This document shows positions 1-64,000 of a stretch of DNA of 64,000 nucleotides, piece by piece. The position numbers were made by a program, and so were the translations under genes. Origin of the DNA: a virus. The DNA lies in UHGV virus genome UHGV-1440165; one strand, given 5' to 3'. The notes under the pieces were generated by a model. That model was not told the origin of the DNA. It saw only the letters and a list, made by a program, of their open reading frames with translations, and searched no databases. The first letter of the stretch is position 1; every line of letters starts with the position of its first letter.

Positions 1-96
1 GTTGACGCAGCCGACGAAGGTGAATACTGGTGTGTTGTTTCCGACGCCGACGGTCATTCTGTGACCTCCACCCGTTGTGAAATGGCTGTGGTCTAA
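1..96 (+). CDS. 3' end of an upstream ORF, truncated by the window edge
   Basis: Open frame running from the window start to TAA at 94-96, immediately before the next gene; no start visible. Confidence 0.3.
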   Translation, partial: VDAADEGEYWCVVSDADGHSVTSTRCEMAVV

Positions 97-98
97 TC

Positions 99-329
99 AT
101 GAAGGGCTTCCAGGACTTTCTTGAAGACTCGGCAGCCCCTGGCACCACTACCGCCGATGTGGGGAAACCCGAAGGCGGTATGGTGAAAGAGCCTGTCAAG
201 AAACCCAAGGATCTCGAGGAAGAACAAGAGAAGACCGACTTCCAAAAGATCTTTGGAAACATCTTCAAAGACCTGGATCTGAAGAATGCACGAAAGTGGA
301 ACTTCAGGACAGGAAAATATGAAGACTAA
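99..329 (+). CDS. Small internal-protein-like (IP-like) virion protein candidate
   Basis: N-terminus MKGFQDFLED resembles the T4 internal-protein capsid-targeting sequence (MKTYQEFIAE type); lysine/glutamate-rich 76 aa; followed by a terminator. Confidence 0.45.
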   Translation: MKGFQDFLEDSAAPGTTTADVGKPEGGMVKEPVKKPKDLEEEQEKTDFQKIFGNIFKDLDLKNARKWNFRTGKYED

Positions 330-350
330 AGAGGCTTCGGCCTCTTTTTT
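330..350 (+). terminator. Rho-independent terminator hairpin
   Basis: agaggc-ttcg-gcctct stem-loop followed by a T run (ctctttttt). Confidence 0.6.
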
Positions 351-417
351 CATTTCCAGCATTCGGTGTATAATGGACCCGTTCCCCATGAGCGGAACCT
401 AACTGAGGATACACCAA

Positions 418-897
418 ATGAAATCTATGGTTAAACGCGATGTGAACATCGCCATCACCCCACATATCGAACTCATCACTCAGATGATCCTTGATGCCGT
501 TGAAGTTGTTGAATTTCGTCGTGGTAAATCAAAAACTGATTTTTTACGGCGTGATGATGCGATCTATCATCGATTTCTGCGCCAGACAGGCCACTCCACA
601 GCCCTGAAACATATTCTTTCAAAACAATTCTTGGAAGAAACTGGACTCGAAGTCATAGCTATGTTCGCGAAAGAGCAGACAATCAAACTCACTTTGAATC
701 GTGAAGAAGTGGGTATGAACAATGCGTTCACCACATTTCAGTTTGAAAAGGGTGATGTGCTTATCGGCAGAAATCCGAAAGTCCTGATCGTATCAGACTC
801 TTTACATGATCCGGCATATCAATCTAAAGTCTGGAGTATCATCCAAAATAACCCAGGTCTGCAAACTAGTTTGACTTTAGTAGTGTTTCTGGGCTAG
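418..897 (+). CDS. Hypothetical protein
   Basis: 159-aa ORF, no recognisable motif. Confidence 0.45.
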   Translation: MKSMVKRDVNIAITPHIELITQMILDAVEVVEFRRGKSKTDFLRRDDAIYHRFLRQTGHSTALKHILSKQFLEETGLEVIAMFAKEQTIKLTLNREEVGMNNAFTTFQFEKGDVLIGRNPKVLIVSDSLHDPAYQSKVWSIIQNNPGLQTSLTLVVFLG

Positions 898-942
898 ATA
901 GTTACAGGGGAGGAAACTCCCCGCTTCAACCAGGAGGCACAT

Positions 943-1140
943 ATGTACAAGTTCAAGATCAACAAAGAACGAAATTCGTTCAAATTAGGTGTCGTCGCTG
1001 GAGTGTGTTTCTTCCTGACGATCGAAAACGTGATCGGGCTGCTCACAATATCACAAATGCAGATCACCCGGTTCCTTCTTGCCATTGTATTCGCCGCTAT
1101 CGGCCTGGCCTGCAGTTATGCGGGTTGTATGAAGAAGTAA
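943..1140 (+). CDS. Small hydrophobic (membrane) protein, hypothetical
   Basis: 65-aa ORF with two hydrophobic stretches (GVVAGVCFFLTI / LLAIVFAAIGLA). Confidence 0.3.
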   Translation: MYKFKINKERNSFKLGVVAGVCFFLTIENVIGLLTISQMQITRFLLAIVFAAIGLACSYAGCMKK

Positions 1141-1168
1141 TTTCACTACACACAGCAATACCCCTGAT

Positions 1169-1672
1169 TTGAGAGACTATATCATGATGCTGTTAATGAG
1201 TGTTCCACAGAACAAGATGACCCCTGCAACAGAGGGCAAGAATCACTTCAACATCTACAGTCGGAGCAACACCGAACTCGGTCGCTTTTTGTCGCATTTC
1301 ACTCACCATCCCACAGCCACTTACGAACATGGTGTGTTTAACTCCATGGAGGGCTACTGGTATTGGCTGAAGTACCGGGACGACAACCTGCGTCTGCTCG
1401 ACGGCTACGAGGCCAAGCAGTATGGCCAGGAGTTGGCGGCCACCCGTGTCATCGTCCTGGACCCGTCTACCGAAGAATTCAAGCGAGACATCCTGTTTGC
1501 GACCAGCATGAAACTCCAGACAATGCCAGACCTGCTGAAAATCAGATTGGCATACAGTCGACTTCCCCTGATCCATGCATACGTTCGGAACGGGAAATAC
1601 AGTTTTCAAAACTCTATGGACTTTATCATAGATCACATTAATCGTCTCCGCATACAAGGAACTTTGAAATGA
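1169..1672 (+). CDS. NADAR/YbiA-like (DUF1768-like) protein, putative ADP-ribose-processing enzyme
   Basis: FNIYSRS...LGRFLSHF...PTATYEHGVF...SMEGYWYWLKY resembles the YbiA/NADAR core (FYS..GxFSNF..PTSEHYFQAxK); true start may be an internal Met. Confidence 0.4.
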   Translation: MRDYIMMLLMSVPQNKMTPATEGKNHFNIYSRSNTELGRFLSHFTHHPTATYEHGVFNSMEGYWYWLKYRDDNLRLLDGYEAKQYGQELAATRVIVLDPSTEEFKRDILFATSMKLQTMPDLLKIRLAYSRLPLIHAYVRNGKYSFQNSMDFIIDHINRLRIQGTLK

Positions 1673-2250
1673 AATTTCTACACACTGTCGTTGGCACTTC
1701 CTATGATTGCACTGCGCACGAGCCGAACCGCTCGCCTGTGTTTGTTCTGAACAAACTGGGTGAAGAGATCTGTGAACTGTCCGATGTGTTTCACGGCATA
1801 GCCTCTTCTGAACCGTTGAATGGCGAAGTTGCTGACGTCATTATCTCTGCCATTGACCTTCTGTACGTCATGGATTTCACAGACCAGCAGCTGCATGGTT
1901 GCATGACCAAAGAAGAGTTGATTGACTCGGTGCAGACGCGTTTGGGGTTGCACAGCAATTGTTCACCTGAATATCTTGAAGAAGATTGGTTCCGACTGAT
2001 TGACCGTGATCCCCAGAAGCATCTGAACCTCATTCACCATTACCATGGTCGGATCATCCGATTGTGTAATCAGCCTTATCGCAGTGAAGATGTTCTGGAA
2101 AGACTTGTCGCCCAACTGATTACACAAGTCGCACGCATGGCATGCGGAGAAGGGGCGCTGCACAGCAATTGCACGATGGCCACCCGTATCAAAGTGGAGC
2201 AAGCATTTAACCACAAAGTTGAAAAATGGCGTATTAAATTTGGTCTATAA
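1669..2250 (+). CDS. MazG-like nucleoside triphosphate pyrophosphohydrolase (putative)
   Basis: LGEEICELSDV ... GEVADVIISAIDLL acidic helix pairs typical of MazG/HisE all-alpha NTP-PPases. Confidence 0.4.
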   Translation: MKFLHTVVGTSYDCTAHEPNRSPVFVLNKLGEEICELSDVFHGIASSEPLNGEVADVIISAIDLLYVMDFTDQQLHGCMTKEELIDSVQTRLGLHSNCSPEYLEEDWFRLIDRDPQKHLNLIHHYHGRIIRLCNQPYRSEDVLERLVAQLITQVARMACGEGALHSNCTMATRIKVEQAFNHKVEKWRIKFGL

Positions 2251-2299
2251 GCCAACCCCATACATAATCTTGTGTGTTTACCATTGACGGGATAGGCCG

Positions 2300-4210
2300 A
2301 TGTCCAACAAAATTGATATTGAACGCAAGTACAAGAAGCTCACTCACGTTGAGCATATCCTACTCCGCCCAGAGCGTCATCTGGGCAGTATTCGTTCGTC
2401 TGTGGGGACGGTCTGGGTGTATGACCCAAACAAAGACAAAGTCATCTTCCGTGACAACTTTGAGTACTCCCCCGCGCTGATCAAACAGTTTGATGAAATC
2501 ATCACCAACTGTGTCGACCACAGCAAGACCCCTGAGGGCAAATCCCTGACGGAAATCACTGTCACGGTTTCCCCTATGAACGGTCAAATCATCGTTGCTG
2601 ACAACGGGGGCATCCCTGTGGTCAAGCATGGTGTCACCAATGAGTGGCTCCCTGAGATGTTGTTTGGCTCGCTCTATGCGGGCAGCAACTTCAACGATGA
2701 AGACGAAGAGTACAACAACCAGAAGTCCGGCGGCCAGAATGGTGAAGGGGCTTCGTTGGTCAACGTGTTCTCAAAGTGGTTCCGCGTTACGACCAACGAC
2801 GGCAAGAAATCTTATGCTCAGACGTTTGAAGACAACATGAGCAAGAAGTCTAATCCGGTCATCAGCAACATGAACAGCCCTGGCACTTCCATCGCATGGA
2901 TCCCTGATTATGCTCGCCTGGGCGTCAAGGGGCTTGACCAGAACAACCTGCTCATGATCTATCGCCGCGCATTCGAAGTCGCTGCATGCAACCCGCGCCT
3001 GAAGATTGTGCTCAACGGCAAGCAAATCCGCATTGACCGCTTTGGCCATTTTGTTGATTACTTCTGTGCTGGCTCCGCTGTCGATGAAACCGGGGACTGG
3101 TCTGTTGCTGTAGCCCCTTCATCCGGTACGTTCATGCATGCTTCATACGTGAACTCAATCGCCACCCACATCGGTGGTCCGCACGTTGATTATGTGGCTG
3201 ATCAGATCGTGGCGGCGATTCGTCCTCAGCTGGTTAAGAAGTTCAAGACTGAGCTGAAGCCAGCGATGATCAAGAACCACATGTCCTTGTTCATCGCTGC
3301 CGACATCAACAACCCGCGCTTTGATAGCCAGACCAAGGAGCGCATGACGACTCCTGTCAGCCAGTTCGGTACATCCTACAAGCCCAGCGATAAGCTGATC
3401 CGCAAGGCGCTGGAGTTCGTTACAGCTGGCCTGAGCAAAGAACTGGCGGCTCTGCGTAATGACCAGGATGATGCCGAGTTTGAAAAGGCCAAGAAGGATA
3501 TCAGCAAGCGCGATTACCGTGAGATTGAGAAGTATTACCCGGCGACTGCCCGTGGCGATCGTAGCGGATGCTCCCTGCTGCTGACTGAGGGTGATAGTGC
3601 CTCCAACCCTATTCTGAACGCCCGTGACACTAAGAAGATCGGGTTGTTCCCACTTCGTGGTAAGTTCATCAACTGCCTGAACGCCCCGCGCTCAAAGGTG
3701 ATGGCGAACGAAGAGTTCAAGAACCTGTGCACAATCCACGGCGGCGCAGTACCCGGTCAGCCGCTTGACATCAGCCGCTATCCACAGACTGTTGTGGCTA
3801 CCGATGCGGACGATGACGGCATTCACATCCGTGGTCTACTGATCACCTTGTATTGCACCTACTGGCCGGAGTACGTCCGTCAGGGCAGGCTCAAGCTCCT
3901 GCGCACCCCTTACATGCGTGTGTGGTGTGGTAAGGTGATGCATGAGTTCATGAACAACGCTGAGTATGAGGAATTCCTGAAGACACCTGATGCCAAGAAG
4001 ATCACGAAGAAGAAATATCTGAAAGGTCTGGGCGGTAACAGCACTGAAGACTTCAAACGTATTCTAAACAACCTGGATGCGTATACTACGACGGTCACGC
4101 TGGACGACGGCTACAAACAGTCACTGAAGAATGGCTTCGGTGATGAGGCCGCCGATTACCGCAAAACCTGGTTTAGCGATGTTTGCCTGTTTGAAACCGA
4201 GGATGAATAA
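2300..4210 (+). CDS. 39: DNA topoisomerase II large subunit (GyrB-like ATPase/TOPRIM; T4 gp39 plus gp60-equivalent in one ORF)
   Basis: 636 aa; GHKL ATPase region (DNGGGIPV), TOPRIM region (LLLTEGDSA ... ATDADDDG); length consistent with a fused gp39+gp60. Confidence 0.9.
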   Translation: MSNKIDIERKYKKLTHVEHILLRPERHLGSIRSSVGTVWVYDPNKDKVIFRDNFEYSPALIKQFDEIITNCVDHSKTPEGKSLTEITVTVSPMNGQIIVADNGGIPVVKHGVTNEWLPEMLFGSLYAGSNFNDEDEEYNNQKSGGQNGEGASLVNVFSKWFRVTTNDGKKSYAQTFEDNMSKKSNPVISNMNSPGTSIAWIPDYARLGVKGLDQNNLLMIYRRAFEVAACNPRLKIVLNGKQIRIDRFGHFVDYFCAGSAVDETGDWSVAVAPSSGTFMHASYVNSIATHIGGPHVDYVADQIVAAIRPQLVKKFKTELKPAMIKNHMSLFIAADINNPRFDSQTKERMTTPVSQFGTSYKPSDKLIRKALEFVTAGLSKELAALRNDQDDAEFEKAKKDISKRDYREIEKYYPATARGDRSGCSLLLTEGDSASNPILNARDTKKIGLFPLRGKFINCLNAPRSKVMANEEFKNLCTIHGGAVPGQPLDISRYPQTVVATDADDDGIHIRGLLITLYCTYWPEYVRQGRLKLLRTPYMRVWCGKVMHEFMNNAEYEEFLKTPDAKKITKKKYLKGLGGNSTEDFKRILNNLDAYTTTVTLDDGYKQSLKNGFGDEAADYRKTWFSDVCLFETEDE

Positions 4211-4211
4211 G

Positions 4212-4658
4212 ATGGAATACCCGCTAACTCACCAGATACAACCAACAGCCGACACGTGTATGTCAACGTGTCTGGCGATGTTGCTTGATCGCCCGGTTGC
4301 CCAGGTTGCCGAAACTTGGCATGAAAGTTTCGCAAATTGGGAAACCACTATCGGTGATGTTCTTTGTATGGAGGGGGTTCCGTTCTTGTACGGGAAGGGA
4401 ATCAACCAAACCGCCACCATATATCATGATTATGTCTATCTTCTTTGCGTGCCAAGTCCGGCAACACCAGGAATATTGCATCAGATCATTATGGATACCC
4501 GAGGCGACAAAGTTGTCATACACGACCCACTGAAGGGTACTGGTAAAAGATACTACACCCTGGATGAAGACGACAAATCTCCTCTGGCGGTGAAACTTGA
4601 AACTTGGGTGGTGGACTACATTGTCGACCCGTATGAAGTAGGAGGTTATCGTGGGTAA
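4212..4658 (+). CDS. Hypothetical protein with C39/papain-like cysteine peptidase motif
   Basis: Q-x6-CMSTCLAML matches the C39 active-site signature (Q..C...CLxM); downstream His/Asp candidates (VVIHDP); GGAGG-like SD 9 nt upstream of ATG 4212. Confidence 0.35.
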   Translation: MEYPLTHQIQPTADTCMSTCLAMLLDRPVAQVAETWHESFANWETTIGDVLCMEGVPFLYGKGINQTATIYHDYVYLLCVPSPATPGILHQIIMDTRGDKVVIHDPLKGTGKRYYTLDEDDKSPLAVKLETWVVDYIVDPYEVGGYRG

Positions 4659-5991
4659 GATGGTTGCCAAGAGCATTACTGTAACGGACTTTGTCAACAC
4701 GGACCACAAGGAGTTCTCGGTGGTCAACAGCATCCGTCAAATCCCTCAGCTGATTGACAGCCTCAAGCCAAGCCAGCGCAAGATCCTCTTCGCGGCTCTT
4801 GAGTACAACAAGGAGGAGATTGTTGACCGCCTTGGTATGTTCGCCGCCGCCCGCACGAACTACAAGTCTGGTGGCGAGAACATGAGCGGCACTATCGTGA
4901 ACATGGCTCAGGGCTTCCCAGGTACGAACAACATCCCGTACTTCGACCGCGATGGCCAGTTTGGTTCTATCATGGGGCGCGAAGCGTCGTCGGCTCGTTA
5001 TATTTCGGTTGCTGTATCTGATGTTATCCGCAAGATCTTCCGTAAGGAGGATGAGGGTATCTTGGAATACAACTACCTTGGTGAAGAGAAACTGGAACCG
5101 AAGTTCTTCCTGCCCATCCTTCCCATGTTCCTGGTGAATGGCATTAACGGTATCGGCTCCGGTTATGCCACCGACACCCCGTGCCATTGTGTTAAGTCCG
5201 TGCTGAACGCCCTGAGAGCACTTCTCCGTGGCGATAACCCGACGGACTTAAAACCGTACTGGAACGGCTACAAAGGAGAGACAGGCTATACTGAGGAAGG
5301 AAGAGCATACAGTCGCGGCATCTTCCGTCGCGTCAATGCCACGACCCTGCATATCACCGAAGTCCCAGTGGGCTGGTTCGCCAAGACCTATGAGACCAAG
5401 GTGTTGCTGCCTCTGTATAAGGCTGGTATCCTCACTGAGTACGCCAACGACACGACTGAAGACGGCTGGGACATCACCGTTGTGTTCAAGCGGGGCGAGC
5501 TGTCTAAGCTGGATGACGATCAGGTTGAGCAGATGTTCAAGTTGTACTCTGCTAACAAGCCTGTTTGGACAGCCTGGGATGAAGACGGTGTTATCCATCG
5601 CTATTCGGGTTGGCAGGATATGCTGCTGCCGTTCTTCAACTATCGCCTTTCCCGCTATGAAGACCGCCGCCAGTACATGCTGAAGGATATGGCCGACAGG
5701 ATCAGCAAGCTGGGTGACCGGGCAGTGTTCATTGAATGGGCGACGCGTGTTGATCTCCGCCAAAAGATTGATGTGCTGAAGTCTCTGTTCATGCAGGATT
5801 ACCCAGACTTCGGTGGTGACCTTGACGAGTTGTTCAAGATGCCGCTGTCATCAATCACCCTGGATGCTCGTGAGCGGCTGCTCAAGCAGATAGAGAACCT
5901 TGAAGCACAGCACAAGGAATTAAGTAAGAAAGAGGACATTGACCTCTACAACGAAGACCTTGATGACCTTGAAAAGGCTCTTGGTCTGTAA
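4651..5991 (+). CDS. 52: DNA topoisomerase II medium subunit (GyrA-like; T4 gp52)
   Basis: SVVNSIRQIPQLIDSLKPSQRKILFAALE and GyrA-like breakage-reunion region; ORF-track start 4651 is GTG, ATG at 4660 is the likelier start. Confidence 0.9.
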   Translation: MGKMVAKSITVTDFVNTDHKEFSVVNSIRQIPQLIDSLKPSQRKILFAALEYNKEEIVDRLGMFAAARTNYKSGGENMSGTIVNMAQGFPGTNNIPYFDRDGQFGSIMGREASSARYISVAVSDVIRKIFRKEDEGILEYNYLGEEKLEPKFFLPILPMFLVNGINGIGSGYATDTPCHCVKSVLNALRALLRGDNPTDLKPYWNGYKGETGYTEEGRAYSRGIFRRVNATTLHITEVPVGWFAKTYETKVLLPLYKAGILTEYANDTTEDGWDITVVFKRGELSKLDDDQVEQMFKLYSANKPVWTAWDEDGVIHRYSGWQDMLLPFFNYRLSRYEDRRQYMLKDMADRISKLGDRAVFIEWATRVDLRQKIDVLKSLFMQDYPDFGGDLDELFKMPLSSITLDARERLLKQIENLEAQHKELSKKEDIDLYNEDLDDLEKALGL

Positions 5992-5995
5992 CACC

Positions 5996-6013
5996 GGAGG
6001 GGTTCGCCCCTCC
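5996..6013 (+). terminator. GC-rich hairpin after gp52 (weak terminator candidate)
   Basis: ggagggg-ttcg-cccctcc stem-loop; no clear T run. Confidence 0.3.
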
Positions 6014-6033
6014 TCACCTGCGAGGATTGTGCT

Positions 6034-6324
6034 ATGTTCTATCTCCGTACTGCAGCGCCTATCTTGTTCCTTGTGTTCCTCTTTGATTTCCTGGTTCCTC
6101 GCTTCATCAAAGAAGAGGTTGCCTTCGGCCTCTATGGTGAGACAGAAGACCCAGAGGTTGATGAATACTTCCCGATGTGTGCACTGAAAGACGTCGTTGA
6201 GGGTGAGCCGGGGGTTGTAATGGTCGGCACCATGCGTTCTTTCAACTTGTTTGGCTTCGCACTCTTCCCGAAACTGATCGGTGAACTGCGCCCATACGAT
6301 CCCGAAGCCACTGTAGAGGGTTAA
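6034..6324 (+). CDS. Hypothetical small membrane protein
   Basis: 96-aa ORF with hydrophobic N-terminus (AAPILFLVFLFDFLV). Confidence 0.35.
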   Translation: MFYLRTAAPILFLVFLFDFLVPRFIKEEVAFGLYGETEDPEVDEYFPMCALKDVVEGEPGVVMVGTMRSFNLFGFALFPKLIGELRPYDPEATVEG

Positions 6325-6326
6325 TC

Positions 6327-6641
6327 ATGTCACAGCTTCTGAGTCCTAAACTTCTGTCCATGGGTGACTCCCTGTATTTTCATTGTCCTGGGTGCGATAT
6401 GCTTCACCCATACCGCGTGAAGGGATCCCCAGAACAAGGTCCGGTGTGGTCGTGGAACCACAATGTTGTTGAGCCTACGTTCACACCGAGTCTGCTGGTG
6501 AATGCATCTGATCCAGCATCACGTTGCCATCTATTCCTGACCGACGGCAAAATACAATTCCTCGGCGACTGTTTCCACGATCTGAAGAACCAGACAGTGG
6601 ATATGGTCGACATCCCTGAACCTGAAATTTGGATTGAATAG
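6327..6641 (+). CDS. Hypothetical small Cys/His-rich (zinc-binding?) protein
   Basis: HCPGCDMLHP ... SRCHLF ... GDCFHDL cysteine/histidine pattern; 104 aa. Confidence 0.45.
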   Translation: MSQLLSPKLLSMGDSLYFHCPGCDMLHPYRVKGSPEQGPVWSWNHNVVEPTFTPSLLVNASDPASRCHLFLTDGKIQFLGDCFHDLKNQTVDMVDIPEPEIWIE

Positions 6642-6644
6642 ATT

Positions 6645-7055
6645 ATGAAATTACTGGGTTATTTCCGCGAACTCCCAACAGGCTCTGAAGGCAAGTTGTT
6701 CTCACAGGTGAAGGGGAATGACATCGGTGATACGATGGTTCCCTTGTACACCCGTGACCTTCCTGCTGAAGGTGCCTGGGAGCGTCGTGTTGTCGCTGCT
6801 GCCAACAAATATGGTGATGTGATCGTCGTTGCCGACCGCCACCACAGCCGATTCATGAACAGTCAGCTCAAGATCCTGAAAGAGGCTGGCGTCATTAAAT
6901 CCACCCATACCCGCGAACAGGGCTTCATAGACAACCAGGGCAACTTCCTCACTCGTGAAGAGGCTTGCGTCGTAGCCCGTGAAGCCGGACAGATCAACCA
7001 GGTGCGCCTGAAGACAACCCCATTTCACGAACTCTTTTCCGAAGACCTCTATTGA
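6645..7055 (+). CDS. Hypothetical protein
   Basis: 136-aa ORF coupled to the upstream gene. Confidence 0.45.
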   Translation: MKLLGYFRELPTGSEGKLFSQVKGNDIGDTMVPLYTRDLPAEGAWERRVVAAANKYGDVIVVADRHHSRFMNSQLKILKEAGVIKSTHTREQGFIDNQGNFLTREEACVVAREAGQINQVRLKTTPFHELFSEDLY

Positions 7056-7062
7056 AGAAAAA

Positions 7063-7080
7063 GGCGGTATTATTACCGCC
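7063..7080 (+). terminator. Hairpin, candidate terminator
   Basis: ggcggta-ttat-taccgcc stem-loop just after the 6645-7055 stop. Confidence 0.4.
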
Positions 7081-7105
7081 TCGACCCCTTGTTTGGTAAC
7101 AACAA

Positions 7106-7348
7106 ATGAACCCAGAATTTGAAAATCTGTTCGAGCGCTGCTTTGAACCAGGTTCTGTATCCGGTTACATGGACCGCCTTTGCACTGACATTGTAACACG
7201 CCTTGCTGCCAAGGGTATCGTTGTCAACACCATTATTCGCAATGGGAACAACTTTATCTTGCAGATAACCGATTATCGCCACCGCACAGGCATCTTTCAA
7301 GTGTCGTGTGTTGACAACAGCATCATTGAATGGAGACGTTACGCATGA
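7106..7348 (+). CDS. Hypothetical protein
   Basis: 80-aa ORF. Confidence 0.35.
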   Translation: MNPEFENLFERCFEPGSVSGYMDRLCTDIVTRLAAKGIVVNTIIRNGNNFILQITDYRHRTGIFQVSCVDNSIIEWRRYA

Positions 7349-7944
7349 CCACATATGTAATCAACGGCGGCGATTTACTGAAAGCCGCCTGTAGCTTCAA
7401 CCTGATCAACATCTTTGCCCACGGTGCCAACTGCTGGTCTACCATGGGTGCGGGTATCGCCCTACACATCGCCCACAACTTTCCAGCCCTGCGCGAAGCC
7501 GATGCCAACGATCCTCGCGGTCCAGAGCAACGCCTGGGTGGTATGTCCTATGCTTTCGACCACAGCAAAGGTGTCTGGGGCGCGAACCTCTACACTCAGT
7601 TCTATCCAGGTCCGAACGCCCGCATGCCATCTGTCATCAGTTCTGTTCAGATGTTATTCGAGCAGGTGCATGAGATTGTTGAGGCGACCGATGACGAAAC
7701 CGTCTATGTCGGTCTGCCCGCTATCGGCTGTGGCATCGGTGGTCTGAAGCTATTCAGCGTTGTCTGTCAGATCAACAAGGTGGCAGTATCCGTGTTTGAA
7801 GAAACGCGCCGCCGGGTTGTGCCTGTGTTCTACATCCGGGAGGAAGACGGGTTCGATGATGATCTGATGGATCTGTCAGATCTGATTGAAGATGGTATCA
7901 TGATTGTCGAAGATGAGCAAGAAATCATCGACGAGGAGGCGTGA
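7330..7944 (+). CDS. Macro-domain-like protein (putative ADP-ribose binding/hydrolase)
   Basis: INIFAHGANCWSTMGAGIALHIAHNF resembles the macro-domain NAAN...GGG..AI core; acidic C-terminal tail. Confidence 0.45.
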   Translation: METLRMTTYVINGGDLLKAACSFNLINIFAHGANCWSTMGAGIALHIAHNFPALREADANDPRGPEQRLGGMSYAFDHSKGVWGANLYTQFYPGPNARMPSVISSVQMLFEQVHEIVEATDDETVYVGLPAIGCGIGGLKLFSVVCQINKVAVSVFEETRRRVVPVFYIREEDGFDDDLMDLSDLIEDGIMIVEDEQEIIDEEA

Positions 7945-8336
7945 TGCGCAAACCCGTTACCGAGGAGATGCTGGCGAAAGCCGCTCTCCGCCCCAAAGAG
8001 AAGTTTGCATTCTTCCCAGTACGCTTGCATGACGGAAGCTGGATCTGGCTCCAGCCGTATGTTCGTGCTCCTATCGGCCTGTATGCAAACTGCGAGTCCG
8101 ACATTTTCGAATATGCAGCCTTTGCGAGAGGGGAAATCCCTGCTGTAGAAAGGAAGTATACTCTAAAGCAGTATCGAGTTGGCGGTGATTGGGCTGATGA
8201 TGGGGAATACTTTCCACATCGAAACTTCAGAACCTTCGACAACTCATACCAATCCGTGGATTATGCTTCTGAGTTCGGAAGGACTTCACTGCAGATCCTC
8301 TTAGAAAAGGCAGGAGAAATCGATGTACAAGTCTAA
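7941..8336 (+). CDS. Hypothetical protein
   Basis: 131-aa ORF. Confidence 0.4.
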   Translation: MMRKPVTEEMLAKAALRPKEKFAFFPVRLHDGSWIWLQPYVRAPIGLYANCESDIFEYAAFARGEIPAVERKYTLKQYRVGGDWADDGEYFPHRNFRTFDNSYQSVDYASEFGRTSLQILLEKAGEIDVQV

Positions 8337-8955
8337 CTTCCTTGCAGTGGCCGACAGTGAAACCCTGGGGCGCTGGGATGATGCTGTCATGCTGTCATGG
8401 GCGCATACCATCGCAGATCTGACCAAGCGTTATACTCTCCAACAGCTGGTCGAAGAGCGCACGACGTTCATTAAGCTAGACAGCAGAGAACAACTTGAAC
8501 TCGGTCGAGTAAAAGACCAAGGGACGGTTGAATGGTGGTTTGGCACGGGCAAACGCAATCCGTGTGATGCCGCTCGTGCTGTTAGTTTGTTCCCGAGAGA
8601 AGGTGATATCTCTGTCTTCCAGCTGGCTGACGAAATCCGCAAGGGTTGTCATCGTCTTGGGGTGGACCCGCGCTCGGTTGACTGGTGTGATCGTAACTTG
8701 TTCGACCTGCGCAAGGCTCAACACATCATTGAGGTGACGTGCAAGCAGGACTCCAACGAGCCATGGGATTACCACCACACCTTCGACATCGTGAGCTGGC
8801 TGAAGGGCGTTGGGCAGCAGGACCGCTATGCTGGCATCAAGGCATGGGAACTGGAAGGCATGGTCTATCATGATCCTCGTTATGACGCCGCGCTTGACTG
8901 GCTGCGTATTCAGAAGACCATGGAAGATCTGATGGGGCTGGAGGTGAAAGAATGA
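8323..8955 (+). CDS. dexA: DEDDh 3'-5' exonuclease (T4 DexA-like exonuclease A)
   Basis: Exo motif I AVADSETLG, VEWWFGTGKRNP and H-x4-D (HDPRYD) resemble T4 DexA (IIDFETMG ... MEWW). Confidence 0.65.
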   Translation: MYKSNFLAVADSETLGRWDDAVMLSWAHTIADLTKRYTLQQLVEERTTFIKLDSREQLELGRVKDQGTVEWWFGTGKRNPCDAARAVSLFPREGDISVFQLADEIRKGCHRLGVDPRSVDWCDRNLFDLRKAQHIIEVTCKQDSNEPWDYHHTFDIVSWLKGVGQQDRYAGIKAWELEGMVYHDPRYDAALDWLRIQKTMEDLMGLEVKE

Positions 8956-9254
8956 TATTCTTCACAGTTATTGGCGCTATCGTAACAGCTGGGGTGTTCG
9001 CAGCCATATTGGGCTACCTGTACTTCATGTTCCTTCATCCGTTATTTCAGGCGTTCAGTCTCACGAATTGGTACTTGACCTGCCTAAAGGCCGACGGCGG
9101 CGTGAACATGGCCTCTCTTCCTTACTGGCGGCTGGTGGCGCATTACTACACGGTCGGTGGCTGGCCTGGGGAAAGGACATGGAACTCTATCGGTGAGTGG
9201 TATGGAATAGGTCGATGGCGTATATTCCCAGATGATGAAGACAAAGCCCCGTGA
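8952..9254 (+). CDS. Membrane protein, hypothetical
   Basis: Two hydrophobic helices at the N-terminus; 100 aa. Confidence 0.45.
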   Translation: MIFFTVIGAIVTAGVFAAILGYLYFMFLHPLFQAFSLTNWYLTCLKADGGVNMASLPYWRLVAHYYTVGGWPGERTWNSIGEWYGIGRWRIFPDDEDKAP

Positions 9255-9263
9255 GGGGCTTTT
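9245..9263 (+). terminator. Rho-independent terminator
   Basis: agcccc-gtga-ggggct hairpin followed by TTTT. Confidence 0.6.
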
Positions 9264-9317
9264 CTATATCCGGGATAGAGTATCATTGGTTCACCAACGA
9301 ATCCTCGGGAAACTGCT

Positions 9318-9530
9318 ATGACAATCGCAAGAAGTTACAGAAAGAACTTCAACATCGAAGGGATTGAGTTCTATCACCATTATGCTCAGGACGCCCATGG
9401 CACTGTATGTAACACATACATGCTTGACGGTCGTCCTGTGAGTTCAGACGAGTTCCATCGTGTTCTGCGTGAGTCTACAGAAGAATCCCTTCCGTACATC
9501 ATCAACGCCAACGGATTGATTAAACCATGA
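9318..9530 (+). CDS. Hypothetical protein (first gene of coupled operon)
   Basis: 70-aa ORF, stop overlaps next start. Confidence 0.4.
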   Translation: MTIARSYRKNFNIEGIEFYHHYAQDAHGTVCNTYMLDGRPVSSDEFHRVLRESTEESLPYIINANGLIKP

Positions 9531-9823
9531 CAGACAAAGAGATCATTCAGGTGTGCATCAGGCTGAAGACTTTGAAGCCTCTCTTGCAAGCGCTGCGGTT
9601 CAATGCCATTAAGTTTGAGAAACTGCCTCGCACTGCCGCAACGTACTTTGCCATGAAGTCGGTCGGCGGTGCTATCTTCTTCGAGCACGACATTTACTTC
9701 TACACAAAACTGGATGGCAAAGATTTAGATGATATGGTATTTGCCAACGACTCCGGCGACACCATGAAAACGAAAGTTGAAAATGAGCTTCGCCGTATCA
9801 ATGACGGCCTGAGAGGGATGTAA
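9527..9823 (+). CDS. Hypothetical protein
   Basis: 98-aa ORF, translationally coupled. Confidence 0.4.
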   Translation: MTDKEIIQVCIRLKTLKPLLQALRFNAIKFEKLPRTAATYFAMKSVGGAIFFEHDIYFYTKLDGKDLDDMVFANDSGDTMKTKVENELRRINDGLRGM

Positions 9824-10518
9824 TGATCAACGTATCAATAAACGACCGTGATTTCGTTCGCGACGTCCTGACAAACAACAAAGACCCTCTTGCGTACAAT
9901 GGCAAGAAGGTCACCCTGTTTTGGTCCGGCGGCGTGGACAGCACATACATGCTCTTCTGGCTGCTGGCCCATGGGTACGAAGTACACACGATCTATTGCG
10001 AACTGGAGAACAACTTCTTCAAGGTGAAGCGCGAGAACTGGGCACGCAATAAGATCAGGGAATGGGTGACCGCCAATTCACCGAGGTTGAACAATCATTG
10101 GCATCACAGGAAAGAGCCGATCAGCAGAATAAAAATCCCTTCAGGCGATTTCAGGGCATGCCTGGCGCAAGCCCCTTTGTGGTTGGTGAACACGCAATTT
10201 GTAGGCGGAGAGTTCAGCAGAGAGTTGCCAAGAACTTATGTGATGGCATACGTCAACGGTGACGACGCTCTCCACTGGATCCCGGCCTTCAACAAGATCG
10301 TGGAGGGCTATAACATGTTGGCCAAAGACGGGCATGAGATCACCGTTCTCTTCCCTCTCGCCAGCATGAAGAAGACATGGTTCTACGAAGCCCTGTCGCC
10401 AATCTACGGGCTGATGACCTGGTGTGAATATCATGTCCTGAAGAAGAACTGCAAATGTCCCGCCTGCGTTCGTCATCGTCATGAGCTGTCTGTATTCGAG
10501 CAACAGATCTCTAAGTGA
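9823..10518 (+). CDS. queC: QueC-like PP-loop ATPase (7-cyano-7-deazaguanine synthase family)
   Basis: PP-loop SGGVDST, 231 aa, C-terminal Cys cluster CKCPAC (QueC zinc site is C-x-C-x2-C); resembles E. coli QueC N-terminus (VFSGGQDST). Confidence 0.6.
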   Translation: MINVSINDRDFVRDVLTNNKDPLAYNGKKVTLFWSGGVDSTYMLFWLLAHGYEVHTIYCELENNFFKVKRENWARNKIREWVTANSPRLNNHWHHRKEPISRIKIPSGDFRACLAQAPLWLVNTQFVGGEFSRELPRTYVMAYVNGDDALHWIPAFNKIVEGYNMLAKDGHEITVLFPLASMKKTWFYEALSPIYGLMTWCEYHVLKKNCKCPACVRHRHELSVFEQQISK

Positions 10519-10525
10519 GGGTAGC

Positions 10526-10867
10526 ATGAAACCGTCTGTTGTGGTGAATGACATCACTGTGTTGATAAACCTTGTCAAGGATGTGTTCCCACAACAGGTG
10601 GATGCTGAGTATGTGGGGAAGAACGGGAAGTGCTATCAGGTTGCTCTGCTGTTGAAGCACGTGTACCCTGAAGCGGAGATCCATTACAGTCAGATTGAAG
10701 GTCATGTGTATACTCTGATTGATGGGCATTACTACGACATCGACGGCATCCACTTCAGTGTCCCACCAGACACTTGTTTGCTGGAACACAACAGAGGCCA
10801 CAAACCGCATCGCTGGCATAAGGGGTTTGTGAACGTACCGATTTTAGAATGGCTGAGGAAACCATAA
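10526..10867 (+). CDS. Hypothetical His-rich protein
   Basis: ATG 10526 with SD GAGGG upstream; HxxH-rich C-terminus (HNRGHKPHRWH). Confidence 0.4.
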   Translation: MKPSVVVNDITVLINLVKDVFPQQVDAEYVGKNGKCYQVALLLKHVYPEAEIHYSQIEGHVYTLIDGHYYDIDGIHFSVPPDTCLLEHNRGHKPHRWHKGFVNVPILEWLRKP

Positions 10868-11316
10868 TGCACCTGTCACAAATCGAACGGGATGAGATCA
10901 TCACTGCCCTCGAAAAAGAATGGAAATACATGTTCCAGGCCGGGTTCGCTACGCCATTGGTCTCCCGGCTACAGGAAGCGACAGCATATCATTCCAATTC
11001 TCCTTATTACGGAACCCCGAATTCTCTAGAGACCCGCATGAGAATAGAAAGGGAATTGTCTACAATCCTGGAACAATGGTGTGATGAAACTGCGTCCAAG
11101 TACGTACATGTTGCTCACAAATTGTTGGATAAAGATTTGTTCTGGTTAACGGTGGAGGAAGGTGAAGACCGCAACTCGATAGAAATCAAACTTTCACCAA
11201 CCATATTAGAACTATACAACGGAGTGAGTCCGATTAATGTGTTCAATTGGACTAGCTGGTCGGATGCCATGTTGAAGAACGCTTATGACGACCTAGTGAA
11301 GAAAGAGAGGATATAA
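10849..11316 (+). CDS. Hypothetical protein
   Basis: 155-aa ORF in the coupled operon. Confidence 0.45.
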
Positions 11317-11876
11317 TGGCAGGAATTGTAAAGTACCTGGGCGACCCTCACCTTGGGCACAAGAAAATCTTCAAGCCCCGTGGATTCGATACCCAAGAGG
11401 CGCACGATGCTGCAGTCATCGATACGATCTTTCAGGGGCTGAAGTCCCGGGATGTACTGGAACTCGCAGGTGACATCTGCTTCATCGGGGCTGAGGGGTT
11501 CATCCGTCTGATGCGCGAGGGTGCCAAGCGGAATATCGACGAGTTTAAGCGCCGCCCGGTTCCCGATGATTGGCGTCCGAACTTTATCATCAGGGTGGCA
11601 CAGGGCAACCATGACAGCTTCAAGATGTTGTTGCAGCTGTATCAAGAGGGATGGATTAGCTCCTTCGGTGCCATGTACGAGCGTGACACTTCGGTTGGTC
11701 GTGTGTTGACGACGCACGTCCCTTATCAATTAGACCGCTGGGCGTATAATATCCATGGACATCTTCATGACAAACTCCGTGAAGAACGTGAATACCTGAA
11801 CTGCAGCTGGGAACAATTCAAGCGTCCCGTGACGCTGGCCGAGCTGCTCTATACCAATCTGGGGATTGAATTATGA
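11316..11876 (+). CDS. Calcineurin-like metallophosphoesterase
   Basis: Motifs GDPHLGH, QGNHD, HGHLHD. Confidence 0.6.
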
Positions 11877-12259
11877 CACAAAAAGTTCTTTTGAAGGTCT
11901 ATGTTGGAAAGGGTGAGAAGATCACCTTCGACAAGGCCGAATCCTACAAGCAAACGCCAAAGTTGCTGAAGGATATTGTCTTCAACTGTGATCGTTATGG
12001 CGACCGCTACCCGAACAAACAGGTTCGGATCGAAGACATGATGAAATTTAACGTCGGTTTTAGCAGTTCCCCTTCTTCTGGCTGCGTGTATTGCTTTGAA
12101 GAAGATCTCGAAGAGGCCAAGAAAATCTTGGTGGATGTCATCAACAAGCGCGTCCAGGGCATGCTTAACCGTTTTAAATTCGATGTTGAAGAGCATAACC
12201 GACAGACAGCAAACGCTGAAGGTGTGCAACGGATCAAGCTGGAGTGGGAGATTTTATGA
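11873..12259 (+). CDS. Hypothetical protein
   Basis: 128-aa ORF, coupled. Confidence 0.45.
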
Positions 12260-12627
12260 TCATTGCAGTGGATTTTGATGGGACTTGTGTAACCCACGAG
12301 TACCCAAAGATCGGGCGGGACATCGGTGCTGATGCCTGCCTGAAGAGGCTCTTTGCCAAAGGGCATCAGCTGATTTTGTTCACGATGCGTTCTGGTGCGG
12401 AATTGGAGCAAGCGAAAACATGGTTCCATGTCCGTGGCATCCCTCTGTATGGAGTTAATACAAACCCATCGCAGAAGACTTGGACGGAGTCTCCAAAGGC
12501 ATATGCCCAGGTTTACATCGATGACGCCGCTCTTGGCTGTCCTCTGATATGGGATGAAGTTTCCAATCGCCCCTACGTGAACTGGCCAGAGGTGGAACGC
12601 ATGTTGAAGAAGAGAGATATATTATGA
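12256..12627 (+). CDS. HAD-superfamily phosphatase-like protein
   Basis: HAD motif I DFDGT, motif IV YIDDAALG; ATG 12256 overlaps upstream stop (ATGA). Confidence 0.55.
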   Translation: MIIAVDFDGTCVTHEYPKIGRDIGADACLKRLFAKGHQLILFTMRSGAELEQAKTWFHVRGIPLYGVNTNPSQKTWTESPKAYAQVYIDDAALGCPLIWDEVSNRPYVNWPEVERMLKKRDIL

Positions 12628-12962
12628 AAAAGCCGCGCATCACAGGACATCAACTCTTTGTTCTTTGCGGGATAGAGAACTTTGAGAAAGGTCATCGCCG
12701 TTATGGTGAATGGTACTTGCATCCCAAGTCCTGGGCCAATGACAAGGGAAACACCGTCTGGACTTTCCAGGTATGTGCGAACGCTGGTGGGTTCACCTCC
12801 GTCAAAGGCGACCCATGGGATACCCGCACTGGGGCTTCCCTGTTGGCCAAGGGTCTGATCGAACCAGCTGGCTCGATGGTCCATGACGGTTCGTATGCGA
12901 ACTGGCCGAACACTGAGGTGACGTTCTACCGTCTGACCGAACTCGGCAAGTCTTACCTCTGA
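12624..12962 (+). CDS. Hypothetical protein (last gene of operon)
   Basis: 112-aa ORF followed by a terminator. Confidence 0.45.
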   Translation: MKKPRITGHQLFVLCGIENFEKGHRRYGEWYLHPKSWANDKGNTVWTFQVCANAGGFTSVKGDPWDTRTGASLLAKGLIEPAGSMVHDGSYANWPNTEVTFYRLTELGKSYL

Positions 12963-12986
12963 ATAAAGAATTAGCGGTTATTGAAG

Positions 12987-13010
12987 AAGGGGGAGTATAT
13001 ACTTCCCCTT
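12987..13010 (+). terminator. Terminator hairpin
   Basis: aaggggg-agtatatact-tcccctt stem-loop followed by T-rich sequence. Confidence 0.5.
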
Positions 13011-13032
13011 AGTTTATTAAGAGGAACAGGAA

Positions 13033-13380
13033 ATGACCCCATTAAAAGATATGTACGAGCGCCTTGCTGAACTGCAGGCGAAGGAAAAGCGCTTCTCTGA
13101 GGAAGAGGCAGAGTTATCCGAGCTGAATGCTCTGATCGCCACTCGTGAGAAGTATCTTCAACGTTACATCAACCACCCACCTCACATTGTTGAGCGTGTG
13201 AACGTTGAACTGGAAACCCTGTCCCCAATCACGTATGATAAATTGGGTATGGATAAAGTCCACACGGCTATCTCTGGTGTTGTGAACTCTATGGTGGCGT
13301 TGGGGCAGGTATTTGGTCGCGCCGACCATGACGACCTGTTGTTCTACATAGAACGAAACGTGAGGTTGGACCGCCCATGA
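13033..13380 (+). CDS. Hypothetical protein
   Basis: 115-aa ORF. Confidence 0.45.
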   Translation: MTPLKDMYERLAELQAKEKRFSEEEAELSELNALIATREKYLQRYINHPPHIVERVNVELETLSPITYDKLGMDKVHTAISGVVNSMVALGQVFGRADHDDLLFYIERNVRLDRP

Positions 13381-13877
13381 TTAAGCCTCGTATGATGTTT
13401 GCGCATATGCGCTCGGCTCATGCATACGCTCTGTCCAGCTATGCTCAGCGCCTGAAGGTTGGCTGTGTTATCGTTGACCCAAATATTGACCAACCTGTTG
13501 CCATCGGCTGGAATGGAACCGCCCCCGGCGCTCCCAATGTATGTGAGCAGGAAATAGACGGTCAGCTGGTAAGTCTTGAAAGTGTTATCCATGCTGAAGA
13601 GAACGCTCTGGATAATATCCAAAAGGCTCGCATCGGGCTTGTGATGTTCGTGACGCACAGCCCCTGCCCAAGATGTACGAAAAAGATAATCGAAAGTGGC
13701 AATATCGACAAGGTGTTCTACAACGTTCCGTACCGCATTACAGACGGTATTGTTGAGATGATGAACGCTGGGATTGAAGTTTACCGTATGGTCGACCAAT
13801 ACGCCGTCGCCAGACATTGTTTTGACGCTGAAGGCAAATTAATATCCGTTCCGGTTTTATTGAACCCTGACAAGTAA
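13377..13877 (+). CDS. cd: dCMP deaminase (T4 cd-like)
   Basis: Zinc-binding HAEENA and PCPRCTKK motifs of the cytidine/dCMP deaminase family. Confidence 0.8.
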   Translation: MIKPRMMFAHMRSAHAYALSSYAQRLKVGCVIVDPNIDQPVAIGWNGTAPGAPNVCEQEIDGQLVSLESVIHAEENALDNIQKARIGLVMFVTHSPCPRCTKKIIESGNIDKVFYNVPYRITDGIVEMMNAGIEVYRMVDQYAVARHCFDAEGKLISVPVLLNPDK

Positions 13878-13887
13878 GGAATTTATC

Positions 13888-14295
13888 ATGCGTTATGTAG
13901 ATCGTATGCTCGGCAAAGACGAGCACGTTATTGCCTTCACCCGCCCGACCTGGTGGAGCGGCTTCTGGATGTATGTGCTGGTTGTGCTGCTGTTTGTGCC
14001 AACCTTCGGTGTCAGTCTGTTGTTCCTGATTCCGACTGTGCTGAACGTGTTGACCACTGAATTCGCTGTGACCAACAAGCGTGTAATCGTCAAGCGCGGG
14101 TTCATCCGTCGTGATGCCGACGAACTGCGGATTGGTAAGGTTGAAACAGTGAAGGTCGATCAGTCCATCACAGGCCGCATCCTGGGCTTCTCGACCATCA
14201 GTGTGATCGGTACGGGTGGCACTCGCCTACTGGCCACGGGTTGTGCTGGCGGTAATGCCTTCCGCCAGAAGATCTATGACCACCTGGACGACTGA
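13888..14295 (+). CDS. Membrane-anchored protein, bacterial PH-domain (YdbT/DUF304-like) candidate
   Basis: N-terminal two TM helices then a beta-rich domain; motif-level call only. Confidence 0.4.
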   Translation: MRYVDRMLGKDEHVIAFTRPTWWSGFWMYVLVVLLFVPTFGVSLLFLIPTVLNVLTTEFAVTNKRVIVKRGFIRRDADELRIGKVETVKVDQSITGRILGFSTISVIGTGGTRLLATGCAGGNAFRQKIYDHLDD

Positions 14296-14297
14296 TT

Positions 14298-14510
14298 ATG
14301 ATTACTTCAGGTTACACCATTGACCTGTATTGTGAATGCTCTGACTGCAAGTCATGCAGCTGGGCTTGGGAAGAGCATCACCCCAAGTGTGGGTTCAAAC
14401 AATACGCTGGTGAGACTTGGGGTGAGTGTGTCAGACAGGCACGGGCTGATGGTTGGCAAATCGGGCGTGACAGGCATACCTGTTACGCCCCTGGGCACAA
14501 AAGAAGTTAG
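14298..14510 (+). CDS. Small Cys-rich protein, hypothetical
   Basis: 70 aa with CECSDCKSC ... HPKC ... HTC. Confidence 0.35.
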   Translation: MITSGYTIDLYCECSDCKSCSWAWEEHHPKCGFKQYAGETWGECVRQARADGWQIGRDRHTCYAPGHKRS

Positions 14511-15121
14511 GGCAGCAACAGTCCATCATCCCGCTCCGTTGGGGCGGGTCTTACTTCCTTCATCATCTGTTCTTTCAAGAATCTGACACGTTCGGCTCTA
14601 CGACGGTCTTCCATCTCCATATCCCGTTTCTTCTTCGACTTCAACTCGAACTGTTTCCTCACATCAGGATCTTCACCGGGTACGAGGTGCTCTTCAGTCC
14701 AGATAATGAACTTCCAGTTCTTCTTCGCACACAGCTCGCGGGTGGCCTCCCACTTGGCAGAGTTGACCAGCCAGGTTCGCATCGCATTGTTGAAGGTTGA
14801 TTCCTTCATAGATGGCGTCTTCTTCGGCTGCTTGATCTGATCCTTGGGCTTGATCTCAATGAGGGTGACCTGCAGTTCTTCCTGCCCTTCGCGGTGTGTC
14901 CACACTTTGAGGTCCATGAAGTAACGATGGGTGCGCCCGTCTACTGGCGACACATAGGGGATTACAGTCTCCTCGTTTTCCCAGAAAATGACAGCAGGAT
15001 TAGTGTCGCAAAATTTAAAGGCGACAAGTTCCAAAGAAGAACGAAATACAATTTTATTCAGATTACCTTTGTACTTTTTAGGATTGACAGGAACATATTT
15101 TCCTTGAAGATACTGTGCCAT
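14507..15121 (-). CDS. PD-(D/E)xK-like nuclease candidate
   Basis: D...ExK pattern (FMDLKVW ... TLIEIKP); ATG 15121 with GGAGG SD; ORF-track N-terminus is a TTG extension. Confidence 0.35.
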   Translation of the reverse strand: MAQYLQGKYVPVNPKKYKGNLNKIVFRSSLELVAFKFCDTNPAVIFWENEETVIPYVSPVDGRTHRYFMDLKVWTHREGQEELQVTLIEIKPKDQIKQPKKTPSMKESTFNNAMRTWLVNSAKWEATRELCAKKNWKFIIWTEEHLVPGEDPDVRKQFELKSKKKRDMEMEDRRRAERVRFLKEQMMKEVRPAPTERDDGLLLP

Positions 15122-15855
15122 TATGCTTTCCTCCAACCTTTATGCTGTATATAACGCCCTTTACTCACGTGTCGCATAGAACCTTCATTTAATCCATTCT
15201 CTTTACAAAATTTTGCCAGATTCACGATTGCCACGACATAACCTTCAGGATTGATGAATTTAAACTCTCTGGAGTTTGCTTTGGCTATTGATTCCCTGCC
15301 TTCCTTTGACATGTCTCCAGGACCTTTGAAATTCCACCTTCCTTCTTCTATGGCTTTCCTCTGCCCTGCTTTAACTCTGGATTTCAGATCTTCATCCAAC
15401 TTGACACCAAATCTTGGGTTATTTTCCCCTGAACGATCTTTCCCAAACCAAAAATTCCTAGAACCATTTAATGCCCTTGAACGATAAATCCTTTCCAGTT
15501 CTTCTTTTGGTTTGGAGAGCAATGTGTTCAATGCCTTGATGGACGCATGTTTTCTAGCCTCTGGGTTTGAATTAATGTGGTCGAATGATCCATATCCACC
15601 CAGCGTTAAATTGTATGTGTCTTCCCTTTTGATAAATTCTTTGGTCACTATTCTGGCTTCTTCCAGGTACATTTGTTCCTGGGTTTCACACTCCAACAAG
15701 ATGTCCTTTCTGAAGTTATCGACACCGTGTTTCCTGATTGCTCTCATTATCATATTGCCGGATCCCATATAACCATCATCCGGTTCACCTTTGTGAGCAC
15801 CAACATATATCTTGCCGTTTAGAAGATTCGTTATTTGGTAGACAAAGTATCTCAT
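15121..15855 (-). CDS. GIY-YIG homing endonuclease (Seg-like)
   Basis: N-terminal GIY-YIG module FVYQITNLLNGKIYVGAH ... R ... E; 244 aa; free-standing between unrelated genes. Confidence 0.8.
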   Translation of the reverse strand: MRYFVYQITNLLNGKIYVGAHKGEPDDGYMGSGNMIMRAIRKHGVDNFRKDILLECETQEQMYLEEARIVTKEFIKREDTYNLTLGGYGSFDHINSNPEARKHASIKALNTLLSKPKEELERIYRSRALNGSRNFWFGKDRSGENNPRFGVKLDEDLKSRVKAGQRKAIEEGRWNFKGPGDMSKEGRESIAKANSREFKFINPEGYVVAIVNLAKFCKENGLNEGSMRHVSKGRYIQHKGWRKA

Positions 15856-15905
15856 AATCTAGTCCTAAATAGCCATAACACTCTATCTATTTAAGGGCTG
15901 AGACC

Positions 15906-16874
15906 ATGGCCGACTTCAAGAAGACAATCGATAAGATCAAGGTTCTGAACACGAAGGGGTTGTCCCAGGCTCAGAAGCAATTGGCTTATCCCCTGGACAT
16001 CACGGGCGGCAAAACGCTTGGGCATTATGTGTTGTTCAACATCAACCGCATTTCCGGATCATCTTATGGTGACACGGCGACACAGACTATTGAGAACCCG
16101 ATCAAGAACCCGATCGGGAACACGCCTGTCGTCTACGGTGCCAAGTCCGGCTCCATCACCAAGTATGCCTGGGCGCGTCACGTTCGTTCCAACGAGTCCA
16201 TCGTCCTGTGTATGCCAGAGTCTATCACAACCAACTATGGTGTGGGCTGGAACGGTAGCGAACTCGGCCTGGCAGGTATGGGAGCGCAATTCCTGTCCCG
16301 CGCCGCCCAGGATATGACTCAGTTCAAGCTGGGTGATGCCCTGAACGTCGGGAAGGAGATGGGGCGCTTCGCTGCGACAAAGGCAGTTCAGTCTGCATCT
16401 GAGGCCATACCATTCCTCCCCACCATCAACGCCCACGACACGCTGGAGTTGTTCACTGGCACGATGACGAACCCGTATGTCGAGATGATCTTCCAGGGTG
16501 TGCGCAACCGTGAGATCCCATTCACATTCAAGTTCACGCCGCGCTCTCAGAAGGAAGCGAAGATGGTCCGTGAGATCATCCGGTTGTTCAAGTTGCACAT
16601 GTATCCAGAGTACAAGTACAACAAGAACTCCAGCGCATTCTACTTGCACCCGTCGACGTTCGATATCACCTTCATGGTGCAGGGTGAACGTAACAAGTGG
16701 CTGCATCGCATTTCCACTTGCGTTCTGTCTAACATGTTCGTGAACGAAACGCCGGATAGCTCTTATGCGGTTCACAAAGATGATGGCATCGTGTCCACAC
16801 AGGTTGACATGACCTTCATCGAACTCGAGCCTCTCCACAAAGGGCGCTTTGACACCGAAGGCGATAGCTTCTAA
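15906..16874 (+). CDS. Baseplate/tail-associated structural protein (gp48/gp54-like?)
   Basis: 322 aa; first gene of a + strand structural block ending with gp27- and gp29-like genes. Confidence 0.4.
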   Translation: MADFKKTIDKIKVLNTKGLSQAQKQLAYPLDITGGKTLGHYVLFNINRISGSSYGDTATQTIENPIKNPIGNTPVVYGAKSGSITKYAWARHVRSNESIVLCMPESITTNYGVGWNGSELGLAGMGAQFLSRAAQDMTQFKLGDALNVGKEMGRFAATKAVQSASEAIPFLPTINAHDTLELFTGTMTNPYVEMIFQGVRNREIPFTFKFTPRSQKEAKMVREIIRLFKLHMYPEYKYNKNSSAFYLHPSTFDITFMVQGERNKWLHRISTCVLSNMFVNETPDSSYAVHKDDGIVSTQVDMTFIELEPLHKGRFDTEGDSF

Positions 16875-16885
16875 GGGAGGATGGC

Positions 16886-17440
16886 ATGAAATACTTTGAG
16901 AAATTCCCCCTCGTCTGGCATCAGCTGGTTGATGTACAGGAGGATGACACTGTCCTGTTGCAGAACCTAACGCGACGGGTGATGATCTTACAGAAAATTA
17001 AGGACATCGAAGGGCTTCTCCTGCCTTATACGATCTTTGAGGGGGAAACCCCAAGATCCTTTGCCGAACGCGTCTACGGATCCTTCGAGCTGTTTTGGAT
17101 CCCTTGCCTTATCAATGGCATTATGGACATCAATAAGGACTGGCCGAAACCTGAGCAGCGGATCGTTGAAGAACTGATGGCCGACTATGGCATCGATGGG
17201 ATGTGGGACACTGCCTACTATGTCGACCAGTTCAACAACGTGACCGATGCTCGGGCGATAAAATTCGCATATGGCCTCGATCTGGATGAGCCGTCCATCA
17301 TTGCTAACTATGGTCTGACAGCAGTTTCATATCATGATGATGCAATCAGCAAGAACGAAGCCAAGAGGTCCATCAAAGTTCTGGATCCGGACTATGTGTC
17401 CAGCTTTGTGAATCAGCTTGAGCAGGAGTTGGCGAAATGA
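16886..17440 (+). CDS. Baseplate hub-associated protein (gp51/gp28-like?)
   Basis: 184-aa ORF coupled to the gp27-like gene. Confidence 0.3.
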   Translation: MKYFEKFPLVWHQLVDVQEDDTVLLQNLTRRVMILQKIKDIEGLLLPYTIFEGETPRSFAERVYGSFELFWIPCLINGIMDINKDWPKPEQRIVEELMADYGIDGMWDTAYYVDQFNNVTDARAIKFAYGLDLDEPSIIANYGLTAVSYHDDAISKNEAKRSIKVLDPDYVSSFVNQLEQELAK

Positions 17441-18825
17441 TCGAAAACAGAGAGACCCAAGACGGTATCGTAACGCCGTCGACAACATTTGACCTGAAGT
17501 ACATGGCGATCCTCCCTCACACCCCTCAGGGCGGTACACCAACGCCATATGACCTGACGGCGTTGTTTGAGGAGTTCAACGTCTTCCAGGATCTGGGTCT
17601 TGAGGGGCAGGCTTCCCCGTCTCTGACAGCCAACATCCTGATCAAAGAAGGTTGGGACATCCTGGACACAATGCCTATCCTGGGTGGTGAAGAGGTTGTG
17701 GTGTCGTTCAAGAGTCCGGCGGCCTCCGATTACACCACTCTCTCCCTGCGTGTCAGCCGGGTAGGGCGCGTGGCCGATGAATCCAACAGTTCGTCCAAGA
17801 AGGCATTCTGGCTTCACCTCGTGACGTCTGATGCCTACAAGGACAGTATGATCCGTTGCTCTCTTGGACTGAGTGGTTCATACTCTGAGATGGCACTGAC
17901 GATATTCAATCAGCTGGAGTCTCGTACGAAGTTTGAAGACATCGACCCAACGTATGGCATCCAAGAGCGGTTCGCCACCCCTCTTTGGCCTGTACTGCGG
18001 TCCATCGACTACATGGCAAGCCGTTCTTATGACGAGTTGTTCATGCCGTTCGTGTTCTATGAGGACTTCAATGGCTACCACTTCAAAAGCCTGACGACAT
18101 TGTTCAATCAGGGTAGCCAGTCACTGACAGCCGAAGAGAAGCAGGAGCTGGCTCAGCAGAACAAATTGTTCCGTGATCCTCAGGACGCGCCGCTCATGCA
18201 GGACAACAACTTCAACTCTGAGCGCTTCATGCGCACGATCATCAAGGCAGAGAAGAAGCTGGCACGTGACCAGTACATGGCCAACTACCGTGACATCCTG
18301 GCAGTGAACGAACGTGTTTACGACTTTGAGACCAAGACTGTAACGCCGACCCAGCGCATCTACACCGAGTGGTTCGCAGAGACTGCTCACCTGGATCCGT
18401 TCCCAATGTTCTCCGATGAATTTGATCGCCAGAACGTCCGTTACATCGAAGCGCAGCCGGACGGCGCGGAGCAGATCGATTATGCGCGCCGGGTGATTAA
18501 CTTCAGTCTTGGCAGCACTGCGATGCGTCTGCTGTTGGTGGGTGATAACCGCCTGAACGTTGGTCGTGTGTTCTATATCGAAGATCAGTCCAACCGTCCT
18601 AAGAAGAATGAAAACCTGGCAGAGTTAAGTAAGTTATCGACAGGTCATTATATCGTGACGAAGGTTCGTCACAAGATATCAAGGCTGACCAAGGACTATC
18701 AGTGTATCGCTGAAATCGCCAAAGACAGTATGCTGGAGCAGGTGTTGCCACCACAAACCAATCAGACCACCGCTTCCACCACTACTCCGACGCCGATTGA
18801 AAAAGGGCAGTCTCAGAAAGTTTAA
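17437..18825 (+). CDS. 27: Baseplate hub protein (gp27-like)
   Basis: 462 aa; FMPFVFYEDFNGY motif and Ser/Thr-rich C-terminus as in T4 gp27; precedes a gp29-like gene. Confidence 0.5.
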   Translation: MIENRETQDGIVTPSTTFDLKYMAILPHTPQGGTPTPYDLTALFEEFNVFQDLGLEGQASPSLTANILIKEGWDILDTMPILGGEEVVVSFKSPAASDYTTLSLRVSRVGRVADESNSSSKKAFWLHLVTSDAYKDSMIRCSLGLSGSYSEMALTIFNQLESRTKFEDIDPTYGIQERFATPLWPVLRSIDYMASRSYDELFMPFVFYEDFNGYHFKSLTTLFNQGSQSLTAEEKQELAQQNKLFRDPQDAPLMQDNNFNSERFMRTIIKAEKKLARDQYMANYRDILAVNERVYDFETKTVTPTQRIYTEWFAETAHLDPFPMFSDEFDRQNVRYIEAQPDGAEQIDYARRVINFSLGSTAMRLLLVGDNRLNVGRVFYIEDQSNRPKKNENLAELSKLSTGHYIVTKVRHKISRLTKDYQCIAEIAKDSMLEQVLPPQTNQTTASTTTPTPIEKGQSQKV

Positions 18826-18836
18826 TGAGGTGAATC

Positions 18837-20783
18837 ATGGCAGATCCGGCACAGAACACACAAGCCGACGTCGTCAAAGTTCTAGACAAGATCAAAGCGG
18901 AGATGATGCAACGCAAACAACTCCGCGCCCAGAACGAGACGAACAAACAATTGGAGAGGATGAATCGTAACCTCTCCAAGCTGGAGTCGGCCTCCAAACA
19001 GGACAAGAAAGCGGCTGAGAAGCCGTTTGAGATCCGCTTCCCGACTGTCGCTGAGATTGTGTCGGGCTTCGCTCGCATGTCCCCTATCTTCACCAGGGAC
19101 TTCGGCGCGTGGATGAAGGACACCACCGACATCGGGGCTGAAGGCAACCGTGAACTGGAAAACATCGCTGGCAAGATCGATCGCCTGGGTGACATCACGC
19201 GCATGCCGACAGACGACACGTCCCTGGAATATCTGAACCTGATTTCAGATCAGCTCAAGTCTGCAAACGATGATACGCTGAAGCGCATGGATGAACAGGG
19301 GCAGTCTCTCACTCGCACCAGTTCGTTCTTGAATATGATCGATGGCGTGTTGATCGAAATCCGTGATGACGCTGCCGACCTCAAAAAGAACTCTGACGAG
19401 AGCCTGACTCGCCTGTCCAGCATTGAAAACAAGATCGGGCGCGTTGGCGGTCACATCGTTGGAGCGCTTCAGCGCATCTTTGATAGCGATGAAAAGGCAC
19501 GTGAAAAAGAAGAGATGCGTCAGGGTGAGACCAGTAAAGAAACAGGAGGCCACCCACAGGCGGGTTCCGTCATTCCAAAGGATGATGATCAGAAAGACAA
19601 TTCTTCCGGCGGCGGAGCACTGGCGGCGATTGCTGGGTTGCTCGGCCTGAATGCTATCAAAGGTCTGCTGACCAAGCCGATGGGCATGTTCCTGCGCTTC
19701 TTCAAAGGGTTTGGCAAAATGGAGTTCGGTATCAGCAAACTCCTTGGACCTCTGGGTAAGGTCACCAGGTTCCTCAAAGTTGGACCACTGGCGCTCCTAT
19801 CATCCGCTATTGACTTCGGTAAAGGGTTCATCAATGCCAAAGAGATCCTTGGCAAGTCTGAGGTAACGATTGTCGACAGAGTCCGAGCGGGTTCTGTAGA
19901 AATCATGGGAGGGTTCGGAGACCTGGTAGACTGGGTGGCGGGTATCTTCGGATTCAACACGACGTTCGGAAAAGACTTCCGTAACATCTGGCTGAAGATC
20001 ACAGAGGCTCCAACCAAATGGGCACAGTCTATCGTTGACTGGTTCTCTAATGGTCTGTTCTCGGGAATTACCAAGGATACATCCTTAACCGATATCCCTG
20101 GCAAACTGGCTGACAACCTGCAGACCGAGCTGAAGAAATTGGTTGATTGGATCTCTGGGGGCATCAGTTCTTTCGTTGATGAAGGTATTGGTGTCGCCAA
20201 CAAAGTGATCGACGATATCAAGAAAGGATTCGCCGAGAACGTGAAGAAGCCGTTCTTCAACATGTTGAACGCTATCACGAATGCCATGTTTGACATCGTG
20301 GACAAGTTCGTCAGTATCATCCCTGATTCACTGGGTGGCAAGGCGGCACAGCAGAAGATGGACGAGGCTCGCAAGTCAATGCAGATCGGCGTGGACGAAA
20401 CTCCTCCGGCAAACGCGCCTGTTGAATCTCAACCGCAGACACCGCCTCAGCCGAATATTGATCCACAGACGCTGACTCCGATGCCAACTGGGGTGTCTTC
20501 AGATTACAAGAATGTGACTGACGAACGCGCCTCTCAGCTGAAGGAAGCGTATGGTTCTATCGGCGGGGGTTCACTGGGCGCGGCCATGCCAACACAAGGC
20601 AGAGCGCTATCCAACATTGAGCAGGTTCAGGGTGGATATGCTCCGCCTCCGGCAAGCGTTGTCATGCCTGTGCAGCAGAACGTCGATGCGTCCAAGAAGG
20701 TCAACACGACGAACAACTTCAACAGCAGTACTCTGGAGCCGACCAACAAGACAGACAATGGTCGAATCCTCTGGGATTGGTGA
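18837..20783 (+). CDS. 29: Baseplate hub / tail length tape-measure-like protein (gp29-like)
   Basis: 648 aa; N-terminal coiled coil, Gly-rich hydrophobic segments (SSGGGALAAIAGLLGL), Pro/Gln-rich C-terminus. Confidence 0.5.
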   Translation: MADPAQNTQADVVKVLDKIKAEMMQRKQLRAQNETNKQLERMNRNLSKLESASKQDKKAAEKPFEIRFPTVAEIVSGFARMSPIFTRDFGAWMKDTTDIGAEGNRELENIAGKIDRLGDITRMPTDDTSLEYLNLISDQLKSANDDTLKRMDEQGQSLTRTSSFLNMIDGVLIEIRDDAADLKKNSDESLTRLSSIENKIGRVGGHIVGALQRIFDSDEKAREKEEMRQGETSKETGGHPQAGSVIPKDDDQKDNSSGGGALAAIAGLLGLNAIKGLLTKPMGMFLRFFKGFGKMEFGISKLLGPLGKVTRFLKVGPLALLSSAIDFGKGFINAKEILGKSEVTIVDRVRAGSVEIMGGFGDLVDWVAGIFGFNTTFGKDFRNIWLKITEAPTKWAQSIVDWFSNGLFSGITKDTSLTDIPGKLADNLQTELKKLVDWISGGISSFVDEGIGVANKVIDDIKKGFAENVKKPFFNMLNAITNAMFDIVDKFVSIIPDSLGGKAAQQKMDEARKSMQIGVDETPPANAPVESQPQTPPQPNIDPQTLTPMPTGVSSDYKNVTDERASQLKEAYGSIGGGSLGAAMPTQGRALSNIEQVQGGYAPPPASVVMPVQQNVDASKKVNTTNNFNSSTLEPTNKTDNGRILWDW

Positions 20784-21443
20784 TTAGATTCCGTGGGCTT
20801 GGATTAGCTCACGGAGTCTCACTTTCGAGTACGTCGTATCCTCATCCGGCACCACAGCATTCGTCTTCCTGAGCAAGAACGCCTCAGAGTTCCAGTAGAT
20901 GTCCTCCCGCAGTTGTGTGTCATACAGGTGGATGAACCCCACGATCTTATTCAGGCCAACCAGGAACCACATCGGGAACCGCTTGGTGATGATGTCTGTC
21001 AGTAGCGCCGGGTGCCCCTGGCCTGTACCCTTCACATAATCAATGAACGACAGGTTGCGCTCTTTGATAGCCGGGATCATCTCCCGCTCGAACTCCTCAA
21101 GGAAGTTGTACGTGAAGTTGTCGTACAGCTTGCGGTATTCATCATAATTCGATTGCGCCTGACGGGTAAGCAACGTCGTCACCCAGGTCTTTGGAGACTT
21201 GATGAAGTTGGCAATGATGTAGTTCTCCACCACTTCACCCTGGGATGTTTCGAACCGACGAGCGAGGCGAGCAAACTGTTTGCACACGGCTTCCTTCGCC
21301 AAGAAGGTTTCGAACTTGTAGTTCATCGGCCCATACAAACTGTAGTCGAAGTCCTTAGTGGTGAAGTGCAGCTTAATCGCCATGAAGACACAATACACGT
21401 TGAACGCCCGTTCATATTCCATCTTCTGCCACTCTGTCAGCAT
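20784..21443 (-). CDS. 59: Helicase loader (T4 gp59-like)
   Basis: 219 aa; N-terminal AFNVYCVFMAIKLHFTTKDFD resembles gp59 (KSVYKLYLMIKQHMNGKYD). Confidence 0.6.
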   Translation of the reverse strand: MLTEWQKMEYERAFNVYCVFMAIKLHFTTKDFDYSLYGPMNYKFETFLAKEAVCKQFARLARRFETSQGEVVENYIIANFIKSPKTWVTTLLTRQAQSNYDEYRKLYDNFTYNFLEEFEREMIPAIKERNLSFIDYVKGTGQGHPALLTDIITKRFPMWFLVGLNKIVGFIHLYDTQLREDIYWNSEAFLLRKTNAVVPDEDTTYSKVRLRELIQAHGI

Positions 21444-21604
21444 TCGCGTTTCCTCAGGTTATTGGCGGCGCGGCGTTTTTGGTTTCGTGCCCTGCAGTAT
21501 TCTTCAAATTCTGCACGCAGACCTTTCAACTGAATGAACGCGTATGCATCGGCCAACATACGAACCAGTTTGCGAGGATTGTAAGATTTATCTTTGATCA
21601 GCAT
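21437..21604 (-). CDS. Small basic protein, hypothetical (below ORF-track cutoff)
   Basis: 55-aa ORF MLIKDKSYNPRKLVRML...; ATG overlaps upstream stop and its TGA overlaps the gp59 start. Confidence 0.25.
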   Translation of the reverse strand: MLIKDKSYNPRKLVRMLADAYAFIQLKGLRAEFEEYCRARNQKRRAANNLRKREC

Positions 21605-21939
21605 TTGCGCTTCCTCTTATTTCGCCCAGCTTCTACATCATTTAATTTTAGCCAGTTGGTCTCCTTGATATCAGAAGACCCCCAGCCCTGAGATTCATGG
21701 TGTTTGATGTATTTCATCAACTCTGACATGAGGTTCAGTTCGTGAATAAACCGCAACACCAGCATGAACCGCTTGAAGGAAACAGGAATCTGGCGATATC
21801 CCATCACCCAATGGTTCACCACGTTAGAGCATGACAACGCCCTTGTCAGTGCGCTCTGGTTCATCCCCATCATCTTCAGGAATTTCAATAGGAACAAAGA
21901 GTCGTTATTTTCCTTGACTTTCCGGAGTTCTGAAATCAT
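21598..21939 (-). CDS. Hypothetical protein with HTH-like segment
   Basis: MNQSALTRALSCSNVVNHWVMGY resembles an XRE-type helix-turn-helix; start may be internal (about 21873). Confidence 0.35.
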   Translation of the reverse strand: MISELRKVKENNDSLFLLKFLKMMGMNQSALTRALSCSNVVNHWVMGYRQIPVSFKRFMLVLRFIHELNLMSELMKYIKHHESQGWGSSDIKETNWLKLNDVEAGRNKRKRKC

Positions 21940-22162
21940 GATATCGTTCCGCTAATGTCTTGTAATGTTTGTCAGGATTATACTCCTGTTTGGAATAGTG
22001 AAGAGTAAGGGAAGCACTCAGACCGATGATCATCACGGCAATGAGCACCTTGTGGTTCTTGATGTCAGGAATAGCTATCCACACCAGCACCATCACAAGC
22101 GAGCTGACAATCAAGGACAGCAGGAAAGTTAATGACAACACCAATGCGAATAGCTCGTCCAT
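21905..22162 (-). CDS. Small membrane protein
   Basis: Two predicted TM helices; 85 aa. Confidence 0.35.
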   Translation of the reverse strand: MDELFALVLSLTFLLSLIVSSLVMVLVWIAIPDIKNHKVLIAVMIIGLSASLTLHYSKQEYNPDKHYKTLAERYHDFRTPESQGK

Positions 22163-22166
22163 CAGA

Positions 22167-22424
22167 TCACCCTTGTGTGCGATGTGTTAGCAAGAGACTT
22201 CTGCGATCGATTTTCTTAGAAGACTCTACCATGTCAGCCAAGCGCTGTCGAAGGACTTCTTCGCCAGGGATTGGACCAGCTTTCAAGAATTCACGGGCTT
22301 CCGGGAACTCAGTTTCGGGCAGTGTATCCAGGATCTGCTTCAGGAAACAGATTGCCTGCATACGATGGCCATCGAACTGGAGGGCAAGATCCCTCCATTT
22401 CAGTTCAGTGCTGTCTTTGCTCAT
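22167..22424 (-). CDS. Hypothetical protein
   Basis: 85-aa ORF coupled (ATGA) to the ligase stop. Confidence 0.4.
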   Translation of the reverse strand: MSKDSTELKWRDLALQFDGHRMQAICFLKQILDTLPETEFPEAREFLKAGPIPGEEVLRQRLADMVESSKKIDRRSLLLTHRTQG

Positions 22425-23848
22425 GTTGCAGACTCCAACAGGAACGCGATGTTTTCGATGTATGCTTTCTGAATCGCGTAGACTTCATCCAGCGTGTTGG
22501 CCACTTTCTTGTCGATGCGGATTTCGGCAAGGCGTGGCAGGAACAGGGACTTCAGTGCATCATCTGTCTTATCCTGTACGCCATTAGAGAGCACTGCGGC
22601 GATCTTACCAATGTAGTCGCCCTGGTTCTCCCACATACGGAGTCTCAGCTCATCTGAGATCCCTGAGACGCCAACGACGAGCAAGCCATCGGAAGTCTTA
22701 CACAGCAGGGAGCCAAAGGTCTTGGCGTGTTTGCCTTTCTTGTCGGCATCATTGAAGCCCACGATTTCAAGGTCACACTCAACCTCCATCTTCAGCTTCA
22801 GACCTTCGGAGGAAGTCCCATCTTCCCACGGCATGTCAGCAGCCTTACAGATCGTGCCTTCTTCTTTACGAGCCAGCGCGTCTTTGAAGTGATCGACAGC
22901 TTCGGCAAACGAGTGAACAACACGGGTTTCCTGGACCTGAACCAGGCCGTCTTCTTCATCAAACAGCTGCTGGATGATATCGAAGCGGCGCTCATACGGA
23001 GTGTCCACGCGCTGGGCATTGAACCATTGTTCGTAAGGAACAACGTCCCACACCCGGTAGATCACCTGGTAACGATCTTCTAGAGGCTCACCCGTCTGGA
23101 TCACGCTGTTGAGTTTGCCGTTGCCAACAGCGCGAGGCAGGATTGTATTGGCCTTGAGGTCGATGACCAACAGCTCACCATGGAAGACGCTTTCACCAAT
23201 CCCTGCGTCGTAGATGATGTCCTTGAACACCAGTGACAGATTGTCGACCGAACCGCCTGCGATAAGCGAACCGGAGCGAGAGCGGATTTCAGGCGCTTTG
23301 TTGTAACGACAGATGATGTTGGCGAACATGCCGTCTGACTTCAGCTGGCTGTAGACGCCGCGCTTGAAGTCCATCTTCTTGAGCAGTTCAATCGTCATGT
23401 TGTCGTAACGATGATACGGAAGGATGTTGATCAGGCGACCTGTGCCCCCGGCGGCGTTAAATGCGGCGTTGATACCCTTCTCGGCAATACCCGCCTTGAT
23501 ATCACGGTCCAGGATCATCTGGATGAGTTCGTGATACTGTGGGTCCATCTTCAGGGCAACCGACGCCAGCAGGGAGTCGGCCTTTTGGCCACCGACAAGG
23601 CGCTGTGCCATCTGGTCGAGGACGTCATAGACTTCGCTGATGTCATCAGTCTTTTCACGCACGAGCATGCGAGGGTACGCGCTGAGTTTCAGTTCAGTGC
23701 GATAGAAAGACGTCATTGGGTCATAGACGTATTGCAGGAAGTCTGCCATGTCTGGACAATTCTTGAACGCTTCGGTCAACACAGCTTTCTTCGCATTGCT
23801 GCCTTTGGCTTCTCGAAGTCGGTGAACTGTTGCAAGGATAGGGATCAT
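22421..23848 (-). CDS. 30: ATP-dependent DNA ligase (T4 gp30-like)
   Basis: 475 aa; adenylation motif KSDG (YSQLKSDGMF) and nucleotidyltransferase/OB architecture. Confidence 0.85.
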   Translation of the reverse strand: MIPILATVHRLREAKGSNAKKAVLTEAFKNCPDMADFLQYVYDPMTSFYRTELKLSAYPRMLVREKTDDISEVYDVLDQMAQRLVGGQKADSLLASVALKMDPQYHELIQMILDRDIKAGIAEKGINAAFNAAGGTGRLINILPYHRYDNMTIELLKKMDFKRGVYSQLKSDGMFANIICRYNKAPEIRSRSGSLIAGGSVDNLSLVFKDIIYDAGIGESVFHGELLVIDLKANTILPRAVGNGKLNSVIQTGEPLEDRYQVIYRVWDVVPYEQWFNAQRVDTPYERRFDIIQQLFDEEDGLVQVQETRVVHSFAEAVDHFKDALARKEEGTICKAADMPWEDGTSSEGLKLKMEVECDLEIVGFNDADKKGKHAKTFGSLLCKTSDGLLVVGVSGISDELRLRMWENQGDYIGKIAAVLSNGVQDKTDDALKSLFLPRLAEIRIDKKVANTLDEVYAIQKAYIENIAFLLESAT

Positions 23849-23903
23849 GTAATGTCTCCAGGGTTATATGTGCTGCTATTATAACCCTGGGGACTTCAAT
23901 AGA

Positions 23904-24089
23904 TTATTGGCGGCGGGATCTTGCCTGGCTGACAATGATGTCGATGTTCGATTGTGGTTTCTTTTTCTTTTTCTTACGAGGCATCAGAGAGTGATATGCG
24001 ACGTAGAGGAACAAGAACATAATCAGACCACAACCGGTGAGTGCGCAACCGACCAGACCCGCAGTCAAAACCATTTCAAAAGTCGTCAT
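23904..24089 (-). CDS. Small single-pass membrane protein (tandem paralog 3)
   Basis: MTTFEMVLTAGLVGCALTGCG... TM helix plus poly-Lys tail; SD GAGGAAG; internal Met of the 127-aa ORF-track read-through. Confidence 0.4.
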   Translation of the reverse strand: MTTFEMVLTAGLVGCALTGCGLIMFLFLYVAYHSLMPRKKKKKKPQSNIDIIVSQARSRRQ

Positions 24090-24253
24090 TTGCGTCTTCC
24101 TCGAGCTTTGTTCACTATGTGGTCGATACTTTCCTTCCGAAACTTCGATTTCAGAACACCGATAGCCCCAGATGCGTGGAGTGCTATAGCAATCGCCACT
24201 AATATGGCCGGAGAAGCCCCGACCAGACCCGCCAAAAAGTGTTCCAGCGTCAT
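24086..24253 (-). CDS. Small single-pass membrane protein (tandem paralog 2)
   Basis: 55-aa ORF MTLEHFLAGLVGASPAILVAIAIAL...; near-identical RBS/start region to the 24089 start; ATGA coupling. Confidence 0.4.
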   Translation of the reverse strand: MTLEHFLAGLVGASPAILVAIAIALHASGAIGVLKSKFRKESIDHIVNKARGRRK

Positions 24254-24429
24254 CTGCGTCTCCTCCGAGCGTTCTCCACAATCGCATAGATGTCCCAGCC
24301 AGTACGGCGGTTTTTGCGCTTAATGCGCCACTCGTGGAACTTTGCGTCCAGGTTGTGGGAATTCAGCATTACCATCACGATACACACAGCTGTGGTGATC
24401 AATGAGAACAACTTCATATATTCCATCAT
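24250..24429 (-). CDS. Small single-pass membrane protein (tandem paralog 1)
   Basis: 59-aa ORF MMEYMKLFSLITTAVCIVMVM... with Arg-rich tail; SD GGAGGGG; overlaps both neighbours. Confidence 0.4.
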   Translation of the reverse strand: MMEYMKLFSLITTAVCIVMVMLNSHNLDAKFHEWRIKRKNRRTGWDIYAIVENARRRRR

Positions 24430-24989
24430 AACCCCTCCGCCCAGACAAACCCATACTTGTTCAGCAGATCCACGTTCTGTCCACGGGCGCGAGCCACGAT
24501 GGTTTCAATGGCTTCTTCTACCTCGAGTGGCGGGCACCCGGCGTCCACGTATGTGTTGAATAAGTGTTCTAATTCCTTTATGAACCCGGATTGTTCGTCT
24601 TTACCAAAGAACCAAACCCTGGCATCAGTTTCCTTGCCATCTTGGTCGATGGAGGCCATGTACATATACAAATGCGTTTTTCTTTGGGTGATACCCCTTA
24701 CTTCAGGCCAGTGCAATCCGTTCATGACATAATTGAAAAACTCTACGGGAGTGATGTCATCTGATACATAATAAAGCCGGAAGTCTGTGTCCGTTTCACC
24801 ATGCTTGGAAATCCTTCCGCTCAATAATTTAGAGATATTCACCCTTCGGCGAGTCCCATAAAATGTCTTGGATTTGAATTTACTGATGCCATCGGAAATG
24901 AAGCGACGCCCGAATACAATGACGGACATAACCCAAATAACACCCAAGATTATGGTGCTGAGGTCAACGTTGAACATAAGATCCCCCAA
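24426..24989 (-). CDS. Membrane-anchored protein, hypothetical
   Basis: N-terminal TM helix (LSTIILGVIWVMSVIVFG) then a soluble domain; 187 aa. Confidence 0.45.
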   Translation of the reverse strand: MGDLMFNVDLSTIILGVIWVMSVIVFGRRFISDGISKFKSKTFYGTRRRVNISKLLSGRISKHGETDTDFRLYYVSDDITPVEFFNYVMNGLHWPEVRGITQRKTHLYMYMASIDQDGKETDARVWFFGKDEQSGFIKELEHLFNTYVDAGCPPLEVEEAIETIVARARGQNVDLLNKYGFVWAEGL

Positions 24990-25019
24990 AATGATTGAGG
25001 GGCTTTCGCCCCTCTGGTG

Positions 25020-25631
25020 TTACTTGGCAGCCAGGCTGGCGAGGTAGTTGTCGGCTTCGATAGACGACGGGCTGTTGGCCGAGTAGCTCGAGTCGGCGAT
25101 TTCGGTTTCGCGCAGGATGGCATCGATATCGATAGTGGTCATGCCAGCAGCATAATCGATGTCTTCAGGGAGTACCAGACCCATATTGCTGGTTTCTTTC
25201 TGAACACGGACCAGCTCGAGGTTGGACTTCACTTCGTCCAGTTTGTCACCCAGCTGGATGATCGCTTCGTTCAGCTTGCCGCTGCTCGCTTCGATGTCCT
25301 TCACCTGAGCCAACAGGGCTTCGCCAATACGGCGGCGATGCAGAACGATCAGGGCTTCTGAACGTGCGGGCTTGCCACCACGGGCGATAGCGTCTTTCAG
25401 AATCTGCTCACGCTTGGTGGCCTCACCCAGGTTCTCTTCGGCGGTCTTCTTCAGCTTGACGCCGTTGCGGACGTTGGCGACACGGGCTTCTTCCAGGCGA
25501 CGGATTTCATCAGACAGCTTACGAGCAGCCAGGTTCAGGCGCTTTTCGGTGTCGGTCAGTTTATCCAGACCTGCAGTGACGTTGGCTTCAACAGTGGTGA
25601 AGATGCGTTTCAGTAAGTTTTTCAGTGACAT
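25020..25631 (-). CDS. PspA/IM30-like coiled-coil protein (candidate)
   Basis: IFTTVEANVTAGLDKLTDTEKRL resembles the PspA N-terminus ([26 protein letters not shown]); helical coiled-coil composition; about 200 aa. Confidence 0.45.
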   Translation of the reverse strand: MSLKNLLKRIFTTVEANVTAGLDKLTDTEKRLNLAARKLSDEIRRLEEARVANVRNGVKLKKTAEENLGEATKREQILKDAIARGGKPARSEALIVLHRRRIGEALLAQVKDIEASSGKLNEAIIQLGDKLDEVKSNLELVRVQKETSNMGLVLPEDIDYAAGMTTIDIDAILRETEIADSSYSANSPSSIEADNYLASLAAK

Positions 25632-25690
25632 TAGTGTAGTCCTCGTTTGTGTAAGTTCCCATGTATTATATGGGCGAATCGTTTATTGAA

Positions 25691-26038
25691 TTATTTGTTA
25701 TGAAATCCCAGAGTCTTGCGGACTTCTTCCCGGCATTTGGTGTCGAGCTGAACCGCCGCGCGATTAATCCGACGCCTGTAGTGTCGGGTAAGAGCTTTAT
25801 ACACAGCCTTGGATTCATGGTATGGCAGACAGTTGGAACAGAACCCGATATCGACCCTGTAGCCTGCGTTGCTGTTAACCGTGTAAGCATATACTCTGAC
25901 ACCGTTATAGATCACAGCGTCGATCCCGACCAGCCGCTCTCCGTTCCATTCAACGTCATCAGCGTCGATCGCATCAATCAGACAACGGATTTCGGCGCTC
26001 AGAGGCTTGCCCAACAACCAGTTGAAATACTTGCGCAT
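25691..26038 (-). CDS. Hypothetical protein
   Basis: 115-aa ORF. Confidence 0.4.
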   Translation of the reverse strand: MRKYFNWLLGKPLSAEIRCLIDAIDADDVEWNGERLVGIDAVIYNGVRVYAYTVNSNAGYRVDIGFCSNCLPYHESKAVYKALTRHYRRRINRAAVQLDTKCREEVRKTLGFHNK

Positions 26039-26039
26039 G

Positions 26040-26255
26040 TCACTTCCTCATCAGTGAAAGCAGGTTGACCGTAGCAGGGCGCGCATCAGGGGCGTAGAAG
26101 ACGTCCTGAGAGTGCCTCTTACAGCACGGGCAATCCTTCGTGGCGATTACACAGGGAGCCTTGTCCACGGCAAACCCGGCGGCTTCGGCTTCCTTCACGG
26201 TGGTGAATGGCAGGTAAGCACTTGTGCCCTGCCCTCCGCATGAACATTCCATCAA
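26040..26255 (-). CDS. Small Cys-rich protein, hypothetical
   Basis: 71 aa with CSCGG ... CPCCK. Confidence 0.35.
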   Translation of the reverse strand: MMECSCGGQGTSAYLPFTTVKEAEAAGFAVDKAPCVIATKDCPCCKRHSQDVFYAPDARPATVNLLSLMRK

Positions 26256-26364
26256 CGTTTCCTCTTAAAGGGGATGATCAGAGCTATGATGACAAGCATA
26301 GCTGTAATCACCCCGCATGCTATCAGACCAAAGGCGAACGACTTCAGAACAAACTCAATCAAAT

Positions 26365-27558
26365 TCATAACTTCCTCAATTTGGCTCGGGTGACCTGAGT
26401 TTGTTTAACACCGTTGTACTCGGTCAGTTCTTTGACACGACCTCTGATGATCATATCGCCCTGTAAGAACTCAGTATCCATATAAGAGGTCTTCCAGGTA
26501 ATTGTATTGCCTTCTGCTGTTTTGAAAGTAAACAGGTAGCTGTCACCGTATTCATTGGAGAAGAGGAAGGTGCGCTTGTCGAACCTGACTTGCACTTCCA
26601 GCATCTCCCCGACTTCGCCCACCCATTTGTTCTCTGTCTTGCGGTCGGCGCGAGGGCGATGGATGTAATCGTAATACTTCTTGGCACCCCAGCGGACTGT
26701 GTTATCGTCCTTGATCAGGTGGTAGCCCGGTTCGCACATGCGTTTCAGGCGAACGTTGAACTCGTTGGATTCAGACAGCGCTGCGATGAAGAGCTTCATG
26801 TGGTACATTTCTGACTCGGCATCTTCACGATATTCACGAGCCTTGATCAGAAAAATCTCGGCGTCAGAACCAGCCTTTGGTCTCTGGCCAGCACGGAGGT
26901 AGCCCAGAACCTCACCAAACAGATCTGATTTGATGTCCACGCCAGCCAGCAGCACCTGGAAGCATGCGCGCAGGTAACTGTGGGTGTCGGTGAAGCGTTC
27001 GTTCTGGACGCGATAGATCCCATCCGGGTCGTCTTCATCCGGCATGAAGAACTCGGTGATACCCAGATAGTAAGACATAATCGCGTCAAGAGACTTCTGA
27101 TGTGGTACGTAATGATGCATACAGGTACTGCCGATCAGCATCTGGGTGTGGCTCTGCTCATTCTCGATCACATATGTGTTCTTGCGACGGATGAGCAGAT
27201 TACAGTGCTGACACCAAGAGACGTTCTCTCCCTCGAAGCGACGGATGAAGTCGGCATTGATGTTGTCGGACAGTTTGTTCAGGATGACCTTTGGGTACTC
27301 GTGATTGAACTGCCCAATGATCTTCCAGCCACCATAAGAAACCGGGCGGTCGATACCTTCGCCTTCGAGGGTGACGGGTTTCCACCAATGAGTAAGGATC
27401 TCACCAGTGAAGTCACGGGTATGGGTTTTGAAGGGTTCACCATAAGTCACAGTCGGGAACGGGATACCCAATCTTTCGGCAGTGCGCTCGAGCTTCTTCA
27501 GTCGCTCAACCACCAGTTCTTCATTGTCGATCGGAATGTTGAATGTCTTGGCGTCCAT
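26365..27558 (-). CDS. Hypothetical protein with Cys/His cluster and OB-fold-like C-terminus
   Basis: 397 aa; WCQHCN...STCMHH cluster; C-terminal beta-rich segment ends RGRVKELTEYNGVKQTQVTRAKL. Confidence 0.5.
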   Translation of the reverse strand: MDAKTFNIPIDNEELVVERLKKLERTAERLGIPFPTVTYGEPFKTHTRDFTGEILTHWWKPVTLEGEGIDRPVSYGGWKIIGQFNHEYPKVILNKLSDNINADFIRRFEGENVSWCQHCNLLIRRKNTYVIENEQSHTQMLIGSTCMHHYVPHQKSLDAIMSYYLGITEFFMPDEDDPDGIYRVQNERFTDTHSYLRACFQVLLAGVDIKSDLFGEVLGYLRAGQRPKAGSDAEIFLIKAREYREDAESEMYHMKLFIAALSESNEFNVRLKRMCEPGYHLIKDDNTVRWGAKKYYDYIHRPRADRKTENKWVGEVGEMLEVQVRFDKRTFLFSNEYGDSYLFTFKTAEGNTITWKTSYMDTEFLQGDMIIRGRVKELTEYNGVKQTQVTRAKLRKL

Positions 27559-27647
27559 GTTTGAGCCTCATGATTTAGTAACAACTCTTCAATAGAGATT
27601 AAATAATAAGCGCTTTATTCTTGAAAGTAAAGTTATTGAAATTAAAA

Positions 27648-27668
27648 AGCCCAGTACTTGACTGGGCT
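27648..27668 (-). terminator. Rho-independent terminator (minus strand)
   Basis: agcccagt-acttg-actgggct hairpin; T run on the minus strand. Confidence 0.55.
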
Positions 27669-27686
27669 TCTTGGTGTTCAATCGGC

Positions 27687-28007
27687 TTATTCTTCAGCCG
27701 AATCAACGTTCGGGTCACGATCCGGCTTGGCGTTCGGGAACAGGGATTCGTACAGATCCTGATACTTCTCGCTCGTTTCGATCGTTTTCTGGTAGGTGCC
27801 ATTGGCACGGTCAGATACAACCTTACGCAGGTCGCTCGCCTTGATGCCCGTTTCCTTCGCCAGCTCGGCCAGGGTCTCAGTGATGAAGGTCTGTTCTGAC
27901 TTGATGCGGACTTGAGCAGCGCGGCAGTTTTCAATCGCACCCATCAGCTTGCGACGGGATTCAGGATCAGATGGCAGTGCATAAAAACCGATTTGTTCTA
28001 CAGACAT
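27687..28007 (-). CDS. Hypothetical protein
   Basis: 106-aa ORF with SD AAGAGGAA upstream. Confidence 0.45.
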   Translation of the reverse strand: MSVEQIGFYALPSDPESRRKLMGAIENCRAAQVRIKSEQTFITETLAELAKETGIKASDLRKVVSDRANGTYQKTIETSEKYQDLYESLFPNAKPDRDPNVDSAEE

Positions 28008-28023
28008 GTGTTATTCCTCTTGA

Positions 28024-28380
28024 TTAGGCTCTGGTGCCTTGTGGGATCAGATTAGCCCCACGACGGCGTAAAAAGAAGTTTACGATGGAGTGATACTGGA
28101 ACTTCGGGATGATCTCAACACCGTCTTCCGTCGTATACCATTCCACTGTGTTGGTGCGCACTGGAAGGGGGAATGAAGGCAAGTCCAGCTGTACGAGTTC
28201 ACCCTCTTGGCAGATCATGCCAATACCATATTCCTCCCAGATTTTACGATTGTCAAAGAACTCCAGAGTCTGCTCTGGGCTCAGTTCAATCGTTTGTTCG
28301 GTGTGGCACACCTGTTTGGCGGCCTGCACCAGGCCAGCCATAAAATCATTGTGTAACATGATGTGCTCCTGGTTTAACAT
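28024..28380 (-). CDS. Hypothetical protein
   Basis: 118-aa ORF. Confidence 0.45.
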   Translation of the reverse strand: MLNQEHIMLHNDFMAGLVQAAKQVCHTEQTIELSPEQTLEFFDNRKIWEEYGIGMICQEGELVQLDLPSFPLPVRTNTVEWYTTEDGVEIIPKFQYHSIVNFFLRRRGANLIPQGTRA

Positions 28381-28424
28381 TCAGATCATAGAATTATACC
28401 CTATGACCTGCTTTATTGAATTAC

Positions 28425-29849
28425 CTAGAATTTCCAATTATTGACTGTTTGGGCTTTCTGCTCATCGCTGGCGATAGCCCCGGACTTGTTGAGGTCATGT
28501 TTGATGTGCACGTTCTCAACATACTTCGCCTCAGATTCAGTCAGGTCTTTCTTCACCTCGTTCCAGTCAAGATCAAACAGGATCTGCTTGTCCTGGTCCA
28601 TGCCGAACAGGAATGACTTGAGCTTTTGCTTGTTGGCATAACGGTTCTTAAGGATTGATGCTCGGGCTTTCTTAACAGCAGCCAGTTCATCCGGAGCATA
28701 GAATGCCATGATGAAGTCGGCCACCTTAGGGATACCGATAGCATCTGCCAGGTCACTGATCCCACCATCCGTGCTATTCTGGTTCTCACGGTTGAACTGC
28801 ATACCAGTCCAAACAGGAACATCAAACTCGAAGCCCAGGGCGCGGAACTCACGAGCCACGGACGTGTAATAGACGTTCGTGTTCTGCATCAGATGAGCTG
28901 GCAGGCGCGAGGAAGCGGCTTCACCAAGGTAGTCGATAACGATGACATCAGGAGCACGGCCTGTTGCCTGGATGTACTCAAGGATGTCACGACGGAACAA
29001 CCCTGTATGACCTGTGCCGGACGGATACTCCTTGATGACAATATCACCCTTGGGTGCACCATCCTGCTTGTGACGGAGCTTCTCTATCGTGGCGATGTAC
29101 TCGTGTCTTGGGAGCTTCTCTAAGGACTCAAAGTCCCGGCGCATAATACGGGCATCAAGGCGGTGACGCCAGACGTTCTCGGCCACTTCCAGGGTGAATA
29201 CAAAGACGTTCAACCCCTGCTCCGAGTACCCTGCAGCCAGGTCAATCAGCGTTGTGGTCTTACCTGCGTTGATCGCACCTGTTACGATGTTCAGGGTCTT
29301 CTTACCAACGCCGCCACGGGTCGCCTTGTTGAAGATCTCAACCGCGAACGGGATCTTGGCTTCGTTGGAGTTCATGTGGTCATACTGCTCTGCCGCCATC
29401 TCCCAATAGATGTGGCCGAGGTATGAGTCGAACCGGATCGCCAGTGCTTCCTGCAACAAGGTCGGGATGTTGTTCATCTCATCCTTGCGCTTTTCGTCCC
29501 CATAGATGTTGACGGCGGTCTTGATCGCGTTGTGTACAGCCTTTTGCCGCGCCCAGGTCTCCGTTTCCTTCACCAACCACTCTTCATTGAAGGTGTTGTC
29601 GTTGATGTTCTCCAGGGCAGACACCGCCTGGTCAAACACATATTCGTTCAGCTTTGTCCGTTCAAGAATGATGGACAGCGCTTCGATAGACGGGCGGGCA
29701 TTGTACTCTGCGGCATAACTGTCAATCAGGCCAAAGATGACCTTTTCGCCTTCGTTGTCAAAATAATCGGCTTTCAGATACGGCAGGATCTTTCTTTGAT
29801 AATCTTCATTGTAAATCAACTGTGAAAGCACGACAGATTCGAGTAACAT
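28425..29849 (-). CDS. 41: Replicative DNA helicase (DnaB-like; T4 gp41)
   Basis: 474 aa; Walker A GAINAGKTT; N-terminus resembles gp41. Confidence 0.9.
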   Translation of the reverse strand: MLLESVVLSQLIYNEDYQRKILPYLKADYFDNEGEKVIFGLIDSYAAEYNARPSIEALSIILERTKLNEYVFDQAVSALENINDNTFNEEWLVKETETWARQKAVHNAIKTAVNIYGDEKRKDEMNNIPTLLQEALAIRFDSYLGHIYWEMAAEQYDHMNSNEAKIPFAVEIFNKATRGGVGKKTLNIVTGAINAGKTTTLIDLAAGYSEQGLNVFVFTLEVAENVWRHRLDARIMRRDFESLEKLPRHEYIATIEKLRHKQDGAPKGDIVIKEYPSGTGHTGLFRRDILEYIQATGRAPDVIVIDYLGEAASSRLPAHLMQNTNVYYTSVAREFRALGFEFDVPVWTGMQFNRENQNSTDGGISDLADAIGIPKVADFIMAFYAPDELAAVKKARASILKNRYANKQKLKSFLFGMDQDKQILFDLDWNEVKKDLTESEAKYVENVHIKHDLNKSGAIASDEQKAQTVNNWKF

Positions 29850-29889
29850 ATTGCGTTCCTAAATTATCTGGTTTGACAGAGACCAAACA

Positions 29890-30372
29890 CTAACCTTGAT
29901 AAAATTCTCCGAACAATTCTTTGTAGGCTTTGTCTGCCATTTCCTTTGCTTCTTCGAATTCATCGTAATGCCCAAACGACCTGTATTTCCCATCAACTCT
30001 GATTTGCACACACCATCTACCCTTGTATCGAAATACACCCCTCGCGCCTGTGGTGTTGTGGCTATACAAATCTGTGTTGACGGCGTTCTGGCTTTTATTG
30101 GATTCTCTAAGGTTCAACCAGCGGTTGTCGTCTCTTATACGATTTTTGTGGTCGACCAATTTCTTTGGCCATGAACCAGTTTTATAGAGAAATGCCAACC
30201 TGTGTTCTAAATGCTTCTTCTCGCCGATTCTTATAGCCCTGTATCCGTCAGGTTTTAAAGACCCAGCTCTTGTTCCGGCTTTGGCAGTACCACCACGATC
30301 CGTCAACCATGTAAACCACCCAGTGTCTTCGTCGTAATGCAGAATTTCTTTAAGAGACTGTTGTGTTAACAT
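29890..30372 (-). CDS. HNH homing endonuclease with AP2-like DNA-binding domain
   Basis: YDEDTGWFTW N-terminal motif, HKNRIRDDNRWLNL HNH core, AP2-like GVFRYKGRWCVQIRVDGKYRSFGHYDEFEEA. Confidence 0.7.
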   Translation of the reverse strand: MLTQQSLKEILHYDEDTGWFTWLTDRGGTAKAGTRAGSLKPDGYRAIRIGEKKHLEHRLAFLYKTGSWPKKLVDHKNRIRDDNRWLNLRESNKSQNAVNTDLYSHNTTGARGVFRYKGRWCVQIRVDGKYRSFGHYDEFEEAKEMADKAYKELFGEFYQG

Positions 30373-30384
30373 AGGACTCCTCGG

Positions 30385-30714
30385 TCATCCCACCAAAAAT
30401 TTATTGTATTCCTGAGCATTACGCTGCATGAGGTCTACAAGGATATCCCCTGTCACCTCAGTGAACAAGTCATTTTCTTTCAAATTCACAAACACCAGAC
30501 GCAATGGTTTCTTCAATATATCGGTCACGAAAGACAGGCGGGGTTCGCCGTCCACTTCGTTGATGGCCACCTTGCCGAACCGGAATTGAACGCCACGGAA
30601 TTTGCCAGAAGTGATCTTGACGATCGCCAGCTGATCAGCACCAGGGTCGATGATTGCGTAGTTATTGGGGGAGTTGCCTCCCCCTCCGTTGTCACTCGGT
30701 TGTTTTGATAACAT
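30385..30714 (-). CDS. Hypothetical protein
   Basis: 109-aa ORF, Gly-rich N-terminus; overlaps the uvsX start. Confidence 0.4.
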   Translation of the reverse strand: MLSKQPSDNGGGGNSPNNYAIIDPGADQLAIVKITSGKFRGVQFRFGKVAINEVDGEPRLSFVTDILKKPLRLVFVNLKENDLFTEVTGDILVDLMQRNAQEYNKFLVG

Positions 30715-31783
30715 CGTCGAATTTCTCCAACATGTCAGCTGGCATCACCGGACCAGTGGAAATACCGTACATGGAGTGAATGTCGTCGCAGAATTGTGGG
30801 TTCTCGAGCAGAGGATACCAGAAGTCATCACCCAGCTGGGATTTACGCAGCTTGGTTTCCTTCTCTTGATTGAAACCACCTTTGGCAGTGCGCTGATACC
30901 AAGAACCGCTCACCAACTCAACATAACCGAGGGCACGGGCGATCTCAAGTAAACCTGACCACTTGTCAATACCGCCCTCATACAGCACGGTTACAGGGAA
31001 CTTGGCTTTCTCTTTGACATGACGACCTTTCATGATGTTGATCACGAACTGCCAACCACGGATCTCTTTGTCGCCATCTTCTTTAACCTGGCGACGAGTG
31101 ATGAACCAGATCAGATCGCAAGACAAGAAGCCCTGTTTGCCGCCCTTCAGATTAGGCTCGGCATATTCATTACCGATCTCATCATAGTAGGAGTTGATCC
31201 AAACCATGAGCAGGTTCTTCATGTTAAGCTGGACTGTAACAGTACGCCAAAAGCTGTTGAGGGCGCGGGCGCGGGTCATATCCTGCTTGTCTTCGCCTTT
31301 TATCGCATCGTTAACTTCCTTGGTGGAAGGTAACTGGCTGATGGAGTCGATGAAGAAGATAATGTGCTCACCACGCTGAGCATCATTCAACATCTGCATG
31401 AATACGATCTGCATGTTCTCCACCGATACAATCGGCACGTGAACAACACGGTTCATGTCAATGCCTATGGCATCCCAATACTTCTGATTGGCACCGAACT
31501 CAGAATCACCAAACACGCAAATCGCGTCTTCGTGCTTGTCTAGATATGCCTTCACGTCCACCAGACCGAACATGGTCTTAAATGTACGAGAATCCCCAAC
31601 CAGCTGCTTAGAACCCGAGTGGATACCACCATCAGGGCGGCCTGTCCAAGCAATGTTTAGCAGAGGGATACCAGTGGATGCAATTACTTGTTTGTCCAGC
31701 AGCGTTGTCTTGCTCAGAACTTCCGCTTCAGGGGAATGTTTCTTCGCAGTCTTCAGCATGCGTTCCATTAATGAACTGGCCAT
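30692..31783 (-). CDS. uvsX: RecA-like recombinase UvsX
   Basis: 363 aa; PLLNIAWTGRPDGG...GSKQLVGDSRTFKT...FIDSISQLPSTKE matches T4 UvsX. Confidence 0.9.
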   Translation of the reverse strand: MASSLMERMLKTAKKHSPEAEVLSKTTLLDKQVIASTGIPLLNIAWTGRPDGGIHSGSKQLVGDSRTFKTMFGLVDVKAYLDKHEDAICVFGDSEFGANQKYWDAIGIDMNRVVHVPIVSVENMQIVFMQMLNDAQRGEHIIFFIDSISQLPSTKEVNDAIKGEDKQDMTRARALNSFWRTVTVQLNMKNLLMVWINSYYDEIGNEYAEPNLKGGKQGFLSCDLIWFITRRQVKEDGDKEIRGWQFVINIMKGRHVKEKAKFPVTVLYEGGIDKWSGLLEIARALGYVELVSGSWYQRTAKGGFNQEKETKLRKSQLGDDFWYPLLENPQFCDDIHSMYGISTGPVMPADMLEKFDDVIKTTE

Positions 31784-32310
31784 TTCACTTCCTCTTTATT
31801 GTTGATCGTCGTTAATAATTCTACACCCATAACCTTCTGGGACAAAATGTTGACCGCCTCTTGGATACTCTTCAGAGACATCATCTCAACAGGCGACGCC
31901 GCATCATTATGTCGGTCGGTTAGGTACATATTGCGCAGATTGTTGTAGTTCGTGCGGTTGATGCACGCAGCGTTCAGCGCAATATTCAGGATATACATCA
32001 TCTGTTCAATGGTTACATCCTTCGGCATGGCGTGGATGTAATAGATCGAGCCTTCGAAGTAGACGTCCACCAGTTCATCTGGTATCTCGACGCCACCACT
32101 GGCATACTCTTCGATCATCCTGAACAGAGACTCTGGTTGCTCGCTGGCGATCTTATGCGTAACAGTCGCCGAAAGACCGTCGCCCGGTTTAACAGGCCTG
32201 GTGTATTCAGTGAGGAATACATTATGGCCGCTGCCGATGATGTGCTCGGCGAATTTGGAGGACGCCTCAGCAGCGTTCTCCGCATGGTAAGAAACGACGA
32301 CTGTAAACAT
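31768..32310 (-). CDS. Hypothetical protein
   Basis: 180-aa ORF coupled to uvsX. Confidence 0.45.
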   Translation of the reverse strand: MFTVVVSYHAENAAEASSKFAEHIIGSGHNVFLTEYTRPVKPGDGLSATVTHKIASEQPESLFRMIEEYASGGVEIPDELVDVYFEGSIYYIHAMPKDVTIEQMMYILNIALNAACINRTNYNNLRNMYLTDRHNDAASPVEMMSLKSIQEAVNILSQKVMGVELLTTINNKEEVKWPVH

Positions 32311-32852
32311 TAGAACTCCAGGGTCAGAGGGGTTTCTGCGGACTTGTCGTAATCCGCGCCGCCAGCAGCGCGCAGACGATTGCGATCGTTCTTGCGTTTG
32401 TGTGCCAGCATGTACGTCTCAATGTCGATCTCCATATAAGAACACGCAGCGTTCAGGAAGAACATGAGAGTCTCAACGCAAGGATCGTTCATGAACTGCC
32501 CAAGGCGGTATGTAACATCGCGATGCCCGGCAACGTATGGTTTGAATCCTTCAATTAGGATTTCAAATTCTTCTTCGATCTCGCCTTTGGTCCGATCCAA
32601 TAGCACGAAGCACAGCATGAAGTGAACCACGTCCACCAGTTCATAAACTGCGTTCGCATGATGAAACCCGATGTCATTGCCATAGACCTTCCAGTCACGG
32701 GTAGTTTCGTCAAGGAACTCTGCCCACTCACGATAGATGGAGTTGATGACTGCGTTCTGACTCCATACGTTCTTCCACTCTTCCCCAAAGTAGGCCACGT
32801 TGGTGGCCTTTTGGAGTTCGAGCAGGCTTTTGATATGCCCTGCTGTGATCAT
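32310..32852 (-). CDS. MazG-like all-alpha NTP pyrophosphatase (gp56 dCTPase-like candidate)
   Basis: Acidic helix motifs EWAEFLDE ... ELVDVVHF; position next to the dNMP-kinase-like and TS-family genes. Confidence 0.4.
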   Translation of the reverse strand: MITAGHIKSLLELQKATNVAYFGEEWKNVWSQNAVINSIYREWAEFLDETTRDWKVYGNDIGFHHANAVYELVDVVHFMLCFVLLDRTKGEIEEEFEILIEGFKPYVAGHRDVTYRLGQFMNDPCVETLMFFLNAACSYMEIDIETYMLAHKRKNDRNRLRAAGGADYDKSAETPLTLEF

Positions 32853-33418
32853 TTACGTTCTCCGTAGAATTTAACGAACGGTGCCCAACCATCAAATGGA
32901 TTGAGGAATTCGTAGTCCACTTTCATCTGGTCAATGAAAGCCTCTATATCGTCCTCTATGATACCAGCGCGGTCGGCCTTTGAAATGCGGGTGATAGGGC
33001 ATTTCGTACTCAGCGCCCATTCATATTCCTGAGGGGTGCGCAGATCGCTCACGATATAATGGACGTCAGGGTTCTGCTCTACCAGAGGAAGCTGGAAGCG
33101 CTTGAAGAATGCCAGGAACAGATCAGGCTGTACGTAACGCAAGCCCGTATCGCTGCCTAGATGAAGCCAGATCTGCCGTGGGGTTAAGCCCTTGGGGTTA
33201 TCAGGGTGGACGTAAGGAACGTCCTTCACGGCATCCTCCACCTCCGCTGGAAGCCATGGATAGATGAAGTTGGCAACCCGGCGCAGTTCGTCTGAGAACG
33301 AAAGGCGCTGGATATCCATATCGCCCTGTAGATGGTGATAGCTGATGAGGGACTCCAAACAGAAGTCCTTACCGGAGCGCTTGCGCCCCGTAAAGAATTC
33401 AAGGTTAGGATACATCAT
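32849..33418 (-). CDS. Deoxynucleoside monophosphate kinase-like P-loop protein (T4 gp1-like)
   Basis: P-loop GRKRSGKD resembles T4 gp1 GVKRSGKD. Confidence 0.5.
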   Translation of the reverse strand: MMYPNLEFFTGRKRSGKDFCLESLISYHHLQGDMDIQRLSFSDELRRVANFIYPWLPAEVEDAVKDVPYVHPDNPKGLTPRQIWLHLGSDTGLRYVQPDLFLAFFKRFQLPLVEQNPDVHYIVSDLRTPQEYEWALSTKCPITRISKADRAGIIEDDIEAFIDQMKVDYEFLNPFDGWAPFVKFYGERK

Positions 33419-34464
33419 TCTTTATCACCCAGGAACTTAGGATCAACAATCTTGCGGTCAACCGGGGAATGGGTGAGCGCGACGTTCAGGGACTGGTCAC
33501 TGACGTTATCCAGATTGATGAGCTTACCACTCAGCTTGCACCACAGGCAGTATGCCATATCCAGAATTAACCCGGCATCGGCTCCGTGTTCGTGTAGAGT
33601 TTTCATAACGTCTAACCATGATGAACCTTTGGAAATCACTTCAACGATATCGGCGAACATGACTCGGATACGTGTTTGATTCCCAGGGACACCAAACAAA
33701 ATAGGGGAGAAGTAAGAACCCGTGTGGAATACACTGGTGGCAGGAGTAATTTTACCCAGCTGCTTCTGGCTGACTTCATTGTTGTAATAATGAAGGTTGT
33801 TAGAGAAGAGGCGGTACAGCCCAACTTCCACATTCAGCACCCTAGCGACGATCTCTTGGAGGATGGAGAATTCAATGAAATTGATTGAACTCATGCCCCA
33901 CAGAACATCCTGAGATCGGTTGATGACTGTTAGGTTCAGGCGACCATCCACGATAGAGAACAAAAGGGCTAGGTTACACACCATATCCTTGGTCTTTGGT
34001 TCCCCGCTTTCGTTGGACCAGATCAGACCAGAGTCCGAGTCAAGAGCAGGGTCATAGATGGTGAGGTATGCTTGGCGACTGTTTGGATTTTCTTTCAAGC
34101 GGCGAATCACACTGTCAATCTGACCATAGGCGTACAGGCGCGGTCCATAAGCAGCTCGCCATGTAGTGCCGTTATCAGAGAAGTTGACAGCGCGAGGTAA
34201 TACACGGGAAAGGAACTCAACGTCATTGCGCCCAGCAAGCACCCAGAAAGTCTCACCAATGGCAGCAACAGCAGAAGAGTTGCGCCCTTCCACGGATAAC
34301 CAACGGTCGCGTGGGTTCTGCACGGTGATCGTCACACCGTCAAGGAAGCGGGTGCCGTCAGTGTTGATCTCCGCGTTACCAGGATCAGATTCAATCCCGT
34401 GCTCACGGATAGCCAAGACAGCCTGTTTCAGCATGTCATTGTTGTTTATTGCTTTGATTTCCAT
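33415..34464 (-). CDS. Thymidylate synthase family enzyme (ThyA / pyrimidine hydroxymethylase) with C-terminal extension
   Basis: TS-fold motifs: ETFWVLAGRND, candidate nucleophile in MVCNL, RSQDVLWGMSSIN aligns to TS RSCDVFLGLPFN with Asn at the specificity position; 349 aa. Confidence 0.7.
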   Translation of the reverse strand: MEIKAINNNDMLKQAVLAIREHGIESDPGNAEINTDGTRFLDGVTITVQNPRDRWLSVEGRNSSAVAAIGETFWVLAGRNDVEFLSRVLPRAVNFSDNGTTWRAAYGPRLYAYGQIDSVIRRLKENPNSRQAYLTIYDPALDSDSGLIWSNESGEPKTKDMVCNLALLFSIVDGRLNLTVINRSQDVLWGMSSINFIEFSILQEIVARVLNVEVGLYRLFSNNLHYYNNEVSQKQLGKITPATSVFHTGSYFSPILFGVPGNQTRIRVMFADIVEVISKGSSWLDVMKTLHEHGADAGLILDMAYCLWCKLSGKLINLDNVSDQSLNVALTHSPVDRKIVDPKFLGDKE

Positions 34465-35126
34465 TAATCGATACTCCCAAAATCACGACAGAGGAATGCC
34501 ATCACAGCCTGGTCTACTGTTAGACCGTGAGACTTCATCATACCTGCAGCCACCGTAGGGAACAAGCCCTTATGGCGCTGGCGGTGGTCTTGAACGCGCT
34601 CCCACTTCTCGACCACCAGGCTTTCATTGAAGTCCGCGCCGCCGTTGCGTGATTTAACACGGGCGATGCAGGTTTCAAGAGGCGTGTCCATGAAGAGCAC
34701 AACCAGTTCGCGCGGTGGGCGCGTCAGGCGAGGGATCCAGGAACTCAGCAGAGTTGAAGGAATGATGCCTTCGAAGATCACATCGTATCCCAGATACTCT
34801 GGCTGATCAGCGATGCTCAGGGCGAAGAGCATTTGTTCAGTATCCTTCAGGGAATCAACTCCCTTGGACTTCGACTTGTCATATTTGCCGATGCAGACCA
34901 CATTGAAAGAAGGGCAGACGGTCAGCATAATCTTTCCGTTGTGGGTCACGACATATGCCTGAGGATCCCTCTCCGCCAGCTGGGAAGGCACGGTAGATTT
35001 ACCGCTACCATTCGAGCCTTTGACGTAATAGAGTTGCCCTCGTGCTGGGTATATGCCCTTGACGACAGGCGGCTTAAAGAATGTGTGGACGGGGCGCTTC
35101 AACAGCCCCTTCAGGGAATAGGACAT
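34464..35126 (-). CDS. P-loop kinase (nucleotide or polynucleotide kinase-like)
   Basis: Walker A GSNGSGKST; ATG 35126 with GGAG SD; ORF-track start is a TTG extension. Confidence 0.5.
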   Translation of the reverse strand: MSYSLKGLLKRPVHTFFKPPVVKGIYPARGQLYYVKGSNGSGKSTVPSQLAERDPQAYVVTHNGKIMLTVCPSFNVVCIGKYDKSKSKGVDSLKDTEQMLFALSIADQPEYLGYDVIFEGIIPSTLLSSWIPRLTRPPRELVVLFMDTPLETCIARVKSRNGGADFNESLVVEKWERVQDHRQRHKGLFPTVAAGMMKSHGLTVDQAVMAFLCRDFGSID

Positions 35127-35201
35127 AGACTGCTCCAATAAACAAAAGGAGCTGCTATTATAGCAGCCCCTTCATCTATTGAACAGCTTCTGAACTTAAA
35201 T

Positions 35202-36116
35202 TTAAGCAGCAGCTTTCGCTTCGGCCAGCGCCTGTGGCAGCCATTCATTGATCGCCTTAACCAGAGACTCAGCATCGGTCTCTTTGATTTTCTGGCGCTT
35301 GGTGAAGGACTTGCCGTTCACGTACAGGCTGAAGCCCCAGCCGCCGGAAACGATAGGCGCGACATCAACGTATGTGTTGGTGCGGGCATGCAGGTTATCC
35401 GGGTTGGCCAGTTCGGTGACCGGGAACTGGAACCAGCGCATGTCTGGGTTCACGTAGCTCAGGAAGACGCCTGGGACAACGCCTGCTTCAATAGCAGCCA
35501 GAATCGGACCGTGGGTAGATGCGCGAGCCGCTTCAACCATTTCTTCACGTTTGGTGTGGCGACGTTTACGCTCTTCAAGAGCGGCCTGCGGAGTGAGGGT
35601 CTTACCCTTCGCCGCTTCTTTCAGCATTGAGGAAGCCAGGGAACCCACTTTGGCGTCGGACGGTTGATCACCTTCAGCCAGAGCAGCATTCACCGCATCT
35701 TTGACGGCATCGGTTGGTTCCGCCGGATCAGCTGGCTCCTGTGCCGCGCCGTCAACGGTTTCAGCCGCTTCTTCACCACCTTCACTACCTGCCACGCCGC
35801 CAGCGTCGGCATTGGTGTTGTCGGCAGATACCGGGACGTCTTTGGTCACGTCTTCGGCGTCTTTCAGGGCTTGCTCGGAATCAGCCTGCTCTTTAGCACG
35901 AGCCAGCGCTTCGGCTTGCTCTTCCTGCTCTTCTTCGCTCAGGCTGGCGATAACTTCGAAGCCGTTGGCGGACTGAAGAACACCTTCCACCATACGGCGC
36001 AGGGTGACGTTGCCGATGATCAGGCCAGCTTCTTTGATTTCAGCCTGGATGGCAGAGACGTCTTTACCTTCAAGATCAAATTTAGAACCAGATTCTACAT
36101 GAAGAATATATGACAT
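35202..36116 (-). CDS. Hypothetical protein with long acidic low-complexity linker
   Basis: ATG 36116 (MSYILHVESG...) with AAAGGG SD; Glu/Asp/Ala-rich central region; upstream part of the ORF-track N-terminus lies upstream of a predicted promoter. Confidence 0.45.
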   Translation of the reverse strand: MSYILHVESGSKFDLEGKDVSAIQAEIKEAGLIIGNVTLRRMVEGVLQSANGFEVIASLSEEEQEEQAEALARAKEQADSEQALKDAEDVTKDVPVSADNTNADAGGVAGSEGGEEAAETVDGAAQEPADPAEPTDAVKDAVNAALAEGDQPSDAKVGSLASSMLKEAAKGKTLTPQAALEERKRRHTKREEMVEAARASTHGPILAAIEAGVVPGVFLSYVNPDMRWFQFPVTELANPDNLHARTNTYVDVAPIVSGGWGFSLYVNGKSFTKRQKIKETDAESLVKAINEWLPQALAEAKAAA

Positions 36117-36186
36117 AATAAAAACCCTTTCGTTATTAAGACCGTCTTCGCGGCATATTGCTGTTCTGACTGTGTAGTGAGAACAT

Positions 36187-36214
36187 AATATACTGCATTT
36201 TTCATAGATGTAAA
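36187..36214 (-). promoter_or_regulatory. Sigma70-like promoter candidate (minus strand)
   Basis: TTTACA-N16-TATATT read on the minus strand, upstream of the 36116 start. Confidence 0.3.
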
Positions 36215-36235
36215 CCACTTTTTATTGAAAAGAAG

Positions 36236-36253
36236 TTAACACCATCGTGTTAA
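36236..36253. promoter_or_regulatory. Inverted repeat (candidate operator)
   Basis: TTAACAC-CATC-GTGTTAA, 7-bp perfect arms, next to the promoter candidate. Confidence 0.3.
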
Positions 36254-36322
36254 ACAGCGCCCAGCCAAGCGGGGCGCGAACTTGCGTGAATAATAACTTT
36301 CAACGTCGATATTGAAAACAAA

Positions 36323-37075
36323 TTATTCTTTGGTCAGATAGAAGTTCGGAACTTCAGGACATGCCTCTGGGAGATAGTACCCCACGACACCCTGCTTCAC
36401 TTTCTTCTCAATGTCATCACGGATTTTGCGAACAACTTCTTCCTTCTGCTCGTTGGCCATAACTTCCTCCATGGCACTGTACAGAGAATCAACGATGACG
36501 CTGACATAGTTGTGGATGGCGCGACAAGTGTTCTGGTCATAAACCATATCCGGATCGATCTTGAGATCAACCTGATCGCGTCCGACCAGCAAATGCCCGC
36601 CAGACACGTTAACAGTGTGTTTGAACACATCACTAGATTTCATGACCACGCCATCGGCCTGTGCCAGGTAGAACTCAGTTTTAGAGAAATTCTCCAGAAC
36701 TTCGGCCGGGAAATCGATTTGGATGTCACTACGGTGGCGGCCAAGGTAGTACAGGCAATGTGATAACTTGGAACACGCTTCTTGCGCCATCTTCATGTGC
36801 GCTTTGGCATGTTCATAACCAGCCAGGACGTCGCGGACAAAGTCTGCAACTTCTTGGTTTCCGTATTTGACTTCGTCTTCGAAGTCCATAGCAGTAGGAC
36901 TGTCCGGCTCAATACCCAGCATGTCGAACAGGTTGCGTTCGCGAACAGATTTACCCTGGCGGTCGAAGCCGAGTTTACAACCGACTTCAAACCCGGTTGG
37001 TTCGAAGGTGGTCAGTTTCACATCAAGGCGAGCTGGTGTAAAGTCCAGCCCGAACAGACGATATAGTTGTGACAT
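36323..37075 (-). CDS. Hypothetical protein
   Basis: 250-aa ORF with GAGG SD. Confidence 0.5.
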   Translation of the reverse strand: MSQLYRLFGLDFTPARLDVKLTTFEPTGFEVGCKLGFDRQGKSVRERNLFDMLGIEPDSPTAMDFEDEVKYGNQEVADFVRDVLAGYEHAKAHMKMAQEACSKLSHCLYYLGRHRSDIQIDFPAEVLENFSKTEFYLAQADGVVMKSSDVFKHTVNVSGGHLLVGRDQVDLKIDPDMVYDQNTCRAIHNYVSVIVDSLYSAMEEVMANEQKEEVVRKIRDDIEKKVKQGVVGYYLPEACPEVPNFYLTKE

Positions 37076-37139
37076 GTTATAGCCTCATGGTTGAAGGAAT
37101 TACCCGTTCGCGAATTATCACTCGGAACGGGTTATAGAA

Positions 37140-37841
37140 CTATTTCTTGTGTACTCGGCGGGCATCTTTCCAGACAGACATCTGGCTCTGTTTCTGGAAG
37201 CGAGCGGTGCGCATGAAGAGCACGATTTCCCAGTATTGTGGCTCAATCTCATAAAGCTGAGAGCGGAACTGATCGGCGCGGTACAGCTTCACACAGTGAT
37301 TGTACAGCGGGTGGTTGGCGAAGCGCTTCAGGGCATCCCAGGTGAGTTTCAGACGCGTCTTTGAGCGGTATGCCCGTTCGTTGCGCAACTTGATCAGATC
37401 CTCGAACACCAACAGCCTGAGCTTCGGTGGCAGGTAGTGCATGTTGAGTCCCCAGAGATAGGTCACACCCCTCTCCCCGAAGTTAATGCCGTCGCCCTTC
37501 GCAAAGTTGAAGAAGAACACCAGTGGATACATGTCCCAGTACGGCAGTTCATTCTTCGTCAGCGCATCGTATTTGAAATAGAACATACGCCCGATCATGT
37601 ACCGCACACCCTGTACCGGGCGCTTGTGATCAGCGAACGCCTGCTTCATGTGGTTTGGCGACAGGTTTGCATCCTTGGACACACGTTCCATGAACCACAC
37701 GTGCGAACGGCGGATGTTGCGCTTCGCCTCTGGACCGAAGTGTTGACGGTACTTGCGGATGTAACGCTTCACCAACTCGGGGGCGTCCATCTCGGCCGGG
37801 AACAGCAACGGATCTTCTTCGCCAGCTGTGTTCTTTGCCAT
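37140..37841 (-). CDS. Hypothetical protein (possibly head completion / DNA end-protector gp2/gp4-like)
   Basis: 233-aa basic protein; sits divergent from a baseplate gene, as gene 4 does in T4; AGGAG SD. Confidence 0.4.
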   Translation of the reverse strand: MAKNTAGEEDPLLFPAEMDAPELVKRYIRKYRQHFGPEAKRNIRRSHVWFMERVSKDANLSPNHMKQAFADHKRPVQGVRYMIGRMFYFKYDALTKNELPYWDMYPLVFFFNFAKGDGINFGERGVTYLWGLNMHYLPPKLRLLVFEDLIKLRNERAYRSKTRLKLTWDALKRFANHPLYNHCVKLYRADQFRSQLYEIEPQYWEIVLFMRTARFQKQSQMSVWKDARRVHKK

Positions 37842-37852
37842 TTGTCAACTCC

Positions 37853-37860
37853 TATAAATA
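37853..37860 (+). promoter_or_regulatory. T4-type late promoter candidate (TATAAATA)
   Basis: Exact TATAAATA about 35 nt upstream of the 37895 structural gene ATG. Confidence 0.45.
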
Positions 37861-37894
37861 ACAACAGTTATCATATTTAAGTGGAGTCCTCATC

Positions 37895-38842
37895 GTGGAA
37901 GACTATCGCAATTTCATCACCCAATTGTTGCAGCGCGGGATATCGCGGAAGAACCGTTTCCGCGTCACCATCCCCCTGCCACCGGGCGTGTTCGATTCAA
38001 ACGCCACCCTGAGCAATGACGGGGATGCTTACAAATCAAGTTCATCATCGTTTGGCGACTTGTTTAAGGAGTCAGCCCGTATTGTAAACGCTTTCTTTGG
38101 AGGGACAAACCAGACGGCGCGTTCCCTTCAGATGATGTGTATGGTCGCAGGTCTGCCGGGGGTCGGCGTCGACACCACCCCAATGAACAACAACGGCAAC
38201 CACATCAAGATGCCAAACAACAAGTCCAACGTCGATCTGGATCTAACATTCCTCATTGCCAACGACTACTATGAGAAGTCGGTCATGGACAAATGGAAGA
38301 ATCTGATCTTTGATCCGTACACAACTAAGATGGGTTATTACGAAGACTTCGTGACTGACATCTGTATCGAGCAGATGGATACAGAAGACCAGGTTGTGCA
38401 CCGGGTGTACATCGTGGAGGCGCATCCGATCAACTTCAGCACGATTGACCTTGACAAGGGTGCAACAGATCAGTTCAACCAATACAACATCACATTCTCT
38501 TACAACAAAGTGTTATCGGAGACTGAGTATGAAACACGCAGCCTTGCCAGCGATTTTCTTCCTCTTGGGATTACTGACGCTCTTGCCAGTGGAGATTGGG
38601 AAACTGCGGCCTCAAAAGCCGGGCAACTTTATCGCAAGGTGAAGGAAGGCAACTTCACAGGGGAAGCGCTCCTGGCGTACAAGCAGCTGGATCAACTGGT
38701 AAACAATCTGGCTGGCATCAGCCTGCAGGACTTCGAGCGCATCTCTATCGGCATCTCTCGTGACATCATGGGGAATGATAACCTGACTGCAGCTGAAAAG
38801 ACCAGCCTGCTGGGTATCCTCCAGGACGTCATGGGCAAATAA
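37895..38842 (+). CDS. Baseplate/tail structural protein candidate (gp53/gp54/gp48-like?)
   Basis: 315 aa; N-terminus RKNRFRVTIPLPPG resembles the tail-tube-family start; late-promoter motif upstream. Confidence 0.4.
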   Translation: MEDYRNFITQLLQRGISRKNRFRVTIPLPPGVFDSNATLSNDGDAYKSSSSSFGDLFKESARIVNAFFGGTNQTARSLQMMCMVAGLPGVGVDTTPMNNNGNHIKMPNNKSNVDLDLTFLIANDYYEKSVMDKWKNLIFDPYTTKMGYYEDFVTDICIEQMDTEDQVVHRVYIVEAHPINFSTIDLDKGATDQFNQYNITFSYNKVLSETEYETRSLASDFLPLGITDALASGDWETAASKAGQLYRKVKEGNFTGEALLAYKQLDQLVNNLAGISLQDFERISIGISRDIMGNDNLTAAEKTSLLGILQDVMGK

Positions 38843-38844
38843 AA

Positions 38845-38863
38845 AGCCCCTCACGGGGCTTTG
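38845..38863. terminator. Bidirectional terminator between convergent genes
   Basis: agcccc-tcac-ggggct hairpin flanked by an A run upstream and T-rich sequence downstream. Confidence 0.55.
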
Positions 38864-39255
38864 TCTTCTGAATACTTCTTGTATTCTTGTCTAGTTCCGT
38901 ACTCCACTATGCGATACAACAGAATCACAACAGCATGGGACACCGCCAAGAAGGTGTAACCTGCCCAAGCAAGCAGAATGAAAATGATGATCGCCTTCAC
39001 AGTTCTTGCAACCCATTTGTACGGCTTCCCCAACTCTGTCATCTTCAACAACGCGCTCGGGTCGGTCTTGGCATGGGAAGAAACGCAGAGATAGAGAAAA
39101 GACAGAACTATCAGCAGAATAATATTCAGACAAGTAACTGCTACTGCGACTGTCGGGAAAGGCGTTATTCCCAATGGTGCGATAGCGGATAGAAGAGATG
39201 AGACCAACAATAAGAAGATCAGTTGTCGAAGAACAGACAAGAACAAAGTTTTCAT
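38851..39255 (-). CDS. Polytopic membrane protein, hypothetical
   Basis: 134 aa with 3-4 hydrophobic helices. Confidence 0.45.
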   Translation of the reverse strand: MKTLFLSVLRQLIFLLLVSSLLSAIAPLGITPFPTVAVAVTCLNIILLIVLSFLYLCVSSHAKTDPSALLKMTELGKPYKWVARTVKAIIIFILLAWAGYTFLAVSHAVVILLYRIVEYGTRQEYKKYSEDKAP

Positions 39256-39275
39256 GGTATAGATGCCTCAGAGAA

Positions 39276-39293
39276 AGCCCTCCGAAGAGGGCT
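39276..39293 (-). terminator. Terminator hairpin downstream of gp32
   Basis: agccctc-cgaa-gagggct stem-loop. Confidence 0.5.
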
Positions 39294-39300
39294 TTGTGGT

Positions 39301-40344
39301 TTAGTTGTTTTTCAGGAACTGCTCGAATTCTTCAATTGAACCAGTTTCTTTCGGGTTCGGTTGAGCACCCGGATTGTTCACAGCGGCCTGGGACGGCTGA
39401 GCCTGCTGTTGGTTCAGGCTGTCTTGAGCAGTTGGCTGCTGATTGACAGACTGTTGAGCCGGAGCCTGGTTGGTAGGGGCATGGGCCATAGTGGCCGCAC
39501 CACCTTCAACCAGAGGCTGGCCGTCAGGGATTGCCAGCACTTTGCGCAGACGTTTTTCCAGATCTTCGTAGCTCTTGAAGTTCGCCGGATTGAAGAACTC
39601 AAACAGGCTGTGTTCACGAGACCAAACGTCTTCCATGTAGGCTTCGTCTTCGCTCAGTGGAGCCGGAGCAGCCCAGCTGACGTTGGAGAAGTTGGCCACC
39701 AGACCTTCCCAGTTCCCGAACTTCTTCTGCTCGCCGAAGAGCTTGAGGTTCAGGTTCGCACCTTCCCACAGATCGAACGGGTCGAATTTAGGGTCGGTTG
39801 GGAACTTAGGATTCTGCGCCTGGTCCAGGATTTTCTTGATGGCGTTACCAAACTCCAGCAGGAAGACCTTGCCGTTGTTTTCCGGTACGTTGACATCTTC
39901 GATCACCAGGATGTTGGCGTAGTATTTGGTGTCCGGCAGACGTTTCTTCAGCACGTCCTTCAGCTTTTCGTCGTTCGTTTCTTTCTGTTGCGCCCACAGC
40001 GGACGGTCATGGTCACGCACCGGATCGTCGTTGCCGAACGTCTGAGGTGAGTTCTCAATGTACCAACCACCAGCGCCCTGGAACTGGTGCTTCATGATCA
40101 TGGCGCAAGGGGTCAGGATCTGATCTTTATCGATCGTACCTTCTTCCTGTGCCTTGAGGTCTACCAGCGGAACTGGCAGGAAGCGGATGGTGTTCTGAGA
40201 GATACCATCTTTGTTCCACGTCCATTTCCAGATGCGAGGATCCTTCTGGAAACCAGACTTCTGACCTTGCTGAGCCAGACGCGCTTGCATCGCGTCGGTC
40301 TGCTGGCCACGGGACTGTTTCAGACGATCGAATAAATTACCCAT
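39301..40344 (-). CDS. 32: Single-stranded DNA-binding protein (T4 gp32-like)
   Basis: IRFLPVP, WYIENS and DLWEGANLNLKL match gp32 (IRFLPSK, WYIETCSS, CPWEGANFVLKV); Gln/Pro-rich acidic C-terminus. Confidence 0.85.
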   Translation of the reverse strand: MGNLFDRLKQSRGQQTDAMQARLAQQGQKSGFQKDPRIWKWTWNKDGISQNTIRFLPVPLVDLKAQEEGTIDKDQILTPCAMIMKHQFQGAGGWYIENSPQTFGNDDPVRDHDRPLWAQQKETNDEKLKDVLKKRLPDTKYYANILVIEDVNVPENNGKVFLLEFGNAIKKILDQAQNPKFPTDPKFDPFDLWEGANLNLKLFGEQKKFGNWEGLVANFSNVSWAAPAPLSEDEAYMEDVWSREHSLFEFFNPANFKSYEDLEKRLRKVLAIPDGQPLVEGGAATMAHAPTNQAPAQQSVNQQPTAQDSLNQQQAQPSQAAVNNPGAQPNPKETGSIEEFEQFLKNN

Positions 40345-40441
40345 TTCTTAATTCCTCTGTTTCCGCCCCTCGGGGCTATTCTGTTGCATGTATTTTCAGT
40401 TTGTTTCAAGCGGGGTAATTATACCCCGATACTACATTGAA

Positions 40442-40681
40442 TTAACCCTTAAGCACTTGATTCGCTGGGTCAATTTCAATAATGTCATACACGTCTGAGA
40501 ACGTCTTTTTGCCCTCATCGTGCGTATGGTACTCAACCACATATGAGCGACCATCAGGGGTGACATAACGAATACGATCCGTGTTGTCGGCGTTTTCGTT
40601 CAGACTACCCACGCGCCAGCGCATTGAGCCTGGCAGGAACTCTTGGACTTTCATTGCACTGTAAATTGATTCTTTGCTCAT
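40442..40681 (-). CDS. Hypothetical protein
   Basis: 79-aa ORF. Confidence 0.4.
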   Translation of the reverse strand: MSKESIYSAMKVQEFLPGSMRWRVGSLNENADNTDRIRYVTPDGRSYVVEYHTHDEGKKTFSDVYDIIEIDPANQVLKG

Positions 40682-40688
40682 AATATGC

Positions 40689-40934
40689 CTACACTAATTT
40701 CTTCGATTTCAGCACATCTTTTATCAGACGTGCATCGGAGCACTCAGCTGTCAGTCGGGACAGAAGAGGTGCTGTGATCATTTTTCTGACCTTCGTTTCG
40801 TCTATGTCGTTTTCTTCACAGACGGCGACGAGGGTCTCAAGGATTGTTTCCCTGGTACGGGCGGCGCGGAGCAGAACGGCTTCTGAGAAGGAGTCTGCGG
40901 TCAGCACCTGGGCGGGTGATTTATCGTCAGACAT
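40689..40934 (-). CDS. Hypothetical protein
   Basis: Internal Met start MSDDKSPAQ...; ORF-track N-terminus overlaps the upstream zinc-ribbon gene. Confidence 0.35.
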   Translation of the reverse strand: MSDDKSPAQVLTADSFSEAVLLRAARTRETILETLVAVCEENDIDETKVRKMITAPLLSRLTAECSDARLIKDVLKSKKLV

Positions 40935-41172
40935 CGATCGTGTTCTCCTTGCCAGAACCCTTCTTGATCGTGCGCAGAACGTCCTTGAAACCGTCCGGCG
41001 CAGACTGTGGTCCCTTAACCCCAGACACGATCTTAGGAGCACCCACCACCATTTTAATCTCCCCTCCACACTCAGTGCAAGGGTTGGATTCAGGCTTGTG
41101 GCGATCAGCGATAGATTTACGCAATGTCATCTCGTTGCCACAGCCTTTGCATTGATAATCATACAGCGGCAT
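40927..41172 (-). CDS. FmdB-family zinc-ribbon protein
   Basis: MPLYDYQCKGCGNEM ... CTECGG: two CxxC pairs with the characteristic YDYQC start. Confidence 0.5.
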   Translation of the reverse strand: MPLYDYQCKGCGNEMTLRKSIADRHKPESNPCTECGGEIKMVVGAPKIVSGVKGPQSAPDGFKDVLRTIKKGSGKENTIDV

Positions 41173-41473
41173 GGAACACCCCCACAGTTGTCAGCACAAA
41201 ACGAACCATAATGATAACCAGCAGCGCCACTGTAGAAAACACGATGCGTTTGATCATTTTGTCACGGATCTGAATGAACTGATAGGAGAGGATGGCCTCT
41301 GCCTGTTGATCAGCACGCACGTTCGTGTCACGATGAGGCGACAACGTGTAGAAGTTGATCTGGTACACATATGCGTGAACCAGAGTGAAGAATGTCTTCA
41401 CCCAGACCAACACAACCACCAACAACAAGGCGAACGTCAAAAAGTTCGCCAACAACCAGTAATCGACCATCAT
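41159..41473 (-). CDS. Membrane protein, hypothetical
   Basis: 104 aa, hydrophobic helices at both ends. Confidence 0.4.
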   Translation of the reverse strand: MMVDYWLLANFLTFALLLVVVLVWVKTFFTLVHAYVYQINFYTLSPHRDTNVRADQQAEAILSYQFIQIRDKMIKRIVFSTVALLVIIMVRFVLTTVGVFHAAV

Positions 41474-42060
41474 ACACCTCTGTTGAAGTCTGGATTATTC
41501 TCAATGAAGTAAGAGCCGCAAGACATGATTGCAAACGAATCCACGAGGTCATCGATTGGCTTGGGATCCTTAACTTCCAACATGTCCATTATACCGCGCA
41601 TATTAACATTGAACAGCGACTCGAAGTGGGAGATCATGGCGAGTTTATCCGCGTTGCCCTTGTCCGTGAACATCTTTTTCACATGTGTCGGCGTGACGAT
41701 CTGGAAGTCGAAATTGTTCCGGCGCAGGGCTTGCTTCAAAAGAGAAGTGTTCTCTGCGGTCTGACAGATATTGTTGGAGTTCTTTGAGTTCCCCATGGCA
41801 TACCCTTCGAGGGTAATGACATCAGGCTTCTCAGTCAGCAGTACAGCCTCAGCCCATTTGCAAATGTTGTAGAAGCGCTCTTCTGGCGTCTCCCACTTCG
41901 GTTGCTTGAGGATCAGGATGTTCTGGCGAATTTGGCTGCAGTACTTCTCCACGGTGTAATACGCGTAGAAGTTCAGGTGGTCAAAATCAAGAGGGTCTTT
42001 GTCGTCCCAGATACAGATGGACGGGCAACCGTATGAGTAGTCAATTCCGCAATATTTCAT
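41470..42060 (-). CDS. RuvC-like Holliday junction resolvase (candidate)
   Basis: GIDYSYG (Asp), ITLEGYAMG (Glu), IDDLVDSFAI (Asp pair) in RuvC-like spacing. Confidence 0.45.
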   Translation of the reverse strand: MKYCGIDYSYGCPSICIWDDKDPLDFDHLNFYAYYTVEKYCSQIRQNILILKQPKWETPEERFYNICKWAEAVLLTEKPDVITLEGYAMGNSKNSNNICQTAENTSLLKQALRRNNFDFQIVTPTHVKKMFTDKGNADKLAMISHFESLFNVNMRGIMDMLEVKDPKPIDDLVDSFAIMSCGSYFIENNPDFNRGV

Positions 42061-42111
42061 GTAAATAGCCCATAACGAAGTTTCATTGGTGTATGGGCTA
42101 TTTACGCCGGA

Positions 42112-42603
42112 TTAACGGGTGATGATTTTACCTTCAGGCAGGATCAGGCCTGGATGGTCCAGGTTCTTCTGCATCTGCTGGATGCTCTGGAGGATCACGG
42201 TGGTGTCAATATGGCGTTTCACTTTACGCGCTTCCTCGCCATAAGAAATCTGCCCCTGGGGGTCGATGTAATGAGCTGACACAACCCGCAGATCATAGCC
42301 ACATTTCAACATATACTTGGCAATGTTGCTAACTTCCAGCGACAGTGATTCACCATCCACGCCGATGTTAGCCGAATAGATGACCGCGCCGTTTTCTGCC
42401 GCCTCTGGATCGAACATCACCATACCAGCGATCGTCTGGATCAAAGGAACTCCCTCGGTATCGAAAGCTACCTGATCGAACGCGCCGATGAACTCATCCG
42501 GCACTTTACCTTCGGCGTCAGAAACTGTATGTTTCATCAGGTCCAGAACGTGTTGCTGTACTTCCTCAATCGGAGCACGTTCAACGGGTTTTTCGTTTTG
42601 CAT
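42112..42603 (-). CDS. Hypothetical protein
   Basis: Internal Met start MQNEKPVE...; ORF-track N-terminus overlaps the upstream gene. Confidence 0.4.
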   Translation of the reverse strand: MQNEKPVERAPIEEVQQHVLDLMKHTVSDAEGKVPDEFIGAFDQVAFDTEGVPLIQTIAGMVMFDPEAAENGAVIYSANIGVDGESLSLEVSNIAKYMLKCGYDLRVVSAHYIDPQGQISYGEEARKVKRHIDTTVILQSIQQMQKNLDHPGLILPEGKIITR

Positions 42604-43111
42604 TACTTTTCTCCAGTTCATAATCGCGCTCCACAACATATTGGTAGACACGCATCTTAATATAGTCGGCACCGCCTGCTGAAGACAGCACCCTCCATCC
42701 ACTACTGAGGGCATTCATCTTATATTGACCAACACCCTCTTGAAAATAACTTTTAATCTGTTCCAGCTTTCGCCCACGATGATAATAAGAGATGAGTTCG
42801 CCGATGACAATACATTCTGGATAATGTTTGTCCAATGTATTGATGTTGCGGTGGACATACACGGGCAAAACTTCCTCATCATCGATAGGGCTGTACAATG
42901 GGTCGACGATGATTACATTCAGACCATAACGCAGCAGATCTTTGACGCCCAGTCGACAGAACTTATAATCTTCGTGCTTCATCGCCACATATTCGATATT
43001 CTCTTTCTGAGCATAATCCGTCAAGAAAATAAAGAAGTCTGTGTTGGGATCTGGATATTGTATCGACAATTCCTTGCCGATTTCACTAAAACAAAATCCG
43101 CGCATTTTCAT
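42581..43111 (-). CDS. Hypothetical protein
   Basis: 176-aa ORF. Confidence 0.45.
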   Translation of the reverse strand: MKMRGFCFSEIGKELSIQYPDPNTDFFIFLTDYAQKENIEYVAMKHEDYKFCRLGVKDLLRYGLNVIIVDPLYSPIDDEEVLPVYVHRNINTLDKHYPECIVIGELISYYHRGRKLEQIKSYFQEGVGQYKMNALSSGWRVLSSAGGADYIKMRVYQYVVERDYELEKSNAKRKTR

Positions 43112-43118
43112 TCCTCGT

Positions 43119-43126
43119 TATAAATA
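43119..43126 (+). promoter_or_regulatory. T4-type late promoter candidate (TATAAATA)
   Basis: Exact TATAAATA about 30 nt upstream of the 43156 ATG. Confidence 0.4.
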
Positions 43127-43155
43127 TCTGTACAACTATACTGTGGAGACATATT

Positions 43156-43962
43156 ATGAAATTGCCTTCATTGCCCAGAACGGAAAAGACGTTCAAAAGT
43201 GATTTTTGGCCGAGTGTTATCAAATACCGCGCTTTCACTGCCGGGCAACAAACCCTCATGCTGCAGGTGGCAGATCCAAACACTCCGGTAGCCGAACGCG
43301 CCGAGATCATGGAGAGCCTGTTTGCAGATTGTGTTGAAGCTGGAGCACCGTTCAACAAATTACCCATCGGTGTGGTTGAAGAAGTGTTCATCCGCATGCG
43401 CAGTATCGCTATTGGCGAGCTGATGAAGATTCGTTACAAGTGCAATAACCCTATCGAAGAAACAACCGACCTCGGTGATGGCGAATCCAGAAAAGAAATG
43501 GTTCCGTGTGGGCAAGAACTGACTCTGCCGATCCCCCTCTTGAACGTGAAATGCGTGGCAAAGGAAGGGTTCAAAGAGGTCTTCGACCTGCCTGGTGGTT
43601 ATCACCTGAAGATGCGCCAGCCGTCCTTCGCTGATGCCACCGCGCTGTCCGAATCGGCAAGTGTTGAGCAAATGCTGGCCACCTTTATCGACTGCTTGTA
43701 CGATGACGACGGCCAGGTGTGGAGTGTTGAGAACCCTGATGAACCGGGTATCAAGCCGGAAGATGCTATCGAGCGCCGTCGTGTCAAAGAAGCGTTTATC
43801 GAATGGGTGAAAGATAACCTCGAATCAGATGTCATCGAGGATATCACCAAGAACTTCTTCCATAAGATTCCTCGCATCCACTACAAGAACAAGATCAAGT
43901 GTCCAAAATGTGGTAAAGAACACCCGATCGAGTTCAACAGCATTAATGAAATTTTCATCTAA
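43156..43962 (+). CDS. Putative baseplate protein with C-terminal zinc ribbon (gp26/gp53-like?)
   Basis: 268 aa; late-promoter motif upstream; lies just upstream of the gp5-like gene; C-terminal CPKCGKEH. Confidence 0.4.
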   Translation: MKLPSLPRTEKTFKSDFWPSVIKYRAFTAGQQTLMLQVADPNTPVAERAEIMESLFADCVEAGAPFNKLPIGVVEEVFIRMRSIAIGELMKIRYKCNNPIEETTDLGDGESRKEMVPCGQELTLPIPLLNVKCVAKEGFKEVFDLPGGYHLKMRQPSFADATALSESASVEQMLATFIDCLYDDDGQVWSVENPDEPGIKPEDAIERRRVKEAFIEWVKDNLESDVIEDITKNFFHKIPRIHYKNKIKCPKCGKEHPIEFNSINEIFI

Positions 43963-44117
43963 TGTTTGAAACTGATTTGCTATCCTACTTCGTGATGTGT
44001 GATGAATTGAAGTTACACGGCTATAACATATTCGAAATCAACGAGTCGATGCCATGGCACCTTGACTTGTTAACCGAAGCCCTCCGGGTCAGGTTATCTA
44101 AGAAGAACCCCGCATAA
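43962..44117 (+). CDS. Small ORF (51 aa), hypothetical
   Basis: ATG overlaps the upstream TAA (TAATG); its TAA stop lies in the loop of the 44108-44128 terminator. Confidence 0.3.
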   Translation: MFETDLLSYFVMCDELKLHGYNIFEINESMPWHLDLLTEALRVRLSKKNPA

Positions 44118-44128
44118 GCGGGGTTTTT
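44108..44128 (+). terminator. Rho-independent terminator
   Basis: ccccgc-ataa-gcgggg hairpin followed by TTTTT. Confidence 0.65.
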
Positions 44129-44177
44129 ATTGGCTTAACTGTAAAACAGGTTAATGCCGCTCCTCTTTACCCGAAAT

Positions 44178-44186
44178 TGTTATAAT
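44178..44186 (+). promoter_or_regulatory. Extended -10 promoter candidate (TGTTATAAT)
   Basis: TGn immediately upstream of TATAAT; no good -35; about 280 nt upstream of gp5. Confidence 0.3.
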
Positions 44187-44468
44187 AGGCGTGTTCCTGA
44201 GTTAACAATTGGCGGTCTCTGGTTTTGAATCAGATTGTCAATTAAAAACCATTTTTCAAGGGATGTTCTGAGGTGTACAGTTATTGCCTCGCTCTTATGC
44301 CTCCATGGCATTGGAATGGTGCTGCCTGCATAAGGCGGTCTGATGAGCGAAGCGAATAGGATCGAATAAGACAATAACGGAACGGAAGCAGAGCTTCCTA
44401 TAGTATATAAGGCAAAATCCGTTGCGCATAAATACCTTCAAATCCTTGTTTGACAACTGGAACACAAC

Positions 44469-46079
44469 ATGTTAGACAAAATGAAATGGTTTTATGGCAC
44501 GGTTGAAGACGTCAACGATCCGGACCAAAACGGGCGCGTGGCCGTCCGCATCTATGGCGTACACACAGACGATCCAGTCCTCCTGCCTACCGATAAACTC
44601 CCATGGGCGAAGGTGTTAATGCCTGCATCGAATGCCTCCTCGGCTGGTTTAGGCTGGTCACCGACTGGTATTATCGTTGGCACTGAGGTCATGGGGTTCG
44701 CCCTGGACGATGCGTATCAGAATCTGCGTATCACTTGGACATGGCCGGGGGCTTCTCCTACCGATGGGGCAGACACAAACCCGCTGGCTCTGGGGCAGGT
44801 TGTGCAATCTGTCGAACGTCAGGCGTACAATGCTGTGACGGACGTGCCTGTGAAGGAAGAAGACACACCGCCACCGGACCCCCAGCCTCCTGTTGGTGGA
44901 TATGATCCTGAAAAATGGATGACTATCGCTCGTGGTGAATTGGGTGTCAAAGAGTACGCTGGCAAGTTCAATAACAACCCACGAATCGTTGAGTACCACA
45001 AGACCACCTCCCTCGGCGCATCTGAAGATGAGGTGTCATGGTGTGCGGCGTTCGTCGGTTGGGTTATGCTCAAGGCCGGATTTACGTCTACGCGCTCTGC
45101 TCTTGCCCGATCATACCTGACATGGGGTAGTCCACTGTCAGGACCACAATATGGCGCTATCGTAGTGTTCCGGCGCGGGAACAACCCTACGTTCGGTCAC
45201 GTGGCGTTTGTACAGAAGTTCGATGCCAACTATGTGTGGTGTCTTGGTGGCAACCAGTCTGACTCCGTGAAGGTGAGCCGTTTCAGCCGATCTTCAGTTC
45301 TGGGCTACCGCTGGCCGGGTCCGACTAACACTACCGCAGCAGCCCCAGCACAACAGAACGGGAAGTGGTCTGAACCTATCCCAGACCGTACTCCAAAAGA
45401 GCAGACGACTCCGCCTCCTTCCGGGCGTGTGCAGGATATTGACAACACTGGCGAGACTATGGTTCCGGCAGCGGGTGGTTCCAAATATCCGTACAACAAT
45501 GTCATGGCTTCACGTGCGGGGCACATCATGGAAGTGGACGACACTCCTGGTGGTGAACGTCTCCACTGGATGCACATGTCAGGCTCGTACAAGCAGATGC
45601 TGCCGGACGGGGATGTTGTCAACAAGTCGGTCAAAGACCACTATGACCTGACTATGTTCAACAAACGCTATTATGTTGGCGGCGATCACAACCTGACTAT
45701 CAAAGGGACTGAGGTGCAGCGCAAGAACGGTGAAGTCTATCACCTGCACTCCAGCAATTACTCAAATGTGGTTGCAGGCACGGCGCTATTAAAGTTCAGC
45801 GATCTGGTCGAAATGCAGGCACAGAAGATCTTGCGTATCATCTGTGAGACTCTTGAAGTTGGCGGTGTTCTGAAAGTTCCTAAGCTGCTGGTCACAGAGA
45901 TCATCGCCGATAAACTGACGGTGGCACAGACAATCAACGGCAACATCATATATGCTGAAGGTGCTGGTCGTGCTTCTTCTCTGTCGGGTGCAACCCCGGC
46001 CAGCCCTACGGGTCCGGGTGAGATAGATATCAAGGCAGAGCTAAAAGACAATGGTGGTAATTTCTCCTCAGGGGAATAA
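44469..46079 (+). CDS. 5: Baseplate central spike (gp5-like) with CHAP/NlpC-P60-type peptidase domain
   Basis: N-terminus WFYGTVEDVNDPDQNGRVAVRIYGVHT matches the gp5 OB domain; middle has a Cys/His pair (SWCAAFVGW ... FGHVAFV); C-terminal beta-helix-like repeats. Confidence 0.75.
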   Translation: MLDKMKWFYGTVEDVNDPDQNGRVAVRIYGVHTDDPVLLPTDKLPWAKVLMPASNASSAGLGWSPTGIIVGTEVMGFALDDAYQNLRITWTWPGASPTDGADTNPLALGQVVQSVERQAYNAVTDVPVKEEDTPPPDPQPPVGGYDPEKWMTIARGELGVKEYAGKFNNNPRIVEYHKTTSLGASEDEVSWCAAFVGWVMLKAGFTSTRSALARSYLTWGSPLSGPQYGAIVVFRRGNNPTFGHVAFVQKFDANYVWCLGGNQSDSVKVSRFSRSSVLGYRWPGPTNTTAAAPAQQNGKWSEPIPDRTPKEQTTPPPSGRVQDIDNTGETMVPAAGGSKYPYNNVMASRAGHIMEVDDTPGGERLHWMHMSGSYKQMLPDGDVVNKSVKDHYDLTMFNKRYYVGGDHNLTIKGTEVQRKNGEVYHLHSSNYSNVVAGTALLKFSDLVEMQAQKILRIICETLEVGGVLKVPKLLVTEIIADKLTVAQTINGNIIYAEGAGRASSLSGATPASPTGPGEIDIKAELKDNGGNFSSGE

Positions 46080-46096
46080 CCTGGTATAGTTTAGCG

Positions 46097-46121
46097 GCAG
46101 AGAGGCAGCACGTCTCTCTGC
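46097..46121 (+). terminator. Hairpin after gp5 (terminator candidate)
   Basis: 8-bp stem gcagagag / ctctctgc with a 9-nt loop; weak T tract. Confidence 0.4.
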
Positions 46122-46151
46122 TCCTTCTAGGCATCCTCAGGGGGTGTGTAA

Positions 46152-46532
46152 ATGAAAGAGTACAAAGATGTCGATCTGAAGTTTGGGATGCACCCGGTCA
46201 CCAAGGACGTCACCATGAAGTCTGGGGTGTATGCTGTGCTTCAATCCGTGAGGAATATCACGATGTCCGCTGTTGGTGACTGGCCGACATATCCTGGTAT
46301 CGGTGCAGGGCTTTACGGTCTTCTGGGTGAGAACACGAACCCGACGATTCAGGTGGACGTGGCGAAGAAAGTAGAGGACGCCATTGCCCTGTATGAGCCT
46401 CGAGCAGAGGTGGATGATGTGAGCGTGTCCCTGTCAGATGATTATCATTCTCTGGGCGTGACCATCAGATTCTATGTGGTCAACAACCCAGAGCCGATAA
46501 CAGACACAGTCTGGTTGAAGCGGACGAACTGA
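46152..46532 (+). CDS. 25: Baseplate wedge protein (gp25/GPW-like)
   Basis: 126 aa; GPW/gp25-family pattern (AVGDWPTYPGIGAGLYGLLGE). Confidence 0.6.
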   Translation: MKEYKDVDLKFGMHPVTKDVTMKSGVYAVLQSVRNITMSAVGDWPTYPGIGAGLYGLLGENTNPTIQVDVAKKVEDAIALYEPRAEVDDVSVSLSDDYHSLGVTIRFYVVNNPEPITDTVWLKRTN

Positions 46533-46922
46533 TTAACTGGCGTTGGGTGGTGTGAACATAGGCTTCAGGACGATAGTCATTTTGAAACCCACCAACAACG
46601 CAAATCTGTACTTCACGCCATCCTCCCGGAATTCGTGTGCGACTGGTTCTAAGAACAGGTCATATTTCTGAAGATCGACTGGCTTGTCAATCATGAACCT
46701 CATCATCATTGACGATTCTCTTGGCTTGAAATTCTCCGTGCGATTGAAATCAAATGCCCAGTATTCACTGTCATCAATCGCACATGAGACTCCCTTCCCA
46801 ACTTTCTTCCCACCCTCGTACACTGGGATTGTTTCCCCGGCGGCCAAGAGTTGGTGCAGAACACGGAAAGTGTTCAATTCTGATCTTGGAAGAATAAACT
46901 TCGCGTCAAGAGGATAGTTCAT
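46533..46922 (-). CDS. Hypothetical protein
   Basis: Internal Met start MNYPLDAKF...; ORF-track N-terminus is Arg/Pro-rich and overlaps the upstream gene. Confidence 0.4.
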   Translation of the reverse strand: MNYPLDAKFILPRSELNTFRVLHQLLAAGETIPVYEGGKKVGKGVSCAIDDSEYWAFDFNRTENFKPRESSMMMRFMIDKPVDLQKYDLFLEPVAHEFREDGVKYRFALLVGFKMTIVLKPMFTPPNAS

Positions 46923-46927
46923 GATGG

Positions 46928-47389
46928 TTACTCCGCGAGGGTGATCACAACCATATTTAAGACAGTGTCGACAGCGCGGCCTGTTTCCTCTTCGTGGAGG
47001 GTTTCGGCGCGGAGGTGAACGTCGGTGATGAAATTGTCTATGTGCATTGACGTCAGGTACGGGCGGTGCTGACATACAGGTCGATTAATCAGAACGTATT
47101 CGCGCAGAATGCCAAAATCTTTCTGCGAGCACCCGGTGGTATCGATGCGCAGGAAGCGCTCATTGTGACTCGTCTTTAGTTCAGTCACTTTGCCGAGGTA
47201 GACCAGAGGTCCATTGAGACCGATACGGAACATGACATCAACCACAGACTTGAAGATTTCGCGTTCAATCAGTGCGGTGGGTGACCAGCAGATCTCTTCT
47301 TTGTCGTCGGCGTACAGGGTGTCGATCACCAGAGGGAGCTGAATGTAACCGAAGTTGTGCAGTGGGTTGGTGAGTACTTTGTTTGTCAT
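46928..47389 (-). CDS. Hypothetical protein
   Basis: 153 aa; leader AAGGAACTATATC before ATG. Confidence 0.45.
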   Translation of the reverse strand: MTNKVLTNPLHNFGYIQLPLVIDTLYADDKEEICWSPTALIEREIFKSVVDVMFRIGLNGPLVYLGKVTELKTSHNERFLRIDTTGCSQKDFGILREYVLINRPVCQHRPYLTSMHIDNFITDVHLRAETLHEEETGRAVDTVLNMVVITLAE

Positions 47390-47400
47390 GATATAGTTCC

Positions 47401-47634
47401 TTATTTCACATATTCAAGGGCTTTGGACAGGCCAAAGCGAAGACGTTCACGAGCAACCTTCAATTCCTCTCGGTCTTCCCCTTTGTTGTCGTGGTTCATG
47501 ATAATTTGGTAGTTAACCGCCGCACGAAGGGCACGGAGTTCCCCCACCCAGTAGGCTTTGTCGGCAGCACAGCCTTTCTTGGCAACTTTGGCGTGATAAG
47601 TCATTGAGGCATTGTAGACTTCGGAGTCTGTCAT
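47401..47634 (-). CDS. Hypothetical protein
   Basis: ATG 47634 with leader AGGAACTACACC; ORF-track start is a TTG extension. Confidence 0.4.
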   Translation of the reverse strand: MTDSEVYNASMTYHAKVAKKGCAADKAYWVGELRALRAAVNYQIIMNHDNKGEDREELKVARERLRFGLSKALEYVK

Positions 47635-47712
47635 GGTGTAGTTCCTGCTGTTCAATTTGTGGCGAATGCCAATGAATTACTGGGAAGTATAGGGGAGGGT
47701 GTTTCAAAAGTA

Positions 47713-47733
47713 AAGCCCCTCATTGAGGGGCTT
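47713..47733 (-). terminator. Terminator hairpin
   Basis: aagcccctc-att-gaggggctt stem-loop. Confidence 0.55.
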
Positions 47734-47740
47734 TGGCAGA

Positions 47741-47965
47741 TCAGCGTTTGAGGCTGGCGGCGAGTCCACTAACGTCGGTCACGGTCTGGTCAGCGAGGAC
47801 GATAACAGGCATCGACATGCGCTGCTTACCCGTCAACTTCTGAAGTTCTTCCAGCTGATAATCCTTGTCCAGCTTCAGAATCTTGTGGTCCAGCCCTTTC
47901 ATCTTGCACAGATTTTCAGCTGTAACACACTGCGCGCAACCTTGTTTAGAGTAGATCGTAATCAT
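47741..47965 (-). CDS. nrdC: Glutaredoxin/thioredoxin-like redoxin (NrdC/NrdH-like)
   Basis: 74 aa; N-terminal MITIYSKQGCAQCV (CxxC); adjacent to nrdB. Confidence 0.65.
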   Translation of the reverse strand: MITIYSKQGCAQCVTAENLCKMKGLDHKILKLDKDYQLEELQKLTGKQRMSMPVIVLADQTVTDVSGLAASLKR

Positions 47966-47974
47966 TTCTCACCT

Positions 47975-49078
47975 TTAAGCGAATTTGAGACCGTCGGATA
48001 CTGAACCAGTCAGTACACCCATCAGATAATCAGGAGCTTCCGCTTCCTGCAACGCGTACTGCATTGTCTTATTATTTAGCCACTCGTTGATCCATGGCAC
48101 TGGGCATTCCTTACGTGGTTCCCCAGGATATGGGTGTCCGATAGCGCCCATGCGGTGGGTGAGCAACCAGTCTACCATATGGTGTAGGATCTTCGCGTTC
48201 AGGCCAAGCATGGAGCCGTCCTGGAACAGATAGTCAGCCCATTGCTTCTCCTGATTACCCACGTCCAAGAACATCTGGGTCATCTCACCACGCAGTTCCT
48301 CACGGATGATTTCGAAGTCAGGGTCCATACCAGGCAGGCGGTTCAGCAGAGTCTGGGTAAGGATCAAGTGGTCTTGCTCATCACGGGCGATCTGGCGGAT
48401 GATTTTAGCGTTGCCTTCCATCTTCTTCTGGAACTGCGTGAACGCCCAAGAGCATGCAAAGGACACGTAGAAGCGGATGCCTTCCAGTGTGTTGGCAGCA
48501 AACAGAGCACGCCAGAATGCGCGTTTGGCATTCATAATGTCTTCACGAGTAAAGGCGCGACCAGCCATACGCATACCACTGTAACGAACCATATCGTCAT
48601 AGTGAGTACTAATCTGATGAGCGCAGTCCACGATCTCTGCAACGTCTAACACGTGGTCAAACACGATACCAGGATCGTTCACAGTGTTTCGCAGGATGTG
48701 GGTGTACGACAGGGAGTGAATGGCTTCTTGACGTGTCCACTCAAGGACGGCGAACTGCATTTCAGGGGTAGACGCCCATGGACCAAACGCCTCGAACGGA
48801 GCCGCGCCCTGGATAGAATCCAGCATGGTCTGGCGCTTCAGGTTGCTTTCATAGATGCGCTTTTCAGCAGGTGTGAGTGTTGCATAGTCGGCCTTGTCCT
48901 TAGTGATGTCTACTTCTTCCGGACGCCAGAACTGGCTGAGGCCTTTCTCATACCACTTCTGTACGAATGGCCAAGCTACGATGTCATAGCGCTGAATGCT
49001 CACCGGATCGCCGAAGAACGGCAGGCCAGTGTTGTCAGAGCTTGGGTCGAATACGGAGAATTGTTTCTGTTCGCTCAT
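47975..49078 (-). CDS. nrdB: Ribonucleotide reductase small subunit NrdB (class Ia)
   Basis: 367 aa; ferritin-like di-iron pattern; adjacent to nrdA. Confidence 0.85.
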   Translation of the reverse strand: MSEQKQFSVFDPSSDNTGLPFFGDPVSIQRYDIVAWPFVQKWYEKGLSQFWRPEEVDITKDKADYATLTPAEKRIYESNLKRQTMLDSIQGAAPFEAFGPWASTPEMQFAVLEWTRQEAIHSLSYTHILRNTVNDPGIVFDHVLDVAEIVDCAHQISTHYDDMVRYSGMRMAGRAFTREDIMNAKRAFWRALFAANTLEGIRFYVSFACSWAFTQFQKKMEGNAKIIRQIARDEQDHLILTQTLLNRLPGMDPDFEIIREELRGEMTQMFLDVGNQEKQWADYLFQDGSMLGLNAKILHHMVDWLLTHRMGAIGHPYPGEPRKECPVPWINEWLNNKTMQYALQEAEAPDYLMGVLTGSVSDGLKFA

Positions 49079-49148
49079 GTTTCTTTCCTGATGAATAAGG
49101 GGTGATCTCTCACCCCTGATGATATAACGGTAGCAGGTTTAGACCAAC

Positions 49149-51428
49149 TCAGACAACACAGGTGTCACAAACTTCTTCAGCCTGTTTCAGCTCTTCGTCT
49201 TCCTTGGCGTCCTTGTTCGTGTTGTAATACAGAGTCTTGCCGCCCCACATATAGAAGGACAGGATATCCTGCATCATCTTGGCACGAGGAATTTTGCCAC
49301 CCGGGAACTTCTCTGGGTCATACCAGGTGTTGGTGCTGATGGCCTGGTCAACCCAGCGCTGAATAACAGCAGCGGTCTTCAGGTACTCGATGCATTCCAG
49401 GTCCCACTTCAGGTCATACAGCGGTCCAAGGGTCTCTACATCCGGAACAACCTGCTTGTAAGTGCCGTCCTTGCTACCCTTAATGCTTACCAAGCCCTTC
49501 GGCGGCTCAATGCCGTTCGTTGCGTTGAGGACTTGTGAGGAGCTTTCGGTAGGGGCTACTGCCAGCAGGGTGGCGTTGCGGATACCATAGGTCTTCAGAT
49601 CATCCTTCAGTTCTTCCCAATCCAGACCGTATGCCATGCCTTCCGGCTTCTTACCATTCGGCAGGATATCAAGTGGAAGCGGCTGAAGATCGGCAGTCAC
49701 CTGACCCATACCATGAATGGTCGCACGTTTGCATGCACCGAACTTCATCGCCAGACGGTTGGATGCCTTGACCAGATAGTAGTGTAGGTGCGCCATCCAC
49801 GCATCCAACATCTCGAGACCAGCTGGTGAGCCGTACCCCGTGAAGTTCTTGGCCAGGAAGTGAGCCACGTTCACGATACCAACACCCAGAGGGCGATAGT
49901 CTTCAACAGCTTTACGAGCCTGGATTGCCGGATAGTCTTGATATTCCAACAGCATGTCCAGCGCAGACACCAACACGAACGCCACGTCTTCCATCTCAGT
50001 CGGGTCTTCGAACGCCGTCAGGTTAAAGGAAGCCAGGGTACACAGAGCCACGCGCCCGTTTTCATCGTTGTACTGCTCAAACTCACGGGTCGGCAGGGCG
50101 ATTTCAAGACACAGGTTGGAGCTGTAGATGGTGTCGAGGTTGAATGGGCTGTATTCATTCATGTGATCGACAAATGCGATATAGATGCGGCCTGTGTCTG
50201 AACGCTGGTCTAACAGCATCTGGAACACTTCTTCAGCCTGCAGCTTCTTAGAACGCACCAGACCAGCATCGGCGGCCTTGATCATGTTCTCATACAGAGT
50301 ACGGAACTTGTCAACGTCGGCGAAGTATGCTTCGTACATTTCGCGGTTGTCTTTCGGGTCGAACAGATACAGAGGCTGCTTGGCAACCAGGCGCTCAAAC
50401 ATTACACGATTGATCTGAATACCGTAGTCGATACGACGTTCGCGGTTCTCTTCAGTACCACGGTTGTTCTTCAGAACAACGACGTCATCGAACTGGTAAT
50501 GCCACAGAGGGATATAAGCTGTTGCTGCACCACCACGAATGCCGCCCTGAGAGCACGACTTCAGCGCCCCAGTGAGGTACTTGATGAACGGGATCAGGCC
50601 TGTGTGAACCATCTCTCCGCCGCGAATAGGACTGCCAATCCCACGGATAGCCCCGATGTCGAAGCCGATACCCGCACGTTTGGACACATAGTCAACGATG
50701 GTCTTGGCTGTTGCGTTGATAGAATCCAGGGTGTCACCAGTTTTGATCAACACACAGGAACTGAACTGACGGGTTGGCGTACGAACGCCTGCCATGATCG
50801 GGGTTGGAAGACTGAACTTGCCTGTGCTGGCATATTCATAGAACTTCTTCACCATATCCAGGCGGCTGTCTTTGTCCCAGTTGGAGAACAACGCCATGGC
50901 GATGCCCATGTACATGACCTGTGGGGTTTCATAGAAGATCTTGCTGTCCTTCTTGGAACGGTCACGCAGCAGATACTTCTCTGTCAGCTGGCCCATGGCC
51001 GCCCAGGTGAAGTTCTTGTCACGTTTGTGGTTGATAACATCGTTCAGCTCGTTGAACTCTTCGGTAGTGTAGAGATCAAGGAACTCACGATCATACACGC
51101 GCTGTTTGATGTTCTTGGCGAAGATATCCAGCAGGTGAGGCGGCTTGTACTGGCCATAGGCGCTCTTACGCAGATCATATGACTTCAGACGAGCAGCCAC
51201 ATACTGGTAATTGGGTTTGTCTACGGAGATCAGTGAAGCCGCAGCCTGGATGAGGATATCCTGAATGCGATCTGTTCTCATGTTATCGGTGAACTGGATC
51301 TTCGATGCAGCAATCACCTCTGACATTGATACCCCAGGCAGACCATCACACGCACGGTCTACGACAGTGTGGAGTCTTTCAATATCAAAGGGGACAGAAG
51401 ATCCGTCCCGCTTAATGACGTTAATCAT
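49149..51428 (-). CDS. nrdA: Ribonucleotide reductase large subunit NrdA (class Ia)
   Basis: 759 aa; N-terminal ATP-cone (VIKRDGSSVPFDIERL), catalytic barrel, C-terminal Cys pair (CDTCVV). Confidence 0.9.
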   Translation of the reverse strand: MINVIKRDGSSVPFDIERLHTVVDRACDGLPGVSMSEVIAASKIQFTDNMRTDRIQDILIQAAASLISVDKPNYQYVAARLKSYDLRKSAYGQYKPPHLLDIFAKNIKQRVYDREFLDLYTTEEFNELNDVINHKRDKNFTWAAMGQLTEKYLLRDRSKKDSKIFYETPQVMYMGIAMALFSNWDKDSRLDMVKKFYEYASTGKFSLPTPIMAGVRTPTRQFSSCVLIKTGDTLDSINATAKTIVDYVSKRAGIGFDIGAIRGIGSPIRGGEMVHTGLIPFIKYLTGALKSCSQGGIRGGAATAYIPLWHYQFDDVVVLKNNRGTEENRERRIDYGIQINRVMFERLVAKQPLYLFDPKDNREMYEAYFADVDKFRTLYENMIKAADAGLVRSKKLQAEEVFQMLLDQRSDTGRIYIAFVDHMNEYSPFNLDTIYSSNLCLEIALPTREFEQYNDENGRVALCTLASFNLTAFEDPTEMEDVAFVLVSALDMLLEYQDYPAIQARKAVEDYRPLGVGIVNVAHFLAKNFTGYGSPAGLEMLDAWMAHLHYYLVKASNRLAMKFGACKRATIHGMGQVTADLQPLPLDILPNGKKPEGMAYGLDWEELKDDLKTYGIRNATLLAVAPTESSSQVLNATNGIEPPKGLVSIKGSKDGTYKQVVPDVETLGPLYDLKWDLECIEYLKTAAVIQRWVDQAISTNTWYDPEKFPGGKIPRAKMMQDILSFYMWGGKTLYYNTNKDAKEDEELKQAEEVCDTCVV

Positions 51429-51513
51429 AGCGATCCTCGGTTTGTGTTATAAGCAGGTTTTATTATACGCCGCCCTCGTAGATTGAAGGCGGCGGGGAGT
51501 GTTGATGAGTTAC

Positions 51514-52389
51514 TTAAATGTCGTACAGATCGTTGACTTCCAGCATCAGGCGGGTGAAGTCGCCGCGCCCGTTGCGATCAGACTTGTCGAACTCGATGAT
51601 GCTGAACGGCTGAACCCATTCAGGATATTCATCACCGACGCCAACACCATCGATCTTCAGGGTTCCGGCCTCCAGCTTGGTGTTGAAGTCACGGAAGGAC
51701 TGAACGTACTTCTCAAGAGCACTGTCACGCAGGCGCTTGTTGGGCTGTTTGATGTCACCGTTGACAAAGATGTAAGTCGAATCGGAAGCACGGGTCAGCA
51801 GGTTCTTCAGCTGCTCCATATCGCATTCCTGGGCTTCTTCAATGATCAGGAAGGTGTCATCAAAGGTCATACCCTTGATGGTCTCCAGATCCTGGATCTC
51901 AATGATCCGCTTCTCCCACAGATAGTTGAAGAACCCGTCGCTGCCCGTATCTGTCTTCAGCACCTTCTTCAGAGTCTGAATCAGGGGCATCAGATATGGC
52001 ATCAGCTTTTCGTATGTATCACCGGGGCGGAAGCCTGCAGTCTGGCCTGTTGGCAGCGGAGAGCGCGTGATGACGATCTTGCTGACGACTTTATCGATCA
52101 GGAGCTTGGCGGCGGCTGAGGCACCACAGTATGATTTACCTGTACCAGCAGGACCGATTGCGATGGTGAGGTTTTCTTCAAGAGCAGATTGATAAGCGAG
52201 GTTCTGATTCTCTGAGAGGCCATTGAACGGAGCGATTCTGAAGTCACCTTTGGAGAACTTCATCCAGTCATCTTCTTTCTGGACAGTTTCTTTCCGACGT
52301 GCTGACTTGGTTTTGCCCGCTGGCTTCATACTTACAACTTTGGTGGCAGATTGCATGGGAACCTTCCTATATCTAAGGGGTGTCATCAC
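51514..52389 (-). CDS. phoH: PhoH-like P-loop ATPase
   Basis: Walker A GPAGTGKS, Walker B FLIIEEAQ. Confidence 0.8.
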   Translation of the reverse strand: MMTPLRYRKVPMQSATKVVSMKPAGKTKSARRKETVQKEDDWMKFSKGDFRIAPFNGLSENQNLAYQSALEENLTIAIGPAGTGKSYCGASAAAKLLIDKVVSKIVITRSPLPTGQTAGFRPGDTYEKLMPYLMPLIQTLKKVLKTDTGSDGFFNYLWEKRIIEIQDLETIKGMTFDDTFLIIEEAQECDMEQLKNLLTRASDSTYIFVNGDIKQPNKRLRDSALEKYVQSFRDFNTKLEAGTLKIDGVGVGDEYPEWVQPFSIIEFDKSDRNGRGDFTRLMLEVNDLYDI

Positions 52390-52435
52390 CTTTAATTAAG
52401 GCGACACACCCAGCATACCCGAGGCTTGGATAAAG

Positions 52436-52454
52436 AAAAAGGCCGTTTCCGGCC
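52436..52454 (-). terminator. Rho-independent terminator (minus strand)
   Basis: ggccg-tttc-cggcc hairpin with a T run on the minus strand, just downstream of the endolysin stop. Confidence 0.6.
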
Positions 52455-52460
52455 TTTGAG

Positions 52461-53255
52461 TTAACTGAAGCTTTTGTATGCCGCTGCGAGCTTCGTGTCG
52501 TACTGGTTCTTGGCGTATGCTGGGCCATTGTAGCGCCGCGCAAACTCCGCCCAGTTCTTGTCTTTCAGAGCCTGCCAGAGCTTGGCATCGGCCTTGATGA
52601 ACTTCACGAATGCCAACAGATGAGCGCGTTCGCCTGTCAGGAAGTCATTGAACATCTCCTTGGCGTTGGCATACCCACAGACCTGGCAGTTGAAGCCCAT
52701 GATCTGGAAGAGGCCGTAAGAGGCGCTCTCGTACGCACAATCCTCATCGATGTTGATGGCCGCATGGAGTCGATCCAGTTCTGCGTCGCCGCCCGTGTAC
52801 CCGCCCGCAGCCGGACTGACCAATGTTGGATACATCTGACCCATGGCATTCGCCCGAGCCTGACCGAACTTCGCCATCAGTTTTTTGTACATGATGTGAC
52901 GTTCGAACAACGTTTTTATCTTGCCTGACTTGGTGAAGCCCGTGCCACGGGATTCGACCTGGTTGACCGCCTTCACAGAAGCGAGGTCGACACCCAGCTG
53001 ATTGGCCGCCTCGATAAGGTCGGCCTCAGTCAGGTGATCCTGATGCGCTTCCCCGGCGTTGCGAATGGCATAGGAGGTCTTTGGACCCACGATACCATCA
53101 ATGACAAGCCCCGCACCCGCCTGAACAGTCTTCACAGCGTTCTCTGTTGCCTTACCAAAGATGCCGTCAGCGACGAGAGTGAAGCCGATTTTGTTGAGGC
53201 TATCCTGAAGTGCCTTCACTTCAGTGCCACGGTTGCCAAGTTTTAGAATGGCCAT
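52461..53255 (-). CDS. Endolysin: peptidoglycan-binding domain plus N-acetylmuramidase-like catalytic domain
   Basis: PG_binding_1-like N-terminus (GTEVKALQDSLNKIGF...DGIFGKATENAVKTVQ); ATG 53255 with GGAGG SD. Confidence 0.7.
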   Translation of the reverse strand: MAILKLGNRGTEVKALQDSLNKIGFTLVADGIFGKATENAVKTVQAGAGLVIDGIVGPKTSYAIRNAGEAHQDHLTEADLIEAANQLGVDLASVKAVNQVESRGTGFTKSGKIKTLFERHIMYKKLMAKFGQARANAMGQMYPTLVSPAAGGYTGGDAELDRLHAAINIDEDCAYESASYGLFQIMGFNCQVCGYANAKEMFNDFLTGERAHLLAFVKFIKADAKLWQALKDKNWAEFARRYNGPAYAKNQYDTKLAAAYKSFS

Positions 53256-53314
53256 AAGAAAATACCTCCGCAATGAATGCGAAGGTATTTAAAGTGAAAG
53301 TGAACTACTTGAGA

Positions 53315-53593
53315 TTACATTCCAGATAAGAAGTGCGATATTTTCTCGACCATATGGCGAAGTCGGATATATGCTTCTGCTGCCGAAGGTTCGGATCTCA
53401 ACTCTAGAGGGATCCCGACGATATGAGCCGACCAGCGTTTGGTGGTTTGATGGTATGTTAACAGAACCCCAGAACGCCCCATCTTGATGTCTCGCCCTTC
53501 GACATTCATCAATACAAGCCAGTCATCGTGTCCTAACGATACTTTCAAATCCCATTTAGCCTGCCTGATCAATTCAATGTTAGCCATTTTCAT
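53315..53593 (-). CDS. Hypothetical protein
   Basis: 92-aa ORF. Confidence 0.4.
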   Translation of the reverse strand: MKMANIELIRQAKWDLKVSLGHDDWLVLMNVEGRDIKMGRSGVLLTYHQTTKRWSAHIVGIPLELRSEPSAAEAYIRLRHMVEKISHFLSGM

Positions 53594-53778
53594 CTTGCTA
53601 CCACCACAGGCATGACTTCGTTGAAGGACGTACGAACTTCAGTGTCGTACCCGTATTTTTCCAGGACTGCTAACATCGCCTGCTCGAGTTCCTCTTGGAA
53701 CTGAGGGAAGACTTTGTTCGGAATGCGGTCGGCAACCCAGAGAGCGCCTGAAGAGGCTTGAATGACCACACGGCTCAT
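53590..53778 (-). CDS. Hypothetical protein
   Basis: 62-aa ORF, coupled. Confidence 0.35.
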   Translation of the reverse strand: MSRVVIQASSGALWVADRIPNKVFPQFQEELEQAMLAVLEKYGYDTEVRTSFNEVMPVVVAR

Positions 53779-53975
53779 GCTACTTCCTCCCTCTGGAGTT
53801 TAGCGACAGCAGAGGCGATGTCCATCACTACTTCCTGGGCGTCCTTACAGAAGCCTACTGCCAGCCCGAGGGAGAAATCGAACGCGCTCGGGGAGCTTGA
53901 GTTCACCATGTTCGGGTTCCGGTTGAACAAAGTGAACGCGATATTGTTGATGCACATTTCGTATGCGGTCATCAT
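53775..53975 (-). CDS. Hypothetical protein
   Basis: 66-aa ORF, coupled. Confidence 0.35.
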   Translation of the reverse strand: MMTAYEMCINNIAFTLFNRNPNMVNSSSPSAFDFSLGLAVGFCKDAQEVVMDIASAVAKLQREEVA

Positions 53976-54025
53976 GACCTCCTACCAAAAATCTGAATAA
54001 GGAGGGGAGTTTCCTCCCCTTTCGA

Positions 54026-54514
54026 TTAAGCCAGTTTGCTTACCAGGGTCTGAACGTCTTTGGCGGTCAGTTTACCCATTTTGACGTACTGAGCTTTTGC
54101 TTCGCCACCAGCAGCTTTCACGATGTCGGTGTTGTCGTAGCCCTTCTTAGGGAAGACCATCACAGAGAAGGAACCGTTGTTCAGCGGGTTCAGCTGGATG
54201 CGACCTTTGCCGACTACGATGGTGCCGTAAGTTTCGGTGTTCGCTTCGACAACGTGGATGTCGTGGCCCAGGTCTTTCAGCATGCCAACTTTGTCGGCAG
54301 TCTTAGAAACCACAGCTTTGTCAACCACAACCTGCTCTACCAGGGTGAAGCCGTTAGTCGCTTTCACTTTACCGTTCAGCAGGTTCATGAAGGAAGTCTT
54401 GCCACCAGTGAAGCCAGCTGCCTGAGCGATGCGGAACATTTCAACTTTAGCAACTTCGGTGTTCAGTTCGAAAGAGATGGTGCCGTTGGTGATCAGAGTT
54501 TTGGTAGTAGCCAT
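54026..54514 (-). CDS. Hypothetical protein (possibly abundant virion or nucleoid protein)
   Basis: ATG 54514 (MATTKTL...) with AGGAATTACATC leader; 162 aa, Gly/Lys/Thr-rich. Confidence 0.5.
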   Translation of the reverse strand: MATTKTLITNGTISFELNTEVAKVEMFRIAQAAGFTGGKTSFMNLLNGKVKATNGFTLVEQVVVDKAVVSKTADKVGMLKDLGHDIHVVEANTETYGTIVVGKGRIQLNPLNNGSFSVMVFPKKGYDNTDIVKAAGGEAKAQYVKMGKLTAKDVQTLVSKLA

Positions 54515-54660
54515 GATGTAATTCCTCATAATGTAGTTGGTTCGTTTCACTTTTCATTCGGCGGTGTGTTGCCGCCCTATGTGAACTATAATAGGGCACC
54601 ATTATTGAAGAGTAAAGTCTTTTTCAATAATTTTTTAAAATATTTTTGAAGTATTTTAAA

Positions 54661-54681
54661 AGGCCTCATTCGACGAGGCCT
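54661..54681 (-). terminator. Terminator hairpin
   Basis: aggcctc-attcgac-gaggcct stem-loop. Confidence 0.5.
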
Positions 54682-54710
54682 GGAGGGAAGGTGATGTGAA
54701 GTAAAAAGTT

Positions 54711-54917
54711 TTAGCTCGGACGAAATCTTACAAACTCGCGAGCCAATTCGGCCTGCTCAGCACTGATGGGAACCCCATGAAAGTCTACCTGACCATTCTT
54801 CCAGCCGTGGATGAAACTCGGGGATTCATCGCCAGACAGGGCATACCCCTTGCGGGACATCTCATACCCGCGCTGGATCTCACTGTCGTCCAGCTTGTTC
54901 AGTTCTTCTAGAGTCAT
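54711..54917 (-). CDS. Hypothetical protein
   Basis: 68-aa ORF coupled to the primase stop. Confidence 0.4.
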   Translation of the reverse strand: MTLEELNKLDDSEIQRGYEMSRKGYALSGDESPSFIHGWKNGQVDFHGVPISAEQAELAREFVRFRPS

Positions 54918-55975
54918 CGTACTTTCCTCAGTTCGGCAAATTGTAATGATGCGGCCATACCCTGGTAGACGTTCTGAGCAATCAGCTTCAGGAGGTCTCG
55001 TATGGCCATGTTACCCTTCGAAGGCATAACCATATCGTTGATGTCCTTCCACGGAATGTTCGGTGGGAAGAGGACGACCTTGACACCTTTATCTATCATC
55101 TTCTGAATACCGTCGCACACTTGAGGGTTTCGGTACTGGTTGTCAGGGATATAGATGTCTCCCTTCACGCTCAGCAAATCCGCATCAGCTGATGCAAGAC
55201 AGTTGGGTAGGAACAGACTGTCAATCGGACCTTCCACGACCAGCTTGGTCTTGTGAATGTTCACCCGGTCTTCACCATACACCTTCGTGTCTTCATCGCG
55301 GGGCTTGACAGTAGAATACCGGAGCACACCATCACGCACTTCAAATGCACGCCCCTGAACGACCTTCATGCGACCATCCTGAGTCCAGAATGGGATTACC
55401 AGGCGCTCGTCATCGGGGATTTTCAGCTGCTTCTCAGGGTTCGTTTCGAACTGGAGTAGATCCTGGCGGAAGTGCTGGGTGTAATACAGGAGGGGCAACG
55501 TGCTCTCCGGCATTCCCCTGCCCTGTACGTACTGTCGAGCCTTATGGTCAGGCGGTAGCAGATCAAGTCTGAGCATATTGCCGAGGAGGCTCTCGTCGCG
55601 TTTAGCCTCCATTGAACCGATACGGGCTGTCTGTGTCAGCTTTGGCAAAGGCTTCAGCGCCGGGAGCGGCTTGGAAGATGAATCACCCAGCAGACGGAAC
55701 TTCTCCATGTTGTACTCGGTGGACAAGCGTTCATCAAACTTCTTCAGCCAGAACTCAAACGCCCAGCCGTTCATCTGGTTGCAGTTGTGGCACTTGAACC
55801 GGAAGCAGTCATGGTCCCGGTCGAAAAAGAAGTACCCACGACGCTTGTTGGCAGACTTCGTGGAGTCACCACACAGGGGGCAGCGGAAGTTCGCAACCGA
55901 TCCCACGCGCTCCCACTTGAACTTGTCAAGGCGCGGTGACACGTTGTTGATAAATTGCTCGTCAAGAAATTTCAT
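54914..55975 (-). CDS. 61: DNA primase (T4 gp61-like)
   Basis: Zinc ribbon RCPLCGDS...CHNC and TOPRIM VVEGPIDSLF as in gp61; ATG 55975 overlaps the upstream stop (TAATG). Confidence 0.85.
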   Translation of the reverse strand: MKFLDEQFINNVSPRLDKFKWERVGSVANFRCPLCGDSTKSANKRRGYFFFDRDHDCFRFKCHNCNQMNGWAFEFWLKKFDERLSTEYNMEKFRLLGDSSSKPLPALKPLPKLTQTARIGSMEAKRDESLLGNMLRLDLLPPDHKARQYVQGRGMPESTLPLLYYTQHFRQDLLQFETNPEKQLKIPDDERLVIPFWTQDGRMKVVQGRAFEVRDGVLRYSTVKPRDEDTKVYGEDRVNIHKTKLVVEGPIDSLFLPNCLASADADLLSVKGDIYIPDNQYRNPQVCDGIQKMIDKGVKVVLFPPNIPWKDINDMVMPSKGNMAIRDLLKLIAQNVYQGMAASLQFAELRKVR

Positions 55976-56586
55976 TAGATCTTCGGCCTCTGGAACACTT
56001 CGGTCACAGTATAGTCTACACCACGACTTTGAGCTATACACAGTTGTCGCCAAGCCCCATACAGGATATTCTGCTCCCCGGCAGTGTTGCGCTCAAAGTG
56101 GGCGAAGCCGTCAAGGAGTTCCATGTAGCTGCGCATATGCCGGGTAACGGTTCTTCCTCTCTTGATCTGTTCATCAAGATACTTCTGATAATGCTCTGGT
56201 GATGACAATGAAGAGTACTGCATGTCTGGCACATGAACTGGCATCAGGGACTTGCGGGGTGTGAAGTAGAACAACCCCCACTTTGGTGGCAGGTCTTCAA
56301 CCCTGATCACGTCCTGAGGGCAGACATAAAAGCGGTATGCGCCCATTCCTGTTGTGGGGTCCATCCGATGGGGCTTCTTCTTGTCAGTGAGGAAGTCGGC
56401 GCGGGACACCTTCACTTCCATCAGGACAGAGCACCCACCTGAACGAAACCCGATGGCATCAGGTGATTCTTTGTTGTCAAACGAATTTGGCTCGATGAAG
56501 ACAGCGCCGCAGTTCATGCGACCGCGCAGGTAGTTGGCCGCGATCTCACATCCTTCACGATGTGTCGGGGTAAAGATTTTGCTCAT
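55975..56586 (-). CDS. PD-(D/E)xK nuclease-fold protein (candidate)
   Basis: DAIGF ... VLMEVKV (D...ExK) pattern; ATG 56586 with AAGGAAAGGA SD. Confidence 0.4.
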   Translation of the reverse strand: MSKIFTPTHREGCEIAANYLRGRMNCGAVFIEPNSFDNKESPDAIGFRSGGCSVLMEVKVSRADFLTDKKKPHRMDPTTGMGAYRFYVCPQDVIRVEDLPPKWGLFYFTPRKSLMPVHVPDMQYSSLSSPEHYQKYLDEQIKRGRTVTRHMRSYMELLDGFAHFERNTAGEQNILYGAWRQLCIAQSRGVDYTVTEVFQRPKI

Positions 56587-56643
56587 TGTCCTTTCCTTTC
56601 GGTGAATAATGAGCAAAATTATATGCCTTTATTTTGTATTGAC

Positions 56644-56997
56644 TTACGACAGCTGCTTCAGTTTGTAGATCGTCTGATAACACAGCGTCTTGATTTCATC
56701 AAGCGTGTTCTGAAGGTGGGAGTCACACTGCCTGTAGATGCCATCGACGTCTATCACCACGCTGTTGACATAGGAGATAGGGTCTGGGTTATAGAGCTTG
56801 ATGTTCTCAAACGACGGAACGTACTGGCCACCCGCACCGATGTATGCTTCGGTAAACGTGTCCAGCAAGTCCTCCAGTTCCCCGTAGAACTCCCCGAGAG
56901 CTTTGTGCTTGGCGTAGGACGTTGTAACGAAGTGCAGGGCATGAGAGTGGGCTATAGCAAGCAGTCCACGGTTGATGAAAATACTCGCGTTAACCAT
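56644..56997 (-). CDS. Hypothetical protein
   Basis: 117-aa ORF. Confidence 0.45.
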   Translation of the reverse strand: MVNASIFINRGLLAIAHSHALHFVTTSYAKHKALGEFYGELEDLLDTFTEAYIGAGGQYVPSFENIKLYNPDPISYVNSVVIDVDGIYRQCDSHLQNTLDEIKTLCYQTIYKLKQLS

Positions 56998-57086
56998 GAT
57001 TTGTTTCCTGTATTGTGAACCATCTAGTATTTAGTGTTAATGGGTCCATGAGGTACTATATAGAATAATATAACTGGAGAACGAAA

Positions 57087-57692
57087 ATGAAAACTTTTCA
57101 AGACTTTCTGACCGAAGCCGCGCCGCCGATGTTTGTTCATATCAAGGCAGACAAGATCGGCAAATCCACCGAAGACAATATCGGTACTTTCTTGCGAGTT
57201 AGTGTTAGTGGCGACAAAGCCACCTTTGAAACCCCTGACGGTCGCAAGATAATCCTGACGGGTGCTAAAGACATCATCTCGGCATCTGGCCTGAAAGATG
57301 GGCAGTTTGCCAGTGCCCAGATGATTGACAAGGTTGATACTGACACCGCTGTCAAGTACAACAAATCAGGCAAATATATTGACTTGTTGGATGTCAAATC
57401 AGGTATGGGTAATTCCTTTATCTCCATTGACGGTAACAAGCAATGGAAAGAAATGACCGAAGGTGGTTGGTATGCGTATAAAGGCGGTCGCCCCGGCTTG
57501 GCTCGTTATAAGATCGCTATGGTTATGGGACCTCATGCGGGTATGCCATCTCCTGGGGAAGATATTGAATACGAGTTACCGAATGGCGGCAAAGAACGCG
57601 GAACCGTCATGAAACTGAATGGTGCATCCAAGCTGATGGATGTCAAAAACGAAAAAGGTAAGAAAGTACAAGTCAGTATGTATGTGAAATAA
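57087..57692 (+). CDS. IP-like internal head protein candidate
   Basis: N-terminus MKTFQDFLTEAAPP matches the T4 IP capsid-targeting consensus and the 99-329 N-terminus; Lys/Gly-rich 201 aa. Confidence 0.5.
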   Translation: MKTFQDFLTEAAPPMFVHIKADKIGKSTEDNIGTFLRVSVSGDKATFETPDGRKIILTGAKDIISASGLKDGQFASAQMIDKVDTDTAVKYNKSGKYIDLLDVKSGMGNSFISIDGNKQWKEMTEGGWYAYKGGRPGLARYKIAMVMGPHAGMPSPGEDIEYELPNGGKERGTVMKLNGASKLMDVKNEKGKKVQVSMYVK

Positions 57693-57697
57693 CAAAA

Positions 57698-57722
57698 CCC
57701 CGCGAAAAGCGGGGTTTATTTT
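57698..57722. terminator. Bidirectional rho-independent terminator
   Basis: ccccgc-gaaaa-gcgggg hairpin flanked by A and T runs. Confidence 0.65.
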
Positions 57723-57752
57723 ACGACTCACCCGGTTGCAAAGTTCACCCTT

Positions 57753-58322
57753 CTACACAGGCTTGACGCCGAGGAACTTGGCGATATCAGCAGCCAGGTT
57801 TTTACCCTTGCTGATGTCGTGTTCTTTACCGCCGACAGTAACGATTACATATGGATCGTCTTCACCGCCGAAGTTCACAGACACAGCCTTACCATGGCCA
57901 GGGATGCCAGAGTATTCGAACTCAGTACGACCACTCTTGCGAGACTTGCCAACACCCAGTGCTTTACCGATCATCTTGTCCATGTTCGCCAGTTCCTGAG
58001 CATAGGCTTCAGTCACCTGGCCTTTGTCAGCAGACTTGCCAAAGAAGAATTCGAAACCGTCATGGACAGCAACGACTTCCTGACCTTGGGAGATACCGTG
58101 AGTCTGGTCTGGGGTCAGTTTCACCTTGATGGTGTTGCCGTTGGTTAACTCCAGGTTGTAGACATCCGCCTGATTGTCAGGAGTGATCTGGGTCACGGTA
58201 GCACCGGAGCACCACTGAGTGCCATCGGCCTGTTTGGTGATGGATACGCTTTTGCCTTGGACACCAGCATGGGTCTGAGGCTGTGCAGCTTGCTCTTTAA
58301 AATATTCGATAAAAGGTTTCAT
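57753..58322 (-). CDS. IP-like internal head protein candidate
   Basis: ATG 58322 gives MKPFIEYFKEQAAQP (capsid-targeting-like) with GAGGAGA SD; Gly/Lys-rich. Confidence 0.45.
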   Translation of the reverse strand: MKPFIEYFKEQAAQPQTHAGVQGKSVSITKQADGTQWCSGATVTQITPDNQADVYNLELTNGNTIKVKLTPDQTHGISQGQEVVAVHDGFEFFFGKSADKGQVTEAYAQELANMDKMIGKALGVGKSRKSGRTEFEYSGIPGHGKAVSVNFGGEDDPYVIVTVGGKEHDISKGKNLAADIAKFLGVKPV

Positions 58323-58394
58323 TGGATCTCTCCTCGGGGATTTAGATGTAATTAGCCCCCGGAGGGGCTTTATTCTGTTCAAGACCAGCTAGTT

Positions 58395-60398
58395 TCACCA
58401 AACATTCAGAAATAGTGCATGACCCATACCGCCGTTTGACTGAAGAGACCATTTTCCTGTTTCTCTTCCCAGGCGTTCTATGTTGTTGAGTTGGTTTATC
58501 GACAATTCAGAAGAGTCGAATAATACCACATCACGTTTTTTGGGTTCTCTCAAATAAGGTCCGAGATCAATATCAATCATCCGGTTTATAAATTCTACTA
58601 CTTCGGCTTGTTTCTTTGGTAATGTGATATCCGGCCTGTTTGTCACTTTCTCCAAGCGTCTATTTTCTGCGCTTATCATGGACAGCATAATTTGTGTAAC
58701 TTTGCCGTCAGACAAGTTGTAATCGTTCCAAATCACTTCACCTTTATCCGTGATGGTTATATCATTCAAGAAAACCTGGTTTGGGTTGTATGTCTGACTT
58801 TTCAACTGTTGGAGGTTTCTGGAAAGATATTCCATTTTTGATGAGATTTCATCGATCATGGATTGAACAATATCTTTCTTCAAAGTAAGTTCATAGGTCT
58901 TCGGATTGTTCAGGGTACGCCCTTTCTGGGAGACAATTGGGGTGAATGCAACTTTGCCTTTGTCATGATAATAGGTTACGTTGGTTATCATAGAAGTACC
59001 GGCATATTTTCCGGTTTCAGGGAAATTGATTCCAGACCAAGTGATGGACATGCCGTTCTCTGTTTCCCCGAACACTGATGCGTTTTTCGGGATTCGCAGA
59101 TCTTTAGAACTGATTGCATTTGGATTCGGTTCTGCTGCTTTCGCCTGAGGAGCCAACTGATCGATAGCACCCTGTACCACTCCAGTCAATTTGGATGGTT
59201 TGGTGATGTCGATGTCACGGATTACGATAGGCTGGCCGATGGTTTGCCCACCAGGTCCCAATTCTGTAACTGCCTTGACTGTCAAGACAATCGGATCACT
59301 CCCTTTGATGATGCCACGGTTGATTGTGGCCACCACTGCAGATTTACCGCCGAATGTCAAGCTACCAGAGGCCATTGTCATAGAGGATACGCCGCGAAGA
59401 TCATTCACTTTGTAGAATGCGTTCACCAGAGCACGCCAGCGGTCTGTTGTGAGTTCGGCTGCCGTGGTTTGAGCAGGAGCCACAGCCCCAACGCCAAATT
59501 CAACATAAGCCACAATCTTACCACCAGACTTCAGTTCCCAACCCATGCCCTGGCGGTCAGAAGCCGCCATGATTTTGCGATCCACTTCCCCACGACCAAC
59601 ATACTCTTTGTCGAACACAGTTACCTGGGCGATGGTTTGGGTGCGGGCAATCTTCGCCATTGCGCCATCTTTGACCATGATGGCCAGGTCGTTGGAACTC
59701 AGAGTCACATCGTTGGCACCGACCACCTTCACAACAGAACTGAAGATGCCGTTGGATTTTGCCATGACGGAAATGTTCCAGTCTGGATTGTTGGGCGAAG
59801 CCCCCACATCCGGAGTATTGTTCTGAACCGGAACGTCGCCGACCTTGTCTGGATCATCCCAGGTGATGCCCTGCATCTTCGGACCGTCGAATACCTGAGC
59901 CGGATCTTTGCCCTTGCGGACCAGCCACACATAACCACGGTCAGGGACAGGCGCGTAAGTCAGGTCCATGACGTTCAGTTTCTGTTTCAAACCAGACTGA
60001 CGGATGATCTTTGGAATCAGGGTCATACCGCGATCCAGGGCTTTCTTGGAGAAGTTCACAGCATAGCCATCGATAGTCTTGCCAAGAGGAGTCGCCATGA
60101 ATTGTTTGGTCGCTTCGATCATGGAGGCGATGACGCGCATTGGGTTCTTGAAGCGAGCAATAGCGTCAGGGTAGACGGAGCCGCGCTTCTGGCCTATGAA
60201 GACCTGGCGGACATTCTTGCCCAACCCCTGTGGGGTATAGAACTGGATGCGGTATTCTTTTTCATCTTCGTCGATGAAGGTGAAGAACACATCGCCTGCG
60301 TTCTTCTTGCCCATGGTCAGCTCATACGGAGCGGAGTTGAACGCTTCGTCCAACTGATCTCTTTCCTGCATGAACTGGAGGAAACTTGGCTTTGACAT
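58395..60398 (-). CDS. Large hypothetical protein, possibly virion-packaged
   Basis: 667 aa; N-terminus MSKPSFLQFMQERDQLDE has L-x-E sites reminiscent of prohead-protease targeting; no catalytic motif identified. Confidence 0.5.
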   Translation of the reverse strand: MSKPSFLQFMQERDQLDEAFNSAPYELTMGKKNAGDVFFTFIDEDEKEYRIQFYTPQGLGKNVRQVFIGQKRGSVYPDAIARFKNPMRVIASMIEATKQFMATPLGKTIDGYAVNFSKKALDRGMTLIPKIIRQSGLKQKLNVMDLTYAPVPDRGYVWLVRKGKDPAQVFDGPKMQGITWDDPDKVGDVPVQNNTPDVGASPNNPDWNISVMAKSNGIFSSVVKVVGANDVTLSSNDLAIMVKDGAMAKIARTQTIAQVTVFDKEYVGRGEVDRKIMAASDRQGMGWELKSGGKIVAYVEFGVGAVAPAQTTAAELTTDRWRALVNAFYKVNDLRGVSSMTMASGSLTFGGKSAVVATINRGIIKGSDPIVLTVKAVTELGPGGQTIGQPIVIRDIDITKPSKLTGVVQGAIDQLAPQAKAAEPNPNAISSKDLRIPKNASVFGETENGMSITWSGINFPETGKYAGTSMITNVTYYHDKGKVAFTPIVSQKGRTLNNPKTYELTLKKDIVQSMIDEISSKMEYLSRNLQQLKSQTYNPNQVFLNDITITDKGEVIWNDYNLSDGKVTQIMLSMISAENRRLEKVTNRPDITLPKKQAEVVEFINRMIDIDLGPYLREPKKRDVVLFDSSELSINQLNNIERLGRETGKWSLQSNGGMGHALFLNVW

Positions 60399-60443
60399 TT
60401 TATATCTCCTGATGGGAATATGGCGGTTTCCCTTAATTAGCGA

Positions 60444-60671
60444 TCAGCCGCGCAATTGATACTGCATGATTCGTGAAAAGCTATCGCTTGTCAGGACGCA
60501 TCCTTCAACGATTTCCACAGAAAGATCCTGATCCACCCGATAACGCTTGCCATTCAAATCAAAGTAAACATAGAAATAACCGCGACGTTCCACCATATCC
60601 AGATTACTGATGCTTGAAACTTCTGGCAATTTGGTGATGATCGACTGAACGATATAAGACAACACATTCAT
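60444..60671 (-). CDS. Hypothetical protein
   Basis: ATG 60671 with leader CCGAAGGAACTATATC; ORF-track start is a TTG extension. Confidence 0.4.
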   Translation of the reverse strand: MNVLSYIVQSIITKLPEVSSISNLDMVERRGYFYVYFDLNGKRYRVDQDLSVEIVEGCVLTSDSFSRIMQYQLRG

Positions 60672-60693
60672 GATATAGTTCCTTCGGTTCAAA

Positions 60694-60927
60694 TTAAAGA
60701 GAGGCTTCAGATTTCACAACAGCTACCAGGGCGGCAATTTTCTTGCTGCTGGTAATCTTTTTACGGCTACCCTGGTTGCCCGCTTTCGGGGTGTTCAGCT
60801 GTACTACTGGGGTGTCAGTCTCGGCACCGTAAACGTGGTAAAAACCTTCACCTTCAACAGTAAATGTAGCGTGGGAAGCAAAGCGGCTAACTGCTGGTAC
60901 AAAGTAAAAACCGGTTACTGTAGTCAT
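60694..60927 (-). CDS. Hypothetical protein
   Basis: ATG 60927 with leader CGAAGGAACTACACC. Confidence 0.4.
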   Translation of the reverse strand: MTTVTGFYFVPAVSRFASHATFTVEGEGFYHVYGAETDTPVVQLNTPKAGNQGSRKKITSSKKIAALVAVVKSEASL

Positions 60928-61003
60928 GGTGTAGTTCCTTCGTTTCAAGTTGGTGTCGTACTGCTTATGTATTGAAGTATAGGGAAGGTTATTGAAGAAG
61001 TAA

Positions 61004-61024
61004 AGGGGCAAAAGCCCCTTTTAT
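61004..61024. terminator. Bidirectional terminator hairpin
   Basis: aggggc-aaaa-gcccct stem-loop followed by TTTTA. Confidence 0.55.
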
Positions 61025-61034
61025 TGAATTATTT

Positions 61035-61673
61035 TTACGGTGTTGGGTTCACAACAGGAATATGGAATCTGATTCCAGCGATGATGTCCTTCAGCTGAGG
61101 TTTCCAGCCAGCCACCAAGCGAGGGAGAGCGACAGAACCGGGCTGAACTAAAATGATGTCGCTGCCTGTGATGTTGTGCTGAGGGAATTGGGCAAGATAT
61201 TGCTCCATTGTGACGCCCGGATCAATCAGAACAGGACCAACATCAGATGATGCATAAGTCGCACCCAGACCGTCAACACCCCATGCCAAGATACCCCAGT
61301 CAGGGATGTTGGCTTCAGATGTGATGGTGAACCCAAACACGGTGTTCAGCGAGGTGAAGGAGTAGACGTCGTGAGTGATGTCATACACCAGATACCCCTT
61401 GGCCAGCATATCGGCAAAGATCGCGTCTGTGTCTCCCGCCGCTGGAGTCGGTACGGTAAACAACAGCTCACCAGCCGGAGGAACAGGATACGTGCCGAGG
61501 GCATAGAGGCACCATGCGTCAATGCACTTCTTAATGAATGTCTCTGACGCCACATAATCGGCAAGGCGAACCGTGCCTGAGTACTCGGATACGATGATGC
61601 CTTCCTTCGCGCCCTGTAGAGCAATGAAGACCAAGATATGTTCATATCCGGTCTGGGATGGAGTGATGTTCAT
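61035..61673 (-). CDS. Hypothetical protein
   Basis: 212-aa ORF. Confidence 0.5.
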   Translation of the reverse strand: MNITPSQTGYEHILVFIALQGAKEGIIVSEYSGTVRLADYVASETFIKKCIDAWCLYALGTYPVPPAGELLFTVPTPAAGDTDAIFADMLAKGYLVYDITHDVYSFTSLNTVFGFTITSEANIPDWGILAWGVDGLGATYASSDVGPVLIDPGVTMEQYLAQFPQHNITGSDIILVQPGSVALPRLVAGWKPQLKDIIAGIRFHIPVVNPTP

Positions 61674-62287
61674 TATCTTGTCCTCTTCAGTTTCTCTATT
61701 GTGCGCTTGTTCATGGCGATCACCTGAGGGTCCACCTCAGAGATTGAGCGCCCTTTGAAGGACACACATTTCTGAAGATATTTAGCTTTCTTCACGACGT
61801 CAGCAGCATATGCATTGGACGCAGAATTACGGGCGAAGCCAGCATTGTACGAGGAGAGGGATTTGCGGACATTCTGTTTGTGATAGGTCAACCAGAACTG
61901 CATCTCATCGAGGGCGGCCTGAGCAGCATATTCCTGATCAGTCAGCAGCTTGACAGCAACATTGGCATAACACTTGCGATTCTTACAACCTTCGCGATCA
62001 CCAACAGTCTTCACCTTATTCTGAAAGGCTCCCATGTTGGCCGCCTTGAGGCCGTATCGCATTGACACTACATCTTCACCAGCGCGGCTCTCTCGCCAGG
62101 ATATGGCAGCCAGGGTGTAACCAAGATCTTGTGTCTTGCCTATGTGATAGGCAGTTGCCAGCGTATTAAGTTGTTGCTCAGAGAAATCATAAACACATTG
62201 ACTTGTATTTTGGGAAGCGTGCACATTCCCGCTGGCAATGGTAAAGGTCACGGATAAGGCCATGGCCTTCAACGTTGTCATCGTCAT
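61673..62287 (-). CDS. Secreted lytic transglycosylase-like (SLT domain) protein
   Basis: Signal-peptide-like N-terminus; SLT-type motifs ISWRESRAG, MGAFQ, SYNAGF. Confidence 0.5.
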   Translation of the reverse strand: MTMTTLKAMALSVTFTIASGNVHASQNTSQCVYDFSEQQLNTLATAYHIGKTQDLGYTLAAISWRESRAGEDVVSMRYGLKAANMGAFQNKVKTVGDREGCKNRKCYANVAVKLLTDQEYAAQAALDEMQFWLTYHKQNVRKSLSSYNAGFARNSASNAYAADVVKKAKYLQKCVSFKGRSISEVDPQVIAMNKRTIEKLKRTR

Positions 62288-62356
62288 GATGGCGTTCCTT
62301 ATGTGGTTTGTCGACTTGCAGCTCGATTGAGCCTCCTGACAGGGGTTAAAAGATAA

Positions 62357-62380
62357 AGGGCACGTGATATTTAGTGCCCT
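62357..62380 (-). terminator. Hairpin, terminator candidate
   Basis: agggcac ... gtgccct stem-loop downstream of the 62387 gene. Confidence 0.4.
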
Positions 62381-62386
62381 TCAGCC

Positions 62387-62671
62387 TCATTCGTAGATGA
62401 GGTGGTAGGATTCCTCGATACACTCCAGCCAGCCATAGACGAACTCCATCGGGTCATCCCAGGCCGTATTGGTCGCGACGGTGAAGTTGCCGTCCAGGAT
62501 CTGCATATCGTGGTACTTGTTGAAAGCGAGCACAGCGTCAACCACAATCAGGCCGCCTTGCTCAAGATAACGATTCGGATTGACCGTCACCTGATAATGC
62601 GGGTTCCGGCGGTTCCATATCTCCACAGCAATGTCACAGGATTCCTGAATTTCATCTTTGTTTTCTGACAT
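62387..62671 (-). CDS. Hypothetical protein
   Basis: 94-aa acidic ORF. Confidence 0.45.
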   Translation of the reverse strand: MSENKDEIQESCDIAVEIWNRRNPHYQVTVNPNRYLEQGGLIVVDAVLAFNKYHDMQILDGNFTVATNTAWDDPMEFVYGWLECIEESYHLIYE

Positions 62672-62981
62672 ATGTTTGTCTCAGGTGTTCAGTAAAGGAT
62701 TTACCCAGCTTGCGGAATAGTTTAATACGCCCGATGACTTTGACGTAAACATCTCCGTGACAGGGGTGCGGCTTACACCAGCACCCCAGGATCTTCCCAT
62801 CAAGCTCAAGGAGTTCATCCTCGGTGATATCCCCTTCAATCAGGCGCACATACAGATCGTCCTCAAACAACTCTATGCAGTTGCCCCGCCCGTGGTCTTT
62901 GACCTCGAATGGGTTCCCCCATTTACCGGGACGACCGATGTAGATGTCGTATGGCTCCTTCTTGAAGTGGACGACTTTCAT
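62652..62981 (-). CDS. DUF4326-like protein
   Basis: YDIYIGRPGKWGNPF ... GKILGCWCKPHPCHG matches the DUF4326 signature as recalled. Confidence 0.5.
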   Translation of the reverse strand: MKVVHFKKEPYDIYIGRPGKWGNPFEVKDHGRGNCIELFEDDLYVRLIEGDITEDELLELDGKILGCWCKPHPCHGDVYVKVIGRIKLFRKLGKSFTEHLRQTYVRKQR

Positions 62982-63142
62982 TTCAGGATTTGACCTGCAA
63001 GTAGATAACAGAACCAGACAGAGAACCCGAGATACCCCAGTGCTTTCAGGTAGTTTTTCCTTTCGGTTTCACGAGAAAATGCAATGATGTCAATGATGCA
63101 TGCAAAGATCAGAATAGCCAGTTTAATTTGTTCGTAGTTCAT
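62978..63142 (-). CDS. Small membrane protein (54 aa, below ORF-track cutoff)
   Basis: MNYEQIKLAILIFACIIDIIAF...; start sits 2 nt after the gp46-like stop and its stop overlaps the DUF4326 start. Confidence 0.3.
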   Translation of the reverse strand: MNYEQIKLAILIFACIIDIIAFSRETERKNYLKALGYLGFSVWFCYLLAGQILK

Positions 63143-63144
63143 GA

Positions 63145-64000
63145 TCAATCCTTCTTGATAACTTCGGTCAGGCCGTTGCGCAGGCCATAGCGAATATTGT
63201 GTTGGAAGTATTCCTGGAACTCCTGCTCACGCTGGCTGATGACAAACAGGTTGTTTCCGCCGAACTTATGCTTCAGCATCTCAACCGATTCCTGCACCCC
63301 GCGCTCACTCATGTTCTCAAGGATTTCGTCCAGGACAAACAGATTACATTGCACCGATGCCTTGAGGTTAGCCACGTCACGCAGAGCTAGTGTCACCGCC
63401 AGGTTCAGGCGGCTCCGCTGGCCAGTAGACAGGGAGAAGATGCTCTGCCCCTTGCGGCCTGCTGCACTCATGGTGATCTCAAAGGTATCGTCAACAACGA
63501 TGTCCAGGAACATATTGAGGGCTTCAAGATACTCGTTGATCTTGCTATTGAGGAATGGCAAGTACAGGGCGATGATGCGCGCCTTGGTCTGATCATCCTT
63601 CAGGAAGAACAACAGGTGCTGTAAGTCCTGGAGTTCCTGGTCAGCATCCTCGCCGCGCTGGTATAGATCTTCCAGTTCACCCTCAATCGAGGAGATGGCA
63701 TTCTCCAGGTCGGCGGTAGGCGTCGGCTGTACGGCCAGTTTACGCTCCAGGTCGGCAATGGACGCCACGAGAGGAGCACGACGGGCTTTCATCTCGGCGA
63801 TCTTATCATCGACGGCTTTAATCCCGCTGACGGCATTCTCTCGCGTTTGTTGTAGTGACGCAGTGATATCATCGAAGCGCACATTCAGTGCCTTGCGGAT
63901 ATCAAGGATCTTCTGCTGGCATTCACGATTCAGAGAGTTGCACTCAATCGTGGCTGCATCATGGAATCCCTGAATGTCACGGCGCAGTTGCTTGATGTTA
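63145..64000 (-). CDS. 46: SbcC/Rad50-like recombination ATPase (T4 gp46-like), C-terminal part; N-terminus beyond window
   Basis: ABC signature LSTGQRSRL and Walker B LFVLDEIL with coiled-coil region; Walker A expected upstream of the window edge. Confidence 0.6.
   Translation of the reverse strand, partial: NIKQLRRDIQGFHDAATIECNSLNRECQQKILDIRKALNVRFDDITASLQQTRENAVSGIKAVDDKIAEMKARRAPLVASIADLERKLAVQPTPTADLENAISSIEGELEDLYQRGEDADQELQDLQHLLFFLKDDQTKARIIALYLPFLNSKINEYLEALNMFLDIVVDDTFEITMSAAGRKGQSIFSLSTGQRSRLNLAVTLALRDVANLKASVQCNLFVLDEILENMSERGVQESVEMLKHKFGGNNLFVISQREQEFQEYFQHNIRYGLRNGLTEVIKKD

Follow-up and report, generated by a model that had tools for sequence, protein, structure and literature searches.

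A conserved, pseudoknotted RNA element between an intrinsic terminator and the late promoter of the baseplate gene gp5 in Ackermannviridae phages

Results

Genes and signals between the gp26-like gene and gp5

The DNA analyzed here, referred to as the window, is a stretch of 64,000 nucleotides from the virus genome UHGV-1440165 and represents a genome segment of an Agtrevirus (Ackermannviridae). Positions 43100-44700 are 98.5% identical to Salmonella phage pSal-SNUABM-02 (Agtrevirus, Ackermannviridae) and align over their full length with 266 Ackermannviridae records. On the left of the region of interest lies a + strand gene (43156-43962) encoding a gp26-like baseplate hub or hub-assembly protein of 268 aa (Pfam PF12322 T4_baseplate, E 4e-45; phrog_150, E 3e-54), which is preceded by a late promoter, TATAAATA, at 43119-26 (ATAAATA at 43120-26). 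On the right, also on the + strand, is gp5 (44469-46079; phrog_430, E 7e-153), encoding the baseplate hub and cell-puncturing protein with a CHAP domain, homologues of which match Gp5_OB and CHAP in Pfam. In Kuttervirus SFP10, gp26, gp5, and gp25 form a small + strand island within a long - strand block made up of replication and nucleotide-metabolism genes. A first-pass annotation made from the letters of the window had described some 500 nt between the 43156-43962 gene and gp5 as an unusually long non-coding leader of gp5 with an embedded ORF. The gap measures 506 nt, from the end of the gp26-like gene at 43962 to the start of gp5 at 44469, and all features listed in that annotation were found in the sequence, one hairpin being displaced by a single base.

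The ORF of 51 aa (43962-44117, + strand) begins with an overlap of the gp26 stop codon (TAATG) and matches phrog_9633 (PHROG 9633, function unassigned) at E 3e-37, with no Pfam match. When compared with phrog_634, "baseplate hub assembly catalyst", as a test for T4 gp51, it gave a weak match covering 47 residues only (E 7e-4). The frame is kept in all genera aligned, with differences that are mostly synonymous, and a small ORF overlapping the gp26 stop was found even in Vibrio, Ralstonia, and Stenotrophomonas relatives. Given the PHROG match and the synonymous type of variation, the ORF cannot be counted as part of a non-coding leader; judged from its sequence it is a real conserved gene, predicted to be translationally coupled to the gp26-like gene, and its product is probably a hub-assembly helper. 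As the ORF is a gene, the truly non-coding stretch shrinks from the proposed 500 nt or so to 44118-44468, or 351 nt.

The gp26/small-ORF unit is closed by an intrinsic terminator on the + strand (44106-44128), recognized by its hairpin and U run and by covariation of its stem. The hairpin arms AACCCCGC/GCGGGGTT occupy 44106-44125 around an ATAA loop and are followed by TTTTT; the stop codon of the ORF, TAA at 44115-17, sits inside this loop, as had been noticed at first pass. The fold has an energy of -18.1 kcal/mol (z = -5.7), and none of 200 shuffled sequences folded equally well. With an 8-bp stem (11 bp when A-U and G·U pairs are added), a 4-nt loop, and UUUUU, it has the form by which intrinsic terminators are defined, a G+C-rich stem-loop directly before a U run and 3' of a gene. 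The stem covaries in relatives, which carry CCCCGC/GCGGGG, TCCCGC/GCGGGA, or CCCCAC/GTGGGG. A simple terminator scan gave no call at 44106-44128 for the sole reason that the stem can be prolonged into the T run, and the same terminator has been annotated in LIMEstone1 and in phage May.

The late promoter of gp5, CATAAATA (44427-44434, + strand), ends 34 nt upstream of the gp5 ATG in the window, in agreement with the earlier mention of a late-promoter-like motif about 35 nt before that codon. T4-type late promoters are defined by a TATAAATA-like box at a short fixed distance 5' of a late gene, and the putative promoter here shares 7 of 8 bases with such a box. Of the 28 aligned sequences extending this far, 27 carry it without change, 41-43 nt away from the ATG; CRW-SP2, L078, and L081 read CAATAAATA at the late-promoter position and L080 ends before it. 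ATAAATA occurs three times in the 64-kb window, the other two copies preceding gp26 and another baseplate gene. LIMEstone1 (HE600015) shares gp26, the small ORF, the terminator, and the late promoter with the window, and its annotation places a putative late promoter and a terminator at the same interval, while the 300 nt between them carry no annotation or discussion (PMC3296691). The terminator, small ORF, and late promoter are thus ordinary features, annotated before in relatives.

Comparative evidence for a structured RNA

The interval between terminator and late promoter holds a structured RNA element of about 215 nt on the + strand (~44190-44405), identified by comparative alignment and covariation. 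An RNAalifold run with 20 sequences first proposed hairpins with compensatory changes. To these were added CRW-SP2, a divergent member of the Aglimvirinae, and nine uncultured lineages reached through their gp26 homologues (51-74% identity), and the final alignment (A3) comprised 21 distinct sequences from Aglimvirinae, Kuttervirus, Taipeivirus, and eight uncultured lineages. The final model contains six helices with 27 pairs, and all 567 of its 567 cells are standard pairs. Both sides had changed at 11 of the 27 pairs, compared with 0-2 in slid controls, in which partners were shifted by 1-3 columns and 33-41% of cells were paired. The covariation score was 0.30 against 0.11 in shuffled alignments, a value reached by none of 500. 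Earlier, smaller versions of the helix model agree with the final one. Seven haplotypes, or combinations of pair states, were seen, and the changes therefore represent several independent substitutions. The strand is also fixed by the pairs themselves, since a U·G at 44323-37 is invariant and a G·U alternates with A-U at 44321-39, both of which would become C·A mismatches on the - strand.

Folding energies of single sequences were not exceptional for the element, and folding of the whole gap was unremarkable (z = -1.0 on the + strand, -1.75 on the - strand); the case for a structure beyond chance, as far as sequences can make it, is comparative and not thermodynamic. Loss of the hairpins among relatives had been named at first pass as part of the outcome that would speak against the proposal. 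The opposite was seen, with helices 100% paired in 21 sequences. Two further helices were dropped from the model, H1 (44264-68 with 44275-79), which is not kept in several lineages, and S2' (44269-73 with 44287-91), which fails in several lineages, and no fold common to the lineages was found in the 5' third of the element, including the first ~50 nt after the promoter-like site P1 described below. On these comparisons, a functional structured RNA encoded on the + strand is very probable. The comparisons demonstrate an RNA fold that is strand-specific, occurs in single copy, and is under purifying selection, located between terminator and late promoter.

Architecture of the conserved core and flanking motifs

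The conserved core (44285-44362, + strand) consists of pseudoknot 1, a second pair of interleaved helices, and the hairpin H5. Pseudoknot 1 is built from stem H2, AUGCC/GGCAU (44297-301 with 44307-11), and a second stem in which loop bases CCAU (44303-06) pair with AUGG (44316-19). Of the 21 sequences, 10 have A-U and 11 have C-G at 44305-44317, a pair that stays intact throughout, and the remaining pairs of pseudoknot 1 are all invariant; the two states of 44305-44317 are spread over different haplotypes, so at least two switches must have occurred. An H-type pseudoknot is defined by two interleaved helices, both kept by compensatory change, with loops long enough to span the stems, and pseudoknot 1 has this arrangement with loops of 1, 0, and 4 nt.

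Directly following it is a second module (44320-44338) that is knotted or switches between states, and both of its helices are supported by covariation. In H3a (44320-22 with 44328-30) one pair is U-A in 7, C-G in 10, and G-C in 4 sequences, and the next is G-C in 14 and A-U in 7, with pairing at 100%. H3b (44323-27 with 44333-37, extendable to 44321-39) has three pairs with compensatory changes in addition to its invariant U·G pair and is likewise 100% paired. H3a and H3b interleave with no linker between them (first loop 0 nt), because of which the two cannot both form fully without strain. In structural terms, the module would be a strained knot that stacks on pseudoknot 1 or, alternatively, a switch between two states.

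H5 (44343-44357; 44343-48 with 44352-57) is a covarying hairpin of the form A-Y-G-A-G-C, a loop of 3-5 nt, and G-C-G-A-R-U, in which tandem G·A/A·G mismatches are invariant. Its pair 44344-56 is C-G in 16 and U-A in 5 sequences and the apex pair changes from G-C to A-U in L079, leaving the helix 100% paired. A near-invariant CCUCGC (44287-44292) is complementary to the invariant GCGAG of H5 and could therefore form an alternative closing helix; its partner in the minimum free energy fold is 44345-54, and both sides, being invariant, give no covariation test. Upstream of the core, the conserved A5-N3-U5-C motif AAAAACCATTTTTC (44244-44257, + strand), kept in the alignments even in Miltonvirus, is a possible single-stranded protein or RNase site.

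After H5 and a variable A-rich linker comes the terminal hairpin H4, GGAAGC-AGA-GCUUCC, with three covarying pairs. This hairpin had been listed before near 44385-99; it is present, but one base away at 44384-44398 (44384-89 with 44393-98). Stem variants among the relatives are GGAAGC, GGAUGC, GGCUGC, GACUGC, and GGUUUGC, with variable loops, and the fold of H4 has an energy of -8.1 kcal/mol (z = -2.75). The invariant loops of the element suggest that it has a specific partner.

Promoter-like sites and the putative 3' end of the RNA

Upstream of the element the alignments contain a conserved AAATTG(T/C)TATAA(T/C) block (44175-44186, + strand), designated P1, which is a putative extended -10. 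The sigma-70 extended -10 was defined as TGn-TATAAT in which position 2 must be A and position 6 must be T, and the TGTTATAAT at 44178-86, the motif reported at first pass for 44178-44186, is a perfect example in the window. There are only two occurrences of TGNTATAAT in 64 kb, a number that alone is not beyond chance. The P1 block AAATTGYTATAA is conserved, but some Taipeivirus and uncultured lineages lack its TG, and T, C, A, or G may stand at position 6. Transcripts from P1 would be expected to start at about 44192-95.

Directly 3' of H4 the window reads UAUAGUAU and most relatives UAUAAUAU, with no U tract, and termination at this point would therefore be weak. The bases concerned are TATAGT at 44399-44404 on the + strand (TATAAT in most relatives and TATA(A/G/T)T across relatives), with A2 and T6 invariant in the alignments, and a -35-like (T/A/C)TGAAC lies 15-16 nt upstream of this box. 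From its sequence, the box could be the A/U tail of H4, or else it could act as -10 for a second sigma-70-like promoter, P2; in the latter case H4 would be the P2 spacer and read-through into gp5 would be allowed.

Conservation and phylogenetic range

The non-coding stretch matched 272 phage records, with identities of 90.6% to Ag3, 89% to Limestonevirus, and, over positions 1-291, about 73% to Kuttervirus and 70% to Taipeivirus. Within the Aglimvirinae the gap is 84-88% identical compared with 76-80% for the flanking genes, whereas in Kuttervirus and Taipeivirus its conservation is about equal to that of the flanks. Agtrevirus and Kuttervirus share 87-96% identity over many intergenic regions; intergenic conservation is thus frequent in Ackermannviridae, and conservation alone is weak evidence. 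The comparison with related phages that had been suggested at first pass nevertheless extended to the helices, which are conserved with the region across genera of the family, and the element is present in nine uncultured lineages.

With a covariance model of the core, single copies were detected in the window (94.6 bits), in 50 kb of SFP10 (94.5 bits), and in L080, a lineage left out of training (68 bits). No second copy was found in the 64-kb window by BLAST or by the covariance model, and the model had no match in Miltonvirus, Vibrio phages, RSP15, nACB2, or YB07. Miltonvirus has a gap of the same size (341 nt) in which the A5N3U5 motif is kept and the GA hairpin is present twice, the pseudoknots being replaced by a different middle part. 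A scan of the window interval and six relatives with the covariance models of Rfam 15, as proposed in the first-pass annotation, gave only sub-threshold matches, to the terminator hairpin, and no family matched the element; a tRNA/tmRNA scan found none. The exact core motif had no match in a scan of metagenome contigs, and nine matches in bacterial genomes were attributed to chance as they fell inside unrelated genes. The 11-mer GAGCGAAGCGA, common to Miltonvirus and Vibrio phage D493, was considered as a deep motif and set aside as weak, other Vibrio phages having ordinary triloop hairpins.

Full-text searches for literature on Ackermannviridae transcriptomes or non-coding RNAs gave nothing relevant, and a 2024 review of the family does not mention non-coding RNA, promoters, or transcripts. 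The element, as seen in its sequence, appears to be an undescribed phage RNA family found in several Ackermannviridae genera.

Discussion

The gap before gp5 is composed of four separate units, namely a small gene, a terminator, a structured RNA, and a late promoter, and is not a single leader. The structured element is situated upstream of the late promoter and is therefore absent from the late gp5 mRNA, whose leader measures about 30 nt, and the proposal of a single long gp5 leader has to be given up for the main late transcript. The suggestion that the region encodes a small RNA or a structured 5' UTR finds support in substance, as there is a fold of about 215 nt with compensatory substitutions across subfamilies; its framing as a leader was wrong.

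Our best guess, to which we give a probability of about 0.45, is that the element is a separate small RNA of about 215 nt which acts through its folded core. Translational coupling would join the small protein gene to gp26 and the intrinsic terminator would close that unit, and the element would then be transcribed alone from the conserved TGnTATAAT-like site. Such a transcript would be early and made by the host polymerase, and would end or be trimmed at the terminal hairpin H4. The core, arranged as an H-type pseudoknot, a second interleaved helix pair, a tandem G·A hairpin, an A-rich linker, and the terminal hairpin, would bind a protein or small ligand and would not rely on long antisense pairing. 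We infer promoter use, the 3' end, action in trans, and the partner of the RNA.

Several points weaken a separate RNA, in that the last base or the TG of the P1 -10 is not kept in several lineages, H4 has no U tract, and helix H1 fails in several lineages. With an imperfect P1, no U tract, and a P2-like box, a gp5 leader, an intercistronic element, and an origin primer stay live rivals.

The element could form a structured long 5' leader if transcripts from P1 or reading through from gp26 enter gp5, where it would control stability, processing, or translation in cis in the manner of a riboswitch or a protein-operated leader. It lies directly upstream of gp5 and on the same strand in every lineage, the missing U tract after H4 suits such an extension, and in Vibrio phage D493 the gp5 ATG is preceded, at a distance of 25 nt, by a hairpin that shares the GAGCGAAGCGA apex. 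We consider this rather unlikely, as the main transcript, starting from an invariant late promoter between element and gp5, skips the element, the spacing from H4 to that promoter varies from 22 to ~60 nt, and duplex prediction gave no conserved pairing of the core with the gp5 start region. There is also no rationale for a small-molecule switch on a baseplate gene. A riboswitch, defined as an aptamer with an expression platform within the transcript of the regulated gene, was rejected for gp5 on account of the intervening late promoter and because the core has no conserved alternative pairing with H4 or the ribosome-binding site.

A joint reading, which sees in the double-pseudoknot core a functional RNA fold of a new class and, separately, has the small ORF expressed as a -1 fusion to gp26, also seems unlikely to hold. 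The core could be a ligand- or protein-binding aptamer or, through H3a/H3b, a conformational switch, and would serve Ackermannviridae in the early phase of infection, either capturing a host factor or sensing cell state. As for the small ORF, a conserved -1 ribosomal slip may fuse its product to gp26; such a slip would do for T4-like hub assembly what the G/GT frameshift does for tail-assembly chaperones.

That the element is an intercistronic part of a late gp26-ORF-gp5-gp25 mRNA produced by terminator read-through, serving as a processing site or decay barrier, is improbable. All four genes are on one strand, gp25 is without a promoter of its own, and conserved A/U-rich single-stranded motifs flank the core, but the terminator is strong and itself conserved and gp5 has its own late promoter.

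Still less probable is a primer RNA for a replication origin, in which transcription from a host-type promoter would enter an A+T-rich stretch and give rise to an R-loop, as happens at T4 oriF, oriG, and oriE. T4 origins consist of a promoter and an unwinding element where transcription switches strand, oriE using an early promoter, and R-loop formation requires no specific RNA sequence or fold (PMC3016281). The locus resembles these origins in having a host-type promoter-like site by baseplate genes at a strand switch of transcription, on a + strand island inside a long - strand block, and GC falls to 0.40-0.44 from ~0.5 in the flanks. It differs in that RNA sequence is irrelevant at the T4 origins whereas selection here acts on pseudoknots, that is, on the fold of the RNA. 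In addition, the downstream stretch is just mildly A+T-rich, there are no iterons, and a profile of composition and skew gave no origin signature.

Regulation at the DNA level only, by promoters and protein operators with hairpins as incidental palindromes, is very improbable: two -10-like boxes and the late promoter do lie within 260 nt and intergenic DNA is often conserved in Ackermannviridae, but invariant G·T "pairs" and the changes of loop length in H3, H4, and H5 do not fit dimeric protein sites, and the pseudoknot covariation is non-palindromic. It is scarcely credible that the core encodes a micro-protein, MPPWHW(N/K)G(A/T)(A/V)C..., from the ATG at 44297 inside H2, for although an ORF of 18-37 codons runs from this ATG in 21/21 sequences and several changes fall at third codon positions, there is no Shine-Dalgarno (the upstream bases being CCUCGCYCUU), past codon 11 the lineages use three different frames with different lengths, 1-nt indels occur within the core and conserved bases are read in three frames, as in non-coding sequence, and correlated changes link third and first positions ten bases apart in three Watson-Crick combinations, which is explained by pairing and not by coding.

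Compact RNAs with an H-type pseudoknot include the T4 gene 32 leader pseudoknot and the small preQ1-I and guanidine-III aptamers. Pseudoknot 1 follows the same classical layout, a 5-bp stem, a 1-nt loop, a directly stacked 4-bp stem, and a 4-nt third loop, and shares with protein- and ligand-binding knots its invariant loops. Those RNAs are without the second interleaved helix pair that directly follows pseudoknot 1, and the element here instead lies outside the leader of the main gp5 transcript and matches no Rfam family. Like known phage small RNAs, it is intergenic, single-copy, bounded by a promoter-like site and a hairpin, and limited to one phage family; what is conserved in it, as known from sequence alone, is structure rather than a single-stranded seed. 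Hfq-dependent sRNAs typically have a Rho-independent poly-U 3' end, and assignment to this class was rejected because the bases after H4, UAUAGUAU in the window and UAUAAUAU in most relatives, do not form a poly-U tail. A hammerhead ribozyme was rejected as well. In the window, CUGAUGA-GC-GAA-GC-GAA (44340-56) resembles a hammerhead core (CUGAUGAG...GAA) with stem II, but CUGAUGA is not conserved, other genera having GUUACGA and UUCACGA, the A expected as fourth base beyond stem II is replaced by U or G-U, stems I and III and the cleavage site are absent, and no Rfam match was obtained even at E up to 10.

For annotation, these results correct the picture of the locus, in that the gap harbours a real gene omitted by many records and the late gp5 leader is short. 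Ackermannviridae phages (those resembling Vi01, CBA120, and LIMEstone) have found wide use in biocontrol and therapy. With its two knotted modules, supported by covariation and found across subfamilies, this single-copy RNA is a candidate new phage regulatory RNA.

Conservation and Modularity of the Structured RNA Element

The structured plus-strand RNA located at about 44190-44405, between the small-ORF terminator (44106-44128) and the gp5 late promoter, was compared with its Miltonvirus version. The pseudoknot core (44285-44362) was absent from Miltonvirus (L029 at 3600-3660, and L066-L068), while the GA hairpin, which contains tandem G·A mismatches (H5, 44343-44357), was present there in two copies, GUUC-GAGCUUUGCGA-GAAC and AUCC-GAGCGUAGCGA-GUGAU, both within a near-invariant 100-nt block. 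Because Miltonvirus lacks the core and holds the hairpin twice, the element is modular, and the GA hairpin is the part of it kept most widely.

Adjoining the 3' side of the terminator is a conserved block, CTTA(A/C/T)(C/T)TGT...A(C/T)AGGT(T/C)(A/T)A (44136-44155), centred about 47 nt upstream of the putative transcript start (about 44192-95). In the window this block is partly palindromic (TTAAC...GTTAA), a feature absent from some lineages; possible roles for the block are those of an upstream promoter element or of a site for protein binding. Besides the extended -10 motif at 44178-86, the window has just one more copy of TGNTATAAT, at 35140-35175 on the minus strand. It falls in the loop region of a hairpin (GGGGCTGCTATAATAGCAGCTCC) with TTTTG directly behind it, and this site looks like a terminator between two minus-strand genes and not a promoter.

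Neighboring Genes and Other Intergenic Regions

No separate late-promoter box serves gp25, and the 72-nt gap that follows gp5 (46080-46151) holds an inverted repeat (GCAGAGAGGCAGCACGTCTCTCTGC); gp25 is therefore probably co-transcribed with gp5. In phage ZQ1 the annotated gp5 start is 150 nt 3' of the conserved ATGTTAGAC start.

Intergenic region 54515-54710 (199 nt) aligned along its entire length with Kuttervirus SFP10 at 88.5% identity, exceeding most coding DNA, and is a further candidate regulatory or RNA element. Similar conserved intergenic regions were found at 62288-62383 (96%), 47639-47735 (92%), 60930-61037 (87%) and 52359-52456 (87%).

Start of the Small ORF

The 51-aa small ORF (43962-44117) is unannotated in many deposited genomes (ZQ1, SFP10, L061 and L063-L065 were inspected), and its first codon overlaps the stop of gp26, the baseplate hub gene (window 43950-43964). 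When the window was compared with L006, L007, L029 and L075-L084, this codon was ATG in some lineages, but Kuttervirus, Taipeivirus, Miltonvirus and six uncultured lineages had ATT, ATC or ATA instead; the ten residues that follow were conserved, with synonymous changes. The T run that lies two codons 5' of the gp26 stop also persists in Vibrio phages, in RSP15 (T_TTT_TTT) and in YB07 (T_TTT_TTC). Either translation would re-initiate at non-AUG codons, or ribosomes would slip by -1 on U_UUC (43953-56) and then read this position as a sense Ile/Met codon, which would yield a gp26 fusion product.

What the first reader, a model, noticed from the sequence alone, without database searches (positions are those of the whole stretch)
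44469..46079. gp5-like baseplate spike carries a CHAP/NlpC-P60-type peptidase domain
The N-terminal OB domain and C-terminal beta-helix-like region are gp5-like, but the middle domain shows a Cys...His pair in the context SWCAAFVGW ... FGHVAFV, typical of CHAP/NlpC-P60 amidase-peptidases rather than a T4-type lysozyme. This implies peptide-stem or amidase cleavage of peptidoglycan during entry.
Basis: partly seen in the sequence, partly recalled or inferred. Interest (0 to 1): 0.5.

Follow-up and report, generated by a model that had tools for sequence, protein, structure and literature searches.

The report
Phage tail spike with cysteine peptidase
The central tail spike of this Vi1-like (Ackermannviridae) phage is built like the T4 gp5 spike but carries a CHAP/NlpC-P60-type cysteine peptidase where T4 has a lysozyme; this is real, but it is shared by the whole phage family and was already listed in a 2011 genome paper.

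Summary

**What the gene is**
- ORF 44469..46079 (+) encodes 536 aa.
- Its N-terminus is a Gp5 OB domain, and residues 337-435 are homologous to the start of the T4 gp5 C-terminal spike.
- Residues ~146-283 are a TIGR02594/CHAP domain (NCBIfam E 3.6e-38; Pfam CHAP 39.4 bits against a cut-off of 26).
- No lysozyme match was found. T4 gp5, run as a control, does give Phage_lysozyme.

**Evidence for an active peptidase**
- Cys192, His244 and Asn262 are invariant in 120 family members and in 17 spike orthologues.
- The peptidase is the most conserved part of the protein.

**Context**
- The gene lies between gp26-like and gp25-like baseplate genes.
- The phage's endolysin (52461..53273, -) is an unrelated muramidase.

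**Novelty: low**
- The window is 96% identical to Salmonella phage pSal-SNUABM-02.
- Hooton et al. 2011 already listed "Gp5 OB family & CHAP domain" for the PhiSH19 orthologue.
- NCBI already names one copy "TIGR02594 family protein".
- Still unknown: the bond cleaved. The common label "tail lysozyme" is a misnomer.

**Side observation**
The ~340-nt region upstream of the gene holds a family-wide conserved element with covarying hairpins. It is a candidate structured RNA.

The parts
44469..46079 (+). Gene for the central baseplate spike/hub protein (536 aa + stop), a gp5 homologue
   Evidence: ORF. [quoted passage not shown] 92% identical to LIMEstone1 ORF061, annotated 'confirmed structural protein'.
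44469..44843 (+). N-terminal Gp5 OB-fold domain (aa 1-125)
   Evidence: Pfam PF06714, E 1.2e-12. 40% identity to T4 gp5 residues 6-102. PDB hits 1k28, 1wth and 9f4a.
44844..44903 (+). Pro-rich linker 1 (aa 126-145)
   Evidence: Sequence VPVKEEDTPPPDPQPPVGGY. Low conservation: 59% mean identity, 20% invariant columns.
44904..45317 (+). TIGR02594 / CHAP cysteine-peptidase domain (aa 146-283), in the position of the T4 lysozyme domain
45042..45044 (+). Codon of the predicted catalytic Cys192
   Evidence: Invariant in 120 family members and 17 orthologues. Lies at the N-terminus of a helix in the model. Aligns with the DCS Cys of CwlO.
45198..45200 (+). Codon of the predicted catalytic His244
   Evidence: Invariant. 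Lies at the start of a beta-strand. Aligns with GHV of CwlO and GHVAF of the phage 812 C51 domain.
45252..45254 (+). Codon of Asn262 (GGNQ motif), the probable third polar residue of the triad
   Evidence: N invariant and Q nearly invariant in A2 and A3. Its role as third residue is inferred from position only.
45318..45476 (+). Linker 2 (aa 284-336), Pro/Thr/Ala-rich
   Evidence: Sequences. It corresponds topologically to the T4 linker that holds the S351/A352 maturation site (established knowledge). No recognisable conservation of that site.
45477..45773 (+). gp5C-like proximal spike segment (aa 337-435)
   Evidence: 35% identity to T4 gp5 residues 386-480, E 1e-16. PDB alignments to 1k28 and 9f4a.
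45774..46076 (+). Distal C-terminal region (aa 436-536), not T4-like. It ends in the invariant motif L-x-D-x-G-G-N-F.
   Evidence: No significant T4 alignment and no Gp5_C or Gp5_trimer_C match. Weak lag-8 periodicity, 0.07 against 0.21 in T4. Invariant L525, D527, G529, G530, N531 and F532.
44427..44434 (+). T4-type late-promoter-like box cATAAATA, ~35 nt upstream of the start codon
   Evidence: Sequence. Invariant in all aligned relatives. LIMEstone1 annotates a 'putative late promoter' at the same place.
43156..43962 (+). Neighbouring gp26-like baseplate hub gene (context)
   Evidence: PHROG 150 'baseplate hub', E 2.6e-54. Exact TATAAATA at 43119-43126.
46152..46532 (+). Neighbouring gp25-like baseplate wedge gene (context)
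   Evidence: PHROG 261 and 43 'baseplate wedge subunit', E 1e-29.

Best explanation
The gene encodes the central spike (hub) protein of a contractile-tailed Ackermannviridae phage. It keeps the T4 gp5 scaffold: an N-terminal OB domain that docks on the hub, then a linker, an enzyme domain, a second linker, and a C-terminal spike. The enzyme cassette is a papain-like Cys-His-Asn peptidase of the TIGR02594 subfamily (CHAP / NlpC-P60 superfamily) instead of a GH24 lysozyme.

Inferred mechanism. On tail contraction the spike is driven through the outer membrane. The peptidase domains, flexibly tethered by Pro-rich linkers, then open the peptidoglycan locally by cutting its peptide part, so that the tail tube can reach the inner membrane. 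My most likely guess for the bond is gamma-D-Glu-meso-DAP (D,L-endopeptidase), as in the nearest structural neighbours. Cell lysis at the end of infection is left to a separate, unrelated muramidase endolysin.

Shown: domain identities, fold, conserved triad, genomic context, and virion presence of orthologues. Inferred: catalytic activity, timing at entry, trimeric state, and bond specificity.
For: Domain assignment. Negative for lysozyme, with a positive control on T4 gp5. Homology to T4 gp5 only at the two ends.

Catalytic residues: invariant in 120 family members and 17 spike orthologues down to 59% identity. The peptidase is the best-conserved segment.

Family function: stand-alone homologues sit in holin-endolysin-Rz-Rz1 cassettes or next to a holin, and carry PG_binding_1, LysM or SH3 modules. 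A TIGR02594 T6SS effector causes bursting death of Gram-negative targets (PMC13340143).

Virion component: the LIMEstone1 orthologue is annotated 'confirmed structural protein' and is 92% identical. The Sajous1 'Tail associated lysozyme' was detected by mass spectrometry among that paper's listed phage structural proteins (PMC10892097); that it is the orthologue is inferred from its name.

Context: the gene lies between gp26-like and gp25-like baseplate genes with a late-promoter-like box. A separate endolysin with PG_binding_1 + PF11860 muramidase is at 52461..53273.
Against: No enzymatic activity of any TIGR02594 protein has been defined at bond level in the literature I could search. Sequence profiles find no significant solved relative, so specificity is a guess.

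The full-length model failed, so the trimer and the spike geometry are not modelled.

The distal C-terminus is unlike T4, and no gp5.4/PAAR homologue was found in the window. The tip architecture may therefore differ.

In T4 the gp5 lysozyme is dispensable under laboratory conditions (established knowledge), so a strict requirement at entry cannot be assumed.
Confidence: 0.8

Rival explanations
1. [quoted passage not shown]
For: Only the inherited annotation in most GenBank records and papers.
Against: No Phage_lysozyme or any glycosidase match at E<=1, while the same scan detects it in T4 gp5. No significant alignment with the T4 lysozyme segment. The fold search returns only papain-like peptidases.
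Confidence: 0.01
2. The domain is an N-acetylmuramoyl-L-alanine amidase, as some CHAP domains are, and not an endopeptidase. It would strip whole peptide stems from the glycan.
For: The Pfam family that matches by sequence is CHAP, which includes amidases. One homologue is annotated 'putative N-acetylmuramoyl-L-alanine amidase' (H77). The T6SS paper loosely calls its TIGR02594 effector a lytic amidase.
Confidence: 0.2
3. The domain cuts the meso-DAP-D-Ala cross-link (D,D-endopeptidase) or acts as an L,D-carboxypeptidase, like MepS or Tae3. It would loosen the mesh without shortening the stems.
Against: These hits rank below the D,L-endopeptidases. The sequence link to Tae3 is not significant (E 0.42).
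Confidence: 0.2
4. The peptidase domain is catalytically inert and serves only as a structural or peptidoglycan-binding spacer in the spike.
For: None direct. The enzymatic domain of T4 gp5 is not essential in the laboratory (established knowledge).
Against: Cys192, His244 and Asn262 are strictly invariant. The domain is the most conserved part of the protein across genera. That is not expected of a degenerate enzyme.
Confidence: 0.04

Closest known systems
Bacteriophage T4 gp5 (tail-associated lysozyme, central spike; PDB 1K28, 1WTH)
   Same: Same scaffold and domain order. The N-terminal OB domain is 40% identical, an enzyme domain sits between two linkers, and the proximal C-terminal spike is 35% identical. 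Both are baseplate genes with a late-promoter-type signal.
   Different: The enzyme cassette is a cysteine peptidase (CHAP/TIGR02594), not a GH24 lysozyme. The distal C-terminus lacks the Gp5_C repeats and the trimerisation-domain signature. The spike enzyme is unrelated to the phage's own endolysin, whereas in T4 gene 5 and gene e both encode lysozymes (PMC7650644).
Orthologous spike proteins of Ackermannviridae (Vi01 gp5, PhiSH19 'tail-associated lysozyme', LIMEstone1 ORF061, CBA120-like phages)
   Same: Same protein: 59-92% identical over the full length, with the same Gp5_OB + CHAP architecture. The PhiSH19 table already lists 'Gp5 OB family & CHAP domain (CL0125)' (PMC3220722).
   Different: Nothing essential. 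Serratia and Erwinia phage orthologues carry an extra C-terminal extension of ~75 aa that is absent here.
Stand-alone TIGR02594 family proteins (phage endolysins, e.g. Stenotrophomonas phage DLP_1 and Proteus phage PL1; T6SS effectors)
   Same: Homologous catalytic domain, roughly 35-60% identical depending on the member, with the same invariant D..WC / GH / GGNQ motifs.
   Different: They are free 130-220 aa proteins, often with PG_binding_1, LysM or SH3 modules. They are found in lysis cassettes or beside VgrG genes, and are not embedded in a spike.
Hub/spike proteins with NlpC/P60 or CHAP domains in contractile systems that target Gram-positive cells (diffocin Hub-Hydrolase CD1368, PDB 8V3W; Staphylococcus phage 812 hub, PDB 9EUF/9EUM)
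   Different: Different hub scaffolds and hosts. No sequence-level homology outside the catalytic core.
NlpC/P60 D,L-endopeptidases LytE, CwlO and Acd24020
   Different: Only 18-22% identity. Pfam NLPC_P60 does not match the window protein. They are bacterial autolysins.

Membership tests
T4 gp5-type central spike / baseplate hub | N-terminal Gp5 OB domain (PF06714) | tested here: met
   48.7 bits against a cut-off of 25. 40% identity to T4 gp5.
T4 gp5-type central spike / baseplate hub | C-terminal gp5C spike (beta-helix) homology | tested here: inconclusive
   Residues 337-435 are homologous to T4 gp5 386-480 (E 1e-16). Pfam Gp5_C and Gp5_trimer_C are not matched, although they are in T4. 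Residues 436-536 are unlike T4.
T4 gp5-type central spike / baseplate hub | GH24 lysozyme domain between OB domain and spike | tested here: not met
   No PF00959 match at E<=1. The control on T4 gp5 is positive. The position is occupied by CHAP/TIGR02594.
T4 gp5-type central spike / baseplate hub | Encoded among baseplate genes and present in the virion | tested here: met
   Flanked by gp26-like and gp25-like genes. The LIMEstone1 orthologue, 92% identical, is annotated 'confirmed structural protein'. A 'Tail associated lysozyme' was detected by mass spectrometry among the phage structural proteins of Sajous1. Virion presence is by transfer from orthologues and was not measured for this phage.
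T4 gp5-type central spike / baseplate hub | Homotrimer capped by a PAAR-type tip protein (gp5.4) | not testable with these tools
   The full-length single-sequence model failed. No gp5.4 homologue in the window by BLAST or phmmer, which does not exclude one elsewhere in the genome.
CHAP domain (Pfam PF05257, peptidase clan CA) | Profile score above the gathering threshold | tested here: met
   39.4 bits against 26, residues 187-262.
CHAP domain (Pfam PF05257, peptidase clan CA) | Conserved catalytic Cys (helix N-terminus) and His (beta-strand) | tested here: met
   Cys192 and His244 are invariant. Their secondary-structure positions appear in the model.
TIGR02594 family (NCBIfam) | Full-length profile match above the curated cut-off | tested here: met
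   130.9 bits against 70.55, profile positions 2-132 of 132.
NlpC/P60 (Pfam PF00877, MEROPS C40) | Sequence profile match | tested here: not met
   No PF00877 match at E<=1 for the window protein. A few family homologues have precomputed PF00877 hits.
NlpC/P60 (Pfam PF00877, MEROPS C40) | Papain-like alpha+beta fold with Cys-His-polar triad | tested here: met
Peptidoglycan hydrolase (any bond) | Demonstrated cleavage of peptidoglycan and identity of the bond | not testable with these tools
   Needs a zymogram and muropeptide LC-MS. Only indirect support is available: lysis-cassette context of homologues and a lytic T6SS effector.

The most novel reading that the evidence does not exclude
The whole Ackermannviridae family uses a cysteine peptidase of the biochemically undefined TIGR02594 subfamily as its spike enzyme. 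This would be the first well-supported case of a peptidase central spike, rather than a glycosidase one, in a myovirus of Gram-negative hosts. The swap may be adaptive. It could make entry insensitive to periplasmic lysozyme inhibitors and to Spackle-like superinfection-exclusion proteins that target gp5 lysozyme. It could also suit walls whose glycan is modified. Defining its bond specificity would at the same time annotate more than a thousand TIGR02594 endolysins and T6SS effectors.
Probability: 0.15. Interest if true: 0.45.

Novelty: already known. Interest (0 to 1): 0.2.

Why it matters
**Annotation.** Hundreds of records call this protein a "tail lysozyme". Through PHROG-style transfer, the same label now sits on free-standing endolysins of unrelated phages such as ICP1, a T5-like Proteus phage and Pseudomonas siphophages. 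[quoted passage not shown] would be the correct name.

**Biology.** A 2017 review states that nearly all described virion-associated lysins are glycosidases, and that only phi6 Gp5 among those of Gram-negative phages has proven endopeptidase activity (PMC5380687). A widespread, therapeutically used phage family with a peptidase spike is therefore an obvious and cheap target for biochemistry.

This is not a new kind of system.

Tried and rejected
- **Full-length AlphaFold2 without an alignment.** pLDDT was 31, so the model is unusable. This cost one of the two prediction jobs, so no model of the spike or the trimer was obtained.
- **PDB sequence and profile searches for the middle domain.** Only non-significant hits, E 0.16-1. 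The fold search was needed instead.
- **A second copy of the peptidase in the window, as a paralogue of the endolysin.** None found. The endolysin is an unrelated PF11860 muramidase.
- **A T4 gp5.4/PAAR homologue in the window.** None found.
- **A conserved equivalent of the T4 gp5 S351/A352 maturation site.** The alignment in the linker is not informative.
- **Literature searches for a structure of an Ackermannviridae baseplate, or biochemistry of this domain.** Nothing found. The 2024 family review mentions neither lysozyme, peptidoglycan, gp5 nor endolysin.
- **The idea that Vibrio phage ICP1 'Gp5' is a similar spike.** Rejected. It is a 238-aa PG_binding_1 + CHAP protein among nrd and phoH genes.
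- **Rfam on the upstream region.** Only sub-threshold matches over or next to the 44104-44130 terminator hairpin.

Full report
**What is there**

The window holds an ATG-initiated ORF at 44469..46079 (+) of 536 aa.

The window is from an Ackermannviridae (Vi1-like) myovirus. The 2.6 kb around the gene are 96.1% identical to Salmonella phage pSal-SNUABM-02, 94.6% to Yersinia phage CAU_YEP3, and ~85% to the Dickeya Limestoneviruses and Shigella phage Ag3. There are 226 matching phage records.

The gene lies between a gp26-like hub gene (43156..43962) and a gp25-like wedge gene (46152..46532), as in LIMEstone1 and CAU_YEP3. A T4-type late-promoter-like box, cATAAATA, sits ~35 nt upstream, where LIMEstone1 annotates a putative late promoter.

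**Domain assignment**

Pfam gives Gp5_OB (residues 39-98, 48.7 bits against a cut-off of 25) and CHAP (187-262, 39.4 bits against 26), and no lysozyme family at E<=1. NCBIfam gives TIGR02594 over its whole length (residues 150-282, E 3.6e-38, 130.9 bits against 70.55). [quoted passage not shown]

As a positive control, the same Pfam scan of T4 gp5 returns Gp5_OB + Phage_lysozyme + Gp5_C + Gp5_trimer_C. A lysozyme would therefore have been seen.

Against solved structures, and against T4 gp5 directly, only the two ends are homologous. Residues 3-94 align with gp5 6-102 (40% identity, E 5e-17), and residues 339-435 with gp5 386-480 (35%, E 1e-16). The middle gives nothing significant. The domain order is therefore the T4 one, OB - linker - enzyme - linker - spike, with a different enzyme cassette.

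**The enzyme domain**

A search with residues 143-287 found about 1,470 homologues. Those listed are mostly free proteins of 130-220 aa named 'TIGR02594 family protein', all with precomputed CHAP hits and some with PG_binding_1, SH3 or LysM modules.

In a 120-sequence alignment the invariant columns include Asp187, Trp191, Cys192, His244, Gly261 and Asn262.

A profile of the family has no significant solved relative by sequence. The weak alignments nevertheless put the family's WC..F on the DCSSF motif of the D,L-endopeptidase CwlO, and its GHVAF on GHVGI of CwlO and GHVAF of the phage 812 C51 domain.

AlphaFold2 with the 120-sequence alignment gave a confident model (pLDDT 95.8, pTM 0.91). 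Cys192 lies at the N-terminus of a helix, and His244 and Asn262 lie on or beside successive beta-strands. That is the canonical papain-like arrangement.

**Is it likely to be active, and what for?**

Across 17 full-length orthologues (59-92% identity) the triad is invariant. The peptidase segment is the best-conserved part of the protein, with 86% mean identity and 51% invariant columns. Elsewhere the figures are 59-77% identity and 20-31% invariant columns.

Free-standing family members sit in lysis cassettes: holin-endolysin-Rz-Rz1 in Stenotrophomonas phage DLP_1, and holin plus this gene in a T5-like Proteus phage. A TIGR02594 T6SS effector of Stenotrophomonas rhizophila is reported to cause rapid bursting of target cells (PMC13340143).

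Orthologues of the spike protein are virion components. LIMEstone1 ORF061, which is 92% identical, is annotated as a 'confirmed structural protein'. A 'Tail associated lysozyme' was detected by mass spectrometry among the structural proteins listed for phage Sajous1 (PMC10892097); I take it to be the orthologue from its name.

The phage has a separate endolysin at 52461..53273 (-), made of PG_binding_1 and the PF11860 N-acetylmuramidase domain. No second copy of the peptidase exists in the window.

The most likely mechanism is that of T4 gp5 (established knowledge from the T4 structure work). The spike is driven through the outer membrane on sheath contraction, and the tethered enzyme domains locally digest the peptidoglycan. 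Here that digestion would attack the peptide rather than the glycan.

Which bond is cut is not determinable from these data. The nearest folds are gamma-D-Glu-mDAP D,L-endopeptidases, so that is my first guess. An amidase, or a D,D-endopeptidase like MepS or Tae3, remain open.

**Where the description needs trimming**

Only residues 337-435 are demonstrably gp5C-like. Residues 436-536 have no T4 similarity, no Gp5_C or Gp5_trimer_C signature, and weak 8-residue periodicity (0.07 against 0.21 in T4). They end in a Gly/Ser/Pro-rich tail with an invariant L-x-D-x-G-G-N-F motif.

No gp5.4-like tip protein was found in the window.

The full-length single-sequence model failed, so the tip architecture is unknown.

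**Comparison with what is known, and novelty**

The Gp5_OB + CHAP architecture is present in all Ackermannviridae orthologues retrieved. [quoted passage not shown] An identical-architecture copy filed under Salmonella enterica is named 'TIGR02594 family protein' by NCBI. Several GenBank records call it 'cell wall-associated hydrolase'.

Hooton et al. 2011 list the PhiSH19 orthologue (541 aa) as 'Tail-associated lysozyme ... [quoted passage not shown] The finding is therefore already on record, though never discussed. Genome papers keep the T4 name, and the 2024 family review does not mention the protein.

The cassette idea is general:
- Gp5_OB + CHAP without a spike occurs in the Pootjesviridae Rhizobium phage RL2RES and in metagenomic proteins.
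- Gp5_OB + NlpC/P60 occurs in another (P0146).
- Gp5_OB + VgrG3-like C-terminal domain occurs in another (P0149).
- Hubs fused to NlpC/P60 or CHAP domains are solved for diffocin and for Staphylococcus phage 812.

A review notes that described virion-associated lysins are overwhelmingly glycosidases, and that only phi6 Gp5 among those of Gram-negative phages has proven endopeptidase activity (PMC5380687). The biochemistry would therefore still be worth doing.

**Annotation error noticed**

[quoted passage not shown] Examples are Vibrio phage ICP1 (238 aa, PG_binding_1 + CHAP, among nrd and phoH genes), Proteus phage PL1 (168 aa, next to a holin) and Pseudomonas siphophages.

**Side observation: a conserved upstream element**

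The ~340 nt between the terminator at ~44104-44130 and the spike gene carry no annotated gene in most relatives. They are nevertheless more conserved against LIMEstone1 (88.5%; core 93%) than the flanking baseplate genes (80-83%). The core (~44221-44408) is found in 272 phage records, almost all from hosts of Ackermannviridae phages, at 72-99% identity.

No reading frame is convincingly preserved. A 20-21-codon micro-ORF (MPPWHWNG...) stays open, but its second half is not conserved.

A consensus fold on six sequences has 37 pairs with 97% of cells paired. Seven pairs show double changes, against 2.9 +/- 1.0 in shuffles (0/500) and 0-1 in slid registers. The caveat is that the structure was derived from that same small alignment.

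With 16 distinct copies, including IMG/VR contigs, the three central hairpins recur. An additional, independent compensatory change (U-A to C-G in L025) appears in the second hairpin, and it would be two non-synonymous changes in the micro-ORF. Invariant G-U pairs favour the + strand. Single-sequence fold energy is unremarkable (z -1.0 and -1.7), and no Rfam family matches beyond sub-threshold hits at the terminator.

This is a candidate family-specific structured RNA, or leader, of unknown function. It was only partly followed up.

**Verdict**

The novelty rating is 'already known' at the level of domain architecture, with the enzymology still open. Interest is low to moderate (0.2).

Noticed in passing
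window 44131-44468 (core ~44252-44398, + strand): The 'intergenic' region upstream of the spike gene is more conserved than the flanking genes (88.5-93% against 80-83% versus LIMEstone1) and is present in 272 phage records, almost all from hosts of Ackermannviridae phages. A consensus fold with several hairpins shows compensatory changes: 7 of 37 pairs, 0/500 shuffles, and an independent extra event in locus L025. It is a candidate structured RNA or leader, with no Rfam family. A 20-codon micro-ORF (MPPWHWNG..) is a weaker alternative.
   Followed up: partly
window 52461-53273 (- strand): The phage's probable endolysin: PG_binding_1 + PF11860 N-acetylmuramidase (E 7e-59). It is unrelated to the spike peptidase, so entry and exit would use different enzyme classes. 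In T4, gp5 and gpe are both lysozymes.
   Followed up: partly
L003:2752-3468 (Vibrio phage ICP1), L006:3893-4399 (Proteus phage PL1), and hits H73-H75: [quoted passage not shown] This is an annotation-transfer error that seems to stem from the Ackermannviridae spike.
   Followed up: yes
window 45969-46076 (aa 501-536); orthologues P0134, P0136, P0137, P0139, P0142 and P0143: The spike ends in an invariant L-x-D-x-G-G-N-F motif. Serratia and Erwinia phage orthologues continue for ~75 more residues (low-complexity, then a conserved ...G.kP....S.G..WE.. end). This suggests an optional tip module.
   Followed up: no
L005:2575-3441 (Rhizobium phage RL2RES, Pootjesviridae); P0144, P0146, P0149, P0240: Other hub-type proteins combine modules differently. 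Gp5_OB + CHAP without a spike occurs in RL2RES (288 aa) and P0144 (319 aa). Gp5_OB + NlpC/P60 occurs in P0146. Gp5_OB + VgrG3-like C-terminal domain occurs in P0149. P0240 has a VgrG3-like C-terminal domain with a GH46-like match but no Gp5_OB match in my scan. The enzyme module of gp5-type hubs behaves as a swappable cassette.
   Followed up: partly
L001:11202-14504 versus window 49149-51428 (- strand): NrdA is 759 aa in the window but ~1100 aa in LIMEstone1. CAU_YEP3 has an extra 'endonuclease' gene between nrdA and phoH. This suggests intein or homing-endonuclease variation around the nrd genes in this family.
   Followed up: no
window 43962-44130: A small conserved ORF follows the gp26-like gene (annotated in relatives as a 49-51 aa hypothetical protein; 93% nucleotide identity to LIMEstone1). 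After it comes a strong intrinsic terminator, aaccccgcataagcggggttttta.
   Followed up: no

Follow-up and report, generated by a model that had tools for sequence, protein, structure and literature searches.

The leader motif and its loci

The DNA analysed here, a stretch of 64 kb referred to as the window, belongs to an Agtrevirus-like member of the Ackermannviridae (a ViI-like phage) and shares 93% identity with Agtrevirus phages. No tRNA genes were found in the window and no Rfam family matched it. Five copies of the motif AGGAAYTAYAYCATG are present, all on the minus strand and each directly at the start codon of a small gene (Table 1). Near-identical leaders had been predicted from the letters alone before the starts at 47389, 47634, 60671 and 60927, with a variant at 54514, and the motif was recovered at all five. 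A tandem duplicate had also been suspected near 54515–54550, and a degenerate sixth copy (GTGAAACGAACCAACTACATTATG) indeed lies at 54527–54550, directly 5' of AGGAATTACATCATG; it is kept in phages Ag3, Se-H (Kuttervirus) and cp18 (Taipeivirus).

Table 1. Coordinates of leaders, genes and predicted regulatory elements at the three cassette loci of the window.
Feature	Position	Strand	Sequence and remarks
Cassette A, 153-aa gene behind L2	46928..47389	-	
Cassette A, leader copy L2, without promoter	47387..47414	-	…GTGAAATAAGGAACTATATC+ATG; 18.5 bits; core 47387-47401 AGGAACTATATCATG
Cassette A, 77-aa gene	47401..47634	-	bracketed by L1 and L2; start region is L1
Cassette A, leader copy L1	47632..47659	-	CAAATTGAACAGCAGGAACTACACC+ATG; 36.7 bits; motif core 47632-47646 AGGAACTACACCATG
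Cassette A, predicted promoter	47686..47714	-	TTTACT-N17-TATACT; sequence match, repeat family D10
Cassette A, predicted terminator hairpin	47712..47734	-	AAAGCCCCTCAATGAGGGGCTTT; after glutaredoxin gene
Cassette C, 162-aa gene	54026..54514	-	true start at L3
Cassette C, leader variant L3	54512..54526	-	AGGAATTACATC+ATG; 15-nt core AGGAATTACATCATG
Cassette C, degenerate tandem leader copy	54527..54550	-	GTGAAACGAACCAACTACATT+ATG; Shine-Dalgarno GG changed to CC; 19.1 bits
Cassette C, predicted 5'UTR hairpin	54560..54577	-	GGGCGG-loop-CCGCC
Cassette C, predicted promoter	54588..54616	-	TTTACT-N17-TATTAT; sequence match
Cassette C, predicted terminator hairpin	54658..54680	-	GGCCTCGTCGAATGAGGCC+TTTT; upstream of cassette
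Cassette B, 75-aa gene behind L4	60444..60671	-	
Cassette B, replaced segment	60444..60922	-	ORFan77, internal leader and 75-aa gene
Cassette B, leader copy L4, without promoter	60669..60696	-	TAATTTGAACCGAAGGAACTATATC+ATG; 36.1 bits; core 60669-60683 AGGAACTATATCATG
Cassette B, 77-aa ORFan (ORFan77) behind L5	60694..60927	-	
Cassette B, leader copy L5	60925..60952	-	CAACTTGAAACGAAGGAACTACACC+ATG; 37.9 bits; core 60925-60939 AGGAACTACACCATG
Cassette B, predicted promoter (sigma-70/T4-early type)	60976..61004	-	TTTACT-N17-TATACT; family D10
Cassette B, predicted terminator hairpin	61002..61022	-	AAAAGGGGCTTTTGCCCCTTT; 3' arm and T-run overlap -35 hexamer
Gene annotated as 'RegB' in relatives, 204 aa	61673..62287		

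When the motif was scanned against chance, as the original prediction had proposed, the five observed copies compared with a mean of 0.02 expected and none of 100 dinucleotide-preserving shuffles reached five, which sets it apart from an ordinary Shine-Dalgarno (SD) sequence with an AT-rich spacer. Nor is it the general ribosome-binding site of the genome. The spacer ACTAYAYY occurs in four of the 32 ATG-ORFs of at least 60 aa that have GGA at -11 to -9, and among these ORFs no 8-mer spacer outside this family recurs, which again argues against chance; the remaining gene starts use varied GAGG, AGGAG or GGAGG sites. Conservation had further been claimed to extend past the SD, and likeness among the copies does reach about 25–30 nt upstream (repeat family D2: CAAATTGAACAGCAGGAACTACACCATGAC, TAATTTGAACCGAAGGAACTATATCATGAA and CAACTTGAAACGAAGGAACTACACCATGAC), the consensus of the conserved unit of about 25 nt being yTTGAAAnGnAGGAACTAYAYC-ATG. 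The odd N-termini MNRRNYIM and KRRNYTM of the listed ORFs 60444..60692 and 60694..61011 are explained by the leader as well, because the ORF lister extends through it to an upstream in-frame TTG. At L3 the start codon of the 162-aa gene can be assigned because the ATG further upstream is out of frame in cp18.

Cassette anatomy and conservation in the Ackermannviridae

The anatomy of the repeated element is plain from its copies. In three copies the motif forms the 3' end of a cassette of about 110 nt, in which a predicted GC hairpin terminator is followed by a predicted promoter of the T4-early type (TTTACT-N17-TATACT) and then by some 45 nt of leader. Three such terminator-promoter-leader units recur in the window together with two leader-only copies, which precede the second gene of two-gene units and have neither promoter nor hairpin. 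The register at the start codon is fixed: every copy ends in AAGGAAC-N6-ATG at an ORF start, with the SD AAGGA, an invariably 8-nt spacer ACTAYAYC and then ATG, usually with A at +4. Promoters of the same class are also found without a leader at window positions 27631 and 36214. Since promoters occur without leaders and leaders without promoters, the cassette is modular and not one fixed unit. At L2 the leader itself can be read as a sigma-70 promoter (TTGAAT-N18-TATCAT, 47388-47417), but this fits one copy only and was judged a chance match.

Across genera the cassette is conserved above the level of the adjacent coding sequence. At one orthologous locus shared by the window and Taipeivirus, the intergenic cassette is 85–87% identical, whereas the adjacent DUF7270 coding sequence is 71–74% identical. 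The 30-nt leader shows 90–100% identity in Ackermannviridae of Klebsiella, Dickeya, Serratia, Salmonella and Escherichia; the L5 stretch, for instance, is 100% identical in Klebsiella Taipeivirus phages, and the same 30 nt as L4 stand before a different gene in Ag3 (gp099, MTQLKNF). The promoter sequence of cassette B is kept in four genera, and its hairpin retains the stem with a varying loop, including a compensatory change in IME250 (GGGAC...GTCCC). The stem of the cassette C 5'UTR hairpin is likewise retained in Se-H and cp18 while its loop varies.

A census was taken with a position weight matrix at a cut-off of 8 bits, at which shuffled genomes give few matches, all just above the cut-off. 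It returned five strong copies and one degenerate copy in the window, 6 + 1 in cp18 and 5 + 2 in Se-H, and every strong match in these three adjoins the ATG of an ORF of 74–185 aa; overall there are about 5–8 leader copies per genome. In 2.9 million viral contigs, the exact 23-nt pattern TGAAMNNMAGGAACTAYAYYATG was matched 58 times, nearly always in Ackermannviridae genomes of 150–164 kb, and its near-restriction to one phage family also speaks against chance. Promoters were recognized in 31 of 48 distinct upstream contexts, where the -10 hexamer ends some 50 nt ahead of the ATG, or 40 nt for one subtype. The other contexts are operon-internal, have an extended -10, or carry TATAAAT and a hairpin. 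The 30-nt leader was searched for in 5,426 complete E. coli genomes without a match, and mimicry of the host was rejected.

RNA folding prediction for the five leaders gave z values of -1.05 to +1.31 against shuffled controls, so that neither a significant nor a shared fold was predicted, and the leaders were not significantly less structured than the controls either. Comparison by eye of the spacer with the 3' end of 16S rRNA revealed no complementarity beyond AAGGA.

Genes behind the leader and indel junctions

The genes to which the leader is attached are unrelated to one another. Matches to TGAAMNNMAGGAACTAYAYYATG precede at least 16 unrelated BLASTP clusters of small genes, of which a single one, DenV in Kuttervirus, has a Pfam match; searches of the leader-driven genes in Pfam, PHROGs and NCBIfam otherwise returned 'unknown function' only. 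Protein comparison and clustering ruled out paralogy of the downstream genes, which would have given them common 5' ends. The genes found behind one cassette differ from genus to genus, and at one locus the same leader is followed by different genes in LIMEstone1, IME250, Ag3, cp18 and the window. One family of 118–122-aa genes follows the cassette at two different loci: in Taipeivirus after the major capsid gene, in Kuttervirus after DUF7270.

Junctions inside the leader were seen for three indel or replacement events between relatives. At cassette A, the window and MK-13 carry the 77-aa gene, whereas Ag3 lacks it. This gene (77–79 aa) lies between copies of the direct repeat GGAACTAYAYCATGAC, a perfect 16-mer in MK-13 (GGAACTATATCATGAC), and Ag3, without the gene, retains one copy of the repeat. 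Its homologues are patchily distributed and include those of the jumbo phages CBB and GAP32. The hairpin of this cassette is a junction too, because the MK-13 sequence 5' of it is unrelated. At cassette B, the closest relative pSal-SNUABM-02 has a 111-aa gene and a hairpin in place of the replaced segment (479 nt in the window for 361 nt), between flanks of 93% and 100% identity; on the left the break falls at the leader/ATG, and on the right it does not coincide with a leader copy. Within this segment, ORFan77 has no tblastn match among 50,697 phage records, and the 75-aa gene matches Dickeya phages only (45–59%). The suggestion that the motif marks a repeatedly recombined module boundary is thus supported by both the indel and replacement junctions inside the leader and the unrelated gene families behind it, although recombination as the source of the junctions is inferred from end-states.

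A probable PeSL-like regulatory cassette

The closest known system is the promoter-early stem-loop (PeSL), a mobile regulatory cassette of T4-type phages (Arbiol et al. 2010, PMC2839356; Comeau et al. 2014, PMC4122927). Its T4/PST promoter consensus, TTTACW-N17-TAYWAT, is the same as here; PeSLs end in an SD and ATG, and their mapped crossovers lie in the stretch from the -10 hexamer to the ATG (PMC4122927, PMC2839356). In addition, PeSL copies recombine to give excised mini-circles during infection, as revealed by inverse PCR on infected cells (PMC2839356). Both elements combine a stem-loop terminator, a sigma-70-like early promoter and, at their 3' end, the SD and ATG of the gene that follows. 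In the window, the three predicted hairpins lie next to the promoter or overlap it and the three promoter sequences all fit the T4/PST consensus (Table 1). Both also occur as many dispersed copies (5–8 per genome here) beside small ORFans that differ by indels or replacements between close relatives, with crossovers between -10 and ATG and with 'half' or degraded copies. They differ in that PeSLs belong to the Straboviridae and the present cassette to the Ackermannviridae, with fewer copies per genome; moreover, unlike in PeSLs, the most conserved part here is the 25-nt start-site leader, which reaches up to 100% identity between genera and is found without a promoter as well. The literature searched for the motif string and for early promoters or transcriptomes of Ackermannviridae yielded nothing relevant, and no report of a PeSL-type cassette in this family.

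The T7 gene 10 leader (AAGGAGATATACATATG) is an optimised phage ribosome-binding leader that confers strong expression. Like the present leader it has an AAGGA-type SD and a spacer of about 8 nt that is A/U-rich with TATA/TACA; however, it serves one gene, whereas the present leader is repeated before many unrelated genes and marks recombination junctions.

The motif is probably the translation-initiation module of an Ackermannviridae-specific, PeSL-like regulatory cassette that is reused before swappable accessory genes. The terminator hairpin would shield the downstream gene from upstream transcription, and a promoter of the T4-early type, read by the host RNA polymerase, would then express whichever small accessory gene follows, probably early and efficiently; promoter activity, timing and high translational efficiency are all predicted from sequence. 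The last 25 nt or so behave as a separate module, because they are also found without a promoter before second genes. Since the same sequence precedes many unrelated genes, short repeats would be offered to the homologous-recombination machinery, and recombination between leader copies, within one genome or between co-infecting relatives, could delete, insert or replace the gene between them and leave an intact leader at the junction.

Early promoters of ViI-like phages have been described as not identifiable by informatics (CBA120 paper, PMC3184105). With its T4-early-type promoter and defined leader, the cassette offers about five to eight candidate early transcription units in each genome. 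It further provides a concrete account of the gain and loss of small accessory genes in phages used for biocontrol and therapy, and, as a compact, family-conserved expression module, it could serve for the insertion of payload genes into Ackermannviridae genomes.

Alternative readings of the leader

The 25-nt leader could instead be the site of a phage repressor, most plausibly a RegA homologue, by which the accessory genes are shut off together. T4 RegA recognises unstructured RNA at the AUG, or immediately 5' of it, in about 30 mRNAs (PMC3014915), which is where the leader lies. The Ackermannviridae possess a RegA homologue (42–45% identity to T4 RegA over 98% of its length, E about 1e-24), located in Se-H and cp18, and the RNA-binding residues T18, R21 and W81 of T4 RegA (PMC3014915) seem by eye to be conserved in the Se-H protein. 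Furthermore, the leader has no significant predicted structure, it precedes a prereplicative gene set as T4 RegA operators do, and its conservation reaches well past the needs of SD pairing. Nevertheless, RegA sites follow no strict consensus and are A+U-rich, with a poly(A) tract on the 5' side (AAAAUUGUUAUGUAA), or UAA repeats in RB69 (PMC3014915), whereas AAGGAACUAYAYCAUG is near-invariant, free of A or U tracts and includes 3–5 C. No motif was found at the start regions of the regA homologue or of the homologues of genes 45, 44 and 62, the classical RegA targets, and the regA gene is outside the window. The specificity of a diverged RegA could be different, and a repressor competing with the ribosome can coexist with the cassette explanation; as it stands, a RegA operator is rather unlikely.

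Selection for efficient translation alone gives no obvious reason for about 20 near-invariant positions, including TTGAA upstream of the SD, and their explanation may additionally require a trans-acting factor or a recent copy-and-paste spread. The idea that the leader goes beyond a good ribosome-binding site and serves a dedicated phage factor as its recognition 'socket', be that factor a diverged RegA homologue, some RNase or a function in recombination or homing at the DNA level, is a long shot. If it held, any gene that came to lie behind the leader would automatically join a single coordinated post-transcriptional programme and might be actively mobilised, giving a gene-cassette system that is integron-like in logic and built on a translation-initiation region.

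It is very improbable that the 11 nt GGAACUAYAYC are an endoribonuclease cleavage signal that inactivates early mRNAs in the SD. T4 RegB together with ribosomal protein S1 acts on the 11-nt site GGAGRAYARAA in the SD of early genes (PMC3014915), and the leader resembles such sites in position, length, GGA start and gene class; a 'RegB' gene is even annotated in several relatives about 700 nt upstream of cassette B. However, the product of this gene is not similar to T4 RegB (E 0.22) but is a homologue of T4 Vs.1 (E 5e-19), the neighbour of regB in T4, and it matched neither RegB in Pfam nor any solved structure, so that the link to RegB was rejected. Among the matches listed for tblastn with T4 RegB there were T4-type genomes only and no Ackermannviridae record. 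The T4 sites have a GGAG core and an A-rich 3' part, whereas the leader has GGAA, not GGAG/U, followed by CUAYAYC, a 3' part that contains pyrimidines. With neither a RegB homologue found in the family nor a GGAG core, the RNA-processing site of the original prediction is weak. For annotation, the cassette fixes where several small genes truly start, and a propagated 'RegB' mis-annotation is exposed.

That nothing special is present, merely a strong SD and AT-rich spacer arisen by chance or the shared 5' ends of paralogues, has virtually no likelihood left and is already refuted by the counts and by the unrelated downstream proteins, even though AAGGA with an 8-nt A/U-rich spacer is typical of efficient enterobacterial ribosome-binding sites and two of the five window copies depart from the consensus upstream of the SD.

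Occurrence of the leader

By megablast, nucleotides 47000-55000 matched Salmonella phage pSal-SNUABM-02, Shigella phages MK-13 and Ag3 and Salmonella phage SKML-39 at 93-94% identity and 91-94% query coverage, and some 280 Ackermannviridae of Salmonella, Klebsiella, Escherichia, Dickeya and Serratia gave weaker hits. These matches place the window in the genome of an Agtrevirus-like, ViI-like myovirus. The leader-bearing region is transcribed on the minus strand and carries genes of nucleotide metabolism (NrdAB, glutaredoxin, PhoH), the primase and endolysin genes and many small genes of unknown function. The leader, a conserved start-site motif of about 25 nt, was searched for as AGGAAYTAYAYCATG with one mismatch allowed. 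All five matches in the window were exact and on the minus strand, against 0.02 expected from shuffles, which confirms the recurrent leader of the original prediction and excludes chance recurrence. An independent repeat finder recovered a 30-nt family (D2), and a second family (D10) corresponded to the promoters upstream of two of the D2 copies.

The tandem duplicate predicted near 54515-54550 was likewise found. In cp18, a Taipeivirus, the upstream ATG of this pair opens a frame of just 3 codons, indicating that the second ATG (54514) is the real start. The alternative that the motif is an ordinary strong Shine-Dalgarno (SD) sequence with an AT-rich spacer was checked and did not overturn the prediction, since SD sequences at other gene starts in the window are varied and no recurring 8-mer spacer outside the ACTAYAYY family was found among window ATG-ORFs with GGA at -11 to -9. 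Two window sites share an 'ATGAGG' layout, with an upstream AUG and the SD fused 13-15 nt ahead of the real start. The upstream AUGs in cp18 give mini-ORFs of 2-3 codons (ATG AGG TGA; ATG AGG ATT TAA), and the arrangement might be a scar left by recombination or a small upstream ORF with a regulatory role.

Coordinates of the leader copies and associated features (window positions unless stated)
Feature	Coordinates	Strand	Details
Exact AGGAAYTAYAYCATG matches	47387, 47632, 54512, 60669, 60925	-	each ends in the ATG of an ORF
Repeat family D2	47630-47659, 60667-60696, 60923-60952
Degenerate tandem leader copy	54527-54550	-	GTGAAACGAACCAACTACATT-ATG, directly followed by AGGAATTACATC-ATG
T4-early-type promoter without conserved leader	27603-27631	-	TTTACT-N17-TTATTAT; upstream of 397-aa gene
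T4-early-type promoter without conserved leader	36185-36214	-	TTTACA-N18-TATTAT; upstream of ~304-338-aa gene
'ATGAGG' sites	27559-27582 and 54512-54529	-	…AAATCATGAGGCTCAAAC-ATG and …CATTATGAGGAATTACATC-ATG
'ATGAGG' sites in cp18	114499 and 140394 (genome coordinates)
Hairpin in 5'UTR of 162-aa gene	54560-54577	-	GGGCGG-loop-CCGCC
Direct repeat inside 162-aa gene	54233-54264 / 54455-54486		72% identity over 32 nt
Small gene behind promoter-linked leader	47401-47634	-
75-aa gene	60444-60671	-
77-aa ORFan	60694-60927	-	MTTVTGFYF…
204-aa gene	61673-62287	-
denV-linked leader loci	~20447-20560 (Se-H genome)	-	L010; also IMG/VR L047, L052, L061, L066, L071

Architecture of the cassette

Three leader copies (47634, 54514 and 60927) follow TTTACT-N17-TATACT or TATTAT at a distance of about 50 nt, and a GC hairpin with a T-run precedes each of these promoters. 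The copies at 47389 and 60671 have no promoter, and each stands before the second member of a gene pair; in both pairs ...ACTACACC-ATG marks the start of the first gene and ...ACTATATC-ATG that of the second. Promoters of the same type also occur in the window without the leader, and it follows that promoter and leader are separable modules. Folding of the leader predicted no shared or significant structure, and Rfam returned no match.

The 162-aa gene at 54514 has a hairpin in its 5'UTR whose stem is kept and whose loop varies in Ag3, Se-H (a Kuttervirus) and cp18; it may stabilise the 5' end of the mRNA or act in regulation. The direct repeat inside the same gene, with copies spaced by 222 nt (74 codons), is a hint that this conserved protein of unknown function contains two domains that arose by internal duplication.

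Conservation across Ackermannviridae

In BLAST searches the 30-nt leader of 60927 was 100% identical in Klebsiella Taipeivirus phages and 90-97% identical in Limestonevirus, Kuttervirus and Serratia phages, at no more than four places per genome. Alignment of 19 sites from seven genomes gave the consensus, 5' to 3', of hairpin, CTTTACTTcTTCAATAA-N-CCTATACTTC, AnTnCATAAGCAGTACGACACCAAc, TTGAAAcGAAGGAACTAYAYC and ATG. Scanning with a weight matrix derived from 11 distinct leader sites, at an 8-bit cut-off, gave five strong copies and one degenerate copy in the window, 6 + 1 in cp18 (156 kb) and 5 + 2 in Se-H (160 kb). Every strong match abuts an ATG that opens an ORF of 74-185 aa; matches in shuffled genomes were few and barely over the cut-off.

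At the orthologous locus that follows the DUF7270 gene, the window and Taipeivirus share 85-87% identity over the 107-nt intergenic cassette, against 71-74% over the final 300 nt of the coding sequence before it, and the hairpin stem is preserved via compensatory change. This pattern shows that the non-coding cassette is under purifying selection.

Gene gain, loss and replacement at the leader

A recombined module boundary, one of the readings first proposed, is upheld by gene gain, loss and replacement whose junctions fall in the leader. In Ag3, a cassette identical to window 47714-47635 sits directly on a 153-aa gene, whereas the window and MK-13 carry an additional 77-79-aa gene between two leader copies before it. 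The repeat flanking this gene in MK-13 is a perfect 16-mer, GGAACTATATCATGAC, of which Ag3 retains exactly one copy. In Kuttervirus the 77-aa gene is present and the 153-aa gene has an ordinary ribosome-binding site.

The window and its closest relative, pSal-SNUABM-02, share 93% identity as far as the ATG at 60925-60927. Past it the window has 479 unrelated nt (a 77-aa ORFan, a leader copy and a 75-aa gene) in place of 361 nt encoding a 111-aa gene and a hairpin, and beyond the replaced segment identity returns at 100%. The ORFan had no tblastn match in 50,697 phage records, 93%-identical relatives included, and only a weak match to PHROG 13302 (E 3e-9); the 75-aa gene matches only Dickeya phages. 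At this locus the cassette is followed by MTQLKNF in LIMEstone1 and IME250, by MKIILDAY in cp18, by MKIILDAY, a leader copy and MTQLKNF in Ag3, and by the ORFan, a leader copy and the 75-aa gene in the window. The 30 nt TAATTTGAACCGAAGGAACTATATCATGA are identical in Ag3 and the window and stand before different genes there.

Next-best homologues of the gene at 47401-47634 occur in the unrelated jumbo phages Pectobacterium CBB and Cronobacter GAP32 (46-51%), and those of the 75-aa gene in Dickeya JA11, JA13, JA29 and JA33 (45-52%), also classed as unrelated jumbo phages. These similarities suggest that small genes have been exchanged across phage families.

Unrelated genes behind the leader

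The exact pattern TGAAMNNMAGGAACTAYAYYATG matched 58 times in IMG/VR, almost always in Ackermannviridae genomes of 150-164 kb or in fragments similar to these; the leader was not found in complete E. coli genomes. BLASTP sorted the downstream ORFs into at least 16 unrelated clusters, which excludes paralogy of the downstream genes, and DenV was the only Pfam assignment among them. Among 48 distinct contexts upstream, 31 had the promoter, with the end of its -10 hexamer some 50 nt ahead of the ATG, or 40 nt in one subtype; the remainder were operon-internal, had an extended -10, or had TATAAAT and a hairpin before denV. One 118-122-aa family lies behind the cassette at two loci, after the major capsid gene in Taipeivirus and after DUF7270 in several Kuttervirus genomes.

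At the Kuttervirus denV homologue, a T4-late-promoter-like CTATAAATTA and a GC hairpin, not an early-type promoter, lie upstream of the leader. The exact pattern also occurs once each in uncultivated IMG/VR contigs without nucleotide similarity to Ackermannviridae. In four metagenome contigs of 36% GC (L024, L048, L060, L065) an extended -10 promoter, TGATATACT, lies ahead of it and a 164-aa gene behind it. Of these four contigs, L024 and L048 have protein-level matches to window genes, including NrdB-like and glutaredoxin-like proteins in L048. Matches in contigs of 51-54% GC (L020, L034, L036) may be due to chance.

Relation to PeSLs and other readings

The best-supported account of the element is a regulatory cassette like the promoter-early stem-loops (PeSLs) of T4-type phages. 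PeSLs have the same architecture, share the promoter consensus in the T4/PST group, end in SD and ATG, and recombine between the -10 hexamer and the ATG (PMC4122927; PMC2839356). The present cassette differs in belonging to another phage family and in its almost invariant leader, which is able to stand alone. The leader would act as a shared signal for expressing small accessory genes and also as the homology at which they are exchanged. The T4-early-type promoter points to early timing, and AAGGA, an 8-nt spacer and A at +4 would favour high translational efficiency. The element is not described in the searched literature on ViI-like phages, which reports that early promoters could not be found (PMC3184105).

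A RegA-type operator at the leader is plausible in principle, because Ackermannviridae encode a RegA homologue; nevertheless, the leader is unlike known RegA sites and the classical RegA target genes do not carry it. A dedicated trans-acting factor could account for how strongly the leader is conserved, although such a factor seems unlikely. For the RNA-processing site originally suggested, a RegB-type cleavage site is attractive by analogy, given that RegB acts on 11-nt motifs that begin with GGA in early SDs, but it is unlikely, as no Ackermannviridae record was among the tblastn matches listed for T4 RegB and the 'RegB' annotated in some relatives is a Vs.1 homologue. The gene concerned, of 204 aa in the window, is recorded as 'putative RegB / endoribonuclease RegB family' in LIMEstone1 (ORF086), Coodle and EspM4VN. 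Its product has no similarity to T4 RegB, matches T4 Vs.1 (31% identity, E 5e-19) and gives a borderline SLT transglycosylase match; the 'RegB' label is a mis-annotation propagated between records.
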